Positions 1 through 64,000 of a DNA stretch of 64,000 nt are shown here, one piece after another. Origin of the DNA: Thermodesulfobacteriota bacterium (GTDB lineage Bacteria > Desulfobacterota > Desulfarculia > JACQYL01). A program made the position numbers and the translations under genes. Each line of letters opens with the position of its first letter. Position 1 is the stretch's first letter. Under the pieces are notes generated by a model, which ran no database searches, was not told the DNA's origin, and was given only the letters and a program-made list of their open reading frames with translations. Location: NCBI GenBank assembly GCA_963675595.2, contig CAXXLZ010000002.1, positions 128,001 through 192,000 of the forward strand, in the 5' to 3' direction.

Positions 1-13
1 GCGGATTCCCGAG

Positions 14-655
14 TTGCTCAAGGCCGTCCGAATCCTGAAGAAGGAACTCGGCGACGACGTGCCTATTGTCGGCGGGATCATCGGGCCTTTTACCATCACC
101 GGGTCCCTCATCGACACGGTTCCTTTGTTGAAGGCCACCTTCAAGACACCGGAAAAGATCCGCCCGTTCATGGAAGTGGCGGAAAAAGCGGGCACCGAAC
201 TGGCAAAAGCTCTTATCGACGCGGGAGCGGACATCATCGCGGTCGAGGATATGACCGCCTCTCCGGAGCTCATCGCTCCCCAGACCTACGGAGATTACGA
301 GGTCGAATACCAGAGCAGACAGTTCAAGGCCATCTCAGTGCCCAAGATTCTCCACATCTGTGGAAACGTGGACAAGATCGTGCACTGGATGGGCGAGACC
401 GGTCCGGATGTCCTCAGCCTCGAGCCTAAGGCAAGTGCCAAACTCGCCCGGGAAAAATGTGGACCGGATATGATTCTCATGGGAGGAGTGGACACGGCCA
501 CCACGCTGTTCATGGAATCGCCCGAGACGGTGAAAAAAGGGTGCGAAGCCTCCATCGCCGACGGAATCCAGATATTGGCTCCCGGATGCGCCGTGGCTCC
601 GGGAACGCCCCTTGATAACCTGTTGGCCATGGTGGAAGTGGCTCGGAGCCGTTAA
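14..655 (+). CDS. MtaA/MtbA/CmuA-family methylcobamide methyltransferase (URO-D fold), 5'-truncated by window edge
   Basis: GPFT, ILHICGN, GGVD and LAPGCAVAPGTP motifs; next to a RamA-like gene. Confidence 0.8.
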   Translation: MLKAVRILKKELGDDVPIVGGIIGPFTITGSLIDTVPLLKATFKTPEKIRPFMEVAEKAGTELAKALIDAGADIIAVEDMTASPELIAPQTYGDYEVEYQSRQFKAISVPKILHICGNVDKIVHWMGETGPDVLSLEPKASAKLAREKCGPDMILMGGVDTATTLFMESPETVKKGCEASIADGIQILAPGCAVAPGTPLDNLLAMVEVARSR

Positions 656-688
656 GTTTTCCGGAATCAAGGCATCCGAAAGGCGTTT

Positions 689-898
689 ATGGAAACAACC
701 AAGGCCTGCACTCGTTGCGGCAATAAACATACGGACGCGGAGAAAGTCGCAGGGAAGCGTTTGTCCTGTACCGAAACCAAAGAGTTTTGGGCCGACATCA
801 GTAGAAGACATCTCGAGCTTTACGGTCACCGGGCTCATGCCACGACCAACGAAGCCGGAGAATGGATTTGCTGGGAGTGTAAACGCAGGCTTTGCTGA
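689..898 (+). CDS. Possible small Zn-ribbon protein (CxxC...CxxC)
   Basis: 69-aa ORF with CTRC and CWEC, co-oriented between the methyltransferase and RamA-like genes. Confidence 0.35.
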   Translation: METTKACTRCGNKHTDAEKVAGKRLSCTETKEFWADISRRHLELYGHRAHATTNEAGEWICWECKRRLC

Positions 899-1137
899 TT
901 TAAGCAACTCACCATGAAGAACGGATCGGACCCGGGGGAAGCCCTCTCACTTTTCACCACTCGAAAGAAGGGCATTCCTCGGGCGTGATGAATCCGGCAG
1001 TTCATCGAAAATGTCGGATTCTTGCAGGCGGACCCGACCGTCGCACCCATCCGGATGCACCGGGTTCGCCTCTTTTCTTGCGTTTTGTCGCGGAACACCC
1101 TTGCCGAAATGCACTTTCCACCCGTTTCCCATAGGAA

Positions 1138-2820
1138 GTGATCATGACCCGCATCGGTATTGCGATAGACCTGGGAACCAGCGGCTTCAGAGGACAGGCC
1201 CTGGATTTGGACCGGACCGGCCGTGTGCTCTCCACGGCGGTAACCGCGAGACATCCCCTGCCCGGAGCCAACGTGATGGATCATCTTCATTGCGCTCTCG
1301 AACTTGGAGTCGAGTGGGCGCAACAGGTGATTGTTTTCTCCGTCAACCGAATAGTCGCCGCTCTCGGCATCGATCCCCAACACGTGGTTCGCTTGGCCGT
1401 GTGCGGGAACCCGATCCAGTTGTCGATCTTTCAAGGGATCGAAATCCGAGACCTGGCCTACGCGGGTAAACGAAAACTCGAGGCATTGGGCGTGGTTCCA
1501 CCGGATCGCGACGCCCGGAAGATCAAGGCACGGGAAATCCCGGGGCTGGCGCTTCCGGGTGAGGCGGAGGTGCTCATTCCTCCGGCGGTCCGACACGAGA
1601 TAGGCGCCGACGCTCTAGCCATGATGATTCGGACGGGCATGCTGGAGAAAGACGAAATCGCCATCGCCACGGATTACGGCACGAACGCCGAAATGGCCCT
1701 CGTGGTGAACGGCACGGTCTACACCGGTTCCACCGCCGCCGGGCCGGCCCTGGAAGGCCAACAGATCGAAGATGGATTGCTGGCCCTGCCCGGAGCGATC
1801 TGCGAGGCCTCCTATCTGCGCGGTAACGCAGCTCCAGGCACCCAAGACGACTGCGGTCGCTTCGGAGTCCGGGTTCTGGACGAAGAGATGACGGCTCGCA
1901 CGGGGAGTACGGTCGATCCCTGTTCGGGAGAAACCCTGGAGCGCGGAGACGTGTCGGCCGTGGGCATAACCGGCACCGGGGTCGTTGCGCTCATCAGTGA
2001 GGGCATCAAGAGCGGACTCATCCAACCTCCGAAAATCAAGACCCCCGACGCCGCGATCCATCTGGCGGACGGAGTGAAGTTCTCGGAGAAGGACCTTTTG
2101 GAGGCCGGAAAAGCCATCGGTTCCGTCCGCGCCGGCCATTTCACACTCTGTCAAGAGGCGGGCATCAACCTCGAAGATGTTGAGGCGGCCTACATGTCGG
2201 GAGCCTCCGGTACGTATGTCAATGCCCTCAAAGCCCAACATCTGGGCATGATCCCTCCTGCCGTGAAGAAGATATATCAGGTGGGCAACACCTCCCTGGC
2301 CATGGCCCGAGAGCTGGTCTTGGATGCGGATGCCCTCTGGAAGATGAAGGAGGTCGCCGACGCCCTCAGACAACACCACTGCATGTTCGCCGTTTCCAAG
2401 ACGTTCGAGAAGGTCTATGTGCTTGAATTGTCCGTTTGGTCCGACGGTCTGACCATTGAGCAATACCGGATGTTCCTCAAGAAGTACAAACTCCCCACCC
2501 TTCCGGAAATCTCCGGCTCGGCCGAGGTCGTGAAAACGGAGGAGAAAGATATCGCCGAAGTGGGGGAATTGGGCCTGACAATCCTTACCGACGCGGGCAT
2601 GAAAAGGACTCTCGTATTCAGTGGCTGTGCCGGGGATTCTCTCTGTGTGGCGGAATGTCCGGAAAATGCACTCCGCATCCACGAAGCGGGAGAGGAGTTC
2701 GCCGTCACCATCGATCTCGCCCTCTGCAACGGTATGGCTTGCCGGAGATGCGAAACGATCTGCAACGAGCGGGCCTTTGACTGGGTGCGTCTGATCACCA
2801 TCGGAACCGGCTCTGCGTAA
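1138..2820 (+). CDS. ramA: Methylamine methyltransferase corrinoid protein reductive activase (RamA/RACo, ASKHA ATPase with C-terminal ferredoxin)
   Basis: IDLGTSGFR, HPLPGANVMDHL, DYGTNAEMAL, AAGPALEGQ, C-terminal ECPENA...CNGMACRRC. Confidence 0.85.
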   Translation: MIMTRIGIAIDLGTSGFRGQALDLDRTGRVLSTAVTARHPLPGANVMDHLHCALELGVEWAQQVIVFSVNRIVAALGIDPQHVVRLAVCGNPIQLSIFQGIEIRDLAYAGKRKLEALGVVPPDRDARKIKAREIPGLALPGEAEVLIPPAVRHEIGADALAMMIRTGMLEKDEIAIATDYGTNAEMALVVNGTVYTGSTAAGPALEGQQIEDGLLALPGAICEASYLRGNAAPGTQDDCGRFGVRVLDEEMTARTGSTVDPCSGETLERGDVSAVGITGTGVVALISEGIKSGLIQPPKIKTPDAAIHLADGVKFSEKDLLEAGKAIGSVRAGHFTLCQEAGINLEDVEAAYMSGASGTYVNALKAQHLGMIPPAVKKIYQVGNTSLAMARELVLDADALWKMKEVADALRQHHCMFAVSKTFEKVYVLELSVWSDGLTIEQYRMFLKKYKLPTLPEISGSAEVVKTEEKDIAEVGELGLTILTDAGMKRTLVFSGCAGDSLCVAECPENALRIHEAGEEFAVTIDLALCNGMACRRCETICNERAFDWVRLITIGTGSA

Positions 2821-2835
2821 CCCCGGAGGCGAGTC

Positions 2836-3468
2836 ATGATCCAAGAAACCATTATCAGAGCCCTGGTCGTCGCTTTGAAGCGTGTACGAGGCATCAGCGA
2901 GGTCTTGCCCTTGGACGATCAGGATCGTCTGCGTATCCAAGAAGTCGAGAACGAGGCTCAGGAACGTTCTCTCATGGGACTGGGCAAAGTAGTGAACGAC
3001 GGAGTCATCGAGGTTCTGAGTCGCCCCCTCGTTCTGGCGGCTCTTACAACGATGGAGTTCGACTGGGGGCTTCGTCCGAGTTTGGTGCTCAAGAAAGGCC
3101 CCGTCCTGGTGGGCGAGGAGGTTCGAGACCCCGACCGTTTGTCGGAGCTGGGCCGCAATGAAGACGCTTGGTTTATGCACGAGAATTTTGTAATCTACAA
3201 AAGCCGCATGTCCTTCCCGAGAGACCTGCTCACCAAGGACTGCTTCTTCGAGATTCCGTGGTATCCGGCGGAATGGGACGAACTCCAGGGCTTGGGATCG
3301 GGGGCGCCACCCATGATCTACGGCTTTGTGTCTCCCCCCGCGGATGCCTTTCTGAAGGAGAAATATTTCCCCACGGCTGAGGAAAAAGGAATGGGGACCA
3401 TCCTCATTGGAGTGGGCCTCCAACCCGGAGAAACCGACGGCAATCCCGCGTCGCCCGAAGCTGCGTAA
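2836..3468 (+). CDS. Hypothetical protein co-transcribed with ramA
   Basis: 210-aa ORF, GGAGG RBS, 15 nt after the ramA stop. Confidence 0.7.
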   Translation: MIQETIIRALVVALKRVRGISEVLPLDDQDRLRIQEVENEAQERSLMGLGKVVNDGVIEVLSRPLVLAALTTMEFDWGLRPSLVLKKGPVLVGEEVRDPDRLSELGRNEDAWFMHENFVIYKSRMSFPRDLLTKDCFFEIPWYPAEWDELQGLGSGAPPMIYGFVSPPADAFLKEKYFPTAEEKGMGTILIGVGLQPGETDGNPASPEAA

Positions 3469-3502
3469 CTTCCGTGACGCCGTCAATCAGTGAGGTCGCA
3501 CA

Positions 3503-4222
3503 TTGCGAATCGCCATACTACAGCACGATCCCGCCGACGGACCCGGCACTCTCGGCGCTTTTCTGAATGAGGCCGGAACGGATGTGTTCACCGTCAAATT
3601 GGATGCCGGGGAGTCGATTCCCCGGCCTGAAGACTTCGACGTTCTCATCTCAATGGGAGGTCCCATGCATGCATGGGACGAGAACGAGTATCCCTTCCTG
3701 GACGACGAGCTGATCCTCCTCCGGAAGGTCATTCCCGCCGGAGTACCGGTTTTCGGATTCTGCCTGGGCGGGCAACTCATGGCCAAAGCCCTGGGCGCCG
3801 AAGTGCGTCCCGCCGCCAAAACGGAAATCGGATGGAGAAACGTTGGGTTGACGGAGGCGGGACGAAGCCTCTCTCTATTCGACGGCCTGCCCGATGAAGT
3901 CCAGGTGTTCCAGTATCACTATGATACCTTCCAGATACCTTCGGGCGGAGAACTCCTGGCCTCTTCTCCGGACTGCCGAAACCAGGCTTTCCACCGTTTC
4001 AATGCGGTGGGTTTTCAATTTCACGTGGAAGTGGATCGAGCCATGTTGGAAGAATGGTTCAAAGACCGCGAGGATCGAGACGCGGTGCTCGAGGAATTGG
4101 CGCTGCGTTGGCCCACCTTTTCCGCTCAGATGCAGCGTTTCTACACCAACCTGGTGAAACTCGCCGAAGGAATGCTCCGCAAAACGACCACGGAAGAGAA
4201 CGGCCTGCGGAGGGCGTGCTGA
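3503..4222 (+). CDS. Type 1 glutamine amidotransferase (GuaA-like)
   Basis: MGGPM, GFCLGGQL nucleophile elbow, QFHVE catalytic His-Glu. Confidence 0.85.
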   Translation: MRIAILQHDPADGPGTLGAFLNEAGTDVFTVKLDAGESIPRPEDFDVLISMGGPMHAWDENEYPFLDDELILLRKVIPAGVPVFGFCLGGQLMAKALGAEVRPAAKTEIGWRNVGLTEAGRSLSLFDGLPDEVQVFQYHYDTFQIPSGGELLASSPDCRNQAFHRFNAVGFQFHVEVDRAMLEEWFKDREDRDAVLEELALRWPTFSAQMQRFYTNLVKLAEGMLRKTTTEENGLRRAC

Positions 4223-4300
4223 TCCCTCCACGAACCGATGGGCCTGCTCTGCGGGTCGGCCGATTTTGCGACCCGCTTCGTCATAGGTGACCCCGGAATT

Positions 4301-5770
4301 CTAAAGGGCGCGATTCCGGAATTCGGCATACTGAACCAGGGCCTGCGCCGCCCTCGCCGCGCGATCGGGTTCCGGAAACACCGGGATGCCCTCCTTGAGC
4401 ATGGCCTGCATGGCGTACTCTTCCATACTGCTGAACGTATACCCCACCACCGGTTTGTTCGCCGTCTTCATCAGATCCTTCATGGACACGGCAAGACTCC
4501 CCAGCAGCTTCTTGGTGTGTTCTTCGACCTCCGATTCGGGGATTCCCAACAACTTGACGGATTCGGCCACCAATCGAGAGGGTACTAGGAAGTACATGAG
4601 AAGAATATCCCCGTTTTCGTCTTCAATGAGAGCCTTGGGGATATCGGAAAAGTACTGGAATGGATTCTTGAAGAACGTAATGTCCACGGGATTGTTTACG
4701 CTGGCGGTTGGGGGAATGAACGACCGCAGCTGTTCCACCGTGGAAGTGGAAAGCAGGGGAAGATCGAGTCCAGCGCGGCCGCAGGAGTCCGCCGCAGCGG
4801 CGCCGGGGCCGCCGGAGTGCGTTTGGATGACCACACGGTTTCCCCGCGGGCAAGGCAAGGCTCCCAGCACGGAGCAGAAGTCAAAAAGCTCGGTGACCGT
4901 TCGGGCCCGAATCACCCCGGCCTGTTTGAAGGCGCCGTCGTAAAGGCGGTCCGGGCCGGCCAATGAACCGGTGTGTGAAAAACCCGCCCGCCTGCCCGAT
5001 TCGGACCCCCCGACATACAACGCCACGATGGGTTTGTGGGGAACGATTTCACGAGCCAGCCGGACGAACTCGGCTCCTCTCTTGATTCCCTCGATGTAGA
5101 GGGCGATAACCCGCGTATTGGGACACACTCCCAAATATTCAAGGCAGTCCACGATATCGACATTCGCCTCGTTTCCCACGCTGAAGGCCGTACTGAAGCC
5201 GATCTCCTGCCTCGAAAGGAATCCGAACATCTGGGTGACGAAACTCCCGCTCTGAGAAGCCATTCCGATGAAACCCGGCTTGCCTTCGAAAGGGAGAAAT
5301 GTCGTGTTCAGGCGGTGGTGAGGATTGGCGATACCGATGCAATTGGGGCCTATAAATCGAATTCCATGCTTCTTCGCGGTATCCACCAACTCCTTTTCCA
5401 GGTCTTTTCCTTCTCCGCCCACCTCTCGGAACCCGCCTGAAACCACGATGGCACGTCGGATGCCTTTCTCACCACACTCATCAAGCACTTGCGATACGGC
5501 TCCGGTGGGGATCACCACAACGGCCAGGTCCGGAACCTCGGGCAAATCCGCGACACGACGATAGGCTTTGAGCCCTTGGACCGTTTCGTCTTTGGGATGC
5601 ACGGGATAGATTCTACCGCCGTAGTTCAGGCCGAGTACGGACGATATCAGGCTGGTGCCCATGGAGTTGGGATTGTTGGAGGCACCGAAGAACACAATAC
5701 TCTCCGGATGGGTCATACGGTGGAGGGGACTTTCTTCAGGCGACCGAATCATGGAGTCCTTCCCGTTCAA
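4301..5770 (-). CDS. Acyl-CoA synthetase (NDP-forming) alpha-subunit family, CoA-binding protein
   Basis: GPNCIG, SQSGS, SVGNEA, SHTGSLAG phospho-His loop, NNPVD. Confidence 0.85.
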   Translation of the reverse strand: MNGKDSMIRSPEESPLHRMTHPESIVFFGASNNPNSMGTSLISSVLGLNYGGRIYPVHPKDETVQGLKAYRRVADLPEVPDLAVVVIPTGAVSQVLDECGEKGIRRAIVVSGGFREVGGEGKDLEKELVDTAKKHGIRFIGPNCIGIANPHHRLNTTFLPFEGKPGFIGMASQSGSFVTQMFGFLSRQEIGFSTAFSVGNEANVDIVDCLEYLGVCPNTRVIALYIEGIKRGAEFVRLAREIVPHKPIVALYVGGSESGRRAGFSHTGSLAGPDRLYDGAFKQAGVIRARTVTELFDFCSVLGALPCPRGNRVVIQTHSGGPGAAAADSCGRAGLDLPLLSTSTVEQLRSFIPPTASVNNPVDITFFKNPFQYFSDIPKALIEDENGDILLMYFLVPSRLVAESVKLLGIPESEVEEHTKKLLGSLAVSMKDLMKTANKPVVGYTFSSMEEYAMQAMLKEGIPVFPEPDRAARAAQALVQYAEFRNRAL

Positions 5771-5880
5771 TAGCGACGGGGGCGCCTTGAAGAAGCCCCC
5801 GTGCGTGGTTCATTTGCTTTAACCGTTGAGCCCGGAGTCCGGAGAAACCCACGGCCGTGCTCTCTCCAAGCGGTTTTTCC

Positions 5881-6297
5881 TCACAACTCCAGGTCTCGAA
5901 CAGTTGTGAGCATCTCAAGAAAAGAGCGAAGTTCCGGGCCTCCGATGGCCGATTCAAGCTCGGTCTCGAGGGCTCTCACTTCCGAGGTAATCGCCTGGGC
6001 CAGCTCCCGCGTCTTGTCGGTCAGCCGGATCACAATCAGCCGAGCGTCCGTGGGGTCGGGATCTCGCGTAACGTATCCCATACTCTCCAAGCGTTTAATC
6101 ATGGCCACCGCCGCAGCCTTGCCGACACCGGCTTGTTTCGCGAACCGCCCCAGGCTCAGTTCCTGTTCCCGGGCGATGATGCCCAGAGCCATGGCCTGCT
6201 GAACGGTGAGCCCGAAGGGCACAAGAATGCGATTGTACAGGGCCGTGATCTTTTTCATGGCCTGCATCATGGACGTGCAAAGAAAATAGCGAGGCAT
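5881..6297 (-). CDS. MarR-family transcriptional regulator (start uncertain)
   Basis: GLTVQQ...RLESMGYVTR...DAR...LTDK winged-helix pattern. Confidence 0.8.
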   Translation of the reverse strand: MPRYFLCTSMMQAMKKITALYNRILVPFGLTVQQAMALGIIAREQELSLGRFAKQAGVGKAAAVAMIKRLESMGYVTRDPDPTDARLIVIRLTDKTRELAQAITSEVRALETELESAIGGPELRSFLEMLTTVRDLEL

Positions 6298-6555
6298 GGG
6301 GAGATCTGAACGCATACAAACGTTTGTTATCAAACGGCCGATGGACGGTCAAGGTATTCTTCCGATGCCGGGGACATCAAAAAGAATCTCATGTTCTTGC
6401 ACATCTTCCGTGCTATAGGTACATTTCGTTCATAAGCACGGATGGTTGCCAAGACCCTCATGACGGCGTCCGCTGAGCTTCCATCCGAAACCTTTCCGCC
6501 TAGTCAACCATCGCTCGGAACCCGGTCCTCCACCGGGACACCACCAGGAGTCGCC

Positions 6556-7878
6556 ATGGAGACATCTCCAGGCACCATCCGGCCCTCGTCCGAAGAAGGT
6601 TCGGAAAACCGGCCTTCCCTCTCTTCCAAGACTTCACCCACGAAACAGCAATTGGCTCAAGCCGCTCTCCTGGCCGGGGGTGAGCAGTATCGGACCCTGT
6701 TGGAAGCTTCCCCGGATCCCATCGCCGTCTATGACCTGGACGGCGCGGTGGTTTACCTCAATAAATCCTTTCAGACGACTTTCGGGTGGTCCCTGGAAGA
6801 GTTGCTCGCCAAGCGAATCCCATTCGTGCCCCCGGAAGCCGAACCGGAAACCCGCGAAGCCATCGGTCGAATCATGTCCGGCGAGGAGGTCGTCAACTTC
6901 GAAACCCGGAGACTCACCCGATACGGCGGAATCCTGGAGGTCCAGATCAGCTCCGCGCTCTTCAAGGACGCTTCCGGCCGTCCGGTGGGCGGCATTGTCA
7001 TCCTCAGGGACATCACGGAACGCAAACATATGTACCGGGCTTTGTTTCAATCCGAGTCCAAATACCGGGCCATTTTCGAGAACACGGTCACGGCGACCGC
7101 CCTTCTGGACCGCCAAGGTCGGATCACCCTGGCTAATTCCGAGTTCGAACGGCTGCTCCGCATCGATCGAACCGAGCTCCAAGGAACCCGGCAATGGCTT
7201 GAGTGTTTCTTTGATAAGGAACCGGAGCAATGGCTTGCCCCGGAGGGTGAATTTGCCCCTCACAAGAGGCGTGCCCCGCTCAAGTTCGAGACTCGGGTCA
7301 GAAACCGGCATGGGCACGAAAAATTCGTCTTGGGACAGATCGCCGAGGTTCCCGGCACGCCGGACCGGATTCTATCTCTGTTGGACATGACGGAACGAAT
7401 TACGGCCGAACGGGAATTAAAGAAGCGGGACGAAGAGTTGCAGGCGCAATGTGCCCATCTCGAAGAAGCCCACGCAGCCCTGAAAGTGCTCCTTCGGCAC
7501 AGGGAGAATGATCGCAGGGAGATCGAGAACGATCTGCAGTTCAATGTGGCCAGGCTGGTCCTGCCTTTGCTGCAGGCGATGAGAAGCCGGGTACATCAAC
7601 CGGAAGCCGTGTCTTTGCTCGAGGTCATCGAGAGCAACCTGCGAAACATCGTCTCCCCTCTCCTGAGACGAATCTCTTCGGAATATTTCGGATTGACCCC
7701 CATGGAGGTCAAGATCGCGGGCTTGGTCAAAGAGGGCAAGACTACCAAAGAAATCTCAGTGTTACTTCACGTCTCCGACAATACGGTCATTTTCCATCGG
7801 AACAACATACGTCGCAAGCTCGGGCTCAGAAACCGAAAGACGAGTCTGAAAAGTTTTCTGACCTCCCTGGAAGACTGA
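6556..7878 (+). CDS. PAS-PAS-LuxR transcriptional regulator
   Basis: Two PAS repeats (RDITERK, DMTER) and C-terminal LTPMEVKIA...HRNNIRRKLGL; AGGAG RBS before 6556. Confidence 0.85.
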   Translation: METSPGTIRPSSEEGSENRPSLSSKTSPTKQQLAQAALLAGGEQYRTLLEASPDPIAVYDLDGAVVYLNKSFQTTFGWSLEELLAKRIPFVPPEAEPETREAIGRIMSGEEVVNFETRRLTRYGGILEVQISSALFKDASGRPVGGIVILRDITERKHMYRALFQSESKYRAIFENTVTATALLDRQGRITLANSEFERLLRIDRTELQGTRQWLECFFDKEPEQWLAPEGEFAPHKRRAPLKFETRVRNRHGHEKFVLGQIAEVPGTPDRILSLLDMTERITAERELKKRDEELQAQCAHLEEAHAALKVLLRHRENDRREIENDLQFNVARLVLPLLQAMRSRVHQPEAVSLLEVIESNLRNIVSPLLRRISSEYFGLTPMEVKIAGLVKEGKTTKEISVLLHVSDNTVIFHRNNIRRKLGLRNRKTSLKSFLTSLED

Positions 7879-8322
7879 GGCACACCCCCGTCCGACCAAG
7901 ATCGGCCGGCGATGTTGCGCCGACACCTAGTGGTTTTCCCCCCTATTTCCCCACCAGATTCCCATTGTTCCCTTGCACTCACGAGTGTGCTAACTTGATA
8001 GCCAACGTGGGTGAAACCCGTGCAGTCGCTCCTCCCTTCAGGTAACCGGTCCTTCGCTTCAACAGATGGGCGGGCGCCCAGCCGACACAAGTCCCTGCCC
8101 GGATTTGAGTATCGCCCACCGGGGTGCCCCGCCCGTCTTCTCTTTCGCCTCGATCGGACCGTTGGAACGGTTGTCGGCGAAGGCCCGTTGTGCCGCCCGA
8201 CCGTACCCTTTCATCAGATCACCCACCCGGCTCACAGGGTCGAGAACCGGCCATGCCGGCGGCCCCGGAGGAAAGCGCCGCCCCATGGAGAGAACCAAGC
8301 ACGCCTTCAAAGGAGGTGGACC

Positions 8323-8646
8323 ATGATTAGAGCAACAACCCTGATCGCATTGGCCGTCCTGTTTTCGACGGTTGCGGCGTCGTGGGCCTTTCAGGAGTGC
8401 CCCAAAGAGTATTACGATCAGTGCGTGGACGAAATGATCAACAAATGCCGGCGACAATCGGAAATGACCGGCAGCTGGAGCGATCGCCTTCGCATGGACG
8501 CCGCGTTGGAGGGGCGCAAGCTCAATTTCTATTCGGATCGACGGCAGGATTTGGTGGAAGCCTTGAAGGAACAAGAAATCGAGTGCAGGCCTCACCCGGT
8601 GGAACACTTTCTCATCAAGACGTACTACCGGGTCGAAGGACGTTGA
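8323..8646 (+). CDS. Small secreted hypothetical protein
   Basis: AAGGAGG RBS; signal peptide ending ASWA. Confidence 0.65.
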   Translation: MIRATTLIALAVLFSTVAASWAFQECPKEYYDQCVDEMINKCRRQSEMTGSWSDRLRMDAALEGRKLNFYSDRRQDLVEALKEQEIECRPHPVEHFLIKTYYRVEGR

Positions 8647-8871
8647 CACGGGTTTGTCGTTCGGGACGCTCTCCAGGAGAAGGGAATCCCGACTGATCTA
8701 AGAAGGCGAAGCGTTGCCGCCGCTTGTGTACCACGGAATGCTCCAATCTCCCGGATCAAGTTCAATCAAACGTCCCGAAGGCTGGGGAGCAAAACAGAGA
8801 CCTTTTCAAAGAAATAGGGGGAACTTCTTTGGGAAGCTCCCCCCGATCTCACGGATTCATGCCGTCGAGCA

Positions 8872-11664
8872 TTAGTCCATGCGCGACTTGCCTTCCGACT
8901 TCAATGCCGCATGCGCCGCCGCCAGCCGAGCGATGGGCACACGGGGCGCCGAGCAGGAAACGTAATTCAAGCCGATCCGGCTGCAGAACGCGATGGCCTT
9001 GGGATGGCCGGCATGCTCCCCGCAAATCCCGATAATGATATCCTTACGGACCTTGCGCCCGCTGTCCACCGCGATCTTCATCAATTTGCCCACACCGTCC
9101 TCATCCAGTACCTCAAAGGGATTGTCCCTTAGAATCAGCTGCTCACTGTAAAGCGGCAGGAATTTGTTCTCCGCGTCCTCTCGCGAAAATGAGAAGGTAG
9201 CCTGGGTCAGGTCGTTGGTGCCGAAAGAGAAAAATTCCGCCAGGCCCGCCAAGTTGTCCGCCTGCATGCAGGCCCTTACCACCTCGATCATGGTGCCGTA
9301 CTTGAAATGGACGTCAACGCCGAATTTCTTCTTTACGTCGGCGTACACCTGCTTGACGCTCTTGTGGACCATCTGCAGTTCTTCGAGGGTGCAAACCTGG
9401 GGCACCATGATCTCCGGATGGACATCCACCCCTTCTTTGGTCACCTCGGCGGCCGCCTCCAGAATGGAGCGAATCTGCATTTCGTAAATTTCAGGGTGGG
9501 ATATGCCTAAACGAACCCCCCGATGCCCGAGCATGGGGTTTACTTCCGACAGGTTCTTCACTTTCTTATACAGCTCTTCCCGTTGGGTCCAAAGTTTCTC
9601 GTTAAGCCTGTTTTCCCTGAGAGCGGTAAGCTCCTTCACCGCCGACTCAACCACCGGAAGATACTCTTCGACGGACGATCCCAACATCTTCATCGTGTTG
9701 GGCAGTTCTTCCACGGCGCCCACGGCCTGGTTGAAGGCCTTGATCTGGTTGATCTCGAAAAGAATCTCTTCCATGGTGGGCAGGAACTCGTGCAGCGGGG
9801 GATCCAAGAGCCGTACCGTGCAGGGCAGACCGTCCATGATCCGGAAAATGGATTTGAAGTCTTCGAGCTGGAAGGGAATCAGTCGTTCGATGGCTTTCAT
9901 GCGGGCTTCCTTGCTTTCCGCAAGGATCATCTCCTGCACGATGGGGAGCCGGTCTTGAGCGTTGAACATCCTTTCCGTTCGACACAAACCGATTCCACGG
10001 GCGCCATAGTCCCGAGCTTTTTTTGCCGCTTCCGGCGTATCCGCGTTGGCCCACACTCGAATCTCGGCATACTCGTCCGCCCAATCCAACAAGACAAGCA
10101 GGTCGTCCACGAATTCCGGGTCCACCAAGGGAACCTCGCCGAGATACACATGGCCTCCGGTACCGTCGATGGTGATCACGTCTCCCTCTCGAAGCACGTT
10201 GCCGTCGACCCGAAGCTCACCGATGTTCGTATCGATTTCCAGGGCCTCACACCCGGAAACACAGGGTTTGCCCATTCCTCGGGCCACCACCGCGGCGTGG
10301 GAGGTGCGCCCGCCCCTGCTGGTGAGGACTCCCTGGGCGGCGAAAAATCCGTGGATGTCGTCGGGTTTGGTCTCCTCCCTGACCAGGATGACCTTTTCGC
10401 CCATCTTGCCCAGATGTTCGGCGCGATCCGCGGTGAACACCATCTTGCCGGACGCCGCGCCCGGTGAAGCCGCGAGGCCCGACGCCACCGGGGGATCGGT
10501 GAAATCCGGGTCCACTCGTCGGTGCAGAAGCTGTTCCAGCATGTCCGGCGGGATTCGGAGGATGGCTTCTTTTTCCGAAATCAGGCCCTCGTTGACCATG
10601 TCGCTGGACGTTCGAATCAAGGCCCACGCATTCATCTTCCCGTTACGGGTCTGCAGGGAGTAGAGCTTGCCCCGCTCGATGGTAAACTCAAAATCCTGAA
10701 CTTCCCGATAATGCTTCTCCAGCGTGTGCCTCAACTCCTCGAGTTGCGGATAGACGTCGGGCATATCGATCCGCATGTCCTTGAGTTGCTTGGGCGTGCG
10801 AACACCCGCCACCACATCCTCACCTTGGGCGTTGACCAGGTATTCCCCATACAATCGGTTCTCACCCGTTCCGGGATTTCGGGTGAAGCCCACGCCCGTT
10901 GCCGAATCGTCGCCCATGTTGCCGAACACCATGGTACAGATATTCACGGCGGTGCCGTTGGCCATTTCCGGCGTGATCTTGAACTGCCTTCGGTAGTCCA
11001 CGGCCCGCTTGCCCATCCAGGAAGAAAAAACCGCTTCCACGGCGACCTTGAGCTGTTCTTTGGGATCTTGGGGGAACTCCTTGCCCGTGTGGTCCTTGAT
11101 GGTCTTCTTGAATTCGTTGACGATCTTTTTCAGACTTTCGGGTTTGAGGTCCTTATCCTGCGGCGCCTTGGCCCTCTTCTTTTCCGCCTCGAACACTGCG
11201 TCGAAATGTTCGTCGTTGACTCTCAATGCCACCTTCCCGAAGAGCTGCAGAAGTCGTCGATAGGAGTCATAGGCGAAGCGTTCGTTATCCGTCAGTTTGG
11301 CCAGCCCCACGACGGTTTCGTCGTTGAGGCCCAGGTTCAGGATCGTATCCATCATCCCGGGCATACTCATGGCGGCTCCACTTCGCACGGAAACCAACAG
11401 GGGATTTTTGGGGTCTCCCAAACCTTTGGCCGTCTTCTTCTCCAGGTCCTTCATGGACTTCTCGACCTCATCCAGGAGCCCGTCGGGTAACCGATTGTCG
11501 GCTTCGAAGTACGCAAGACAAGCTTCCGTGGTAATCACGAATCCCGGGGGAACAGGCAGTCCGATTTGGGTCATTTCGCACAGGTTTGCACCCTTGCCTC
11601 CCAGCAATTGTTTGTTCTTGCCGTCACCTTCTTCAAACGCGTATACGAATCTTTTCTTTGCCAT
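8872..11664 (-). CDS. ppdK: Pyruvate, phosphate dikinase
   Basis: LLGGKGANL, SMPGMMDTILNLG, GGRTSHAAVVARG, FSFGTNDLTQ, GICGEH. Confidence 0.97.
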   Translation of the reverse strand: MAKKRFVYAFEEGDGKNKQLLGGKGANLCEMTQIGLPVPPGFVITTEACLAYFEADNRLPDGLLDEVEKSMKDLEKKTAKGLGDPKNPLLVSVRSGAAMSMPGMMDTILNLGLNDETVVGLAKLTDNERFAYDSYRRLLQLFGKVALRVNDEHFDAVFEAEKKRAKAPQDKDLKPESLKKIVNEFKKTIKDHTGKEFPQDPKEQLKVAVEAVFSSWMGKRAVDYRRQFKITPEMANGTAVNICTMVFGNMGDDSATGVGFTRNPGTGENRLYGEYLVNAQGEDVVAGVRTPKQLKDMRIDMPDVYPQLEELRHTLEKHYREVQDFEFTIERGKLYSLQTRNGKMNAWALIRTSSDMVNEGLISEKEAILRIPPDMLEQLLHRRVDPDFTDPPVASGLAASPGAASGKMVFTADRAEHLGKMGEKVILVREETKPDDIHGFFAAQGVLTSRGGRTSHAAVVARGMGKPCVSGCEALEIDTNIGELRVDGNVLREGDVITIDGTGGHVYLGEVPLVDPEFVDDLLVLLDWADEYAEIRVWANADTPEAAKKARDYGARGIGLCRTERMFNAQDRLPIVQEMILAESKEARMKAIERLIPFQLEDFKSIFRIMDGLPCTVRLLDPPLHEFLPTMEEILFEINQIKAFNQAVGAVEELPNTMKMLGSSVEEYLPVVESAVKELTALRENRLNEKLWTQREELYKKVKNLSEVNPMLGHRGVRLGISHPEIYEMQIRSILEAAAEVTKEGVDVHPEIMVPQVCTLEELQMVHKSVKQVYADVKKKFGVDVHFKYGTMIEVVRACMQADNLAGLAEFFSFGTNDLTQATFSFSREDAENKFLPLYSEQLILRDNPFEVLDEDGVGKLMKIAVDSGRKVRKDIIIGICGEHAGHPKAIAFCSRIGLNYVSCSAPRVPIARLAAAHAALKSEGKSRMD

Positions 11665-11814
11665 GGTTTCCTCGGCCTCCTTGAAATGATCCTGTTGCCC
11701 TTGTTCCCTGCGCCGTTCTCGACGCTTTGTCCTCACGTGTCACCGCATAAAAAGAGATATCCCGTCAGTCTAACCCTTCTTCCGTCCACCTTTCAACAAA
11801 CAATAACGTCAAAG

Positions 11815-13692
11815 TCAAGCCTTGTCGCCGCTTTCGGCCGATGGACGGGCTTCCCCCTCCCTTTTCTCCATTGCCGCCTTGGTGACCGCTCGAGCCACCC
11901 GCCTGTCGGTCGCCCGCGCAAGTTCTTCCTCCGACGCCGTCCAAACCCCGTCCAGACTCCCGAAATGTGTCAGCAGCCGTGCGGCGGTTCGGGCCCCCAC
12001 TCCGGGGATATCCTCCAAGACGGATCGGAAGTCCTTCTTTTTTTTCACCTTTCTGTGAAAGGTTACGGCGAATCGGTGCGCTTCATCTCTGAGACGCTGA
12101 AATAGAGTTAGAATCTCGGAATAGTCGGGCAAGATCACGGGATTCTTGCGGTTGGGCAGAAAGAACCGTTCATGGGATTGTTCCTCTCCGCGTCCCGCGT
12201 GAATCTTCGCCATACCCACCGCATCCACATCTTCGAGCCCCAGTTCGTGGAGCACCTTCAAAGCCACGTTCAGTTGCCCTTTACCGCCGTCCACCACCAG
12301 AAGATCGGGCAGATACTCCTCCTCAATGCCGCGTTGAAACCGCCGCTTCAGCACCTCATACATCATGGCGTAATCGTCCGCACCCTCCACGGACCGAATC
12401 TTGTACCTGCGGTAGGCGTCCTTCTCGGGTTTTCCGTCCCGGAACACGACCTTGGAGCCCACCGCCTCTCGACCTTGCAGGTTCGAGATATCAAAACACT
12501 CCATGATCTTGGGCGCGCGCCTGAGATGCAGTCTTTGCCGGGCCTCCAGGAGGATTTCCTCGGACGTTCGAGTTCTCTTCTTGCGCTCCTCCCGGAACTT
12601 CTCGGCGTTGGCCTCGGCCATGAGCAGAAGCTTTCTCTTCTCTCCCCGGACCGGAACCAAAATCGAGAATTTCCCCCCTCTTCTTTCCCCCAGGACCTGC
12701 TCCAGCGCTTCCGCATCCTCCAAGGGAAAGGGCGCCAGGACTTGCTTGGGAATGAGTTTCTCCTCACCATAGAACTGCATCAGGAAGGAACTCAGGGTTT
12801 CGGAATCGGTCAGCCCCGTTCGGCGCAGCAGGAAACCTTGGGTACCCGTGAGCCTTCCGCTTCGAATGAAGAGCACCACCAGGGCCACCGGACCCGAATC
12901 CTCGCGTGACCAACCCACGACGTCCCGATCCGCAAAGTCCATGGAAATGATCTTCTGCTTCTCCAGCACCCCATCGAGATAGTGTATCTGGTCCCGAAAT
13001 CGGGCCGCCCGTTCAAATTCCAGATTTTCGGAAGCCTTCGCCATGCGAAGCTTCAAATCGTCGATGAGGGATCGGTCGCGTCCTTCCAGAAAACGTTTCA
13101 CGTCCTTTACCACGTACCGGTATTCGGCAGGATCGGTCAACTCGCCGCAGGAACAGGAACCCATCTGGAAATACAGGCAAGGCCGGCGCAGGTCTCGGTC
13201 CGGCCGACAACGCCGCAAAGGAAAGTACCTGTGGAGAAGACGCCAGGTTTCCCGCACGCCCTTGGCCGAAGTATAGGGCCCGAAATACAGCCCCTGGTCT
13301 TTTTTCACCTTGCGGACCAGCGTCAACCTGGGGAACTGCTCCTGCATGTTGAACTTCAGGTAAAGGTAATGTTTGTCGTCCCGCAGGTCCACGTTGAATC
13401 GGGGTTTGTGCTTTTTGATAAGCATGTCTTCCAGGAGAAGGGCTTCCTTTTCCGAGTCGGTGACGATGGTCTCGATGTCCCGAATCCTGGAAACCAGCAA
13501 CTTGATGCGAGGGCCGCGCCCCTGCACGTCGGAACGGAAATAGGAGCCCACCCTGGCTTTGAGATTCTTGGCTTTCCCCACATACAGGATGGTTCCGGAC
13601 GAATTCTTCATCTGATACACGCCGGGAAGCGCGGGGATGGACGCCAACCTTTCCTTGAGTTCGGACTTGATCGGTGTGGACGAATCGTTCAT
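11815..13692 (-). CDS. uvrC: Excinuclease ABC subunit C (start uncertain)
   Basis: PGVY/YVGKAKNL GIY-YIG, ECFDISNL, DGGKGQ, RDEAHRFA, HhH IPGVG. Confidence 0.95.
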   Translation of the reverse strand: MNDSSTPIKSELKERLASIPALPGVYQMKNSSGTILYVGKAKNLKARVGSYFRSDVQGRGPRIKLLVSRIRDIETIVTDSEKEALLLEDMLIKKHKPRFNVDLRDDKHYLYLKFNMQEQFPRLTLVRKVKKDQGLYFGPYTSAKGVRETWRLLHRYFPLRRCRPDRDLRRPCLYFQMGSCSCGELTDPAEYRYVVKDVKRFLEGRDRSLIDDLKLRMAKASENLEFERAARFRDQIHYLDGVLEKQKIISMDFADRDVVGWSREDSGPVALVVLFIRSGRLTGTQGFLLRRTGLTDSETLSSFLMQFYGEEKLIPKQVLAPFPLEDAEALEQVLGERRGGKFSILVPVRGEKRKLLLMAEANAEKFREERKKRTRTSEEILLEARQRLHLRRAPKIMECFDISNLQGREAVGSKVVFRDGKPEKDAYRRYKIRSVEGADDYAMMYEVLKRRFQRGIEEEYLPDLLVVDGGKGQLNVALKVLHELGLEDVDAVGMAKIHAGRGEEQSHERFFLPNRKNPVILPDYSEILTLFQRLRDEAHRFAVTFHRKVKKKKDFRSVLEDIPGVGARTAARLLTHFGSLDGVWTASEEELARATDRRVARAVTKAAMEKREGEARPSAESGDKA

Positions 13693-13935
13693 ACAGCTAA
13701 AATAATCGTTGCGGGTACGCGGTGAAAGGATTTTTTCGAGGATTGACGAGCTTGCCCTCGCTTCGGCGTCCAACGCCGTTCCCCCTTCCGGAGGACGCGA
13801 GAAGCGGAAGGAGGGTGAGGGGATCCGAGCGCCTTCCCCCCGCATGCCCCTCCCAGGAATCGGAAACGAATGAGATCATTTTACCCTTGCAGTCCTGAGG
13901 GTTCTTTTAGTATAGAAGGCTTCATTCTATTTCAA

Positions 13936-14011
13936 GGCGGCATAGCCAAGTGGCTAAGGCAGCGGTCTGCAAAACCGTTATTCACCGGTTCGAATCCGGT
14001 TGCCGCCTCCA
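13936..14011 (+). tRNA. tRNA-Cys (GCA)
   Basis: GGCGGCA/TGCCGCC acceptor stem, CTGCAAA anticodon loop, GGTTCGAATCC T-arm, encoded CCA. Confidence 0.95.
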
Positions 14012-14019
14012 GAGAAATC

Positions 14020-14058
14020 AAAGGGTTACGTCAAACGGCGTGACCCTTTAAATTTTTT
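14020..14058 (+). terminator. Intrinsic terminator after tRNA-Cys
   Basis: AAGGGTTACG...CGTGACCCTT hairpin followed by T-rich run. Confidence 0.6.
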
Positions 14059-14185
14059 GGGGTTCGGATGGATGCGGGCGGGAAGCCCTTCCGCCAAGCA
14101 GGAAGATGTTTGAAGCAGGTTAGATACCGGAAACCAACGGGTCGAGCCGGATAATAATCCAAGGTCTCGACCGGGCGCCTTCCCC

Positions 14186-15151
14186 CTACCCGACCCCGTG
14201 GAGAAAAACCTCCGGCCACAGGTGGTGACAGACGGCGATAAAACAGGGAATGGTGAGCAAGCTCGCCAGAGTGGTCAGAGAAATCACGGCCGCCGCTTCT
14301 TTCTCGAAGAACCGGTAGTTGCCCGCATAAATGAACATCGACTTGGCCGTGGGCACCGACGAAAAAATGACCAGCGCCACCGAATAAAAGGGGCTCAGTT
14401 CCAGCAACAAGGCAATCAGGATGGCAAGAGCGGGACGGATGAGCAGGTTGAACAGGGTGATCACGAAGGCCCCGGCAAGGTTGCCGGATACCTTGAAAAA
14501 GCGGAGTTCCACCCCGATGCTGAACAGGGCGCACGGAATGATGGAAGCCCCCAGGTAACGAAAAAAAGTGACAAGAAACGTGGGGAGCTTGATTTCAAAC
14601 AGGGAAAAGATCACCCCGAGTGCCGCGGATATTATAAGAGGGTTCTTGACCGTGCTCAGCAAGGCGGCCCGAACAACGGCCCGCCCCTCCGTCAAGGTTT
14701 CCTTTTTGGCGTGCAGCTCAAAGATGAACAGGATGCCGGGCACCACCAGGCAGTTGGCAATGATCACGGTCATGGCCATGGGCACCGTCGCATGCTTGCC
14801 GGCAATGCCCATGAGGACCGGAAACCCCAGCATGATGGTGTTGGCCAGCGCCGAACAAAACCCGGCAATTGCGGAAGTGTAAACATCCCTCCTGAAGAAG
14901 TACCGGAAAACCGCAAAGGCAGAGATTACCGTGACAAAGATCGAAAGCGGGTATGCGATCCAGAAACGCCAGACTAGGAGTTTTTCGATCTCGTAGGAAC
15001 TGATGGTCAGGAAGATGATGGCGGGACAGGCCGCGTAAAAGACATACTGCATCAGCCCCGCAGCCACCTTTTCGGGAATCAGATCAAAATACGCCAGAAG
15101 CCATCCGGCAATCACGATCAGGAAGATCGGCAGAACAATGTCGACCAGCAT
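14186..15151 (-). CDS. AEC (auxin efflux carrier)/malate permease family transporter
   Basis: About 10 hydrophobic segments; NTIMLGFP and KNPLIISA motifs. Confidence 0.85.
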   Translation of the reverse strand: MLVDIVLPIFLIVIAGWLLAYFDLIPEKVAAGLMQYVFYAACPAIIFLTISSYEIEKLLVWRFWIAYPLSIFVTVISAFAVFRYFFRRDVYTSAIAGFCSALANTIMLGFPVLMGIAGKHATVPMAMTVIIANCLVVPGILFIFELHAKKETLTEGRAVVRAALLSTVKNPLIISAALGVIFSLFEIKLPTFLVTFFRYLGASIIPCALFSIGVELRFFKVSGNLAGAFVITLFNLLIRPALAILIALLLELSPFYSVALVIFSSVPTAKSMFIYAGNYRFFEKEAAAVISLTTLASLLTIPCFIAVCHHLWPEVFLHGVG

Positions 15152-15168
15152 GGTCTACCTTTATTATG

Positions 15169-16257
15169 GGGACGTTGTTGACTAACGTGACAAATTCAAT
15201 CTGCAGTCATTTATTCCTTTCAAATATCCTTGAGATGGCTGAAGTCGTTACGCCTAATTGCCGTGCCGTTTCGGCCATGGTAAGGCCGAGACTTTCGACC
15301 AGTTCTTTGGCCAATTGCGCCCTTAGCCCGGGAAGCACACCCCGGCGACTTCCCCCTCTTAACGCTTCAACGGAAACTCCGCCTTTTTCGCACGCAGCAA
15401 GAATGATCTTTCCCGCCTCGATTACCCGCTCATTGATTGATATCTGTGCACTGATATTCTTATCCGCTTCAGCAAGGATACGCTCTACAAATTCATCCTG
15501 TCCTAATATACGTTCATCGCAAAGAACCTTTTCTTTGCTTTTTCGCGAAGTCAAAACCTGCGACCAACCTCCCAAGGTCCGAATCAGCCCTCCCCCTCCA
15601 AGGTCTTCCCTATGGCCTTCATCTATTCCATCCTCCAAATATCGGCGGTAAACCTTCCGGGCCGTGGGAATATCCTGAGCGAACCAGGAAAGTACATAAT
15701 CGGTATCCTGCCATTTCGCTTTCCTCTTGCCCATGATCGCGCTGTGACCGCACCAGGGATAGCGATCAAGCTCGGACATATTTTTTACTATTTTGGCCCT
15801 TAATGGGTTCAAGTGTATGTATCTAACCAACTCCTGAAAATAAACATCTTCATCGCAGATGATGGATTTGTATCTGTTTTGAAAAACATGTCCATGTCTC
15901 TTATGACGGATATTATAGGTTACGGCATATCCGGTAAGAAGCCTTCTCATGAACCGAGATAGTCCTACAAGGCCGCTCTTGACGAGGATATGGATGTGAT
16001 TCGACATCAGAACCCAGGCATAAACACTGGTTCTCGTTTCCTCGGCAAGGTCCCCAAGGCGCGAAACCATATTCTCCCGATCATATTGATCGGTTACGAT
16101 ATCTCTCTTTTCCATCCCCCGGACAATAACATGATGCAGGGTACCCGGAGCATCTAATCTGGCCTGCCTGGGCATGACATCTTACCGCCTTGGTCTCATC
16201 TATTTCACCAACTCCAAAGCGACTACCTTGTTTTGTCACGTTAGTCAACAACGTCCC
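15169..16257. mobile_element. Y1-transposase element bounded by perfect 26-bp inverted repeats
   Basis: GGGACGTTGTTGACTAACGTGACAAA at 15169-15194 and its exact reverse complement at 16232-16257; visibly more AT-rich than its flanks. Confidence 0.8.
15207..16175 (-). CDS. REP-associated tyrosine transposase (RAYT)-like HUH Y1 transposase with C-terminal HTH
   Basis: MPRQAR...HHVIVRG, LMSNHIHIL (HUH), RYIHLNPLRA, C-terminal HTH. Confidence 0.9.
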   Translation of the reverse strand: MPRQARLDAPGTLHHVIVRGMEKRDIVTDQYDRENMVSRLGDLAEETRTSVYAWVLMSNHIHILVKSGLVGLSRFMRRLLTGYAVTYNIRHKRHGHVFQNRYKSIICDEDVYFQELVRYIHLNPLRAKIVKNMSELDRYPWCGHSAIMGKRKAKWQDTDYVLSWFAQDIPTARKVYRRYLEDGIDEGHREDLGGGGLIRTLGGWSQVLTSRKSKEKVLCDERILGQDEFVERILAEADKNISAQISINERVIEAGKIILAACEKGGVSVEALRGGSRRGVLPGLRAQLAKELVESLGLTMAETARQLGVTTSAISRIFERNK

Positions 16258-16263
16258 GTAACT

Positions 16264-17016
16264 TCATTCCCGATCCAAAGGCGAAAACAGCGCACTCTCG
16301 CGCAGGCCCCACCGATGAAGGCGATACGCCGCGGACACCCTCAGGACCCCCAGGCCGTAATCCACCGACTTGGCCAATCCGATGGAGGAGGAATCCGGGG
16401 CATAGCGCGTGGGACAGGACACTTCTCCGATTCGGTAGCCGGCGTAAATCACCTGGGCGAGGATTTGATTATCGAACAGGAACCCGTTGTCGTTGTCTTC
16501 CAGGGGCAGGCGTTCCAGCACTTCCCGGGCGAATGCCCGGTAACCCGTGTGGTACTCCGACAATTTCTGGCCCACCAGCAGATTCTGGACAAACGTCAGC
16601 ACACGGTTGAAGTAGTACTTGTAGAGGGGCATGCCACCCTCAAGGGCCTGTTTTCCCAGTATGCGGGATCCGAGCACGCAATGGTACACGCCTTGGGCGA
16701 CCAGAGACGCCATGCTGGGGATCAGCGCCGGCGTATACTGATAATCCGGATGCACCATGATGATCACATCGACGCCCAAGCGCAGCGCCTCGCGGTAGCA
16801 GGTCTTCTGGTTCCCCCCATAACCGGTATTTCGCGTGTGCCGGATGGGCGTCATGCCCAGCGACCGCGCGACTTCAAAGGTACGGTCCGTGCTTTGATCG
16901 TCCACCAGCACGATCTCGTCCACAATGTCCCTGGGAATTTCCGAAAACGTTTTCGCTACCGTAGCCTGAGCGTTGTACGCCGGCATGATCACGGCGATTC
17001 GCTTACCGTGCATCAT
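16264..17016 (-). CDS. Glycosyltransferase family 2 (DPM1-like)
   Basis: PAYN, VDDQSTDRT, GYGGNQK, HPDYQY, EYHTGYRAF. Confidence 0.9.
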   Translation of the reverse strand: MMHGKRIAVIMPAYNAQATVAKTFSEIPRDIVDEIVLVDDQSTDRTFEVARSLGMTPIRHTRNTGYGGNQKTCYREALRLGVDVIIMVHPDYQYTPALIPSMASLVAQGVYHCVLGSRILGKQALEGGMPLYKYYFNRVLTFVQNLLVGQKLSEYHTGYRAFAREVLERLPLEDNDNGFLFDNQILAQVIYAGYRIGEVSCPTRYAPDSSSIGLAKSVDYGLGVLRVSAAYRLHRWGLRESALFSPLDRE

Positions 17017-17424
17017 GAGATGTCTCTCTCCCTCTATTCGGCCTCCGACGAGTCGGCGGGGAAATACGTGAGTGCGCGATAATCAAGCACTCCCCACAGT
17101 TTCCGTCGCGACTGATCATGTGTTGCAGAAGCCCCGTGAGCCGGTTCTTTGTTCCACGTCGACGTTCGGTGTTACAGCAGCCGGCGCATCCGAGGCAAAC
17201 GGGTTTCTTGTCGGCGTCTTATCGCCGATTCCATTCAATCAATTGTGTCGGGAGGCATCGTGTTTGTTGGAGGCCGGAAAACACGTTCGGCACGGCCCCG
17301 TTCTCCGTCTCGATCACAGACGGAGACAACAGGGCCGACACCCTAAACTCGAAATGAGGTTGAGGGGAGCACGCACGGCTTCCCTCAACCTTTATTGAAC
17401 GACGATTACTTCTTGATCGGGTGA

Positions 17425-17778
17425 TTAGTAGCGGGGTCGACCGCCACCGCCGCCGCCTCGTCCGCCTCCGCCGCCTCCGCCGCCTCTCGGACCGCGTCCG
17501 CCGCCACCCCCGCCGTGCCCGCCTCGCGGGGCGTCGGTACGGGGCCGCGCTTCGTTCACGTTGAGAGCCCTACCCTTGACATCCTTACCGTTCAGGCCTT
17601 CGATCGCGGACCGGGCTTCGGCGTCGGAGGGCATTTCCACGAATCCGAATCCTTTAGACTGGCCGGTGTATTTGTCCTTAATGATGGTGGCTGATTCGAC
17701 CTGTCCGAATGACTCGAATGCGTTCCGCAAATCTTCTTCGGTGGCTTGGTACGACAAATTCCCTACGTAAATGTTCAT
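17425..17778 (-). CDS. RRM RNA-binding protein with Gly-rich tail
   Basis: IYVGNL (RNP2), KGFGFVEM (RNP1); hairpin at about 17357-17392 downstream. Confidence 0.95.
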   Translation of the reverse strand: MNIYVGNLSYQATEEDLRNAFESFGQVESATIIKDKYTGQSKGFGFVEMPSDAEARSAIEGLNGKDVKGRALNVNEARPRTDAPRGGHGGGGGGRGPRGGGGGGGGRGGGGGGRPRY

Positions 17779-18151
17779 TCCGATGCCCTTTGTCCTTTTG
17801 TAATGAGTTCCGCCCTGCTACCTAACGGGTCGTCCACGCGGTCCCGATTTGGAACCGGCGGGATCCTTCTTTCCCTCGAGCCCCAAAAACGCACTGTTTC
17901 CTTCCCGAGGTTCCCGGCCCCGTTGACGCCGGGAACAGACCAAGCCGCCATCTCGAGGCGAACTTACACGATCCATAGAGGCGAGTATAAGGCTTTTGGT
18001 CACACTTGGCAATTTCTCAGAGCAAGAATTCCGTTATTTAAACGAAGAAAAGATTCTTCCCCGAACAAGCAACGGAGTCTCGAAAAATCGTGGTGAATGC
18101 CGATTCGCCCAAGCCGTGCGACACTGCGCCGCAGAGCGAACCGCTCTCTGT

Positions 18152-18607
18152 TCAGACTCGCCGGTCCCGATAGCGATCCATTTCGGCGGCCAGGGCCCTC
18201 GCCAAGTCCTCGAAACCCTGATCCTCGGCTGTTTTCACGGCTTCCTCCATCGTCGCTTTCCAGTCTTCCCCGTGGTAGCCGGAAGAGAGGGCATGTGCGG
18301 TTTCGTGGATCAACAACACCAGGAGCAACGTTCCCCGGACCCCTTCGAGAACGGCAATCGCGGCTTCTTCCCGGTTTCACGAAGCGGCGGCGCCGTACAT
18401 CCCTTCGAACCTCCGGTAGGTCCAATGATCGAGATCGGTTCGGTCCGGGAAGAATACGTCTCGAACGGTCCGGACGGCGGCCTCGAAAGCGTCCCATCCC
18501 GCCGATTCCTCCGGCACGGGGGAGTTCCCTCGGGACGACGCCGAACAAATGCTCGGTTTCGGAGTATCATCAACCCGTCCGGTTCGCCAATCCTTTGCCG
18601 CCTTCAT
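18152..18607 (-). CDS. SprT-like HEXXH zinc metalloprotease with in-frame TGA at 18377-18379 (selenocysteine candidate or nonsense pseudogene)
   Basis: Manual translation past the TGA stays open for 74 codons: ...YGAAAS*NREEAAIAV...LLIHETAHALSSGYHGEDW...RRV; ATG overlaps the upstream stop (ATGA). Confidence 0.6.
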
Positions 18608-19116
18608 TTCAACTCCCTGACCTCCAGAGGGGTTCCGTCATGAGGATCAAAGTTGTAGTCCGGGGGATAGGTGCGGCCGGTTCGGGGATTCACCTTGATG
18701 GTCCCGCCCTCGTGATCCAGGACCACCTGTTCGACTTCTCTCGCAAGGTGTTCCCCGATTTCGGTCTCGCCGGATATCTCGTCGTAATATACATAGTTGA
18801 TTCGCGCCGAATAGGAATCATAGGCATCGAAAAGAGATACGATGTATCCCTCCACTTTGAGGACGGCACCGTCCACCTTCTCCACCGTCAGCTTCTGGAA
18901 CCCCGCCGCGGCAACCTTTTTGACGACTTTCATGGGAATTTGGACGTCTTTTCCACGATAACTGCATCGTAGAACCGGTTGCAGGTTAATGAATTCCCGA
19001 ACCACGATTTTGATTCCATCGTCGGTGATGAAATAACCTCCCATGGCGCCGTAGGCCTGTGTGGCCAAGCTCAGGAAACAAACAAAGAAAAAGGATCGTT
19101 TCATCAGTCCATTCAT
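18604..19116 (-). CDS. Secreted hypothetical protein
   Basis: Signal peptide (...TQAYGA); 170-aa ORF. Confidence 0.65.
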   Translation of the reverse strand: MNGLMKRSFFFVCFLSLATQAYGAMGGYFITDDGIKIVVREFINLQPVLRCSYRGKDVQIPMKVVKKVAAAGFQKLTVEKVDGAVLKVEGYIVSLFDAYDSYSARINYVYYDEISGETEIGEHLAREVEQVVLDHEGGTIKVNPRTGRTYPPDYNFDPHDGTPLEVRELK

Positions 19117-19308
19117 GATCGGGCTCCAGTCTCTCGGCCGTCCGGGGGTTCAAATACCGCAACACGCCAACCCCGGCCACGCCCTCTTTCACATAGATCG
19201 TTCCTTCCGGGCTGCTCCGCTCAAATCTTCAATCCGGTGATCCACGTAAACTCTTCTCGACGGCGTTTCGTCATTAAATAGAAAAAGCCCCCAAAAGGAG
19301 GTTGCGCC

Positions 19309-19503
19309 ATGATTCGAAAACCCATACGTCTGATCTTGTCTTCCGTTCTGCTGCTTTCCCTGACGGCGGTGTCTTCATGCGCGGTATACATACCGCCGCC
19401 GCATCACGGGGCCGGAATACACGGGGCGCCCCCCGGACCCGTCCGGGTGCCCGGCCGCATCCATCATCGGGGACATTATATCCCCGGACACTGGAGATGG
19501 TAA
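19309..19503 (+). CDS. Small Pro/His-rich lipoprotein
   Basis: AAGGAGG RBS, lipobox-like VSSC, C-terminal YIPGHW. Confidence 0.6.
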   Translation: MIRKPIRLILSSVLLLSLTAVSSCAVYIPPPHHGAGIHGAPPGPVRVPGRIHHRGHYIPGHWRW

Positions 19504-19857
19504 CACGTATTCGTTGGACGGGGAACGACATGAATGGTGTCCTCCTCGCGTCCAACTCTGCGGGGCATGCCAAATCTGCAAGGGGTGCCGCTTACGCCGG
19601 TTTGACAACAAAGATGGCAGCTCAAGCGGGATGAAAAGTGTCCGAGAATCAGACGGCTTAGAGACAGGATACCATACCGCGGCGCGGTTGGTTGGATGAA
19701 GGGGGGCGGATGCGGTGTCTTGTTTCTGCGGAACGTGTACGCACCCATTCGTGGTTCGGAGGGAGCGGCGTCCCGGTGAACGGAAACCCACTCTTACCGT
19801 CGGCGGGTTCCGGCGTCTCCTTGTCGAAAAACCGGTGGATTTCGCACGGACTCCGTT

Positions 19858-20679
19858 TCAGGCGAGCAAATCCACCAACGATCCCGTGGACCTGCCTCCG
19901 GCTCCGACGACGCCTCTTTGCGCAACAAGACTCTTACCATACAAGGTTGATCGGTCGGCGGCGGAGGTCCCGCCGCCCGCACGGACGTCCTGCGTTTCCC
20001 CCGTGCCTTGTTGCATGAGCTCCTTTCGAGCTTTGACTTCCTTACGGCTCGCTTTGGCGGCCACCGCACGGTCTTGTGAGGACGGATCCGCGGGAGCCAG
20101 CGCCGCCCTCCGCACTTGTTGCATCTTCGCGATGGTGGCTTCGGGATCGTCCTTCACCTCCGAAGCATCGATACCCACCTCTCCGGCCACCGCGTACATC
20201 TTTCCGTCCGGCCCCCGTTCGAGTTCGAAGTGAGCGCCGGAAGTGACGTATTGTCCGCCCGCCGCTATGTGAGCCTGCTCGTGTGCTCGAACCTTACGGT
20301 CGTCTGCAGCCAGTTCCTTTACTTCCGCCCGCTCCTCCTCCGAAAGCTCGTCCTTCGCGAGCCCTCGAGCGTTTTCACCGGCCTCTTCAACGTCCTCTCC
20401 GTGTTTGCCGTCCGGTGAAGCGTCTTCAGCATTCGATTCCCTGGAACCGGACCCGGAGGACCGCGGACGTTCACCCTCGGCCGACGCTTCCTGCGAGAGC
20501 GTCACCCGATCCTCCGCCACCTCCGTTTCGGCGGGCGCCTTCGCGGGAGAGCTCTCACCCGAATTCTTCAAACGGGCATCAATGGAACGTTCATCGGAAC
20601 CACGGTTGCGAACTTCGGCCGTATCGGGCAACTTTTCCGAGCTGACCAGACTTTGAAGTTGGACGGATTCCATCATCAC
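19858..20679 (-). CDS. SprA-related family protein
   Basis: [33 protein letters not shown]. Confidence 0.8.
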
Positions 20680-20936
20680 GAGTTCACCATGTGGATGAAA
20701 GAGAAAAAAATGCTGATATCTTTATCGGATGATCCGGGTGAATCTTGAGCTCTGATTCGTCCGGAATTCGGATTTCTCCCGCCGGCGACTCGGGGCCGCA
20801 CCCCTGAACGATTTTCATTCCATGTCCGTGAATGAGCAGCCGATGCACAGCATTTGGATCCGTCCCGGCAGAGATGATAGAATGAATCGGTAAGTTGTCG
20901 GAAACCGAAGACTTCAGCCCACAGGGAGGGCCGTTT

Positions 20937-21458
20937 ATGGAACTCAAAGGAAAAAAAGCCGTGATCCTGGCCGAAGAGCTCTACAACGAATTCGAGCTGT
21001 GGTACCCCTATTACCGGCTCATGGAAGCCGGTTGTCAGGTTACTTTGGTGGGATCGGGGAGCTCATCCACTTACAAAAGCAAGGTCGGATTGCCGGTGAC
21101 CGTGAGCAAGAGCGCGGACCAGGTGTCCGTCGCAGACTTCGACGCCCTGATTATTCCCGGAGGATACGCACCGGATCACATGAGACGACATTCGTCCATG
21201 GTCCAACTGGTCAAAGACTTCGTGGATGGGGGAAAGGTAGTGGCCGCCATCTGCCACGCGGGCTGGATGCTGGCTTCGGCGGAGGTACTCCGGGGAAAGA
21301 CGGTGACCTGCTTTTTCGCCATCAAAGACGATGTGGTTCACGCCGGGGCCAAGTATGTGGACCAGGAGGTGGTCGTGGATGGAAAGCTGGTGACCTCGAG
21401 GAAACCGGACGATCTGCCCGCTTTCATGAGGGAGGTCATCGGCCTGCTTAAGAGCTGA
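20937..21458 (+). CDS. PfpI/DJ-1 family protease/deglycase
   Basis: ELWYP, IPGGYAPD, AAICHAGW, TSRKPDDL; GGAGG RBS. Confidence 0.9.
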   Translation: MELKGKKAVILAEELYNEFELWYPYYRLMEAGCQVTLVGSGSSSTYKSKVGLPVTVSKSADQVSVADFDALIIPGGYAPDHMRRHSSMVQLVKDFVDGGKVVAAICHAGWMLASAEVLRGKTVTCFFAIKDDVVHAGAKYVDQEVVVDGKLVTSRKPDDLPAFMREVIGLLKS

Positions 21459-21548
21459 CGCCGCGGCAAAGTCGGGAATTTTCCGGGAAAGGGTTTTTCT
21501 CGACCTTTCCCGCTTCGATGAAGAGCGGGAGTTCGGAGATTCGGCGAA

Positions 21549-22745
21549 TCAGAACACCCGGCAGATGACGCCTTTCAGGTAATTCGACTCGGGAAAAGAC
21601 AGCAAAACGGGGTGGTCCGGTGCATTGGAGAGCCGTTCGATGATCTGGACGGGTCGTCCGGCATCCGTGGCCGCCGCGGCGAGGATGTCCTCGAAGAATC
21701 CCGAGGACACGGCTCCCGAACAGGAAAACGTGGCCAGAACCCCCCCGGGGTTCAACAGCTTGAGAGACAAAAGATTGATGTCTTTGTACCCGCGGGCCGC
21801 ACGCTCCAGTGCGGAACGGGTGTGAGCGAATTTCGGAGGATCCAGCAGGATCAGATCGAACTTCCTCCCCCGGTCCCGTAGTTCGCGCAAGACCTCAAAA
21901 GCGTCGCCCAATACGGAATCCCGGTCGAGGTGCTCCAAACCGTTCAGTTTGAGGTTCTCCAGTCCCAGTACGTGAGCGTCCTCCGAGACCTCCACTCTCA
22001 TAACGGACTCGGCGCCTCCTCCCCCCGAGTAGACAGAAAAGGCCCCCGTGTGGGCAAAGCAGTCCAGCACGGACCTGCCGGCGGCATACCGCGCCACGGC
22101 CCGCCGATTCACTCGCTGGTCGAGAAAGAAACCGGTCTTCTGGCCGCCTTTGAGGTTGACCAAAAACCGGAAGCCGCCCTCCTTGATTTCAACCAGCAGG
22201 GGAGGCTCCGTCCCGTACAAGATTCCCGACGAAGTCTGAAGTCCTTCGAGTTTGAGTGCCCTGGCTTCGCTTCTTTCAAAGATCCCTTTGGGCCGAAGTG
22301 ATGCGACGAGGTGGTCGACCAGGACGGGTTTGATCTTTTGGGCGCCCGCAGTGAGGGCCTGGATCACCAAGTATTCTCCGTACCGATCCACGATCAACCC
22401 CGGCAACAGGTCGGCCTCGGCGTTGACGAGCCGGAAGGCGGAAGTTTCCCGGTCCAGATCCAATGAAGTCCTTCGGGCCACGGCCTCATCAAGCCGCTTT
22501 CCCCACCAGGAGTCATCCACCCGCTCTCCTTCGTCCCACGTCAGCAGTCGCACCTGAATCTGGGAATGAGCGTTGAAATAGCCCCTGGCGACGAATCCGC
22601 CTTTGGAATCCAGAACCACGGCGATCGCACCGGGTTCGGGAGCCCCGTTCACCCGCGCGATGGCCCCGGAGAATATCCAGGGGTGAAATCGCTTGGCCGA
22701 CTTGTCTCGACCCGGTTTAAGCCTGACTGTGATTTCTTTGGTCAT
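21549..22745 (-). CDS. rlmI: RlmI-like class I SAM-dependent rRNA methyltransferase
   Basis: PUA HPWIFSG, GQKTGFFLDQR, LDPPKF, TFSCSG, YLKG. Confidence 0.85.
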   Translation of the reverse strand: MTKEITVRLKPGRDKSAKRFHPWIFSGAIARVNGAPEPGAIAVVLDSKGGFVARGYFNAHSQIQVRLLTWDEGERVDDSWWGKRLDEAVARRTSLDLDRETSAFRLVNAEADLLPGLIVDRYGEYLVIQALTAGAQKIKPVLVDHLVASLRPKGIFERSEARALKLEGLQTSSGILYGTEPPLLVEIKEGGFRFLVNLKGGQKTGFFLDQRVNRRAVARYAAGRSVLDCFAHTGAFSVYSGGGGAESVMRVEVSEDAHVLGLENLKLNGLEHLDRDSVLGDAFEVLRELRDRGRKFDLILLDPPKFAHTRSALERAARGYKDINLLSLKLLNPGGVLATFSCSGAVSSGFFEDILAAAATDAGRPVQIIERLSNAPDHPVLLSFPESNYLKGVICRVF

Positions 22746-23036
22746 TACGGATGAATGGGGGGACACGGAGGAGCAATGAAACAAACGAAGGTTTCAGAAG
22801 GCGAACCTCTCCGTCCGTTTCGCCCGCCCCTGCCTCGCCGGCAAAGTGGTGAGTGAAAGATACGCCGATGGGCGGTCAAGTTGTTTCTGGAATCGGGTGC
22901 CGGGGACTCGACCGTGCGCCCCGCGTCGTCGATCCCGTTAATGGGCGATGTCGGATGGGGTGGGTTTGATCCCGGCAAAGGGCCGGGGCTCAAGTGCTTT
23001 TGTCTCTCTCGGAGAGTCCTTGAGCTCGCCCGGACT

Positions 23037-23150
23037 TTAGGCTCTTTTCCCTTTGCCGGCCGCCTCGACTTTCCTCTTCCTCCGCCTGGAGTTGCCATGG
23101 GAGCCTCTCCAGATTTTTCCGCGCCTAGTTTTTCGATCGCCTTTTCCCAT
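23037..23150 (-). CDS. thx: 30S ribosomal protein bTHX
   Basis: MGKGDRKTRRGKIWRGSHG closely matches the THX signature; GGAGG RBS. Confidence 0.85.
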   Translation of the reverse strand: MGKGDRKTRRGKIWRGSHGNSRRRKRKVEAAGKGKRA

Positions 23151-23324
23151 ATTGCCTCCGCTGGAATAGAGCCGATAAGCATGTTGCCGTGGGCCCGAAC
23201 TTATTGATTGATGAACCAGATCAACGCTTTTAGCTCCGCCCTCCTCCATTGTCAAACATTATCACTCGACGACCCGCCCACAGAGATTCAAACTCCCCGG
23301 CTCCGGACGACGAACGTTCTCGAC

Positions 23325-23816
23325 TTATTCATCAGCCCTCATGGGTACGCCGGAACACATGAAGCTGATCCCTTGCTGACTCATGGTTCCCACCATGATG
23401 CTCTGAATCACCGGAGCGGTGACTTCCGCCTTCGAGGACCACTTCACAACAACCGCCGGGTTGGTGCCCGCCTGCTCCTTCTTGGTTGTTCCGGGGACCT
23501 CCACCAGAAGCTGCGCCCCGGCCAACGGCCCGAGTTCCATCGGTTTTTGAAGAAGCTCCGCCACGGCTTTTCCCTCCCCGTTGTGCACTTTCGCCGAATG
23601 AACCACGATGGAATGACGTGGATCCGTATTCCGAACGCTCACGGTAGCGGTCAGTTCGGCCCCGTACCCCCTTCTGGAAGAAAAGATCTGGAAATACACC
23701 GGAACGTAAACCCGGCTTCCCTTGAGCAGCGATTGGGCAACCGCGTCCCATGCCGGGCACAGAAGCAATACGATTCCGAACCAAAGCACGATTTTCATTT
23801 TTGACGATGGGTTCAT
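23325..23816 (-). CDS. DUF3124-like secreted protein
   Basis: Signal peptide; VYVPVY...LTATVSVRNTD. Confidence 0.7.
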   Translation of the reverse strand: MNPSSKMKIVLWFGIVLLLCPAWDAVAQSLLKGSRVYVPVYFQIFSSRRGYGAELTATVSVRNTDPRHSIVVHSAKVHNGEGKAVAELLQKPMELGPLAGAQLLVEVPGTTKKEQAGTNPAVVVKWSSKAEVTAPVIQSIMVGTMSQQGISFMCSGVPMRADE

Positions 23817-23819
23817 GAT

Positions 23820-25019
23820 TCACTTTCCTTCCATGCGGGCCTCAACCCTGCTCGTGCTCTCCCGAGCAGGCCTTGAGCTCGCGGGTCCGTTTTCACCGGG
23901 CTCGGAGCTTGCCGGAACCCTGCCCGACAGCCCTTTCAGGTTCTTCCATTCTTCAAGCAACGCCTTGACCGACAGCCAAGCACTTCCGCCGGTCACGGCA
24001 CGCAGCGCACCCGTCACGTCGCCCCGCCCAAAACAGGCCGCCGAATCCCCGAGAGATACCACGAAGTTCAGCAGCACACTGGAATCTCTATAACAGTCGC
24101 TCATGCACAAGGTGCATCCGTCACGAACAAATGGTGTTTCCGGGAACTCTCCCACGGAGCACATCTTGGAAGGCCACATGTCGCACCGCCACACATCCAT
24201 ATTCCAATCCAGATAAAAATACTTGTACCCGCCAAAGCAAGGGAAGCGTTGCTCGCGCCCTTGGAGAAATCGGATCATGTCACGGATGGATTCGGAAGGA
24301 TTCAGCACCGGAAACCGGGATTTGAGGTCCAGCACGGACTGGAAAAAGCCGATCAACTCTTCCCGGTCAAAATCCAACAGCGGGGAGGACTCGGAAAAAA
24401 CCATGGAAGACGATCCGGTGGACTTTTTGGGATACGAGAAAGTGACGGTTCCAAATCCCAGATTCTTCAGAAAACCGGCCAGGACATTCGGATCGGCGAC
24501 CAATTTGCTCATGGTGACGGACGCCACGGTCTCAACGCCCAGAGACGAGGCCCATCGGTTCGCCTCCCGGATTTTCGCGCACACGCCCGGCAACCCACGA
24601 TTGGACTCATGAGCTTCCACCGAAGGCGCATCGATGGAAATAATCAGCGTCCTCAAGCCCCGTTCCCAAAGTCCGGCAACGGAGTCCCACGTCAGCCGCG
24701 ACCCGTTGGTGCATACGGAAGGACGCATCCCTTTCTTCACCGCGTATTGCACCAAATCGGGAAGCCCCGGATGAAGAAACGGCTCCCCGCCCGAAAATGT
24801 AAGATAACGGACTCCCCGATCATAAAAGGCGTCGAGCGCCTCACACGTTTCGGAAACACCGATGAACACGCCGGCACCCGTCCGCTGTTTGTCACGAGCA
24901 TAGCCGCAGAAATCGCAGCGGGCGTTGCACACATTGGTTACGGCCACGTTGCAAATCGCCGGACCTCCTTGAACCAACGTCTCCTTAATCCGATGCCAGC
25001 GATTCATCAGTCCGCTCAT
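23820..25019 (-). CDS. Radical SAM protein with C-terminal Cys cluster (SPASM/Twitch-like)
   Basis: CNARCDFC, SGGEP, CFGG...C...CTLCMSDC; ATGA overlap with upstream gene. Confidence 0.85.
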   Translation of the reverse strand: MSGLMNRWHRIKETLVQGGPAICNVAVTNVCNARCDFCGYARDKQRTGAGVFIGVSETCEALDAFYDRGVRYLTFSGGEPFLHPGLPDLVQYAVKKGMRPSVCTNGSRLTWDSVAGLWERGLRTLIISIDAPSVEAHESNRGLPGVCAKIREANRWASSLGVETVASVTMSKLVADPNVLAGFLKNLGFGTVTFSYPKKSTGSSSMVFSESSPLLDFDREELIGFFQSVLDLKSRFPVLNPSESIRDMIRFLQGREQRFPCFGGYKYFYLDWNMDVWRCDMWPSKMCSVGEFPETPFVRDGCTLCMSDCYRDSSVLLNFVVSLGDSAACFGRGDVTGALRAVTGGSAWLSVKALLEEWKNLKGLSGRVPASSEPGENGPASSRPARESTSRVEARMEGK

Positions 25020-25888
25020 GGAAGTCCAACCCGCCCCTCTCCGTCCGTTCGAGCGTGACGTTGGATGAAGTCGACGCAAGCCCGAGACACTTCCACCGGG
25101 GACCCGTGATCGATCAGCGATATGCCCGGTACCCACTGAAAGCGCTGGTAGAAGAGCTTCCCCGGGTGCGGAGCGATGGAATAGTCGTAGGATGCCAACG
25201 GCCGGAAAACCTCTTTTTCAATTCGCACGTACTTCAGGTTAATCCTTTCCGAAAGGTAAAGAGACAAAGCGGCCCGCTTTGCGTGCCGTTCGGACGAGTC
25301 CAGCACCAAGGTTTGCTCGTTTCCTCGGGGGAACGGAAATTCCTGGCCGTGCACGCTGCCGCCCACATAATTGTACTCACTGAATTCCCACACGTCCGCC
25401 TTCTCACGGATAGTGGACGCAAGGGCGTTGACTGCGTCGTGATCCCGATGTCCGCCTTCATAGGCGGGAGTCCACACCTGATCGATACCCCATTGGTCCA
25501 TAGCCTGCAAAATTTCCTCTCGACAGTCTTCCAGATGAGACTTGAGAGTGCGACTGGGGCGCTCCTGGAAAAAGACCGGGTGAACGTTGAGAAACTCCGC
25601 CGCCCGAAGGGCCTCGCTTCTTCGTCGTTGGACTCTCCGCTCGTAGCGACGGTGCCCACGGAGTCGGAAGGCGTCCGGGCCGCGCACTCCGGTCGTGAGA
25701 AACGCCCCATGGATTTCGGCTCCCCGGTTTCCGGCCCGACGAATCGCCGCGGCACATCCCACCACTTCATCGTCGGGGTGAGGAATCAAAATGAGTATGC
25801 GCTTGCCGTACAGCACGTTCCTTGGCCTTATCGTGAATTCGCAGGTATCAAGCCCACCAGCCCCCGGAGGGAACCCAGCCGGCCGCAC
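25016..25888 (-). CDS. PIG-L/LmbE family N-acetyl deacetylase (start uncertain)
   Basis: PHPDDE and GGHRDHD zinc motifs. Confidence 0.85.
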   Translation of the reverse strand: MRPAGFPPGAGGLDTCEFTIRPRNVLYGKRILILIPHPDDEVVGCAAAIRRAGNRGAEIHGAFLTTGVRGPDAFRLRGHRRYERRVQRRRSEALRAAEFLNVHPVFFQERPSRTLKSHLEDCREEILQAMDQWGIDQVWTPAYEGGHRDHDAVNALASTIREKADVWEFSEYNYVGGSVHGQEFPFPRGNEQTLVLDSSERHAKRAALSLYLSERINLKYVRIEKEVFRPLASYDYSIAPHPGKLFYQRFQWVPGISLIDHGSPVEVSRACVDFIQRHARTDGEGRVGLP

Positions 25889-27209
25889 GCCGCCAAAAGG
25901 GAAGCAGGTCCTCCCTCAGCACGTCGCTCCAGGTCGGCCACTCCTCCTCCATCATCCGTCGAGCATTTCGGCCGATTCGTTTCGCCCCGGCCTCATCGCT
26001 CATAAGGTTCTCCAAAGCGCGAGCCCACGTTTCGGGCTCCTGGTCGTCTACCAGAATCCCGTCGCCGCCGGGTTCTTTAACGAGCCGGGCCGCAGCGCCA
26101 CGTGCCGGAAGAAGCACCGGAAGTCCGGAGGACTTGGCCTCGAGCACCGCATTGGGCATGACCTCCACTGTGGAAGGAAAGACAAAGGCGTCCGCCCCCG
26201 CATAACATTCGGCCAAAGCCGGATGAGAAACCACGCCCGGACAGGTGGCCCGGGGTCCTAAGAGCTCCTTCAAAGCATCACGCTGTGCACCTTCTCCCAA
26301 AGCCAGCACGTGCACGGGCAAACCCCGCGCGATCAGAATTTCAGCCGCCCGACCCAGCACCATGACGTTCTTACCCTCATCCACACGCCCCACAAACAAA
26401 ATCACGAATCGGTCGTGGTCGATTCCGTAATCGGATGCCAGCCGGTCGCGGTCTCTATGAACGGGGTTAAAGATACGGACGTCCACGCCGCGCCGTAGGA
26501 ATGAAACGCGGCGACGGGGAACCAACCGCCGTGCCCATTCAAGATCGTCGGCATTGGAGACGAACACCCACCGGCATCTCCCGAGAAATCGTTTCAGCCT
26601 CCATTTCATCAAGTCGGCGCATCGATCGTCCATTCTCAGCTTGCGCAGAAGCAGTCTCGCCATGGGACCGTCATGGAAAATTCTGCGAATGACCTGCCCC
26701 GAATAAATTCGGGTGTAGCTGGGGGTATCCGTATGAATGGAGTTCACCAACGGGACACCCCATCTCCTGGCGACCCAACCTGCGGTGCGTGCATAAGCGA
26801 AAAACGCGTCCGTGGTGTGAATCACGTCGAATCGTCGCAGATACGTAAGGAGATTGGGATGAAGGGGGGATAGGTCGGCGTGATCGGCGACCTGGTCCAT
26901 GAAATGAAACCGAGCCGTACTGAAGACCGGAGGCAATGTAACGTAACGGACATTACGGGAAAGGGTGAAGATCCCTTCCCTGTCCCCCTGGAAATGAACC
27001 GTCAAATCCAACTCGTCCGAAACGGACCGAGCCGCTTCCGCAAATCGTTCCCAACACTTGACTTGTCCCCCCGAGCCGTCTCCCCATCTGAGGTCCACCA
27101 AGACTCCGACGGACACGCGGCGGTTCTCTCCCCCGATCCCCACGGAGGAGCCTCGACTGGGGGGGAATTTGCGATTCAACCCGATTCGGCTTTTCATAAA
27201 CCGTTCCAT
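25848..27209 (-). CDS. Glycosyltransferase family 4
   Basis: FVGRVDEGKN, FPSTVE...VLEAKSSGLPV. Confidence 0.85.
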   Translation of the reverse strand: MERFMKSRIGLNRKFPPSRGSSVGIGGENRRVSVGVLVDLRWGDGSGGQVKCWERFAEAARSVSDELDLTVHFQGDREGIFTLSRNVRYVTLPPVFSTARFHFMDQVADHADLSPLHPNLLTYLRRFDVIHTTDAFFAYARTAGWVARRWGVPLVNSIHTDTPSYTRIYSGQVIRRIFHDGPMARLLLRKLRMDDRCADLMKWRLKRFLGRCRWVFVSNADDLEWARRLVPRRRVSFLRRGVDVRIFNPVHRDRDRLASDYGIDHDRFVILFVGRVDEGKNVMVLGRAAEILIARGLPVHVLALGEGAQRDALKELLGPRATCPGVVSHPALAECYAGADAFVFPSTVEVMPNAVLEAKSSGLPVLLPARGAAARLVKEPGGDGILVDDQEPETWARALENLMSDEAGAKRIGRNARRMMEEEWPTWSDVLREDLLPFWRRAAGWVPSGGWWA

Positions 27210-27437
27210 TACGCTTTGGTTCTACTTCGCGGGTGCGGACCCGCGGAAACAAGAAACGGGGAACTTCTTTTCAGCGAAAGTCGCGAAGAAAACAGCATTC
27301 TAGCCCAGGATGTTCGTGAGTTGCAAGATTTACACGAATCGACTCGCGGTTTCCCGAGTCCAAATCCTTGAACCGGGGGACCATAGGACTTATAATGAAA
27401 GATTCTTGACCATGGGATTAAACATACGGAACCCGCG

Positions 27438-28526
27438 ATGTTCACGGACTTGAAAAACCTCTCTTTGCCCGAACTCCAGGAATGGGCGGCTCAACTGGGC
27501 GAACCCCGATACCGGGCTCTCCAGCTGGTGCAATGGATGTATTCCAAAGGTGTGGACGCCCCGGACCAAATGACCAATATCCCCAAGTCCTTTCGGGAGA
27601 AAATCGCCGACAATGCGCACATAGGCTTCTTGGAACCTTTCCGTGTGCTTGAATCCGAAGAAGACGAAACCCGAAAATTCGTTTTCGTACTCGACGACGG
27701 AGAATGTGTCGAGAGCGTCCTTATTCCTGAACGCGGTCATTCGACCTTGTGTGTCTCAACCCAGGTGGGCTGCGCCATGGGTTGCGCGTTTTGCCGCACG
27801 GGCCGCTCGGGCCTTACCAGAAACCTAAGCTCCGGAGAAATCCTCAATCAGATTCTCGCGGTTCGAAGGTCTCTGAAGCCCGGAGAAAACCTCACCAATC
27901 TGGTCTTCATGGGAATGGGAGAACCCTTGGCCAATTTTGACCAGTGCGTGCGGGCCCTCGGAATCATTACCGACAATCGGGCCATGGCCTTCGGTCTGCG
28001 ACGGGTGACGGTCTCCACCTGCGGAATCGCGGACCGAATTCCCCGGCTGGGCGCCCTCGTCAACGTGGGCTTGGCCGTTTCCCTCAACGCGGCGGACGAC
28101 GACGTCCGGTCTGCTATCATGCCCGTCAACCGGAAATACCCCATGGATGTTCTCCTGAAGGCATGTCGTGAATATCCGCTCCGCAGAGGCCGACGAGTCA
28201 CTTACGAATATGTGCTGATTCGGGATGTCAACGATCGTCCGCAGGACGCGCAACGGCTCGCCCGCATTCTCGTTCCGGCCGAGGCCAAGATCAACCTGAT
28301 CCCCTTGAACGCTCATGACGGGAGCCCGTTTCAGCCGCCCGACCCCGACAGGGTGGAAGCATTTCAGAATATTCTCATCGACCGTCATTACACGGCCATC
28401 ATCCGAAAAAGCAAAGGAAGGGATATCCTCGCGGCCTGCGGTCAACTGGCGGGCACCGTCCGCGAAAAAAACTTGACGCGGCTTGCCCCGCAGCCTAACG
28501 AGCAGCAGTGGGCGAACCGCCCCTGA
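27438..28526 (+). CDS. rlmN: 23S rRNA/tRNA m2A methyltransferase RlmN
   Basis: CVSTQVGCAMGCAFC, FMGMGEP, AACGQL. Confidence 0.95.
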   Translation: MFTDLKNLSLPELQEWAAQLGEPRYRALQLVQWMYSKGVDAPDQMTNIPKSFREKIADNAHIGFLEPFRVLESEEDETRKFVFVLDDGECVESVLIPERGHSTLCVSTQVGCAMGCAFCRTGRSGLTRNLSSGEILNQILAVRRSLKPGENLTNLVFMGMGEPLANFDQCVRALGIITDNRAMAFGLRRVTVSTCGIADRIPRLGALVNVGLAVSLNAADDDVRSAIMPVNRKYPMDVLLKACREYPLRRGRRVTYEYVLIRDVNDRPQDAQRLARILVPAEAKINLIPLNAHDGSPFQPPDPDRVEAFQNILIDRHYTAIIRKSKGRDILAACGQLAGTVREKNLTRLAPQPNEQQWANRP

Positions 28527-28616
28527 CGTTTTCCGGAACCCGTCTCGACAACCGAGCCGGAAAGCGCCACAAGCCCCAACTCAGCTATGGGAAATCGACC
28601 CAGGAGGTGTCACTCA

Positions 28617-28988
28617 ATGCTCGATTTCGAAAAAGGCAACGGACTGATCCCGGCCGTCACCCAGGATCAGGAAAGCGGCGAGGTACTCATGCTCGCCTAC
28701 ATCAACAAGGAATCCTGGGAAAGGACGCTCGAAACCGGGGAAGTGCACTACTGGAGCCGAAGCCGACAAGAGATTTGGCACAAGGGAGGCACATCCGGAC
28801 ATGTGCAAAAAGTGAAGGAAATTCGGATCGATTGCGACCGAGACACCGTGCTTTTCAAAGTGGAACAGGTCGGCGGAGCCGCCTGCCATACGGGATATCG
28901 AAGCTGCTTCTTCAACTTGGTGACCCCGGAAGGAATCCGGGAATCGGGAGTGAAAGTGTTCGATCCAGCGGAGGTGTATAAAAAGTGA
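28617..28988 (+). CDS. hisI: Phosphoribosyl-AMP cyclohydrolase
   Basis: [21 protein letters not shown]. Confidence 0.95.
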
Positions 28989-29857
28989 GTATTCTCAAAC
29001 TGGGCATACCCAAAGGGAGTCTGCAGGACGCCACCATTGAGATTTTCCGAAAATGCGGATGGAAGATCGAAGTCAACCACAGAAGCTATTTCCCGGAAAT
29101 CAACGACGAAACGATCCAATGCTCCATTTGCCGCGCTCAAGAAATGAGCCGATACGTGGAAAACGGCACCCTGGACGCGGGCCTGACCGGATTGGATTGG
29201 ATCTGTGAAAACGACTCTACGGTTCATGTGGTGACGGACCTGTTCTATTCCAAAGTAAGCCAACGGCCCGCCCGATGGGTGCTCGCCGTGCCTTATGATT
29301 CGGACATCAAGACCATCGAGGACTGCAAAGGGAAGAAAATCGCCACCGAACTGGTGAATTTCACCCGAAAATATTTCCTGGAACGAGGCATCGAGGTGGA
29401 AGTGGAATTTTCGTGGGGCGCCACGGAAGCCAAGGTGGTTTCCGGACTGGCGGACGCCATTGTGGAAGTCACGGAAACCGGGAGCACCATTAAGGCCCAC
29501 GGACTCAAGATCATCCATGAACTGATGCAGTCCAACACCCAGTTGATCGCCAACACGGAAAGTTGGAAGGACGAGTGGAAACGCGAAAAGGTTTTGCAGA
29601 TCGCCCAGTTGATGCAGGGAGCGCTCCAAGCGGAGAAAATGGTAGGTCTGAAAATGAACGTTCACAAAGAAAAAGTGGAAGGGATCGTGGGGATCCTGCC
29701 CAGTTTGAACGCGCCCACCATCGCACATCTGTATAACAGCGACTGGCTGTCCGTGGAAACCGTGGTGGCCAAGACCGTGGTCAGAGACCTCGTTCCGCGA
29801 TTGATCGGCGAAGGAGCCGAAGGAATCATCGAGTATCCCCTCAACAAAGTGATATGA
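28985..29857 (+). CDS. hisG: ATP phosphoribosyltransferase (long form)
   Basis: IPKGSLQ, SWGATE, ETGST, C-terminal ACT-like domain. Confidence 0.95.
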
Positions 29858-31002
29858 AGACCATGATTTCAAAACGCGCCCTCGACATTCCCCCCTTCAT
29901 CGTTATGGACGTCCTGGAACGCGCCCACGCCATGGAGCGGTCCGGCGTGGGCATCATCCATTTGGAGGTGGGCGAACCGGACTTCGACACACCGTCCTGC
30001 ATCAAGGCGGCGGCCTGTCGGGCTATGGACGACAATCACACGCACTATACCCACTCTCTCGGCCTGGTCGAGTTGCGTGAAGCCGTGGCGGAGTACTATT
30101 TCGATCATTACGGAGTCTCCTTCTCTCCGGAGCGGGTCCTCGTCACTTCCGGGACTTCTCCCGCCATGCTGCTGCTGTTTTCCGCGCTGCTCGAAGAAGG
30201 AGAGGAAGTCATCATCTCCAACCCGTATTACGCCTGCTATCCCAATTTCGTGAGATATCTCAAGGCGGAACCGGTTTTCGTCAATGTTTACGAGGAAGAC
30301 GGTTTTCAGTACCGGGTATCGGCCATCCGAGAGAAAATCACTCCGCGCTGCAAGGCCATTGTGGTCAATTCCCCGTCCAATCCCACAGGCAACCTGCTTT
30401 CTCGGGATCGCATGGAACGAATCACCGATCTGGGCCCCTGCGTGGTTTCCGATGAGATTTATCACGGGCTGGTATACGAAGGTAAGGAACATTCCATTCT
30501 GGAATTCACCGACGAGGCCTTCGTGCTTAACGGTTTCTCCAAGCTGTTCGCCATGACCGGCTGGCGTCTCGGGTACATCATCGCTCCGGAACGCTTCATA
30601 CGCCCCATGCAGAAGATGCAGCAGAATTTTTTCATTTCGGCCAACGCTTTCGTGCAGTGGGCCGGCATCGCCGCGCTTCGTGAGGCCGGCGAAGACGTGA
30701 AGCGAATGAAGGAGACGTTCAATCAAAGACGGGTCTTTATGATTTCCCGATTGCGCGAATTGGGCTTTGGAATCACCGTGGAACCCACGGGAGCTTTCTA
30801 TGTGCTGGCCAACGCCAAGCACCTGGACTCCGACTCCTATCGCCTCGCATTCGATATTCTGGAAAAAGCCCACGTAGGAGTCGCGCCGGGAATCGATTTC
30901 GGTTCCAACGCCGAAGGGTATCTGCGTTTCTGTTACGCCAATTCGTTGGAGAATATCCGGGAAGGCATGGACCGAATCGAGCGGTATCTGAAAGACCGAT
31001 AA
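29854..31002 (+). CDS. PLP-dependent class I/II aminotransferase
   Basis: [22 protein letters not shown]...TGWRLG. Confidence 0.9.
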
Positions 31003-31132
31003 GGGCCTGCGGCGACGGCGCTTTTTCAACGGACCGACAACATCGTCGCCGTAAAGGCTTCAGGCGACCCAACTCATCGAAAGGCGGGAGCAGGCCGCTG
31101 TCCATCAAAAACGCCGGTCGTCCCGAAACAGA

Positions 31133-31780
31133 GTGTCCGACTCCCGAATCGTCATCAAGTCCGCGGAGTTCCTGAAGAGCGCCGCGAACTTCCGGCACTG
31201 GCCGGAACACGCTCTGCCCGAAGCGGCCTTTGCGGGCCGTTCCAATGTGGGCAAGTCCTCCCTGATCAACTGCCTGCTCAACCGCAAGAAACTCGTGCGC
31301 ACCAGTTCCACTCCGGGTAGAACGCAACTCCTCAATTTCTTCACGGTCAACGACGCTCTTTGTTTCGTGGACCTTCCGGGATACGGCTTCGCCAAAGCGC
31401 CCGCAAAGGTAAGAGACGGTTGGAAGGTCATGGTGGAGGAATACCTGTCCGGCCGTCGGATACTGAAGACCGTGGTTTTGATTCTGGACATTCGACGGGA
31501 TCCAGGCCCCGAAGACCTCTCTCTCCTGAAGAAACTCCGTGACTTGGAACTCGAAGTCATCCCGGTGGCCACCAAGATGGACAAGCTGAAAAGAAGCGCG
31601 CGCGCCTCCCGCCTCAAGGAGCTGCAGAGCGGCCTCAACAACCTGGCCCCACGTCCCATTCCGTTTTCCGCCGAGACCAGAGAAGGCAAAGAGCTCGTAT
31701 GGAAGGCCCTGCTTCAGTGCCTGGAGCCCGGCTCCCGGGAATCATCCTCGTCCGACGCGGATCCCGAACCCCAGGCATGA
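31133..31780 (+). CDS. engB: Ribosome biogenesis GTPase YihA/EngB
   Basis: GRSNVGKSS, TPGRT, DLPGYG, TKMD. Confidence 0.95.
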   Translation: MSDSRIVIKSAEFLKSAANFRHWPEHALPEAAFAGRSNVGKSSLINCLLNRKKLVRTSSTPGRTQLLNFFTVNDALCFVDLPGYGFAKAPAKVRDGWKVMVEEYLSGRRILKTVVLILDIRRDPGPEDLSLLKKLRDLELEVIPVATKMDKLKRSARASRLKELQSGLNNLAPRPIPFSAETREGKELVWKALLQCLEPGSRESSSSDADPEPQA

Positions 31781-32011
31781 AAACGGCGAGCGACCGCTCT
31801 CGACAATGCGAATGCGTTGGACTTTTTGCGAGATTTCCGGCAAGATTTTAGGTTGAATGGCGGATGAAGTAACGCAACGGTTGGATGCCGTGATGACGGC
31901 TCTTCCGAGCGGTTCAGGGGCTCCGGGAGTGTTCAAAGGCACACCGCCCCTTCCACGTCCGCCCCACCACACCCGGCGGCATTTTTTCGCCTCAAAGCGG
32001 AAGGAGGGACC

Positions 32012-32671
32012 ATGAAAACGGACCCCCCCAAGTATCTCAAGGACCTCGAGGCGGGAATCCTCGAGATGGCCACCACCGCGGAAGAAGCTCTTCGTGATTC
32101 CCTCACCGCGCTCCTGCAACGCGATGCCGAACTGGCCGCCCAAGTCGCCCGCAACGACAAGCGGATCAACGACATGGACGAAAAGATTCAGGCCGATTGT
32201 CTGAACCTTTTGGCTCTGCGGCAACCCATGGCCGCGGACTTGCGCTACGTAACTTCGGTCATGCGCATCTCTTCGGACCTGGAACGGGTCGGTGATATGG
32301 CCAAGAACATCGCCAAGAAGGCCATTGCCCTGAGCGCTCGGCCTCCGCTCCCTTTCCGCGTGGACATCGAGTCCCTCGGAGACATTGCCGCCACCATGTT
32401 GCGAGACAGCATCACCGCCTTTATCAATCGAGATACGACAACGGCCCGGGAAATATGTCGACGCGACGACCAAGCGGACGCCTTGGCCCGTGAAATCATC
32501 CGCGACCTGCTCGACCACATGGTGCGCGACACCCCGGCCGTACATCGAGCGCTCGACTATATTTTCATCGACCGACATTTGGAGCGCGTGGCGGACTACG
32601 CCACCAATATCTGCGAATCCACCATCCTTTATGCCGAGGGGCGCAACATCAAGCACCACGCCGTGGCCTGA
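32012..32671 (+). CDS. phoU: Phosphate signaling complex protein PhoU
   Basis: QPMAADLR, DLERVGD, LERVADYATNICE. Confidence 0.93.
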   Translation: MKTDPPKYLKDLEAGILEMATTAEEALRDSLTALLQRDAELAAQVARNDKRINDMDEKIQADCLNLLALRQPMAADLRYVTSVMRISSDLERVGDMAKNIAKKAIALSARPPLPFRVDIESLGDIAATMLRDSITAFINRDTTTAREICRRDDQADALAREIIRDLLDHMVRDTPAVHRALDYIFIDRHLERVADYATNICESTILYAEGRNIKHHAVA

Positions 32672-32836
32672 TCCGCGCACCCGACGACCGAATCCCCGTC
32701 CCTCGCCCTGTGGGACGGCTGATGCACGCCGTTCGGAAACGATGCCCTGCAAGGCGCGCAAACCTCGACGCAGGAGACGCACATCATGGTACGTCGCAGC
32801 GCCGAGGGAATAAGGGCAACGCCGCCCATCGGGCTT

Positions 32837-33271
32837 CTACGCGTGTGAATTCGCCCAGTCTACAATGGCCTGTGCGGACAATGCCCCGGAAACCCTGGCC
32901 TTCTCCCTGCCGTTCTCGAAAAGGACCATGGTGGGAATGGACATGATTCCGTACTTTCCCCCAAGTCCCTGTTCCTCTTCCGTATTCACCTTGGCGAAAA
33001 GCACCCGAGTCCCCAACGTATGAGCCGCCTGCTCAAAAGCCGGCGCCATCATCTTGCAGGGTCCGCACCACGGAGCCCAGAAATCCACCAACACCGGCAG
33101 GTCGTTCCTGCCCACGTACTTGTCGAACCCGCCTTCTTTCAAAGCCACGGGTTTGCCTGTGACGATGCGGCCGTGACATTTACCGCAGGAGGGCCCTTCC
33201 GCGATTCTCTTCGACGGCAGCCGGTTTACCGCTCCACATTGAGCACAAACAACGTGAATCGACTGATCCAT
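32837..33271 (-). CDS. trxC: Thioredoxin 2 (Zn-finger thioredoxin)
   Basis: CAQC...CGKC plus WCGPC; AAGGAGG RBS. Confidence 0.92.
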   Translation of the reverse strand: MDQSIHVVCAQCGAVNRLPSKRIAEGPSCGKCHGRIVTGKPVALKEGGFDKYVGRNDLPVLVDFWAPWCGPCKMMAPAFEQAAHTLGTRVLFAKVNTEEEQGLGGKYGIMSIPTMVLFENGREKARVSGALSAQAIVDWANSHA

Positions 33272-33678
33272 GAAACCTCCTTTTTTCGGCGATGGAAACC
33301 CTGAAAGCAATCGTTACCCATAAGATACGTCCGGTCCTTCGCGATGCAAGACACCGGGACGGCTATTGCATGAGCCGGATCGTACCGGAATTCACGGCCA
33401 AGCCTGCCGCAACCGGGTTCCCTCTCCTGTTCCCGGACTCTTTGAGATTCTCATTCCCAGGGCACCGGAGGGAATAGCGTTCCCACGGCGACCCTATGAA
33501 TAAATACGCTAAGCCTGCGGGGTGAAAACCAAAGCCGACCCAGAGAAGGAAAGCGTACGGATCTCTTGACGAATGCGGAAGGGACGATAGGACGTGGGTT
33601 GTCGTGGGTTCAAGGAGAAAACGGGCAAAGGAAGCGTGCCTCGCTCTTAAGGGCCGCAAGGGCGTTGTCGGACCCGTA

Positions 33679-34566
33679 CTACACGTTCAGACGCGCTCCG
33701 TCCAGGTACATCAGGCTTCGGCCGACCCGTCGGATGTTGTGAAATCCTTCCTTCAACATCACGACCCGTTCCAAGCCGATGCCCAGTCCGGCCCAGGAAT
33801 CCGCGATGTTCCAATTGGCGTCCAGGGGATGCGGTCCCACGGCGCCCGACGCGATTTCCACCCCGTCCGCCAGGATGTCGGTGGTATCCCCGTAGACTTC
33901 GGATTTCTCCGTCTCCAGGCGGTAGGGGAGCCCGATGACTTCCATGATTCCGTGTGCCAACACCTCGAGTCGGGCCTGCGAATCCCCCTCCATGCCCATT
34001 TCCACCAAGTTCAGCATGGTGAACTCGGAAAGATGCCTGGAGCCTTTGGATTCCTTACGGAAACAACTGCCGATCTCGAACATGCGGACGGGAAACGACC
34101 AAGTCCTGGTCACATGCCCCATCAAATGATAAAGATTGGGAGCCAACATGGGACGAAGGCAGGTTTTTCGATCGATCCAATACACTTGTTCAAGCAAAGG
34201 GTGTCCCTCCCCGATGCCCATTTTCGTGAGCATTCCCCGGGCGAGCGTGGTGGGAGTACTCACTTCGACGAAGCCTTTCCCGGTGAGCCAAGCGACCAGA
34301 TTCCACTCCAGCACTCGGAGGGAGGGTCTGAGTTTTTCCTGCTGAAGCCGCGTCAATCTTTCCCGCGTGCTCTCGACCAACTCTCGCTCCAGCGTGCGAA
34401 AAGCCGCGTCCCGGTCTTTTTCCGAGGCATATTCGGATCGGGTGGCGGTTTCTTCTATATCCAACTCAATGAGTCGCTGCTTCTGCGTGGCGGTAAATTC
34501 CAAAGTCGATTCTTCTCCATGTGGGACGGTGGAAAGACATTGGCTGCCGTGGGTGGTCCGTTCCAT
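33679..34566 (-). CDS. pylSc: Pyrrolysine--tRNA ligase catalytic subunit PylSc (alternative TTG start at 34503)
   Basis: FTATQKQRLIEL, CLRPMLAPNLY, FEIGSCFRKES, EFTMLNLVEMG, YGDTTD, WAGLGIGLER, RSLMYLDG. Confidence 0.93.
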   Translation of the reverse strand: MERTTHGSQCLSTVPHGEESTLEFTATQKQRLIELDIEETATRSEYASEKDRDAAFRTLERELVESTRERLTRLQQEKLRPSLRVLEWNLVAWLTGKGFVEVSTPTTLARGMLTKMGIGEGHPLLEQVYWIDRKTCLRPMLAPNLYHLMGHVTRTWSFPVRMFEIGSCFRKESKGSRHLSEFTMLNLVEMGMEGDSQARLEVLAHGIMEVIGLPYRLETEKSEVYGDTTDILADGVEIASGAVGPHPLDANWNIADSWAGLGIGLERVVMLKEGFHNIRRVGRSLMYLDGARLNV

Positions 34567-34650
34567 GCCACTCCTGAGCAGGAAACGACAAGCCGGCGAA
34601 TCATTGGAGGGAACTCCGATCCGGCAGCCCGTCGAAAAACGATGAGCTGC

Positions 34651-36831
34651 TTAAAAACGCTCCTCCAAATCCACCATGACCGTGGTGGCTCCCTCATGGT
34701 GGCGAACCTCACCGGCCAATTCCCGCTCGACCAGATCGTGACCTCGCTCCTCCCACCAGGCTTGCGCGTCCTTACGAGTCCAGGACCCCGCGTCACGGCA
34801 GCTCGACAACCGATCCTTCAGCTCTTCCGTGTTCTGCGGACGCTTGTCCGGGTCTTTCTCCAGACAGGCCATCACCAAGTCTTCCAGGTCTTCGGACAGC
34901 GGGCGGCCCAGCTTTTCGGAAGGCCGTTGCGGCGGATCATGGACCTGTTTCCGACAAATCTCAATGGAGTCCCCGCCCTCGAAAACGTCCCTGCCCGCCA
35001 ACAAAAAATAGGCCACCGCGCCCAAGGAGTAAAGATCGCTGCGCCCGTCGATCTCCCCCGGAGTGACGATGGCTTCCGGTGCTAGGTACTTGGGCGTGCC
35101 GGCGGCGAATTTGGGTCCCGGGCCCGGAGTCTTGATCGCGAACTTCACCAGGCCGAAATCGCACACTTTGACCATGTCGAAGTCACCGCCCCGCTCATAG
35201 ATGATGATGTTCTCCGGTTTGATGTCCCGATGAATCATGCCCGTTGCATGGGCCTCGTTCAGCGACGCGCAAACCTGGAGGACGATGTGGATGACCCGGC
35301 CTTCCGGCAGGGGTCCGCAGGCCTCCACCAGGGTGTGAAGATTGACGCCGGGCAGGTACTCCATCACGTAATAGAACACCCCTTCGGGGGTGCGGCCATA
35401 GTCGAAAATTCGAATGGTGTTCAGATGCGTGAGCTGGCTCGTGAGCTGAACTTCACGCTCAAACCTTGTGATGGCCTCCTCGTTGGTCCGCTCAGGTCGC
35501 AACAGCTTGATGGCACAGGGTCTCCTCAACATGGCGTGTCGGGCTTTCCACACGGCCCCCGCCCCCCCCACTCCGAGCTTCCGTTCGAGGGTATACTGAC
35601 CCAGCTTTTCGGCCCGCTTCTCGGCGTGGAGCATACGCCTGCGCTGAGAAGAAATGATCCGGGTGGCGAGCACGGTGGACACGGCGGTGAGCAACAGCAA
35701 TCCGAAGAGAATACCGAACGTATACCGCAGAAGCATCAAGGGCCGGAAGGCCTCTTCCGCATCCTCTTCCGTGGCCACACCGAAGCCGTATTCGGGCAAC
35801 CAGGTCCATGCCCCGAGGACCGGCACGCCGCGATAGTCGCGGTACCCCTCGACATCCACACCGCTTTTCCCTTGCGCGACCTCCGCGGCCATTTTGGTCA
35901 GGGGCTGCTGGTCCCGCGGGATGGGTTTGAACCCCTCGACCATGTTGCCGCGCGGATTCTTGATGACCACGTTGAGGATGGCCTGCACGTGGGGCTTGTC
36001 GGGAAGCAGTCCGATGCGCTTGAGATGTTCGTCGAACCGACTCTGGGAGATCATCAACCCGTGCGCGTCCAAAGCGTAGGTTTCCCCGCTCTTGCCGGGG
36101 CGGGCCACACTCAGAATTCCGGTAAATTCACGGCTGGGCCGGATTCTCAAACCAAGCACCGCCGCGACTCCGCCCCCTCCGTCTCGCACCGGGGTCGCCG
36201 CGAACATGGTAGGCGCGTGAGGATGCATGACGCCGTGATCATCCGCCAGCGGCAGCGGCGAGCGATAAGGTCGACTGACCACCGTCTTTCCCGCCAAGGC
36301 CCGTTTCACGAAATCGGAAGCGTCGTAGGCGGTCTTCAAGCCGAGATACCGATCGTCCAGAGCCCCCACATTCACGCCCTGGGGATCGATGACCAGAAAA
36401 TCCACATATCCCTGGGCCCTGCACAAGGGTCCCAAGACCCCTCGGATTCTTTCCAGCGCATTGGAGCCCGCGCTTCCAAATACCGGGCGATTGCTCGGAC
36501 TTCCGTAGCGGACGAGCTCCAGGATGTTCCTGCGGACCTCCGGTTCGGCGGCCACGGACTCCACGGTGCTCTCCTGCTTTTCCAGCCAGATCTTCAGCGC
36601 GGTGACGTCCGCATTCAAAATGGTTTCCAGCTTGGAGGCCAGCACGTCCTTCATGGCCCGCTCCACCGTGGCGTGACTCAAATACCCCACTACCGCCAGA
36701 ATCACGGTCATGGCCACGGGAAAGACCCACCGCATCATGGACGGCACGGCTGCGGGCTCAGGGGCGCTGTAGCGCACCACTACCTTGGATTCGGTTCGAT
36801 TCGCGTCGGTTGTTCGGTCTTCATCGGTCAC
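34651..36831 (-). CDS. Membrane Hanks-type Ser/Thr kinase with extracytoplasmic Cache-like sensor
   Basis: Two TM helices flank the sensor (YRDYRGVPVLG); GVGGAG, AIK, HRDIKPEN, DFG, GTPKYLAPE. Confidence 0.9.
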   Translation of the reverse strand: MTDEDRTTDANRTESKVVVRYSAPEPAAVPSMMRWVFPVAMTVILAVVGYLSHATVERAMKDVLASKLETILNADVTALKIWLEKQESTVESVAAEPEVRRNILELVRYGSPSNRPVFGSAGSNALERIRGVLGPLCRAQGYVDFLVIDPQGVNVGALDDRYLGLKTAYDASDFVKRALAGKTVVSRPYRSPLPLADDHGVMHPHAPTMFAATPVRDGGGGVAAVLGLRIRPSREFTGILSVARPGKSGETYALDAHGLMISQSRFDEHLKRIGLLPDKPHVQAILNVVIKNPRGNMVEGFKPIPRDQQPLTKMAAEVAQGKSGVDVEGYRDYRGVPVLGAWTWLPEYGFGVATEEDAEEAFRPLMLLRYTFGILFGLLLLTAVSTVLATRIISSQRRRMLHAEKRAEKLGQYTLERKLGVGGAGAVWKARHAMLRRPCAIKLLRPERTNEEAITRFEREVQLTSQLTHLNTIRIFDYGRTPEGVFYYVMEYLPGVNLHTLVEACGPLPEGRVIHIVLQVCASLNEAHATGMIHRDIKPENIIIYERGGDFDMVKVCDFGLVKFAIKTPGPGPKFAAGTPKYLAPEAIVTPGEIDGRSDLYSLGAVAYFLLAGRDVFEGGDSIEICRKQVHDPPQRPSEKLGRPLSEDLEDLVMACLEKDPDKRPQNTEELKDRLSSCRDAGSWTRKDAQAWWEERGHDLVERELAGEVRHHEGATTVMVDLEERF

Positions 36832-37077
36832 GGCTTCTCATCCCTTTTGAAGCGCCGGCGACTTCGGTTGCCCAACGATTTGGCCTGTCGGGGATTCCGG
36901 TTTCGGCAGACCACCGGACTTGAGGAGATCCCGGGAACGCGCTCGGCAGGATCCGGGACGCTGCTTTTCGAGCTTTACGAGTGCATAGGTTTAAAGTCTA
37001 ACCGAGGCCGACCGTTGCCATCAAGAACAACCGTTCGATCCCCTCGTTCAAGTAAATGCGCGTGACCACCATGCCGA

Positions 37078-37113
37078 CAAAAAAGCCCCCGCGGCTCGAA
37101 ACACCGCGAGGGC
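37078..37113 (-). terminator. Intrinsic terminator after amt and its partner gene
   Basis: GC hairpin followed on the minus strand by a T-run. Confidence 0.55.
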
Positions 37114-37143
37114 GAGATGGGTGCTGCGAAATGAGATCAGCCT

Positions 37144-37383
37144 TTATTTTCCGCCCACCTTGGTCCGGTCGATGAGAATCGACGTAAGAGATTCCCGATC
37201 GCCGTAGGTTTCCGTGTCTTCCCTGTAGGCTTCGTTCTCCATCTTCGTCTGCCAGATATGCCAGATGATCCAGAAGGCCACCCCGATTATGACCAAGAAG
37301 ACTTCCGATCCGACAAAGGGATACATGGGACCGATATCGGTGATATTGCCCGTCCAGTTTTGAATCAAACCCGTTGTCATCAT
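37144..37383 (-). CDS. Small single-TM protein downstream of Amt
   Basis: AAGGAGG RBS; YPFVGSE followed by a TM helix ending WIIWHIWQ. Confidence 0.75.
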   Translation of the reverse strand: MMTTGLIQNWTGNITDIGPMYPFVGSEVFLVIIGVAFWIIWHIWQTKMENEAYREDTETYGDRESLTSILIDRTKVGGK

Positions 37384-37397
37384 TTCCTCCTTCGACG

Positions 37398-38801
37398 CTA
37401 TTTGACTAGTCCGGCCGCCCTGGCTTCTTCCAACTCGGCCTGTGCCACGTCTTCCTCACTGAGATACCGGCCGTGATATTCGGCGATGTCCAGACCCATG
37501 AGCTCTACCCGCTCGGGAATTCGCAGCATGCCCAACGCCTTGAAAATGCGGGCCAGAACCCATCCCGGTATGAAGCCCAGGACGAAAAACATGATCACCG
37601 CGCCGACGAAGTTGCCCAAGGGGTTAATATGGGCGAATTCGGGATTCGGGGAAGAGGGGTAGCCCCACAGCATGAACCCGGCCACGACCACGCCGAAGAA
37701 ACCGGTATACCCGTGCACCGCTACGGCTCCCACCGCGTCGTCGAGTTTGAATTTGCGCTCGACCCAGTAATGCATTTTGTAAGCGAAGACAACGCCTATG
37801 GCCCCGATCAACATGGCTTGAATGGGATGATACAGGTCATTGCCGGCGGAAGCCGCGATGATTCCGGCGAGGCCGCCCGAATAGGTCCAGAACGCGTCGC
37901 CTTTGGAAACGATGTACGCGGACATCAAACCGCCGGAAAAGGACATGATAAAGTTAAAGGTGATGGCCGAGAGGGTTGTGGGCGCCAAATAAATGTTGGT
38001 CGCCGAATAGAAGACTCCGTCCCCTGCTTGAATGTCCCACATGGGGATGTTGCACGCGGCATAGAAGCCCCAGAAACCCACAAAGATGATAAAGAGCCCG
38101 ATGGTCACCAACCAGGGGTTGTGGGGAACGATGTCCCGAGGCGTGCCGTCCGCTTTGAATTTTCCGATGCGGGGCCCCAAATTAAGCAAAACCCCCAAAG
38201 CGAATCCGCCCGCGATGGCGTGAATCACTCCGGATGCGTAGGCGTCGTGATAGCCCAGTAGCCGTACCATCCATCCTTCCGGATGCCAGCCCCACGCCGC
38301 GTCGATGATCCACAAGACGGAACCCAGCAACATCGCCAGAATCCAGAAGGCGGAGGAGCGAATGCGCTCAATGGCCGCGCCTGAAACAATGGAAGCCGCC
38401 GTCCAAGAAAAGAGCAGGAACGCCGCCCAGAAGACGCCGTTCAACCTGGACCATGCCATGGTATCGTCGGCGGTCAGCGCGGCTGATACGGGGTTGCCGC
38501 CCATGTGCGTGCCCATGAGCTCGCTCCAAGGTGTGGCAAATGGAGCGGCGACCAATCCGCCTGTTATGCCCGGCCCATTGGGCAGGGCGAAATAGAGCCA
38601 CCACCCGAAAAAGAAAAAGCTTACCGATACGACGGGAATACACATCGTATTCTTCATCAGTGTGTGCATCATGTTCTTCTGCCGGGATGCGGCGACCTCG
38701 TACACACAGAACCCCACGTGGATCAGGAACATGAAGACCACCATGGTCCAGTAGTAATACTCCGTGAACAATACGGTCAACGCACCGATTTCAGTATCCA
38801 T
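37398..38801 (-). CDS. amt: Ammonium/methylammonium transporter (Amt family)
   Basis: SGAAIER, twin His (GVIH, AVHG), LGPRIGKF, DDAVGA. Confidence 0.9.
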   Translation of the reverse strand: MDTEIGALTVLFTEYYYWTMVVFMFLIHVGFCVYEVAASRQKNMMHTLMKNTMCIPVVSVSFFFFGWWLYFALPNGPGITGGLVAAPFATPWSELMGTHMGGNPVSAALTADDTMAWSRLNGVFWAAFLLFSWTAASIVSGAAIERIRSSAFWILAMLLGSVLWIIDAAWGWHPEGWMVRLLGYHDAYASGVIHAIAGGFALGVLLNLGPRIGKFKADGTPRDIVPHNPWLVTIGLFIIFVGFWGFYAACNIPMWDIQAGDGVFYSATNIYLAPTTLSAITFNFIMSFSGGLMSAYIVSKGDAFWTYSGGLAGIIAASAGNDLYHPIQAMLIGAIGVVFAYKMHYWVERKFKLDDAVGAVAVHGYTGFFGVVVAGFMLWGYPSSPNPEFAHINPLGNFVGAVIMFFVLGFIPGWVLARIFKALGMLRIPERVELMGLDIAEYHGRYLSEEDVAQAELEEARAAGLVK

Positions 38802-39142
38802 CTACTCCTCCTTCTTACGGTTAAACTGCCAAACACTCGCCGACCAACCTCCTTTCCTTCGATTTCCAGAGCATCACGCCAGGTCGGACCACTCCCCGCC
38901 GGCCGCGACGCGGACAACCACAAGGTTTGTTCGCTTGATCCTGTTTGGGAAAAGCTGGGGATCTTCTTGATTTCATTGTGTATGGCGAAACAAGAGCCCC
39001 CCTAAGAGGGGTTTAAGTATAAGTGGGCGATATAAGCTCGTCAACACACAAACCTAATATTTTCAACGTATTAGCTTACATTAAAGAAATAGGCGCAACT
39101 TAATACTCAATTAAAACTCCCCCCAAAATAGGGTGGCCCGCG

Positions 39143-39424
39143 TCACTTTCGCTTCAACAGGTCCAGCTCCACCTTGAGCTCCCCGATCTGTCGGTATAAC
39201 TCGGCTCGGAGTTCCTCGGACTCCTTCGCCGAACTCTTATTCTTCTTCATGAAAAGCTGAGGAAGCTCGGACAAGAGACGATTCTTCCACTGCCGTACCT
39301 GATTCGGATGAATCCGGTACTCTTCAGCCAGTTGGCTCGCCGTTTTGGCCCCTCTAACGGCTTCCAAGGCCACTCTCGCCTTGAATTTCGCCTCGTAGGT
39401 CTTCCGAGTGCGACCGGAGTCCAT
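39143..39424 (-). CDS. Solo IS3-family OrfA-like HTH protein
   Basis: FKARVALEAVRG...IHPNQVRQWK...LYRQIGELKVE; AAAGGAG RBS; no OrfB. Confidence 0.75.
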   Translation of the reverse strand: MDSGRTRKTYEAKFKARVALEAVRGAKTASQLAEEYRIHPNQVRQWKNRLLSELPQLFMKKNKSSAKESEELRAELYRQIGELKVELDLLKRK

Positions 39425-39500
39425 CGGTCTCCTTTCGTCCGGTTTCTCCGATCCGTGTAACCGGAGAATTGCCTGGGAAACAAAGTGCCAAAAGGTGAAT

Positions 39501-39515
39501 TCAAGTCTCGTGCCA
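39501..39515 (-). promoter_or_regulatory. Putative sigma-54 (-24/-12) promoter
   Basis: Minus strand TGGCAC-GAGAC-TTGA, 76 nt upstream of ATG 39424. Confidence 0.5.
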
Positions 39516-39989
39516 ACCCGTCGCCTTGCGCACAACACAAAAGCAAATAGTGGAACTTATTAGATAATATTCCCCGGCATCGAGCGTCTCACATGCCTCG
39601 ATGCCGACCGAAAGAACTACGATGATGTAGGGGAGTTGAGTGGTGGACAACCTCGCACGCCTTCCCGGGAAACCGAGCCCACCGGCAGCCTCTCTCTACC
39701 GGAAGGGTGGAACCATCCCCCCATGGATGTTTCAACGGGCCGGGGAAGAAGAATTGTCCTACGGGTTTCGCACCCAAGCGGTATGGGACCCGACAAAAAA
39801 ACAAAATCATACCTGTGGGTAGGATTACGACACACGACCTACCCGAAGGTCGGGCTGGAAAAGAATGAAGAACAGGCTTGACGGAAGTAGGAGCACTGGA
39901 ACGAAAGAGACGATGAGGCGCGTTTCGAGGTTACTGCAAAGCTTGGAGGAACACTGCGGAAACCCGCACCGAGCCGGGAGCCGGTTCCC

Positions 39990-40949
39990 TCAACCGACCC
40001 CGGTCTTGTCGGGGATCCCCAACAGATGCCGCTTCAGAAGTTCTTTGACGAAATCCGGCAGCACAAGACTCAGTGCACTACGGCAAAAGGGGCGGGCACA
40101 GCGCAGGAAAACGTGCACCGTCCCTCGCCGCCGTTGCCGCGGATCCGTGCATCCATCCTTCAAATAGGATCGAAGCACCCGAAAATGATCGGCCCAGTGC
40201 CGAACGCCGTCCCGCACCCGAGCGCTCGTGCTGCCGGGATAATGTCTCTTCCTGCTGACGCAATGGGGAACGTAAAGCAGTCGGCCTCTCAGGGCCAGGC
40301 CGAAGACCCAACCGTCGTCGGCGGCGAAGGATTCATACGAAGGCCGAATGAACAAGCCGGATCGGGCGATCACCTGCCTCCGGAAAAGGCCTCGGAAAGC
40401 TTTGCTCGGGCGCCAATGCAGCAACTTCATGGCGCTCAGGAAGGTCCAGGAATCCTCCGATGCAAAGGGAGGCGGTACGAATTCGTAGGAAGTGGGAGCA
40501 CCCGCCAGATCGACGGCCTCATAGGGCCCGAAAGCCCCCACCGCGTCGGGGTGCGCCTCCAGACACGACACCAGGTCGGGAATATAATTGCCGGGATACA
40601 TATCATCGTGGGGCATCCAAACAAAGTACCTGCCCGTGAATTCACCCAAAAGCGCATTGTAGTGATCCACCCAGCCGATACGATCCCTTCGTTTGATGAA
40701 TCGAAAACGGGGGTCCCGGCCGTATCGTTCCTCCAATACGTCCACGGCGTCGTCGACGCAATGCCGGTCCGAGATGATAATTTCCAAATTCCCGTACGTG
40801 AGGGCGTCCAGATTCATGATCAGGCCGTCCAGAAAGCGGCGGGACCGAAAAAGAGGAATTCCCACGGAAACCGGAGGCTCTTCCGGCATGTATTGGGAAC
40901 GGTTCATTGCGGGATGTCCTTGACAGTGAAAGGCGCCCTTTTTCACCAA
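39990..40949 (-). CDS. Glycosyltransferase family 2 (start uncertain)
   Basis: VSVGIP, IIISD, WMPHDD. Confidence 0.8.
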   Translation of the reverse strand: MVKKGAFHCQGHPAMNRSQYMPEEPPVSVGIPLFRSRRFLDGLIMNLDALTYGNLEIIISDRHCVDDAVDVLEERYGRDPRFRFIKRRDRIGWVDHYNALLGEFTGRYFVWMPHDDMYPGNYIPDLVSCLEAHPDAVGAFGPYEAVDLAGAPTSYEFVPPPFASEDSWTFLSAMKLLHWRPSKAFRGLFRRQVIARSGLFIRPSYESFAADDGWVFGLALRGRLLYVPHCVSRKRHYPGSTSARVRDGVRHWADHFRVLRSYLKDGCTDPRQRRRGTVHVFLRCARPFCRSALSLVLPDFVKELLKRHLLGIPDKTGVG

Positions 40950-41351
40950 TCCGCATCATTTGGCCATTGCAGCCGGCTGAAGAACGCCCGGATGACACCG
41001 GCTATGCCGGAACAAGCCGTTTATCCCTTAACGTATGGATAAAACAGCGTTTTCGTTCAGCCGAACTATAGAGAATCGATATCAGGGTGTCAAATGATGT
41101 CCAACCTTGCGTAAGCCGGATCCGCCTTCGGCCCGCCGTGAGCGAACCGGAACCCTGAAAGGCGGCCCTTCCCGCTCTTGGACATCCTGAGGAAGAACCG
41201 AAAAAACGCCTATTGTCCATCATGAAAGAAACGATGTAGGATCACTTTCCAGTCCGCCTGAGCCAATCACCGCGCGGATACGCACTGTGATCCGGATAAA
41301 CGTGACCGGACACCCCCCCTCAACCTTTCAACGGCCCATTCGGGAGGACCT

Positions 41352-42230
41352 ATGAACTTCACACGCAGGCAATTCCTCTGCTCCGGCCTGCTGGCCGGAG
41401 CCGCGACCCTGTTGCCCCGATCCATCCTGCAGGCGGCTCCGTCCCAAAACAAGGAACTGCGCATCGCTCTGTGCCATCTGGAGGCCGAGCAGGGGGACAT
41501 TGCCGGTAATCGTTCCCTGGTGGAAAACGCAGTGGAAACCGCCGCGCGGGCCGGCGCCGGCTGGATCGTCACACCGGAATTGTGCGTCCCGGGGTATGGA
41601 TTCGCGGAAAAAATCGGAACGGACTGGATTCGGCCGCAGCCCGGTCCATGGATGCAGGCCATGATGCAACGGGCCGAGGCACTGAAAGTCACCCTCTTCC
41701 TGTCCCATCCCGAACGCGACCCGGCCGCCGGCACGCTCCACAACACCGTGTTCGTCATCGGGTCGAACGGCGGAATCTTGGGAAGCTACCGCAAGATACG
41801 GGCGCTCAAACACGGCGCTGAAGCCTGGTCGTCGCCCGGAACCACCGCCGAACCCATCGAGGTGCCGTCCTTCGGGCGCGTGGGGGTACTCATCTGCGCC
41901 GACGCCTGGAAGCCGGACATCGCCGAGGAGCTTCAGCGCAAAGGAGCCCTCATCCTGGTATCTTCCGCCGCCTGGTCCCCCGGAGAACACGGACCCGGAG
42001 ACGTGTGGGAGCGACGCACCCAAGAAACCGGCATTCCCCTGGTGGTGTGCAACCGTACCGGCATGGACGGGGACACGGACTTCCGCCCATCGGAAAGCAT
42101 CGTGGCCTATCAGGGGCGGCGACTGCACACCTTTCGATCGAAGACCTCGGCCGTGTTCTTGGTGGACTGGAACCCGGACCGCGCCGTTCCCTTCTCCCAA
42201 CCCGGACCCGGCATCGTTCTTGAACGGTGA
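41352..42230 (+). CDS. Tat-exported carbon-nitrogen hydrolase (nitrilase superfamily)
   Basis: TRRQFL Tat signal; E (TPEL), K (YRK), C (ICAD) triad. Confidence 0.85.
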   Translation: MNFTRRQFLCSGLLAGAATLLPRSILQAAPSQNKELRIALCHLEAEQGDIAGNRSLVENAVETAARAGAGWIVTPELCVPGYGFAEKIGTDWIRPQPGPWMQAMMQRAEALKVTLFLSHPERDPAAGTLHNTVFVIGSNGGILGSYRKIRALKHGAEAWSSPGTTAEPIEVPSFGRVGVLICADAWKPDIAEELQRKGALILVSSAAWSPGEHGPGDVWERRTQETGIPLVVCNRTGMDGDTDFRPSESIVAYQGRRLHTFRSKTSAVFLVDWNPDRAVPFSQPGPGIVLER

Positions 42231-42344
42231 AGGAATCATTGAGGCGAAAAACCACTCCGCGGGCCTGCGCTTCCTGCCTCGCCGCTGCGGCGTACCAGGG
42301 GTTCTCCGGGAAGACGGACGCGATCCTTTTTTTAGGAAATTGAA

Positions 42345-42689
42345 ATGAATCAATCGGCATTGAAAAAGGCATACAAACAGACCAAACGACCCATGGGAGT
42401 CTATCGGATCGGAATCGCCGGAGCCAACAAGGTGTATGTCGGCTACGGCACCGATGTTCAGGCGAAAATCAATAGGCACAAAGCTGAATTGAAGTTTGGC
42501 AGTCACCGAAACAGAGAATTGCAGGAAACATGGAATTCATCGGGCGAGTCCGATGTTACATTCGAGGTGCTGGACGTCCTGGATCAAAAGGAGGATTCCC
42601 CATCGAGTCCCGACGATGAACTGCGGATTCTCACGGAAATGTGGATTCAGAAGCTGCTGAAATCGGGGAATTCGGTGGTGCGCCTGTGA
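42345..42689 (+). CDS. Small GIY-YIG family protein
   Basis: MGVYRI...VYVG...NRH...FGSHRN. Confidence 0.7.
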   Translation: MNQSALKKAYKQTKRPMGVYRIGIAGANKVYVGYGTDVQAKINRHKAELKFGSHRNRELQETWNSSGESDVTFEVLDVLDQKEDSPSSPDDELRILTEMWIQKLLKSGNSVVRL

Positions 42690-42864
42690 AGAACGGCCCA
42701 CTCGAAGCCGCCCGCCCTCGACCCGGATTGAAGTGGCCGGCTGCGGGAAAAAGGAAGGCAAAGGAAAAGCTCTTTATGCGTGAGTACCTGTTCGCAGGGG
42801 CATTATGACGCCTTCGCCGGGCTGCCGGGTTTTCAGGTTTCCGACGTGCAACCTGCGTTTCTGT

Positions 42865-44888
<2,024 letters not shown>

Positions 44889-45260
44889 GAGCACTCACGG
44901 GGGGGAACTTTTTAAAAAGTTCCCCCGGAGGTCCTGTGACGAATGAGCAGGCATATCCCCGCGTAACACACGGCTTGTGAACAGCCGAACCATCGTTGTA
45001 TGATGAAGATTGTACTCGGTTGGAATGCGATATCCTGCACGACGCTACACACGACGGTCGGCTCATGCGAGGTGTGCGTTCACGGATCCCCAACCATTGG
45101 GCTTTTCGACGAAAGCGTTGCCGCTTGGATGCCGGGATCGGCTTCGTCCCGTCAGGGACGGAGCCCGCAAGGGGGTCCGGGGGAACCGTGTTCCCCCGGG
45201 AAACAATTACAGAAGTTCCCTTCCCCGTGAATGGGTACCGTCCATAAAGGAGGACTTTCC

Positions 45261-47216
45261 ATGGGAACATGGTCCCGGTACGGCGGTTTCATCGCATGGG
45301 TGTTGCTGAGCTGTATTGCGGGTCAGGCACATGCCGCCGCTTCTCTTGAACTATACGGAACCTTCCATGCCATGGGCGTGATCATCACCCTGGATCCCGG
45401 CGACGATTCCGACCTGGACGCCGCAGCTCAGATCGAATATCGCAGCGGAACCGAGTCCTTTCGACCGGGGTTTCCTTTGAGCCGTGTGTCGGATACCCGC
45501 TTTGTCGGGAGCCTGTTCTCCCTCGAACCGGGAACCGCCTATGAAGTCCGAGTGACCCTCGCCGACCCCGACGGACCGCCCCTCAACGGCGTCATCGTAT
45601 CGGGCACGGCCTCCACCAGGGCTGAAATTCACATTCCGGACCCCAAAAAAGTCTATTACGTCGCGCCCGACGGGAGCGGCTCTTCGTGCACCCTGTCAAC
45701 CCCCTGTGCGTTGACCTACGCCGTTGCTCAAGCCCAGGCGGGCGAAGCGGTGTTCCTGCGGGGCGGCACCTATTCCACCGGGGATATCAGCCCGCCTCGA
45801 TCCGGCACGGCCGACGAGCCCATCGTCATCCGCGCTTATCCCGGCGAAACCGCCGTGTTGGACGGTTCCGACCCGGATTCCGACCAATTTGCCTGGTCCC
45901 CCTATCAGAACGGCGTGTACACCGCCACGGTGAATGCCGCGAACCCCCATTACATCACGGCCGACGGAGTTCGACTCTTCCCTTATGACGACCTGACCGA
46001 CCTTGAGCAGCTCGCCCGCGACGGCATGCCCGGATTCTATGCGACCGGGACCACCTTGTACGTACACCTGGCCGGGGATGAAAACCCGTCCGGCGTCTCC
46101 ATGGTCATCTCCCGCTTCGGCAACGCCTTCTACGTGGAGCAGGACTACCTCTTCTTCTTGAATCTGACCTTCCGTTACTACGGCCAGGGCGATTATCCCA
46201 AAGTGTTCTATCTGAACAATGCCGGGAACACCCTCATCGACGGCTGCACCTTTGAAAACAACGACCTGGGCATCGGCATCAAACGCAATTCAAATCGCAA
46301 TGTCATCCAGAACAACGTTTTTTCCGACGTGATCTTCCAATGGCCCTGGGACCATATCAAAGACACGGGCGGGTTGGAGGACGGCGGCATTGCGTTTTAC
46401 GAGCCGGTGGACGGCCGCGGGAACATTATCCGGCGCAATACGTTTCACGATGATTTCGACGGATTCGGTGCGTGCCCCGGTTCGTCCTCAGCCGTGACCA
46501 ATGAAACCGATGTTTATGAGAATCTGGTCTACAACATGGGCGACGACGGCATGGAGACCGACGGTCACTGCAGCAACGTCAGAATCTGGGGCAATGTGTT
46601 CCACGACGTGCTCATGGGGATTTCCCTGGCCCCCACCTATGTGGGCCCGACCTACGCCATCCGCAACGTGATCTATCGCACCGGCGTGGGAAACAACTCC
46701 TACAGCGGAAGCCCGTTCAAGTTCAACAGCGGTTACGCCCAATCCGGGCCCATGTATCTGTTCCACAACACGGCGGATGCCGCCCTGCCCGGCAACAACG
46801 GTTTGTACGTCAAGGTTCCCGGTACCTGGACCATGATCTACGCTCGCAACAATATCTGGTGCGGCACCGACTATGCCGTCAACAACGTCAATACCGGCCA
46901 ACCCATGGATCTGGACTACGATGACCTGTACAACGGAAGTACGAGTCGCTTGGTGTATTGGACCCCCGGACGCTACGATACATTGGCCGAATTTACGGCT
47001 GCCACCGGCCAAGAAACCCATGGCCTGTCTTCCGCCCCGGGTTTCAAGGACCCCGAAAGCGGCGATTACCGTTTATCCGCGTCGAGCGCCTTGATCGACC
47101 AAGGAGTAGTCATTCCGGGCATCAACTCCGACTATCGGGGAAGCGCGCCCGACCTCGGCGCCTATGAGTGCACGTATTCCTTTCCCGCAATCTACATTCT
47201 GCTTGTTGATGAATAA
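45261..47216 (+). CDS. Secreted FN3 plus right-handed beta-helix protein
   Basis: AAGGAGG RBS, signal peptide, LEPGTAYEVRV (FN3), YYVAPDG, Asn-rich repeats, APDLGAYE. Confidence 0.8.
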   Translation: MGTWSRYGGFIAWVLLSCIAGQAHAAASLELYGTFHAMGVIITLDPGDDSDLDAAAQIEYRSGTESFRPGFPLSRVSDTRFVGSLFSLEPGTAYEVRVTLADPDGPPLNGVIVSGTASTRAEIHIPDPKKVYYVAPDGSGSSCTLSTPCALTYAVAQAQAGEAVFLRGGTYSTGDISPPRSGTADEPIVIRAYPGETAVLDGSDPDSDQFAWSPYQNGVYTATVNAANPHYITADGVRLFPYDDLTDLEQLARDGMPGFYATGTTLYVHLAGDENPSGVSMVISRFGNAFYVEQDYLFFLNLTFRYYGQGDYPKVFYLNNAGNTLIDGCTFENNDLGIGIKRNSNRNVIQNNVFSDVIFQWPWDHIKDTGGLEDGGIAFYEPVDGRGNIIRRNTFHDDFDGFGACPGSSSAVTNETDVYENLVYNMGDDGMETDGHCSNVRIWGNVFHDVLMGISLAPTYVGPTYAIRNVIYRTGVGNNSYSGSPFKFNSGYAQSGPMYLFHNTADAALPGNNGLYVKVPGTWTMIYARNNIWCGTDYAVNNVNTGQPMDLDYDDLYNGSTSRLVYWTPGRYDTLAEFTAATGQETHGLSSAPGFKDPESGDYRLSASSALIDQGVVIPGINSDYRGSAPDLGAYECTYSFPAIYILLVDE

Positions 47217-47441
47217 TATCATGAACATTTACGGGGGGGGCCTTTTGAAAAAGTCCCCCCCGTGCCCCCCGCCAAACCTCTCAAGCGAGCCTCACCGCCT
47301 TCGGCGGAGAGGCTCGGGTAATGCAACGACAACAGCATTCGCCCGAAACCCGGACGCTGATTCAGGAGGCGAATTCTTCTTCGGCCGAACGTCCATTTAA
47401 AGAGTGTTCCGATTCATGTCGTTCAAGGGAGACCTGCATTC

Positions 47442-49505
47442 CTACCATTTGAAATCAAGCCCCGCGTACAAAAACCGGCCCGGTTCGTTCACCACGGCCG
47501 GAGTCGCGCCCGATCCCCCGATGACGTCCCATTCATAGGAATTCACCACCGCGTACTTCCGATCGAACAGATTGTCCACGCCGAGGTTGAGGGTCCATGA
47601 CCGGAAGCGACATCCCAGTCGCAGGTTTACGATATCCCACGATGAAAGGCGTTTTTCGCCCGCGTCCGCATCCACATCGTCGGCCGCGTTGGAATGCACC
47701 CATTCGGCGGTTCCGTATAGTCCCGCATCGTCCACGCCGAACGCATGATCGTTGTTGTAGTTCAGCGCCACCCGGCTCTTGAGCGGCGCTATCTGGCCGA
47801 GATCGTCGTCATCGTTGTTGTCCGGTCGGCTCTCCTTGCGTCCGCGCTGGACAGCCACTCCTCCGTCCAGCGAAAAGTCGTAGAACAGATCCACGGCGGC
47901 CTTGACGTCTCCTCCGTAAATGTACGCATCGATATTGGTATAGGTCTTGTAGCCCCCGAGGTTGTTTTCCTGATAAATGTAATCCTCCAGGTAGGAGTAG
48001 AATCCCTTGGCCTGAAACATCCAGCGTCCGCTTTCAAATCGGACGCCCAGGTCCGCTTCCGTGTTGGCCGTGGGTTCCAGTTCGGGGTTGCCGAAAAAGC
48101 TGGAACCACCCTGTATATAACGCTCGCAGGACGTGGGAGTGCGATAACTGCGCCCGATGCCGCCGAAGAGCGAGGCTTGGTCCGTCAGGAAAACCTTGGC
48201 CGACACATGTCCCCCGATCATATGATCCACCCGGCGGTTCTTGCCGGAAACGGTCCGGCTCCATACGAGTTCCTCGTCCGCTTCCTGCCGGAATCGATCG
48301 TATCGCAGACCCACGCTCAAAACCCAACGCTCGAACGATTTTTCAGCCTGCAGGTAGGTTCCCACGTTCAGACTTTGCACCGAGGGAATGAGATTGTCGT
48401 TGAGCAAAGCCCCCGTCTCGCTGTTGTATACGTCCCCCCACCAGTCGCGGTGATAAAAGTCCACGCCGTAGGTCAAGATCGCGAAATCCGCGTCCGTTAC
48501 GTTCTGGATACCGCCGCCGGTAATGACGGATTCGACTTCGTTGCTTTTGGGCACGGCCACGTCTCGGTATTCCTGAAACGGGTAGTGTTCCACGGCGTTT
48601 CGATAAAAGGAAACGGTCAGCTTTTCCGACAGGCCGCCGAGGTCCCGCATCTCCCAGCGCGCCCGGGTAAGGTGGGTAATCTCCTTTTCCGTGTCGAACA
48701 CGACCCGGGGCGTGAGGATATCCTCGGCTCTGCCGTAACTGTGCTCCAGCAGGATGGTGTGCTGGTCGTTGGGAGTGAACCGCAGAGCGCCCCACGCATC
48801 GTGCTTCCGGAATGCTTTTGCGTCGCACCCCTCGGCGTTGTACGGAGCGGCCAGACCTTCCCGCACTTTCCACAGACGATCGCCGTCACCGTCCTCATAC
48901 TGCTCGGACTCGGAATAATTGTAGCCCAGAAGCCCCTGGGCCGTTTGAGTACCGCCGGAAGTCGTCAGGCCGCCGCTGTAAAATCCGTAGCTGCCGGCCT
49001 TCCCGAGAATCTCGCCGTTAAAGCCCGGCCCGGGTTCTTTGGTGATCACGTCCACGTATCCCCCGAGACAGCCCGGTTTCTTCACATCGAACGGGCCTTC
49101 CTGAACGATCAGCTTTCGGACCTTCAACATATTGATGTGAGAAAGGGACGGGTCCTTGCGGCTGCCGCAGGCGCCCTCGAGAATACCTCCATCGATCATG
49201 ACCTTCATGTTTTCCTGTCCGAAGCCGCGCATGGAAATTTCGTTTCCGTAGACGCTCTTGCGGATCATCTGAACTTCCACCAGTTCGTCCGCCAGGATTT
49301 CAGCCAGGTCGACCACCTTGTGCGTCCTGAGAGCCCGGCTCTCGATCTCTTGTTGGTCGTCCGATTCCTTGGCGGCGTTGACCACCACGGTATCCAGCTG
49401 AATCACACCCCCGTCGTCCACGTCCTTTAATTCACCCGCCTGCAAAAGCCCGGCGGACAGGCAGATCACCAGGCCCGCCGCAAGGGCGTTTCTTATCCAA
49501 TTCAT
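47442..49505 (-). CDS. TonB-dependent receptor (OprC/NosA-like metal receptor)
   Basis: Signal peptide, TonB box DTVVV, plug [24 protein letters not shown]-terminal W. Confidence 0.88.
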
Positions 49506-49907
49506 GAATATCCCTCCCGTCGCGCGGAAAGGCGCACGGAGACGCTTGGCCGCAATCACGCACACGGCTCCCCCATGGCGTATTTCCACACAGTTGAAAC
49601 GGTATCGATTGGTGCCGGCTCACGTGAGCTTCTTCGCCGATTCAGCGCATTCAGACCGCCGAGTCCTCGGCGAAAACTGCGGTGATTACGGACCCGACAA
49701 TTGATACACAGAGAGCGCCCAACCCCGGCTGCAGCGCGCAAGCAAGCGACCCGCTCAATAAGTTTTGGATGGGGTGCGGGCAAACCTTTTTCAAAAGGTT
49801 TACCCGCCTACCCTGTGAATAGACACACTCTTTGAAAAGTTCCCCCCCGTGAATGCGTCCGAATGGATACTCGGATCGTTGTCGGGACCGTCTGATAAAC
49901 AGGGGGA

Positions 49908-50342
49908 TCAGCAGGCCGGAGGCGCGCGAGGAAAGACGCTGGAAGAGAAGGGCCTCTCCGCGACGTGTTCATCCCGGCACGGCGCGGTCGGGCGGAAAGC
50001 CGGTTTGGCGAAGGCGACCGTTGCAGGAATCAGCCAACCGTTCTTCAGCAGTTGGGTGAACGTCCGGCATAGCGGACAGGTTGACGGATCATGCTCCCGG
50101 CCCCCCGGGTTCGGCAAGCCCTTTACGACGGCGCCCTCGTTTCCCGGGGCATGACGGACCGTTTCACCGTGAAGCGAATGAACGGAAGCGAAATGGATAC
50201 GTTGCGTGCAGGAAGCGTGACGGCAGGTGTGGTGGTGATCGCATACCACGAGATGCAACGCGTGAAACAGAGGCGAAACCGCCAACAGCAGCGCCGCCGT
50301 CATGCAAAGAGCCCGGCCGGCTATGACGGGGATTCGTGGCAT
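49908..50342 (-). CDS. DUF2946/CruR-like leader protein (signal peptide, His-rich, CxxC, RAPP)
   Basis: Hydrophobic N-terminus, HHH tract, CPLC, C-terminal PRAPP; upstream of the TonB receptor. Confidence 0.7.
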   Translation of the reverse strand: MPRIPVIAGRALCMTAALLLAVSPLFHALHLVVCDHHHTCRHASCTQRIHFASVHSLHGETVRHAPGNEGAVVKGLPNPGGREHDPSTCPLCRTFTQLLKNGWLIPATVAFAKPAFRPTAPCRDEHVAERPFSSSVFPRAPPAC

Positions 50343-50721
50343 GTTTCCATCCGTTACTCATTCTCGGGGGAGGACTTTCGGGAAAGTCCTCCCCCGACCC
50401 CCCCCCAAAGCGCATTGGGCAGGCCTCACCGCCTTCGGCGGAGAGGCTGCGGAAAAATTCAGGTTTTCTCAACCATTCCCAACGTTCCTTACCTCTGCTG
50501 AATCAGCAAAGATCCTCCCAAGCTCGGCTTTGTCCGGGAAAGGACGGACCCTCGTTTCGCTCTTGCGAATCGGTTAGGGAATTCATCATACGAGCGGCAG
50601 GTGACCGTACAACATATCCAAATAATTAAAGTTTTTTGAAAGGAGCCCAAGGGAGCCCTTTCTTCAAAAAAGGTTCCCTCGGATACCCCTCTGCATGCTC
50701 ACAACGAATTTCCATCGTACG

Positions 50722-50792
50722 AATGCGAATGCATTTGCATTATACGATCCGCCCGCTCAGGTCAATGATTATTGCAAAGCCACTTGCAATAA
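50722..50792. promoter_or_regulatory. Two palindromic operator-like boxes (TGCAA-N6-TTGCA type)
   Basis: AATGCGAATGCATTTGCATT (50722-50741) and TTATTGCAAAGCCACTTGCAATAA (50769-50792) in the divergent region. Confidence 0.5.
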
Positions 50793-50832
50793 GGCCCGCA
50801 GACGTCTATCATCAGTTGCAAAGGTACGGATC

Positions 50833-51225
50833 ATGAAGCGAAAAACATCCCAAAGAGCGGCCATTGAGCAGGTCTTCCGCCAACAGGACCGCCCGCTCCG
50901 CATTGATGAAATCCTCCAGCACGGCCGCGCCGTGGTACCGTCCTTGAACCAGGCCACCGTCTACCGCAATCTCAAGCTCCTGGTGGAAGACGGATGGCTC
51001 GCCCTTATCAGTCATCCGTCGCTGGGCACGTTTTACGAGCGCGCGGGCAAAGGACACCATCACCATTTCCATTGCCGAGGCTGCAATCGTCTTTTCGAGC
51101 TTCCCGGTTGCGCGCTGAATCTAGCCGAGGCCGCACCCAAAGGATTTGTATTGGAGGATCACCTGATCTACCTATCCGGCGTGTGTCCCACTTGCGCTTT
51201 GGGCGGCCGCCAAAACCACGGCTGA
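50833..51225 (+). CDS. Fur/Zur-family metalloregulator
   Basis: [28 protein letters not shown]. Confidence 0.9.
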
Positions 51226-51611
51226 TCCCGAGCGCCGTCCCCTGCTTTGTCCCGCATGAAAGCCGACGCAAGCATTGACGTGGGAGGACTTTCGAGAAAG
51301 TCCTCCCACGCGCCCCCTTTCAAAGCCCTTTGGGCGAGCCTCACCGCCGCCGGCGGGGAGGCCCGGTTAAAACGTTTGGAAGGGGGCGCACGGGGGGGAA
51401 CTTTTTTAAAAGTTCCCCCCGTGAATAATTACGATGAATGTACGGAAGGGAATCGGTATGGGGTTCCCCCATTTACGGCATTCCACCGCCACTTTCATCA
51501 CTCCCAAGACACGAAAAGTGCAAAAATTTGGCAAAAAAGTGCAAGCAATTTGCGGGGAGGGGGGCTATAGGTGAACTCCATATTTCGCCACATTTGCATT
51601 CAATCATTTTT

Positions 51612-51724
51612 GAGACAAAGCCACACCCCGGGTGACCGGGGGCCGGAAAGCCACGGGTCCTGAGGACACGGGATAAGAAGTCGAATCGATTCTCTCCCGA
51701 ATCCGGACAGCCGGGTTGCCGCAT
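51612..51724 (+). ncRNA. c-di-GMP-I (GEMM-I) riboswitch
   Basis: P2 CCCGG-GTGA-CCGGG with GNRA loop, GGAAAGCC junction, GGGTCC...GGACAGCCGGGTTGCCG; overlapping hairpin 51707-51744. Confidence 0.8.
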
Positions 51725-52203
51725 GACGCATGCGACCCGGCTGTTTGCATTTCGGGTCCGATGAAAACGCACAGGGTTTCAGCTTGGGGAAGGAGGTGCC
51801 CTGGAAACGGATACCTTTAGTGCATAAAAGAGAAGGCCCGCATGCCTCCGCCAAGACGCTCTGCGGGCCTTCGAGGGACGCGCCGACGCCGACGGCGGGC
51901 ACGCAGTCCGCTTCCCGGCGGAAGCGAAGTATCTCATTTTAGCCCCCCCTGCCGTTGGCGTCAACCCGGCCGGAGATCACTCTCCTCGCTTCTTCTCCCT
52001 GCGTCCCAGTGACGAAACATGACGCGCAACGCCGCAGGTCGCGTTTTCCGGCGGCCTGCCGGCGTGATCATGCGGTGATCGTGTTCGGAAACTCCCACCG
52101 CGCGGCGAACGCCCTGCCGCGGCGGGAAGAAAGTGGAAACGACGGTTCATCAACCAACAGATCCGGAGCTGTACGCAACCCAACAACAGGGGAGGGAAAA
52201 AAG

Positions 52204-52890
52204 ATGAAAAGCACGAAGATTCTCAAGATTTCGGTTCTGATGATGCTATGGGTCGCCGCGCTCGCCTGGCCGGTCTCGTCGGCTCAGGCCACGCCCTATT
52301 ACTTCACGGGTGCAAACGGCGCGAGCGCCTGGATTGAGGTGGATGCCTGGGCGGGCACCGGAGCAAACGAAACGATTCTGGTCGTGGACTGGAACATCTA
52401 TTCAGGTCCCTACCAAACCGAAGCGCACGCGTTCGGCTTCCGCTGGGACGGCACGGCGTACGAATCGGATCTGCTCAACGCATTGAACGATGCCGGCGTA
52501 TTCACCGTGACCTCCAGCTATGGTGGGGCGTTCCTCGATGATATCGTCTACGACGACGGTGTCGATCTCCATACGCACGCCGACGAACCGGGAAGCTGGA
52601 ATCTCGCAAGTACCGACGATCCCTACGCCCAATGGGGCACCTGGGGGGATGGAAACGGGCTGGGTGACTGGTACCCCAATACCGCCGGCTTTAACGCCGA
52701 GTTGCTCGCAGATGGTCAGCTCGAGGGCATCAACGCGATTGCGTGGTTCAGCGGGGACCCCAACGCGTATTACCTGGATGTTCCTTATTCCGCCCCCGTA
52801 CCCGTTCCGCCGTCACTCATCTTGATGCTCAGCGGCCTCATGGGCACGGGTGGGCTTAGGTTTATACTCCGCAGACGACGATTAAGCTAG
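52204..52890 (+). CDS. PEP-CTERM/VPLPA-CTERM exosortase substrate
   Basis: Signal peptide; C-terminal PVPVPPS, TM segment and RRRR; GGAGG RBS. Confidence 0.85.
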   Translation: MKSTKILKISVLMMLWVAALAWPVSSAQATPYYFTGANGASAWIEVDAWAGTGANETILVVDWNIYSGPYQTEAHAFGFRWDGTAYESDLLNALNDAGVFTVTSSYGGAFLDDIVYDDGVDLHTHADEPGSWNLASTDDPYAQWGTWGDGNGLGDWYPNTAGFNAELLADGQLEGINAIAWFSGDPNAYYLDVPYSAPVPVPPSLILMLSGLMGTGGLRFILRRRRLS

Positions 52891-52909
52891 ACGGCTGATC
52901 CTGCCGCCC

Positions 52910-52941
52910 AAGGGACGGTGCACACCGTCCCTTCGGTCTTT
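52910..52941 (+). terminator. Terminator-like hairpin after the PEP-CTERM gene
   Basis: AAGGGACGGTG-CA-CACCGTCCCTT inverted repeat. Confidence 0.55.
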
Positions 52942-53261
52942 CAGGTCCGCCTATGCAATGATCCAGTCTGTTGTATTTGTTCACGGGGGGAACTTCTGAA
53001 AAAGTGCCCCCCGTGCGCCCCCCTCTAAACGTTTCAGGCAGACCCCACCGCCTTCGGCGGAGAGGCGCCCTGCATCATGTCTTGTGATCGCCGAAACCGC
53101 CGTTGTATGATGGTGATCGGTTCCATTTTGCAGGCAGCCTCATTGCCGCGTCAGGATGCAGGGATCGTTGGAAATTCAAGAGAAAGCCCGTTCCGATTTG
53201 GACGGGGAACGCTGCAGGGCGTCCTGCTCCCTTCGGTCAACCGTATATCGGGAGATGAACC

Positions 53262-53468
53262 ATGAGAGAGTTCAGCGTCATCATTGAAAGGGATGAGGAG
53301 GGTTTTTTCGTCGCCTCGGTCCCGGCCCTTCCGGGATGCCATACTCAGGCCAAGTCTCTCGACACCTTGATGAAAAGGATCAAAGAAGCCATTGAGCTGT
53401 GCCTTGAGGTGGAACAACCCGTATCCAACGAATTCATCGGCGTCCAAAAAGTCGCCGTCGGTTCATGA
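53262..53468 (+). CDS. hicB: HicB-family antitoxin (short)
   Basis: VPALPGCHTQA...IKEAIELCLE. Confidence 0.88.
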   Translation: MREFSVIIERDEEGFFVASVPALPGCHTQAKSLDTLMKRIKEAIELCLEVEQPVSNEFIGVQKVAVGS

Positions 53469-53689
53469 CCGATTTTCCATCCCTAACCGGCGGTCGGCTC
53501 ATCCGAGTGCTACGCAAATTCGGATTCCAAGTGATTCGAGTGAAGGGAAGCCATCACTTCCTTCAACATGAAGACGGTCGCCGCACCGTGGTGCCTCTGC
53601 ACCGGGGAGAGATCATCGGTCCCGGCCTGCTTGCCCGAGTTTTGCGGAACTGCGAACTCTCCAAGGAAGAACTTCGAGAGAAGCTCTAA
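53465..53689 (+). CDS. hicA: HicA-family toxin
   Basis: LRKFGF...KGSH...VVPLH...GLLARVL; ATGA coupling to hicB. Confidence 0.88.
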   Translation: MTDFPSLTGGRLIRVLRKFGFQVIRVKGSHHFLQHEDGRRTVVPLHRGEIIGPGLLARVLRNCELSKEELREKL

Positions 53690-53732
53690 ATGAACTCGGC
53701 AATTCACCATACCGATGCATGGAGGCGACGGT

Positions 53733-53966
53733 ATGACCATCCGCAAGAAAACAACCACGGTCTATCTGGATCCCGTGATCCATACCGCCTTGAAGAAGAA
53801 GGCGTCCGAAACGTCCCGATCCCTGTCCGACCTCGTCAATGAGGTCCTTGAACGAACTCTCGCCGAGGACGCGGAGGACCTGTCCGCCTTTGAACAAAGG
53901 GCGGACGAACCCTTGCTCACCTACGATAAGATGCTGAAAAGGCCCAAGGACGCCGGCTGGATATAG
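53733..53966 (+). CDS. CopG/RHH-family antitoxin-like protein
   Basis: TTVYLDP...ALKKKA...SLSDLVNE...EDAEDL. Confidence 0.75.
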   Translation: MTIRKKTTTVYLDPVIHTALKKKASETSRSLSDLVNEVLERTLAEDAEDLSAFEQRADEPLLTYDKMLKRPKDAGWI

Positions 53967-55963
53967 GGTGTCCTTCCGAGTGCCCGTAAGATAGAAGCCG
54001 TTATCCTCCACGGGATGAGACGCCCCCTCCCCTTTCCACATCATCAGCCCGTCAACCAACGCCTCCCGGGATCGCCGAGCCCCAGCTCGGCAAACCCTAT
54101 TCCATCCATCCGCCAAACCTTCAGGGCCGCTCGTCCTTGTTCAATCGTTCCTATTCACACAGTCGCCGGGAGGACGCCGGCAATGGGGTCACAGCGGAAA
54201 AGGTGGGCCTTCGGCCGTCTCTCGGGCAGGCACTATGGCCTGCCCCTACAATAGACGAGTTCCCCCCCTGAAGGATTGCTTTCAAAGAGCAACCTCCCGA
54301 CCTCTCATGGGTCAATCAACAACGACTCAATTCACAACCCCCTGAACGCCTACCATCCCCTCCTTCCACATCATCAGACCGTCGCCCAACGCCCCCCCTG
54401 GGATCGCCGAGCCCCAGCTCGGCAAACCCTATTCCATCCATCCGCCAAACAGCCAGAGTCGCTCACGCTTGTTCCATCTGATGCGGAGCGGACCCTACTG
54501 GTTGGCTGCGCGATTGTCTGCGGAGCTTGGTGCCGAGCCGGCATTCGGCGCTCCCAGGACAAACCCAACCACGCTATGTACGCGCAAGGGACGGAACGAA
54601 CCCTCGCTCACCTGCGATGAGATGCTGAAAAGGCCCAAGGACGCCGGCTGGATATAGGGTGTCCTTCCGAGTGCCCGTAAGATAGAAGCCGTTATCCTCC
54701 ACGGGACGGGACGCCCCCTCCCCTTTCCACATCATCAGCCCGTCAACCAACGCCCCCCGGGATCGCCGAGCCCCAGCTCGGCAAACCCTATTCCATCCAT
54801 CCGCCAAACAGCCAGAGTCGCTCACGCTTGTTCCGTCTGATGCGGAGCGGACCCTACCGGTTGGCTGCGCGATTGTCTGCGGAGCTTGGTGCCGAGCTGG
54901 GGCTCGGCGCTCCCAGGACAAACCCAACCACGCTATGTACGCGCAAGGAACGGAACGAACCCTCGCTCACCTATGATGAGATGCTGAAAAGGCCCAAGGA
55001 CGCCGGCCGGATATAGGGTGTCCTTCCGAGTGCCCGTAAGAGAAGAGCCGTTATCCTTCACGGGACGGGACGCCCCCGCTCCTCCCACATCATCAGCCCG
55101 CCGCCAAACGCCCCCCGGGATCGCCGAGCCCCAGCTCGGCAAACCCTATTCCATCCATCCGTCAAACAGCCAGAGTCGCTCACGCTTGTTCCGTCTGATG
55201 CGGAGCGGGCCTTACCGGTTGGCTGCGCGATTGTCTGCGGAGCTTGGTGCCGAGCTGGGGCTCGGCGCTCCCAGGACAAACCCAACCACGCTATGTACGC
55301 GCAAGGAACGGAACGAACCCTCGCTCACCTGCGATGAGATACTGAAAAGGCCCAAGGACGCCGGCTGGATATAGGGTGTCCTTCCGAGTGCCCGTAAGAG
55401 AAGAGCCGTTATCCTACACGGGATAAGACGCCCCCTCCCCTTTCCACATCATCAGCCCGCCGCCAAACGCCCCCCGGGATCGCCGAGCCCCAGCTCGGCA
55501 AACCCTATTTCATCCATCCGCCAAACCTTCAGGGCCGCTCACGCTTGTTCAATCTGATGCGGAGCGGACCCTACTACTGGTTGGCTGCGCGATTGTCTGC
55601 GGAGCTTGGTGCCGAGCCGGCATTCGGCGCTCCCAGGACAAACCCAACCACGCTATGAGCGTGCAAGGGAAGGGACGAACAGTTGGTTGCGAGGAATGGC
55701 GGTAGACATACCGTGAAGCCTACCGATGGATAATGCTTTTTCGGAGATCAGTCGAATAGGAAATTTGGGCGGGCCACACCGCCTCCGGCGGAGAGGCTCT
55801 CGGCGGCAAGACATCTCAGGGCTCTGAAGCCTTCCGACCCGGCCCGCTGCCACAGGAGAAGAACCCGAGACGCCCTTCACGGGATGAGACGCCCCTCCCC
55901 TTTCCACATCATCACCCCGTCGCCGAACGGCCCCCCTGGGATCGCCGAGCCCCAGCTCGGCAA
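53905..55963. repeat. Tandem ~359-bp repeat array with inverted REP pairs
   Basis: Anchor AT(G/A)CTGAAAAGGCCCAAGG at 53931, 54622, 54981, 55339; units carry GGATCGCCGAGCCCCAGCTCGGCA and an inverted copy. Confidence 0.9.
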
Positions 55964-56282
55964 CAACACGCGAAAGATACGGAACGAATCCGGGATCGCA
56001 TCCAGACCGTCGGACCTTCCTCCCTCAGGCATTCCCTTCACCCGCAGCTTCACCCACTTTCGGCCCCCCGCTGAAACACAAAAAACGAATTCGCCGGCAT
56101 TTCTCATGACATTCATGAGTGGAGCTCATGGATTTCATGAGGCCAAAACCATGGATCCGCCTATTGTCATCCGTGAGAAAGTCGGTGTATGATAATCAAT
56201 GTTCCCGAAATAGTCTTAAAAGACCGGCATTCCCATTGATTTCCAACAGTGGTTCTGCCGCATGAGCACCGGAAGACGTAGG

Positions 56283-56484
56283 ATGAGAGTATTCAGCATC
56301 ATCGCGATGGATCTGGACGGCGTCTTGGTCGCCTCGGTCCCGGCCCTTCGCGGCTGTCATACGCAGGCCAAGTCCCTGGCACCTTGATGAAAAGGACCCA
56401 AGAGGCCGTTGCGCTGTGCCTTGAGGTGGAACAACGATTCTTAGGTCAATCCATTGGCACGCAAAACGAGGCCGTTGGTTCAGG
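56283..56484 (+). pseudogene. hicB: Degenerate second hicB copy
   Basis: Nucleotide match to 53262-53468 (GTCGCCTCGGTCCCGGCCCTT...CAGGCCAAGTC) with indels. Confidence 0.7.
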
Positions 56485-57045
56485 ATCGATTCTCCAACGC
56501 CGATGAACGATGGGTAGATCAGAGCGTTACACCGATGCCAAAACCAATGTTGGCAAAGTCACTCAGGGGTATTCACCGTTGCCAGGGGTAGAAAAGACTG
56601 TACAGGGGTAATCTGTATGGTGTCCCCATATTATATGCCATAGTCTACTATCTATTGCGAAAAATATCGAAATACCCAGTTTTCTACCAACTGTCACAAA
56701 AACTGCCACACCCTTCATTATTAGGCCTATTATCATTTTTTTATTATATCCATTAAAGATACTCATACAGTTCTAACATAATCAAAATCTCCTTTTTTTA
56801 TCCGCTTCAATACCAAACTGTAGAGGTATTGTATAATGTCATCCAATGTCTTTGAGCTATATAATATAGAACAATTTGGCAACCTTCTCCTAGTAATCAC
56901 ATTTATCCTATTACTGGCTCCATACATAGGCGGAATAAAATTGGGACTCGTCGATATCCCCAAGTTCCCACCAGCAATACGCAAGAAGCTCAAACTGTTT
57001 GGCCCGGTTTCATTTATATTAGTTTTTGCACTACATATTGTTGAA

Positions 57046-58595
57046 CTAGAGTTTAGAGCCATGCGGGGCAGCCAAGTTTGTATAGAAGAGCATAGTTCTC
57101 CAAGACGGGTTGAATACCGTTGACGTAAGGCTTTGAGATGATTGACTGAACACGGATATCAGGCAGCGCGCCCCAAGTCTTCCGGAGAATCGGTGAATTC
57201 CGGTTGGAATTTTTTGGATTTCCGGTTCCACATGGCTCGCACGTTTAAGTTGCCGAAAAGACGACCGATGGCTGCGGCCATCCAGCCGGCGGTGGCGGGC
57301 CTGTTCTTTCTCCAAGGGATTGGAAACATCGTATAGGCCGCGTTGGGACCCAGGCAGAGCGCCAAGAGCCGTGGCAAGCCGTAGGCCAGGCACAAGATCA
57401 TGCTCCATCGAGCCAATGTCTGCCGTGTCTGCTGCCAAGCATTTTTCAGTCCGAACAGGTGCTTGATCTCGTTGAACATGGGCTCGGTCCACCATCGTCG
57501 TGCATAGCGTGTAATCACTTCCGCGCCGTCCATGTCGGGATCGGTACTGATCAGAAGATGCCAATCGGACCAAGAGGGGTTGTCGGACATAAACCGGCAC
57601 CACACGATCTTGCACAACCGGCCGTCCAGGAAGCGGACTTTGGCTTTGGTTTGGTAGAACTGGAAAACTCGTTCCGAGCCGTAGGCAAAGAGGGTTTTCT
57701 CCACCGGACGACAGAATCGTCCGATGTTTTCCAACGTGAGTTTTTCCCCATACTTTCTGGGTCTGCCCCGTTTCTTCCGAGGCGGATTGTCCGGAGGCAA
57801 AAACAGGGCGGTATCTTTGCGGACTTGGCCGATGACCGTCACACCATCGCGAATCAGGGGAACCACCAGGGAGCTTTTCATATACCAGGCATCGAGCAGC
57901 AGAATAATGAGAAAGCGATCCGGCAGCCAAGTCATGAGAACGGACATCAAGAGCCGCGCCGCGTCCAGTTTGGTGGTGTTCCCTTTTTTGCGGATGAGCC
58001 GAAACAAGAGGGGAAACGCGGCTACCCGGCCCTTGTGGCGGCAGATGACAGCCAGAGAAACCCGAAGCTGTCCCCACAGGAATTTGGGGCGGTTGGGCCG
58101 GTGCGCGTGATCGTAATGCCAACCGGCGCAGGGAGCTTTCTTGGACGATCTGGGCAAAGGGAAGTCGTCTATGGCGAACTCGATGGATCGGTTTGGAATC
58201 CGTTTCAGGATCAGGCGCATCCATTGCCGGGCTAGCGCAAGCCATTGGAATCGGCCCTTTTCGATGGCCTTGTAATAGGCGGTCCAGGACAACTGGGGCC
58301 GAACGGCCAGAAGCGCGGAAGAAATATGGCCGCCGCGGCAGACCATACATCCCATCAGGAGTTCCAGAAGAGTCGGAGCTATTCTGCACGGAACGGCCTG
58401 AAATAGAAAGGAAATCCACTGCGATAGGAGCATAAGTGCTTGAGCCGTCGAATCCATTGGTTGACCCCCAAGGAAAGGTTTCTTTCCTTAAAGGGCCGCC
58501 AAAGGCGGCCGCGCATCCGCGCGGCAATGTCAAGTACTTTGTTGTCTTTATTCGCATTTTTCCTATACCAAGGGTCGCCAGACTCTAAACTCTAG
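57046..58595 (-). mobile_element. Insertion sequence (1550 bp), IS4/IS701-like
   Basis: 13-bp TIR CTAGAGTTTAGAG; 8-bp direct repeat TTGTTGAA at 57038-57045 and 58596-58603. Confidence 0.9.
57159..58457 (-). CDS. DDE transposase (IS701/IS4-like)
   Basis: AIDD, LLDAWY, YARRWWTEPMFNEIK. Confidence 0.9.
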   Translation of the reverse strand: MDSTAQALMLLSQWISFLFQAVPCRIAPTLLELLMGCMVCRGGHISSALLAVRPQLSWTAYYKAIEKGRFQWLALARQWMRLILKRIPNRSIEFAIDDFPLPRSSKKAPCAGWHYDHAHRPNRPKFLWGQLRVSLAVICRHKGRVAAFPLLFRLIRKKGNTTKLDAARLLMSVLMTWLPDRFLIILLLDAWYMKSSLVVPLIRDGVTVIGQVRKDTALFLPPDNPPRKKRGRPRKYGEKLTLENIGRFCRPVEKTLFAYGSERVFQFYQTKAKVRFLDGRLCKIVWCRFMSDNPSWSDWHLLISTDPDMDGAEVITRYARRWWTEPMFNEIKHLFGLKNAWQQTRQTLARWSMILCLAYGLPRLLALCLGPNAAYTMFPIPWRKNRPATAGWMAAAIGRLFGNLNVRAMWNRKSKKFQPEFTDSPEDLGRAA

Positions 58596-58694
58596 TTGTT
58601 GAATTCGATACTGATAATATCATGAGGGTTGGTGATGTCATTGGGACTAATATACTAATAATAATAAAATAGCTCAATTATTGGAGGTAGCGTT

Positions 58695-59555
58695 ATGGTT
58701 AGACTGATGATTTCTTTTATCATTATCCTGCTTTCCCAGAACATCTCATTCGCCCAAGACACAAGGTTACATGAATTTGTAGATGGGGAGATACTCAGAT
58801 CTGGTGATTTGAACGGTAATTTCAAGGCACTTATAGAGCTTATCAAAAAACAGCAAAACCGAATATCAAGCCTTGAAAATACTATGCTACCAAAGGAGAC
58901 CGCAAAAAAAACCTATTTGACGGAAAAGGATGTGCAAAACAAATTCATAAAGAAGAGCGTAGCGCCGCTGCTTTCTCAGGTTCGACCAGGAACAATCCTT
59001 GCGTACGCCGGGACTATCGATCAAAATGTTCAGGAAATCTTAAGGAAGTCAGGTTGGCTGCTGTGCCATGGAGACGAACTCAGAAAAAGCGATTATCGCG
59101 ACTTGTACAAAGCCATAGGAGATAACTGGGGTAAGCCAACCGATTCGGGCGATTTCAAGCTTCCCGATCTCAGAGGCCTCTTTCTGAGAGGTGTCAACCA
59201 AGATCGGAATGATCTATTTAAAGACCCTCAAGCAATGATAAGGAAGCAAGTAGACGGCTCACAGCACCCATCTCCCAATCAACCCGGATCGTTTCAGGAA
59301 TATGCAACCGCATCACCACGGAACTCCTTTAAGGCTGACGACGCCGGCGCACATACGCATACGATGCAGAGAGTTCTAATAAGCGGAGAGGTTCATGATG
59401 ATAGTAAAGATCTCCAGACTAATGCTGGAGGCTATCGGGCACATTGGGACGATAAGGGAACCTCATCAGATGGTCGACATCATCACAGTATCAGCGGTGG
59501 CGACCTGGAGACTAGACCAAATAACGCCTATGTTGAATGGATAATTAAATTCTGA
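58695..59555 (+). CDS. Signal-peptide protein with phage tail-collar domain
   Basis: GTILAYAG...GWLLCHG...LYKAIG...FKLPDLRGLFLRG; ETRPNN. Confidence 0.8.
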   Translation: MVRLMISFIIILLSQNISFAQDTRLHEFVDGEILRSGDLNGNFKALIELIKKQQNRISSLENTMLPKETAKKTYLTEKDVQNKFIKKSVAPLLSQVRPGTILAYAGTIDQNVQEILRKSGWLLCHGDELRKSDYRDLYKAIGDNWGKPTDSGDFKLPDLRGLFLRGVNQDRNDLFKDPQAMIRKQVDGSQHPSPNQPGSFQEYATASPRNSFKADDAGAHTHTMQRVLISGEVHDDSKDLQTNAGGYRAHWDDKGTSSDGRHHHSISGGDLETRPNNAYVEWIIKF

Positions 59556-59701
59556 CGTGGCATGACATAGGGAACTGAGCCTCAGGATAGCAAATCCTTA
59601 CGGCTCTGAAAATATAAAACGGCATAACCTTCACTCACATGGATAATGAAAACAGCCCATAGGGCCCATTCCAAAGGCATCTCGAACGCGAGTTTGACAA
59701 A

Positions 59702-62700
59702 TTGGTACATATTCTCGATATCACAGGTGATGATATAGCACTTCTTGACGATACGGACCTTCGGACACTGATCGGCCTATTGTGCGAAGCGGACTACCGT
59801 TCGGCGGGCCTCCCAACCAAAGACATAATATGGGGCGGCCATCAAGATGCACCGGACGGTGGACTTGATGTGGTCGTTAAAGGGACAATATTACCACCGC
59901 CGAACAGCTCTATCCCTCGATCCGAAACCGGTTTTCAGGTCAAGAAGAGCGACATGCCGAAGAGGAAGATCATAGATGAAATGAAACCTAAAGGTGTCTT
60001 TAGAGATGACATCAGGAACCTCGCTGATAAGAACGGAGCCTACATTATAGTCAGCTCGAATGGATCAACCACGTCTAAGGCATTAAAATCCCGGATTGAT
60101 GCCATGAAAGAGGCAGTCAGGGGGGAACTGAACGAGGAGGATATCTTCCTCGACTTCTATGACCGAGGTCGAATCGCAACTTGGATACGTTCACATCCAT
60201 CGCTGGTTTTATGGGTTCGCGGTAAGATCGGTAAGTCTCTATTTGGCTGGCATCCCTATGAAAACTGGGCGAACCCACCCGGAGGTACCAACGAAGAGTA
60301 TTTGTTGGATGAGGAAATGAGGCTGGATGAACGACCCAGGAGCAAAGACGGAGAAATGTCCATCAAAGACGGTTTGGAGAGGCTCCGAAAAACCCTGTCA
60401 AACCCGGGAAGTTCGGTGCGCTTGACCGGCTTGTCGGGAGTTGGCAAGACACGGCTGGTTCAGGCACTTTTTGATGACAGGGTGGGCCAAAATGCACTTA
60501 ATCCCTCACAGGCTATTTACACAGACACTGCAGATAGTCCATCTCCCGCGCCGCTCGCCTTCGCTGAGAGCATAAAGGCAGAGAAGAAGCGGGCGATACT
60601 GATTGTTGATAATTGCCCACCTGACCTACATCGCCGTTTGACTAAAACCTGCTACACAAGCGACGTCAGCATACTCACAGTCGAATACGACATTCGTGAA
60701 GATATTCCAGAAGAAACAAGAGTGTTCATCCTGAAGCCGTCCAGTGAAAAGGTTATTGAACAACTAATAAGAAATCGCTTCACGCAAATCAGCCATGTCA
60801 ATGCGCGAACAATAGGGGAGTTCTCCGGCGGGAACGCACGCGTGGCTATTGCCCTTGCCCACACGGTGGAAAGAGGCGAAACCTTATCAGGGTTCAGCGA
60901 CGAAGACTTATTTGAGAGACTCTTCCGACAGCGGCATGATTCCAACACTGATCTGCTTGTTTCTGCGGAAGCTTGCTCACTTGTATACTCGTTTGAAGGT
61001 ACGGATGTGGATTCAGAAGCATCAGAGATTCTGCTTCTGGCATCGCTCATTGGGAAATCGGCTGCCGAGCTGTACAGAGATGTCGCGAAGCTTGGGGAAC
61101 GCGGCCTGATACAATCCAGAGGCCAATGGAGGGCCTTGCTACCCCATGCAATCGCCAATTGGCTCGCCAAGCGAGCACTCAAAGCCATTCCGAAACAGAC
61201 CATCACTCAATCAATCCTCGGGAGTGGGTCTGAACGATTGATCAAGTCCTTCACCCGCCGTCTTAGCTATCTGGATGGCTGCGAACCGGCGGTCGAGATC
61301 GCAAATGATTGGCTGTCGGAGCACGGATGGATTGGTGAGGCGAACTGCAATTTCAGTGATTTTGGAATGGAAGTGTTCAAGAACCTAGCACCGGTATCAC
61401 CGGAAAAAGCCTTGGAATTAATCGAAAGAGCAGCCAAGTTGGATCACAAAGGCAACCTGTTGTCCCGCGAGAACGCACACTTCTATGATTTTGTCCTCCT
61501 TCTTCGACACATAGCCTATGACCAAGAATTATTTGATAGAAGCGTCAGGCTAATATTACCTTTTGCGATATCCGAGAACCCGGATGAGAAGTATTATTCT
61601 ACACGTAATGTCTTGAAGTCTCTTTTCTCTATTTATCTGTCCGGTACTCGTGCCTCGATAGAATCAAGGGCAAGCATCATCGAAAAATTGGTGGGCTCAG
61701 ATGACTCTGATTCACAAGAAATTGGATTGTTCCTATTAGATGCCACACTTGAAACTTACCACTTCATCTCCGCCTACGAGTTTGAGTTCGGAGCCAGATC
61801 GAGGGATTTTGGCTATGTACCAAGAACGAACAAAGAGGTTATGGGTTGGTATCAATTGTTTATAGGCATTTGCACCCGCCTCGCCCTATCGGGTCGTTCA
61901 ATTGCGCAACGAGCAAGAAAAATTCTGTGCATCCATTTTCGCGGATTATGGACCAACGCAGGAATGTTCAGAGTATTGGAAGAAGAAGTTGCCCGTATCC
62001 ATCAACAGCAGCCATTAAACGAGTGCTGGGCTCCCATCAAAGAAACACTCAAGTATGACGGCGGTAGACTGGAAAAGGACTCATTGGCAGCCCTTAACCG
62101 TCTTGAAAAACTTCTGAGGCCTTCCTCCCTTATCGAACGTGCACGGACCTTCGCATTATCCAGCAGGTATGACATTTTTTGTGTCGCAGACGATTCCTCC
62201 GACAGCCCAAGTCGAAGTCAATCGTTGAACCAAACGGGACAGAATATCCGCGAAATAGGGACTGAGGTTGCTCAAGATATGGATACCTTAGAACTATTGT
62301 TGCCGGAGCTTGTATCTAAGTATGCCCCTGGCCTTCATAGCTTCGGGCTCGGGCTTGCGGATGGCTGCCAAAGCAAAAAAGAGCTATGGCAGAAACTGGT
62401 ATCCCAGCTAAGGAAAACGCCCCGTGAAAACCGAGTATTTAACGTTTTCATGGGATTCCTCGCATCTTGCGCCGAAACTGATCCCGAATTCTGTAACGCG
62501 ACTCTTGACGCTATGATAACCGATGACCTTATGTCGGACTATTTCCCCATTCTCCAAACAGCTGTACCGATTGATAAAGAGGCTGTCGAACGGTTGAGAA
62601 AGGCCTTGGATTATGGTCGAGCGAAACCTGAGACTTTCGGACATATTGCCCAGGTACAACGGCATAAATCCATATGTGACGACGACTTGGCCGATCTCCT

Positions 62701-63532
62701 AGATGTCATGCTCTCAAGAGAAGATGGGATTTACGTTGTTATCCAAATTCTGAAAATGAGGTTTCACGATCCAGATACTGGAACTAACGGTCATTCAACA
62801 AAGTTGATTTCAGTAGCTCACAAAGTCCTTTCTACGTGGTCATTCTTTCGAGAACACAGAAAATACGGCAAGGATGATCACGGCTTAGCTCAATTGTCCA
62901 AGAATACCCTTGATTTTGATTATGATGAGTATATTACAAAGAAGCTATGTCACAATTTCATTAAAGCTTTTCTTACATGGAATGTTCATGCTCACGATTA
63001 TCCAGAATTGCTATCCGTTATTGCCGCCAAGCGGCCAGTCGTTTTTTTGGATATATTTATAGAAGAATATGATATCGGATACGAATTCCATAGAAGGCTG
63101 TCATACGGTGTATCTAATATCCATGAAAATCCGCTTAATCACATTCCGGATTCTACTATCATCTCCTGGTGCAAATCTGATCCGGAATGTCGATATTGTT
63201 TGATAGTAACGTCGTTACAGCTCTTCATAGCGTCGGATGAAACTGCAGAATTGAAGTGGCGACCTATTTTCTTCCTCCTTCTATCAAAAGCGCCTGACTT
63301 AGGCGCTGTTCTCAGCTCTCTTGATGCAACCATTACTCCGCTCTCTTGGTCCGGTTCTCTAGCGGATGTTCTTCAGAAGCGTCTCGTCCTGTTCGAGTCT
63401 TTGTACGAGCATGATGATGCTAAGGTCAGGACTTGGGCAAAAGCACAGTACCTGGCCCTTCAGCAAAAGATCGAAGTAGCACGAGAAGGAGAGGATCGTC
63501 GTAATCGTGCCGATGATTTGACTTTTGAATAA
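59702..63532 (+). CDS. Large PD-(D/E)xK-like nuclease plus STAND-type P-loop NTPase
   Basis: DGGLD...FQVK at the N-terminus; Walker A GLSGVGKT; Walker B LIVDNC; SGGNAR; long C-terminal region. Confidence 0.7.
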   Translation: MVHILDITGDDIALLDDTDLRTLIGLLCEADYRSAGLPTKDIIWGGHQDAPDGGLDVVVKGTILPPPNSSIPRSETGFQVKKSDMPKRKIIDEMKPKGVFRDDIRNLADKNGAYIIVSSNGSTTSKALKSRIDAMKEAVRGELNEEDIFLDFYDRGRIATWIRSHPSLVLWVRGKIGKSLFGWHPYENWANPPGGTNEEYLLDEEMRLDERPRSKDGEMSIKDGLERLRKTLSNPGSSVRLTGLSGVGKTRLVQALFDDRVGQNALNPSQAIYTDTADSPSPAPLAFAESIKAEKKRAILIVDNCPPDLHRRLTKTCYTSDVSILTVEYDIREDIPEETRVFILKPSSEKVIEQLIRNRFTQISHVNARTIGEFSGGNARVAIALAHTVERGETLSGFSDEDLFERLFRQRHDSNTDLLVSAEACSLVYSFEGTDVDSEASEILLLASLIGKSAAELYRDVAKLGERGLIQSRGQWRALLPHAIANWLAKRALKAIPKQTITQSILGSGSERLIKSFTRRLSYLDGCEPAVEIANDWLSEHGWIGEANCNFSDFGMEVFKNLAPVSPEKALELIERAAKLDHKGNLLSRENAHFYDFVLLLRHIAYDQELFDRSVRLILPFAISENPDEKYYSTRNVLKSLFSIYLSGTRASIESRASIIEKLVGSDDSDSQEIGLFLLDATLETYHFISAYEFEFGARSRDFGYVPRTNKEVMGWYQLFIGICTRLALSGRSIAQRARKILCIHFRGLWTNAGMFRVLEEEVARIHQQQPLNECWAPIKETLKYDGGRLEKDSLAALNRLEKLLRPSSLIERARTFALSSRYDIFCVADDSSDSPSRSQSLNQTGQNIREIGTEVAQDMDTLELLLPELVSKYAPGLHSFGLGLADGCQSKKELWQKLVSQLRKTPRENRVFNVFMGFLASCAETDPEFCNATLDAMITDDLMSDYFPILQTAVPIDKEAVERLRKALDYGRAKPETFGHIAQVQRHKSICDDDLADLLDVMLSREDGIYVVIQILKMRFHDPDTGTNGHSTKLISVAHKVLSTWSFFREHRKYGKDDHGLAQLSKNTLDFDYDEYITKKLCHNFIKAFLTWNVHAHDYPELLSVIAAKRPVVFLDIFIEEYDIGYEFHRRLSYGVSNIHENPLNHIPDSTIISWCKSDPECRYCLIVTSLQLFIASDETAELKWRPIFFLLLSKAPDLGAVLSSLDATITPLSWSGSLADVLQKRLVLFESLYEHDDAKVRTWAKAQYLALQQKIEVAREGEDRRNRADDLTFE

Positions 63533-63676
63533 TGAAATATGGTCAAGTTTCGCCTTAAGCTGCTTAATTGAGACAGGATTTTTTGGAATTTAAAGATCAA
63601 ATCATAGAATTAGGGCATCTTCTTTTTCCGACCCTTCTATCATCAAACAACGAGCTATTGGGGAGAAATATGCACT

Positions 63677-64000
63677 ATGGGAACAATACTCACATCAACC
63701 GTTATCGCTGCTATCATCGCCGCCATTGTCTCCCTGTGGACTGCAGAACGGCGGATTAGTATCGAGAATATCACTCAAGAACGCAGGAATTGGCGTGAAA
63801 AAGTTCGAATCATGGCAATCGATGTGCATGACGCCTTGATTCGTAGGGACAAACACTTACTTGACAGGCTTCGCGCCGAATTCCGGCTCATGTTGAATCC
63901 GACAGATTCACATGACAATGAGATACTTGCTTGTATCTCACTACCTAATGAGGGGAATGAGTTAAATCGTGCAGAGATATTTGGGCACTGTGTGTCTGCT
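63677..64000 (+). CDS. Hypothetical protein with N-terminal TM, truncated by window edge
   Basis: Manual translation MGTILTSTVIAAIIAAIVSLW...IENITQERRNWREKVR, open to the end. Confidence 0.6.
   Translation, partial: MGTILTSTVIAAIIAAIVSLWTAERRISIENITQERRNWREKVRIMAIDVHDALIRRDKHLLDRLRAEFRLMLNPTDSHDNEILACISLPNEGNELNRAEIFGHCVSA

Follow-up and report, generated by a model that had tools for sequence, protein, structure and literature searches.

We found a gene on the minus strand of the 64,000-nt stretch of DNA analyzed in this study (hereafter designated as the window) that carries a single in-frame TGA at codon 77, the one conserved Cys column of a family of small SprT-like proteins. Judged by the sequence criteria commonly applied in the field, the gene is a candidate selenoprotein gene, not an established one. 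The evidence slightly favors the decoding of UGA at codon 77 as selenocysteine (Sec), to which we assign a probability of about 0.48; the odds are near even and move from about 35% to 65% with the prior and with the weight placed on a hairpin found in a close relative, the priors being estimates. The strongest argument for Sec is that, of the four premature stops seen at the DNA level in genes of this family, two fall on the same Cys column, combined with a host rich in Sec. In the Sec reading, SelB and Sec-tRNA(Sec) would decode the UGA, probably inefficiently, one of the modest hairpins located 17–33 nt downstream would assist the decoding, and the UGA form would have arisen by a recent Cys-to-Sec conversion. 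Actual reading of the UGA as Sec, and the identity of the hairpin, if any, that serves as the SECIS element, are matters that we infer. Only tentatively do we extend the proposal to a first Sec-containing family of the zinc-metallopeptidase type (SprT-like, minimal zincin), in which Sec took the place of the conserved Cys at least twice and very recently, with a non-canonical or minimal SECIS element.

Two other readings of the UGA run through the following sections. In the first, a single C-to-A change turned TGC into TGA and created a young nonsense allele: translation ends at codon 77, no catalytic half of the protein is produced, the gene is a fresh pseudogene in an accessory, sporadically distributed family with rapid turnover, and the match to the conserved Cys position is coincidental. 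We regard this account as a serious contender, with a chance that falls somewhat short of even. In the second, which we consider improbable, the UGA is a leaky stop that a near-cognate tRNA (Trp or Cys) partly reads without SelB, keeping the full-length form of a potentially harmful protease at a low level.

Structure of the Locus

The original prediction described a frame that stays open for 74 codons beyond the TGA and reaches a HETAH-x6-H motif. Translation reproduced this frame in full: it comprises 151 codons (Table 1) with a single internal TGA, 24 codons ahead of HETAH-x6-H, and the HETAH motif is followed by H112-G-E-D-W116. The predicted spacing of about 24 residues between the UGA and HEXXH holds as well, with U being residue 77 and HETAH occupying residues 101–105. 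The minus strand was implied, rather than stated, by the coordinates that accompanied the original prediction. With translation table 11, the locus is represented by an ORF of 76 codons up to the TGA, plus a 58-aa ORF with a TTG start beginning MLLVLLIHETAH. The database entry for the 76-aa 5' fragment derives solely from the window's own contig of 4,730,252 nt.

Table 1. Coordinates of the features at the SprT-like locus (positions in the window).
Feature	Position	Strand	Basis
Read-through ORF, SprT-like minimal zincin domain (predicted), 151 codons	18155..18607	-	Translation through TGA, homologue alignment
Terminal stop TGA of the read-through frame	18152-18154	-	Translation
In-frame TGA, codon 77; candidate Sec codon or nonsense mutation of a Cys codon	18377..18379	-	Translation, alignment
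5' piece, 76-codon ORF as a gene caller would give	18380..18607	-	ORF list (table 11)
3' piece, 74 codons after the TGA, bearing the catalytic-type motif	18155..18376	-	Translation, alignment
HETAH (residues 101-105)	18293-18307	-	Translation
Third His, H112	18272-18274	-	Translation
GTG codon 31, possible true start, with purine-rich GAGGGA a few bases upstream	18515..18517	-	Direct sequence reading
Upstream 170-aa ORF with hydrophobic N-terminus; stop overlaps the ATG at 18607 (ATGA)	18604..19116	-	ORF list
Small hairpin of the original prediction: 6-bp lower stem, internal loop, 2-3 bp top, GAUU loop 17 nt after UGA	18346..18373	-	Folding
Irregular hairpin with GAA(G) loop 30 nt after UGA, formally meeting bacterial SECIS constraints	18328..18361	-	Re-implemented constraints
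Hairpin with G-rich loop, weakened in the window by one mismatch and one wobble pair	18332..18351	-	Folding, comparison with the relative

The gene had also been proposed to be coupled to its upstream neighbor through an ATGA overlap. The overlap with the upstream stop codon is real, but the ATG may not be the real start. Seven of the eight changed codons among codons 1–40 are non-synonymous in the comparison with the close relative described below, the structure model is disordered over this region, and the homologues in the alignment begin near residue 38–41. The homologues start 3–10 residues ahead of the conserved helix. The ATG at the overlap is thus perhaps not the true start; codons 1–40 probably lie outside the conserved protein, and GTG codon 31 is, from its sequence context, a possible true start. 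The upstream 170-aa ORF matched no Pfam family at E ≤ 0.001, and neither an ORF similar to it nor any common neighbor ORF was found beside the homologues at the nine loci inspected by eye. No Rfam match was obtained at E ≤ 1 within positions 17300–19200.

The UGA Lies Within a Single Protein Family

An exhaustive search of 1.84 billion representative proteins recovered 105 proteins at E ≤ 1e-3, six of which were at E ≤ 1e-10. Two of the 105 were the window's own fragments (76 and 32 aa, both on its 4.73-Mb contig). The remaining homologues are mostly 100–230 aa in length, and most of them match residues ~41–149 as one stretch across the TGA. Likewise, tblastn of the homologues against the window returned single alignments that pass through the TGA. 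Judged by these alignments, the portions on both sides of the UGA belong to one protein family. The residues of the motif are conserved among the 103 homologues (H101 in 102, E102 in 102, H105 in 103, H112 in 100, and W116 in 95). The window protein departs from the consensus at four of the 22 columns that are conserved at 80% or more (W56R, G75A, I103T, and R119T); as this number of departures lies at about the 90th percentile of the family, we regard the window protein as divergent but not as an outlier.

The original prediction placed a G-x-C strand, often found in SprT-like proteins, at the position of the UGA and proposed an alignment of homologues to look for Cys there. The alignment bore this out and favors Sec: the TGA column is occupied by Cys in 93 of the 103 representative homologues, the remainder having Ala (5), Ser (2), Val (1), His (1), or a gap (1). 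Among 31 distinct DNA loci, in which the column was placed by motif, we counted Cys in 20, Leu in 3, Ile in 2, Ala in 2, and Val, Thr, Tyr, and TGA in one each, the Thr and Tyr rows being of doubtful register and possibly misplaced. The equivalent column in IrrE is Tyr. The conserved Cys is not part of a redox motif, as no motif of the CxxU or UxxC type is present, and at least 10% of the homologues have replaced it. Both the lack of a redox motif and the dispensability of the Cys in part of the family speak for the young nonsense allele.

Two further searches contributed little to the family. A word-index protein search yielded no match at near lengths or at 30–55 aa, and a search for relatives of the single protein in 40 genomes gave two weak matches, one of them without HExxH, which were set aside.

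Predicted Fold

The Pfam SprT-like profile (PF10263) matches 30 of the 36 aligned family members at E ≤ 0.01, with the best E-value of 8.8e-9, while the window protein scores 16.5 bits against the gathering threshold of 25.6 bits. The AlphaFold2 (AF2) model built from the alignment has a mean pLDDT of 84, with block means of 94–97 over residues 41–140; it is confident over residues ~38–148 and disordered over residues 1–37 (pLDDT of about 50–60). The model comprises a helix (38–52), three strands (63–67, 75–78, and 83–87), the HExxH helix (92–107), and two further helices. In Foldseek, the best matches were proabylysin (4jiu, E = 3.5e-3), SPRTN (6mdx_A, 4.7e-3), and selecase (4qhi_A, 7e-3), each with a probability of 1.00, followed by IrrE and Wss1; no match reached E ≤ 1e-3. 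The predicted fold resembles those of minigluzincins and the protease domain of SPRTN. On the basis of the AF2 model and the Foldseek ranking, we consider that the gene product is probably a minimal zincin of the SprT type, a small domain of the zinc-metallopeptidase type with 121–151 residues. Residue 77 is placed by the model on strand 75–78, in the hairpin that immediately precedes the active-site helix. The side chain of Cys or Sec would be close to the zinc site, and may contact the metal or be sensitive to redox state. A C-terminal domain lost beyond the terminal TGA was considered and rejected, as the extension of homology was too weak and the close relative keeps the same stop.

Selenocysteine Machinery of the Host

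Searching for selA, selB, selC, and selD revealed complete Sec machinery in the host genome (6.79 Mb, three contigs), a result favoring Sec. The tRNA-Sec scored 77 bits and was called SeC(tca) by ARAGORN, and SelB, SelA, and SelD were detected with 404, 621, and 386 bits, respectively, all above the curated cut-offs. The host also uses in-frame TGA in genes of other kinds: selD itself contains one, and one in-frame TGA each was found in 3 of 14 matches to molybdopterin oxidoreductases and in 5 of 10 matches to FlpD/MvhD. Altogether, at least nine other genes with an in-frame TGA in the host genome belong to known selenoprotein families. A tRNA-Sec was also present in all five host genomes of Cys-type homologues that were checked.

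A Close Relative Bears Cys at Codon 77

Public sequencing runs, none of them listed as RNA, were compared over positions 17900–19200. In run X4, which has a different organism code, we found contigs ~93% identical to the window at a depth of 2. This is the only close relative seen, and a scan of metagenome contigs for close relatives found none. The relative has G instead of T at plus-strand position 18377, so that codon 77 is TGC (Cys), and its terminal stop is unchanged. The original prediction had listed sense codons in all close relatives as a finding against Sec, and this is to the letter what we observed, as the only close relative has TGC. The UGA is thus recent, as a nonsense allele would be.

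The differences between the window and the relative, listed completely for codons 54–116, offer a clue in the opposite direction. From the window to the relative, the changes are T63A, a synonymous change at R66, Y71C, A75G, S76L, U77C, A83V, A85F, and V86I, followed by synonymous changes at V90, L95, and I100; together with the synonymous change at D148, all four of the differences in codons 87–116 and codon 148 leave the protein unaltered. The non-synonymous differences hence cluster in codons 71–86 around the TGA, whereas neutral decay would spread them. This clustering, the intactness of the rest of the gene, and the exclusively synonymous changes downstream of it argue against the young nonsense allele. 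At columns 75 and 77, the family's usual residue stands in the relative and a rare one in the window; the residues of both are rare at column 83 and common at column 86.

Candidate SECIS Elements Are Weak

The small hairpin described in the original prediction, whose GAUU loop lies 17 nt downstream of the UGA, exists as drawn. It is weak (-4.2 to -5.4 kcal/mol, at nt 7–34 counted after the U of UGA), absent from the minimum-energy fold of longer stretches, and atypical for the genome. The sequence that follows the UGA folds no more stably than shuffled sequences do (z = -0.73 over 73 nt and +1.89 over 45 nt). The relative differs from the window at five bases in the region 20–30 nt past the UGA, every one of which is a paired position of this hairpin. 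Imposed on the relative, this structure has an energy of +4.3 kcal/mol, and the relative folds another hairpin of -4.8 kcal/mol; as the latter is of equal strength, the window shows no net gain of a hairpin. The second candidate, with the GAA loop, amounts to -9.4 kcal/mol, but two of the 4 bp in its upper stem are G.U pairs, and the upper stem-loop by itself has +0.8 kcal/mol.

The published bacterial SECIS constraints, as worded in PMC13188914, are a loop of 3–9 nt with G in the first two loop positions, an upper stem of 4–16 bp, a spacing of 16–37 nt, and a minimum free energy of -7.5 kcal/mol or lower. We re-implemented these constraints, so that the results below are not those of bSECISearch itself. 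Nine bona fide in-frame-TGA sites of the host genome served as positives, and the sequences that follow 600 Cys codons, picked at random from long ORFs of this genome, served as controls. The candidate passes the constraints, though only marginally; seven of the nine positives pass. The pass means little, as 37% of 500 control sites pass too. Measures based on energy alone failed to separate the real SECIS elements of the host from the controls and were therefore dropped.

A second measure scored the perfect stem. Seven of the nine positives form a perfect stem of 7–9 bp with a loop of 3–5 nt starting with GG or GU, 18–23 nt after the UGA, and rank within the top 0.5–4.3% of the 600 controls by this measure; the two poor positives are FlpD copies, which rank at 17% and 53%. 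The candidate ranks in the top 32%. The base following the UGA differs as well, being A in both the window gene and the second UGA-bearing homologue (L058, see below) and C or G at all nine positives. The candidate hairpins are thus weak and unlike the host genome's own SECIS elements. Their weak and atypical character and the UGA-A context, which departs from that of the nine bona fide Sec sites, count in favor of the young nonsense allele. The canonical SECIS element is, however, absent in 12.6% of the bacterial selenoproteins catalogued, according to the figure given in PMC13326102.

The third hairpin, with the G-rich loop, is stronger in the Cys allele than in the UGA allele. In the relative, 8 bp pair perfectly beneath a GGGG loop located 33 nt downstream of the codon, and the hairpin ranks within the top 1.7% of the 600 controls, while the window version is in the top 32%. 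A comparable hairpin was found in only one of 31 family loci, and the G-loop hairpin is thus not a by-product of the protein sequence. It could be due to chance, or could be a pre-existing or remnant SECIS element; structures resembling remnant SECIS elements after Cys codons are among those described for Sec/Cys conversions in PMC1794560.

Distribution of the Family and a Second UGA Form

The family is patchy and sporadic. With the family profile, it was detected in one genome out of 400 others from the window's phylum; for a Planctomycetaceae host, the counts were 5 of 400 others in its phylum and 12 of 260 others in its family; no further TGA at the Cys column was found in these 400 + 400 + 260 genomes. 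Such a distribution fits the young nonsense allele. At the DNA level, where the loci were searched with a 9-row alignment, seven family loci were found in the species-representative collection. Of 38 metagenome loci, 16 are true members, and the other 22 match a short stretch only, which corresponds to residues 72–106 in 21 of them. No tblastn match was obtained in plasmids and phages, and viral contigs gave one match of 14 residues only.

The metagenome loci included a second UGA form. L058, on a 2.3-kb contig, is a gene of 192 codons that is intact apart from a TGA at this very column, and its product is 41% identical to the window protein. No hairpin meeting the bacterial SECIS constraints follows this TGA (-0.4 kcal/mol). 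In L057, the sister of L058 (~94% identical), TGT occupies the column, the conserved Trp is replaced by TGA, a TAG is also present, and the match to L058 ceases beyond codon ~136. L057 is plainly broken, and thus the family decays in the lineage of L058 and L057. In another locus, L118, the second His and the N-terminal motif have been lost. These broken or degenerate copies are as the young nonsense allele would lead one to expect. From the sequences at hand, both UGA forms appear to be very young, each with a Cys sister.

Against this, the position of the stop is difficult to ascribe to chance. For this gene, we computed that a random single nonsense mutation strikes codon 77 with a probability of 1.0–2.7%, and we estimate that the recurrence at the Cys column in the independent lineage of L058 would occur by chance in roughly 6% of cases, given the three other stops seen. 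Both values weigh against the young nonsense allele.

Two other loci with apparent interruptions were noticed. A TGA recorded in L125 proved to be the normal stop of that gene and was discounted. P0101, a 134-aa call starting with MLLIHE in a 143-kb contig, has a 195-aa cluster mate that bears the Cys, and might be another interrupted copy.

Weighing of the Alternative Readings

Taken as a whole, the Sec insertion put forward in the original prediction is plausible: the Cys column, the complete machinery, the single family across the TGA, and the second homologue with TGA speak for it, while the TGC of the relative and the weak, atypical SECIS elements do not. The young nonsense allele shares with an ordinary nonsense pseudogene the single premature stop, the sense codon in a close relative, and the broken copies elsewhere in the family. 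The gene differs from such a pseudogene in that the stop falls on the one conserved Cys in two independent lineages and in that no other defect is seen. In the Sargasso Sea screen (PMC1088965), 331 clusters came through a filter for conserved TGA/Cys pairs, of which 25 families and 28 single candidates were finally retained, a result that speaks for the young nonsense allele.

UGA is the leakiest stop codon in bacteria, although UGA followed by A is not known as a notably weak termination context. The former, the intact downstream half, and the absence of a strong SECIS element are consistent with a leaky stop. The latter is not, nothing at this locus specifically indicates leaky reading, and the stop falling twice on the Cys column is left unexplained by it. 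We therefore hold the leaky stop to be improbable.

An error of sequencing or assembly can be dismissed almost entirely, as the TGA is present, with no difference, in contigs from two runs (X1 and X3) that represent two samples of one study: run X1, probably the source of the window, covers the whole stretch compared with zero differences, and the X3 contig, from the second sample, spans positions 18228–18688 at a depth of 14.6 and reproduces the TGA, which is thus real DNA and not an assembly error.

Comparison With Known Families and Implications

The candidate has its closest counterparts in rare families of bacterial selenoproteins, products of Cys-to-Sec conversion in Deltaproteobacteria with many selenoproteins (as described in PMC1794560; candidates of the kind treated in PMC12013277). 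In common with these families, it combines one UGA, at a column of conserved Cys, with widely distributed Cys homologues, a close Cys form beside the UGA form, a host with selA/B/C/D and many selenoproteins, and at least one UGA homologue elsewhere. It differs from them in lacking a thiol-redox motif, in having a weak SECIS element that is unlike those of its own genome, and in the very young age of the UGA. In the tally given in PMC1794560, thiol-redox homologues account for 15 of the 17 families with Cys/Sec conversions. The usual criteria for a candidate, as set out in PMC1088965 and PMC12013277, call for a Sec/Cys pair, the existence of Cys homologues and of a UGA homologue, and a structure resembling a SECIS element, and the practice seen in PMC12013277 and PMC13326102 takes such cases as candidates.

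As a protein, the window product is comparable with the SprT-like, SPRTN, and Wss1 proteases and the minigluzincins, in which a small beta-sheet likewise precedes the HExxH helix. It is distinguished from them by a score under the Pfam cut-off, by the spacing of the third ligand (HExxH-x6-H), and by consisting of the domain alone (120–200 aa). Many of the homologues possess an extra helical part at the C-terminus, which is absent from the window gene. To our knowledge, no member of the SprT-like, SPRTN, Wss1, or minigluzincin families is a selenoprotein. Full-text searches of the literature returned nothing relevant that links selenoproteins to SprT or to metalloproteases or metallopeptidases. 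No selenoprotein family of metallopeptidases, SprT, or zinc proteases is named in the main texts of two reviews and of the deep-Sep and BSepDB papers, to which this statement is limited. A table in one of the reviews does list a family of trypsin-like serine proteases among selenoproteins.

If the UGA is read as Sec, a zinc enzyme of the protease type would be added to the bacterial selenoproteome, and the alleles, about 7% apart, would constitute a very young Cys/Sec pair, offering a direct view of how a selenoprotein and its SECIS element come into being. A Sec-containing family of this type would suggest that Sec can act in metal contact or as a redox switch outside the classical thiol oxidoreductases, and that current models miss a class of SECIS elements. 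A weak SECIS element that works would matter for selenoprotein prediction, given the fraction of catalogued entries without the canonical element cited above. If, on the other hand, the gene is a nonsense allele, it serves as a warning: in a Sec-rich genome, a stop that coincides with a 90%-conserved Cys, even when seen twice, is insufficient for calling a selenoprotein.

Lastly, the original prediction remarked that Sec in this gene, together with PylSc, would imply an organism using 22 amino acids. The remark is true of the genome but independent of the SprT-like gene: it holds without this gene because of the other selenoprotein-family genes with in-frame TGA (at least nine), the tRNA-Pyl located 2 kb ahead of the window, and PylSc within it.

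Start of the candidate gene

Over the first 40 codons of the SprT-like candidate (window 18488-18607, minus strand), seven of the eight codons that differ from the ~93% identical relative carry non-synonymous changes, the AF2 model shows a pLDDT of about 50-60, and the homologues do not possess a matching part. The GTG at 18517-18515 (minus strand) may be the true start of the candidate. If so, the ATGA overlap with the upstream ORF, which was regarded as coupling in the original prediction, is possibly no sign of it.

A broken copy, a possible further one, and loci of a probable other family

The metagenome locus L057 carries a gene of the candidate's family from base 468, with a TGA at the conserved Trp and a TAG at codon 133, and its sequence is unrelated past codon ~136. 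In L058, the sister of L057, the TGA at the Cys column is the sole premature stop. The L057 gene is a broken copy of the family. Another interrupted copy may be represented by the database protein P0101, a 134-aa gene call that starts with MLLIHE and lies internal to a contig of 143,466 nt; P0109, from the same cluster, is a complete Cys-type protein of 195 aa.

L072-L084, L086-L092, and L094, mostly on human-gut metagenome contigs, formed a separate group among the loci found by the pattern search. Their likeness to the candidate's family is limited to the stretch around LIHEIAHA (51% over 35 residues), and the C-terminal part differs. These loci are probably of another zincin family caught by the search pattern.

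Pyrrolysine machinery and a selenocysteine site with a possibly atypical SECIS

A tRNA-Pyl and a PylS C-terminal-domain gene were detected (see the table); the organism possesses pyrrolysine machinery alongside the Sec machinery. The Sec site of the FlpD/MvhD-type gene is backed by homology, and no SECIS was found within 16-37 nt after its UGA. The best hairpin, bearing a long stem and an 8-nt loop, is located about 38-40 nt past the UGA. Either the SECIS at this site is atypical in this organism, or the site is another doubtful one.

Genomic features in and outside the window
Feature	Position	Strand	Basis
SprA-related family protein, 273 aa, HEQAH motif	19858-20679	-	PF12118, E 1.5e-31
Glycine-rich RRM protein	17425-17778	-	
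IS200-like Y1 transposase domain, fused C-terminal helix-turn-helix	15207-16175	-	PF01797, E 1.8e-11
PylS C-terminal domain	33682-34401	-	297.6 bits (cut-off 178)
tRNA-Pyl, anticodon CTA	G000:C2:125847-125918 (2 kb before window)		ARAGORN
FlpD/MvhD-type gene	G000:C1:1168510	+	

Surroundings of the candidate

At window positions 17900-18197, most of which lie in the intergenic gap separating the candidate from the RRM gene, only 12 of the 298 bases (4%) differ from the ~93% relative, while the difference amounts to 7-11% in the flanking coding stretches. Rfam gave no match in 17900-18197. Possibly, this stretch acts as a conserved leader for the glycine-rich RRM protein gene. The SprA-related gene, about 750 bp past the upstream 170-aa ORF (18604-19116), is a second metalloprotease-like gene, and the Y1 transposase gene sits 2 kb from the candidate.

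Follow-up and report, generated by a model that had tools for sequence, protein, structure and literature searches.

We found that pylSc, the gene encoding the catalytic subunit of pyrrolysyl-tRNA synthetase (PylRS), is intact and lies on its own in the 64,000-nucleotide stretch of Thermodesulfobacteriota DNA analysed here (hereafter, the window), unaccompanied by pylT, pylSn, pylB, pylC or pylD. In our opinion, with a probability of roughly 0.55, it is a displaced member of a dispersed pyl system and encodes a class S enzyme adapted to the host. According to this reading, the protein would be the active catalytic subunit of a class II PylRS belonging to the split bacterial type (sN group, class S), coming from a Thermincola-like subclade whose operon runs pylT-pylSn-pylSc-pylB-pylC-pylD. 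The PylSc homodimer would activate pyrrolysine by adenylation and load it onto a tRNA-Pyl with a CUA anticodon and predicted U8 and U73, while a separately encoded PylSn would bind this tRNA in trans, and the system would serve the amber read-through of methylamine methyltransferases. The gene would have moved from its operon into housekeeping DNA, leaving its partners elsewhere on the chromosome; a candidate place for them is the DNA adjoining the window on its left, on the far side of an mtaA-ramA-hyp module found at this edge. The coordinates of the relevant features are collected in the table.

Table. Features of the pylSc region, of the left edge of the window and of a comparable stand-alone locus.
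Feature	Position	Strand	Remarks
pylSc	33679..34503	(-)	PylRS catalytic subunit; probable start TTG 34503, 274 aa; stop TAG
Spacer upstream of pylSc	34504..34650	(-)	147 bp; GGAG ribosome-binding-like site; kinase stop on far side
Cache-domain membrane Ser/Thr kinase	34651..36831	(-)	upstream neighbour of pylSc, same strand
trxC	32837..33271/33310	(-)	NF008229, 140.7 bits (cutoff 125); 407 bp downstream of pylSc
Imperfect inverted repeat, 21 bp	33404-33424 / 34607-34627		17/21 matches; flanks pylSc; weaker copy near 36889-36909
MtaA/MtbA-family methylcobamide methyltransferase, 3' part	<1..655	(+)	truncated by window edge
RamA, methylamine methyltransferase corrinoid reductive activase	1138..2820	(+)	TIGR04270, 738 bits (cutoff 500)
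Hypothetical protein (hyp)	2836..3468	(+)	no match in NCBIfam and Pfam
Stand-alone pylSc of related locus L074	9941-10834		Ca. Aminicenantes chromosome; 10 kb flanks

The identity of the gene is well supported. The open reading frame (33679-34566, minus strand) is intact, counts 295 amino acids from its first ATG and terminates with TAG. The initial annotation had described an intact PylSc with the motifs FTMLNLV, YGDT and WAG; we located all of them (residues 182-188, 225-228 and 258-260, respectively), and the protein scores 297.2 bits against TIGR02367 (PylS_Cterm), above the cutoff of 178.15. The start of that annotation, ATG 34566, probably has to be revised. The true start is probably TTG 34503, because relatives of this protein are about 276 residues long and begin at the matching position, a GGAG is located 11 nt 5' of this TTG, and residues 1-17 are unstructured (pLDDT below 50) in an AlphaFold2 model built on a 69-sequence alignment, whose mean pLDDT is 86.2. 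Starting at ATG 34566 would add 21 residues that show no conservation. The closest PDB sequences are those of Desulfitobacterium hafniense PylSc (3dsq/2zni; E 2e-80, 273 bits), and further matches are ISO4-G1 (228 bits), M. alvus (206) and M. mazei (185). In agreement with these data, a Foldseek search with the model returned 2zni as the top match (TM 0.78-0.82, 48% identity), and the top matches listed were all PylRS. The modelled structure comprises the PylRS fold with tRNA-binding domain 1 at its N-terminus, and the protein carries no fused N-terminal domain, as the upstream frames gave no PylSn match by HMM.

The predicted binding pocket is formed by M116, L141, A142, L145, Y146, M149, N186, V188, M190, Y225, A242 and W258, the equivalents of M. 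mazei positions 276, 301, 302, 305, 306, 309, 346, 348, 350, 384, 401 and 417; this mapping uses the PDB alignment together with what we take to be the M. mazei motif numbering. The same 12-residue pattern, M L A L Y M N V M Y A W, is listed for M. alvus, Bilophila wadsworthia and Desulfospira joergensenii (PMC9630628, File S1). By sequence, the pocket is thus canonical at 12/12 positions, the pattern being one that occurs in natural PylRS, and the enzyme would be expected to charge tRNA-Pyl with pyrrolysine. Like the protein studied here, D. hafniense PylSc (2ZNI/3DSQ) consists of PylSc alone and comprises tRNA-binding domain 1, the class II motifs and a C-terminal tail. In contrast, our enzyme has a larger pocket (M149 in place of W139, V188 in place of T) and G150 where D. 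hafniense has R140, its tRNA is predicted to be of the U8/U73 instead of the G8/G73 type, and pylT, pylBCD and pylSn are not near its gene.

The placement of pylSc between a kinase gene and trxC and the lack of a tRNA-Pyl and of pylB, pylC, pylD and pylSn in the window had both been reported initially, and both are borne out, the former by domain matches of the NCBIfam/Pfam type and the latter by ARAGORN, a covariance model and profile HMMs. Neither pylT nor pylSn nor pylBCD adjoins pylSc, as they would in a canonical cluster. ARAGORN found only a tRNA-Cys in the window; the same tool detects tRNA-Pyl in 64 of the 80 related loci retained as the best of 586. A search with nhmmer and 64 tRNA-Pyl genes gave a best window match of E 0.37, and the top window match of a tRNA-Pyl covariance model (38 genes, filters off) was again the tRNA-Cys, with 25.7 bits; as a control, this model gives scores of 48-93 bits to seven pylT genes from 16 loci that had been held out. 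Profiles for PylSn (55 sequences; this protein corresponds to TIGR03912, PMC3941956), PylB, PylC, PylD, the corrinoid protein, MttB, MtbB and MtmB, all built from related loci, yielded nothing above 4.1 bits in the six frames of the window. The spacer upstream of pylSc is shorter than the pylT-pylSn unit that occupies this place in relatives, and remnants of pylSn or pylB were not detected in the pylSc flanks. A decayed pylSn in the 5' extension or the spacer was considered and rejected (no HMM score exceeded -2.5; of 12 nucleotide comparisons, 11 stayed at shuffle level and that with L006 reached an uncorrected p of 0.015). A hidden pylT was rejected as well: two flank stretches resemble the 3' half of tRNA-Pyl by eye, but neither nhmmer nor the covariance model (filters off) reports a match at these places. 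Folding of the two spacers beside pylSc is unremarkable (z -0.02 and -1.36), and five matches to an anticodon-loop motif are at chance level.

The flanks do not point to mobility either. None of 144 random region pairs matched as well as the 17/21 repeat that flanks pylSc, a count obtained for a length and regions picked after seeing the match; moreover, this repeat is one of 65 inverted repeats in 4.8 kb, and an intergenic blastn search did not report it. It is either chance or a short intergenic repeat, and its significance is doubtful. A mobile cassette was rejected, since no target-site duplication (by eye) and no transposase were found near pylSc. PylS was likewise not found among 72,556 plasmids and 50,697 phages at E 1e-20.

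Phylogenetic analyses link the enzyme to bacterial operons that include pylSn. In a FastTree of 198 sequences and in quick IQ-TREE trees of 40 and 44 chosen rows, calculated with no bootstrap, it groups with loci L001-L006 (FastTree support 0.914; SH-aLRT 96 and 95), which belong to Thermincola-like Bacillota MAGs and one Thermodesulfovibrionales MAG (L006). The proteins P0020, P0007, P0003 and P0034 also fall within this clade, the last of them a deltaproteobacterial-named member (Deferrisomatales). All six loci have the order pylT-pylSn-pylSc-pylB, with pylD in 6/6 and pylC in 5/6; they keep pylSc inside the operon, whereas ours stands alone. Identity amounts to 58-64% with L001-L006, 52% with the ΔN locus L059 of Methanomassiliicoccus and 50-52% with the G73-type enzymes of Desulfobacterota. 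The motif 2 loop, RKESKGSRHLSEF, is identical to that of L003 and L004, and more distant members of the Thermincola-like subclade come from Halanaerobiales, Thermoleophilia and Ca. Hydrothermarchaeum. The subclade comprises about 60 of the 120 homologues listed for the enzyme, those with at least 57% identity. Judging from these sequences, it clusters with the PylSn-bearing bacterial enzymes (sN group, class S); the primary paper on class S is said to be Beattie 2023. A forced grouping with the Desulfobacterota G73-type PylSc of L021 and L046 was rejected (AU p 0.0018), and the host is probably a member of Desulfobacterota whose pyl type differs from the one in the sampled loci of this group.

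The clade also points to a particular tRNA. The discriminator base U73, a CysRS/GlyRS element, is present in 16 of the 71 loci with pylT among the best 80 of 586 (L001-L006, that is, all six sisters, and L008, L013, L016, L022, L026, L029, L063, L066, L068 and L072); one G73 call, L041, is doubtful. U8 accompanies U73 in all 16 of these tRNAs, and the residue aligned with D. hafniense R140 is G or S in the corresponding enzymes; across 70 loci, R or K occupies this place in 26 of the 31 enzymes whose tRNAs have G8. These associations come from related sequences and are not independent events. In D. hafniense, R140 stacks on G8 (PMC11467909). The enzyme of the window has G150 at this position and shares it, together with S180, K174 and R84, with the sister enzymes, whose loci have U73 in 6/6 cases. 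On these grounds, its cognate tRNA-Pyl is predicted to have U8 and U73. In 2022, U73 (pylTU) was reported in three species, one of them Halarsenatibacter silvermanii, and biochemical data did not exist at that time (PMC9630628); our 16 of 71 loci far exceed these three species, and the tRNA tree figures of that paper may bear on the count. A later biochemical test of U73 systems was not found in the literature searched, which covered few subscription journals. In Ca. Methanohalarchaeum HMET1, a G73/A73 discriminator change together with a motif 2 loop of reduced length result in mutual orthogonality (PMC9071458). The relatives of our enzyme resemble the pylTU systems and HMET1 in using a discriminator other than G73; however, the motif 2 loop of the A73-specific HMET1 PylRS2 is one residue shorter, whereas ours has a normal length and aligns with G73-type enzymes with no gap. 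Discriminators also differ within a single genus, Natroniella acetigena having G73 and N. sulfidigena U73. In a separate observation on L006 (6486-7655), the TAG of pylSn is in frame with pylSc, four codons before the pylSc ATG, an arrangement that is not in frame in L005. Amber read-through with pyrrolysine could possibly generate a PylSn-PylSc fusion in L006, that is, a pyrrolysine-dependent switch between split and fused forms.

How rare is an isolated pylSc? A scan of GTDB genomes for related PylSc returned 598 stretches, and the best 80 of 586 loci were retained. Among these 80, pylT is present in 71, pylSn in 68, pylB in 67, pylC in 69 and pylD in 70, counts in which divergent copies of PylC and PylD may escape the thresholds. 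Forty-one of them have at least 5 kb on both sides of pylSc; 30 of these are complete, 36 carry pylSn, and one of the five that do not is the archaeal ΔN locus L059. All five partners are missing in a single case, L074, both among these 41 loci and among the 32 with flanks of at least 9 kb; L062 and L071 have no partner either, yet their sequence stops within 500 bp downstream. The pylSc of L074 adjoins an mttB homologue whose readable part contains no in-frame TAG, and L047, the sister of L074, holds a full pyl cluster. With this precedent, the isolation of pylSc is rare but not unique. Three other loci with long flanks, L030, L041 and L077, are partly split and have no pylSn within 10 kb.

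Published gene orders also leave room for a displaced gene. The initial annotation took pylTScBCDSn as the normal bacterial arrangement; it is indeed a known order, but pylSnScBCD is a second one and clusters can be interrupted (PMC3941956). The distance between pylB and the pyl cluster in M. alvus is about 0.7 Mb (PMC3941956). We found no account of a dispersed or incomplete pyl system of this kind in the literature searched, in which few subscription journals were covered. Three options had initially been offered for the gene, and a dispersed pyl system is the best supported of them: besides the clade and the intact gene, it draws on these published split clusters and on L074, alone where its sister L047 has a full cluster. 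Against a dispersed system stand the lack of any partner in the 64 kb window and the rarity of full isolation, and its remaining members would have to be sought outside the window.

A possible location is suggested by the left edge of the window, where we found an mtaA-ramA-hyp module that had been overlooked initially. It lies 31 kb from pylSc on the same replicon. In L007, ramA and then hyp (16665-17897) directly follow pylD, and the corresponding window proteins are 62% (RamA) and 48% (hyp, over 187 aa) identical; in L005, mtaA and a ram gene come after pylD. With these arrangements, the DNA to the left of the window becomes a candidate place for the pyl partners, and the module is possibly the tail of a methylamine/pyl island extending to the left. 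The MtaA of the window shares 42-46% identity with those six MtaA proteins from pyl loci that score best. On the other hand, RamA relatives are abundant, with 2849 of 8000 scored candidates at E≤1e-100, those with names being deltaproteobacterial or from Desulfobacterales, and MtaA-corrinoid-Ram clusters have been described in a paper whose main text is silent on pyrrolysine (PMC10418091); hence, the module need not mark a pyl island. RamA of the TIGR04270 type occurs in only 2 of the best 80 of 586 pyl loci. Pyrrolysine-using marine deltaproteobacteria encode ramA and lack MtbA (PMC8318568).

If the partners are not elsewhere on the chromosome, pylSc could be a stranded relic or the product of a partial acquisition, in which the remainder of the pyl system either disappeared or was never acquired, so that the enzyme would have no cognate tRNA and would be idle, drifting or in a side role. 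This explanation survives best among the rivals and is nevertheless unlikely. It would account for flanks with neither partner nor remnant, for the housekeeping neighbours and for the spacer upstream of pylSc, in which no sigma-70-like promoter was found. The state of the gene argues against it. Among the 87 columns conserved at 90% or more in 198 PylSc, the protein differs in one, and 46 of the 67 other clade members differ in as many or more; within its own 68-member clade it departs at 5 of 129 columns, as much as or less than 16 of the 67 other members. Its root-to-tip length falls short of the clade median, the GC3 of the gene (0.71) is within the range of 27 other window genes (0.65-0.77), and the same protein, one substitution apart, is present in a second assembly. 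The intact frame, the normal conservation and branch length and the host-like GC3 indicate a long residence under purifying selection. Altogether, these sequence features fit a long-resident, maintained gene, although a very recent loss of the partners, the only form of relic that would match, fits them too. Pseudogenisation was rejected, as conserved columns, branch length and GC3 show no decay.

Signs of pyrrolysine use in the window were also sought. No TAG-interrupted methyltransferase was found in the 64 kb with HMMs in six frames, and no convincing read-through frame of a TAG-recoded gene was seen by eye in the 49-60 kb region and in the six TAG-ending genes. TAG stops are not depleted in the window (6 of 37 genes). 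Both the missing interrupted methyltransferase and these stops count against the dispersed pyl system that we favour. Reading through the TAG of pylSc itself would append 22 residues following the pyrrolysine. The idea that this amber stop serves autoregulation was rejected: TAG ends 22 of 80 related pylSc genes, as compared with 11 of 73 pylC, 11 of 75 pylB and 14 of 69 pylD genes, a slightly higher proportion in raw counts.

It is also doubtful, and next in order, that pylSc is a second, horizontally acquired paralog, the host having a usual Desulfobacterota G73 cluster elsewhere and this U73-type copy as an extra. In a variant of this explanation, drawn by analogy with the G73/A73 systems of HMET1, the enzyme may form a second, mutually orthogonal pair. 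An apparent mismatch between enzyme and host speaks for this second of the initial options: the grouping with L021 and L046 fails the AU test as noted above, whereas the named relatives of the window HisG (76-80% identity) and those of RamA point to Thermodesulfobacteriota/Desulfobacterales or unplaced deltaproteobacteria. Orthogonality based on the discriminator also has a precedent (PMC9071458). Yet no second pylSc was seen in the window, and the presence of P0034 from Deferrisomatales in the clade implies that the U73 type may be the only system of this host. Moreover, the motif 2 loop has not been shortened as in HMET1 PylRS2, and a second pair requires a second pylT, none of which lies beside pylSc.

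A natural ΔN bacterial PylRS, with pylT and pylBCD elsewhere, pylSn lost and PylSc working alone, is quite improbable. We know of no sequence signature of PylSn independence. Nothing positive speaks for the PylSn-independent bacterial enzyme that was initially proposed, and pylSn is directly upstream in 6/6 of the nearest genomic relatives among the best 80 of 586 loci. The notion that such independence is mainly archaeal has to be softened, because pylSn was undetected in 11 of 81 bacterial genomes (PMC9630628) and bacterial PylSc of class S-delta, which does without PylSn, has already been used for amber suppression in E. coli (PMC11467909). These reports are in line with a ΔN enzyme, as are the lack of pylSn within 64 kb and the 52% identity to the Methanomassiliicoccus enzyme. 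Since S-delta enzymes work alone in E. coli, however, PylSn-free activity in that host would not be enough to establish an enzyme as naturally ΔN. With respect to the PylRS classes, the trees give a clade shared with the PylSn-bearing L001-L006, but the AU tests, in which L059 and P0362 were the only ΔN rows, leave a forced grouping with ΔN enzymes unrejected, at p 0.444 with one sequence on a long branch and at p 0.122 (ΔlnL 24.2) with two. The ML trees do not place the enzyme with the archaeal ΔN enzymes; identity is higher to the PylSn-bearing loci, and pylSn is present in 68 of the best 80 of 586 loci and in 36 of the 41 with long flanks. Archaeal ΔPylSn enzymes (classes A/B; M. alvus, ISO4-G1, Methanomassiliicoccus) resemble ours in having no adjacent PylSn, and that of M. 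alvus has the same 12 pocket residues; on the other hand, our enzyme is only 39-44% identical to the class A structures and is not their sister in the ML trees. In addition, the ΔPylSn group is defined by the genome-wide absence of pylSn, whereas the absence observed here extends over the 64 kb window. A review links PylSn independence to tRNA structure (PMC9499178, section 8).

The displaced class S enzyme that we favour would represent a modest case of operon break-up, and it carries a warning, namely that the lack of pylSn nearby is not the same as PylSn independence. The more useful result is a clade whose sampled tRNAs are all U73/U8 and whose enzymes have lost the G8-stacking arginine to match. 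Given the discriminator-based orthogonality of HMET1 and the 2022 statement on U73 systems (PMC9630628), this clade, including the present enzyme, is a candidate set for orthogonal pairs. We hold it unlikely, though not far-fetched, that the gene encodes a stand-alone PylRS reading a U73/U8 tRNA-Pyl, either PylSn-free or as an orthogonal second pair beside a G73 cluster. If true, such an enzyme would match, on the bacterial side, features that have been demonstrated in archaea so far, with U73 as a new axis of orthogonality and a roomy pocket like that of M. alvus. The finding would gain much interest if the genome lacked pylSn or held a second G73 system.

Several features of the window are unrelated to pylSc. 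Mobile elements comprise a group II intron with an intact reverse transcriptase/maturase (42865-44861), an IS701 (57159-58457), an IS3-like fragment (39143-39538) and a REP-associated-type tyrosine transposase, below the NF047646 cutoff, within a perfect 26-bp inverted repeat (15152-16263). A tandem array of 359-bp units (54364-55680; 3.7 copies, 93% matches) has further partial copies nearby and is preceded by a short ORF (from 53715) that resembles a ribbon-helix-helix antitoxin by eye. At 51611-52890, a c-di-GMP-I-GGC riboswitch (59.6 bits, gathering threshold 59) lies upstream of an ORF with a C-terminus that looks PEP-CTERM-like by eye. Finally, a 1276-aa ORF in a region of atypical composition (59702-63532) has no NCBIfam/Pfam match and, by eye, a P-loop-like motif; it may encode a defence ATPase.
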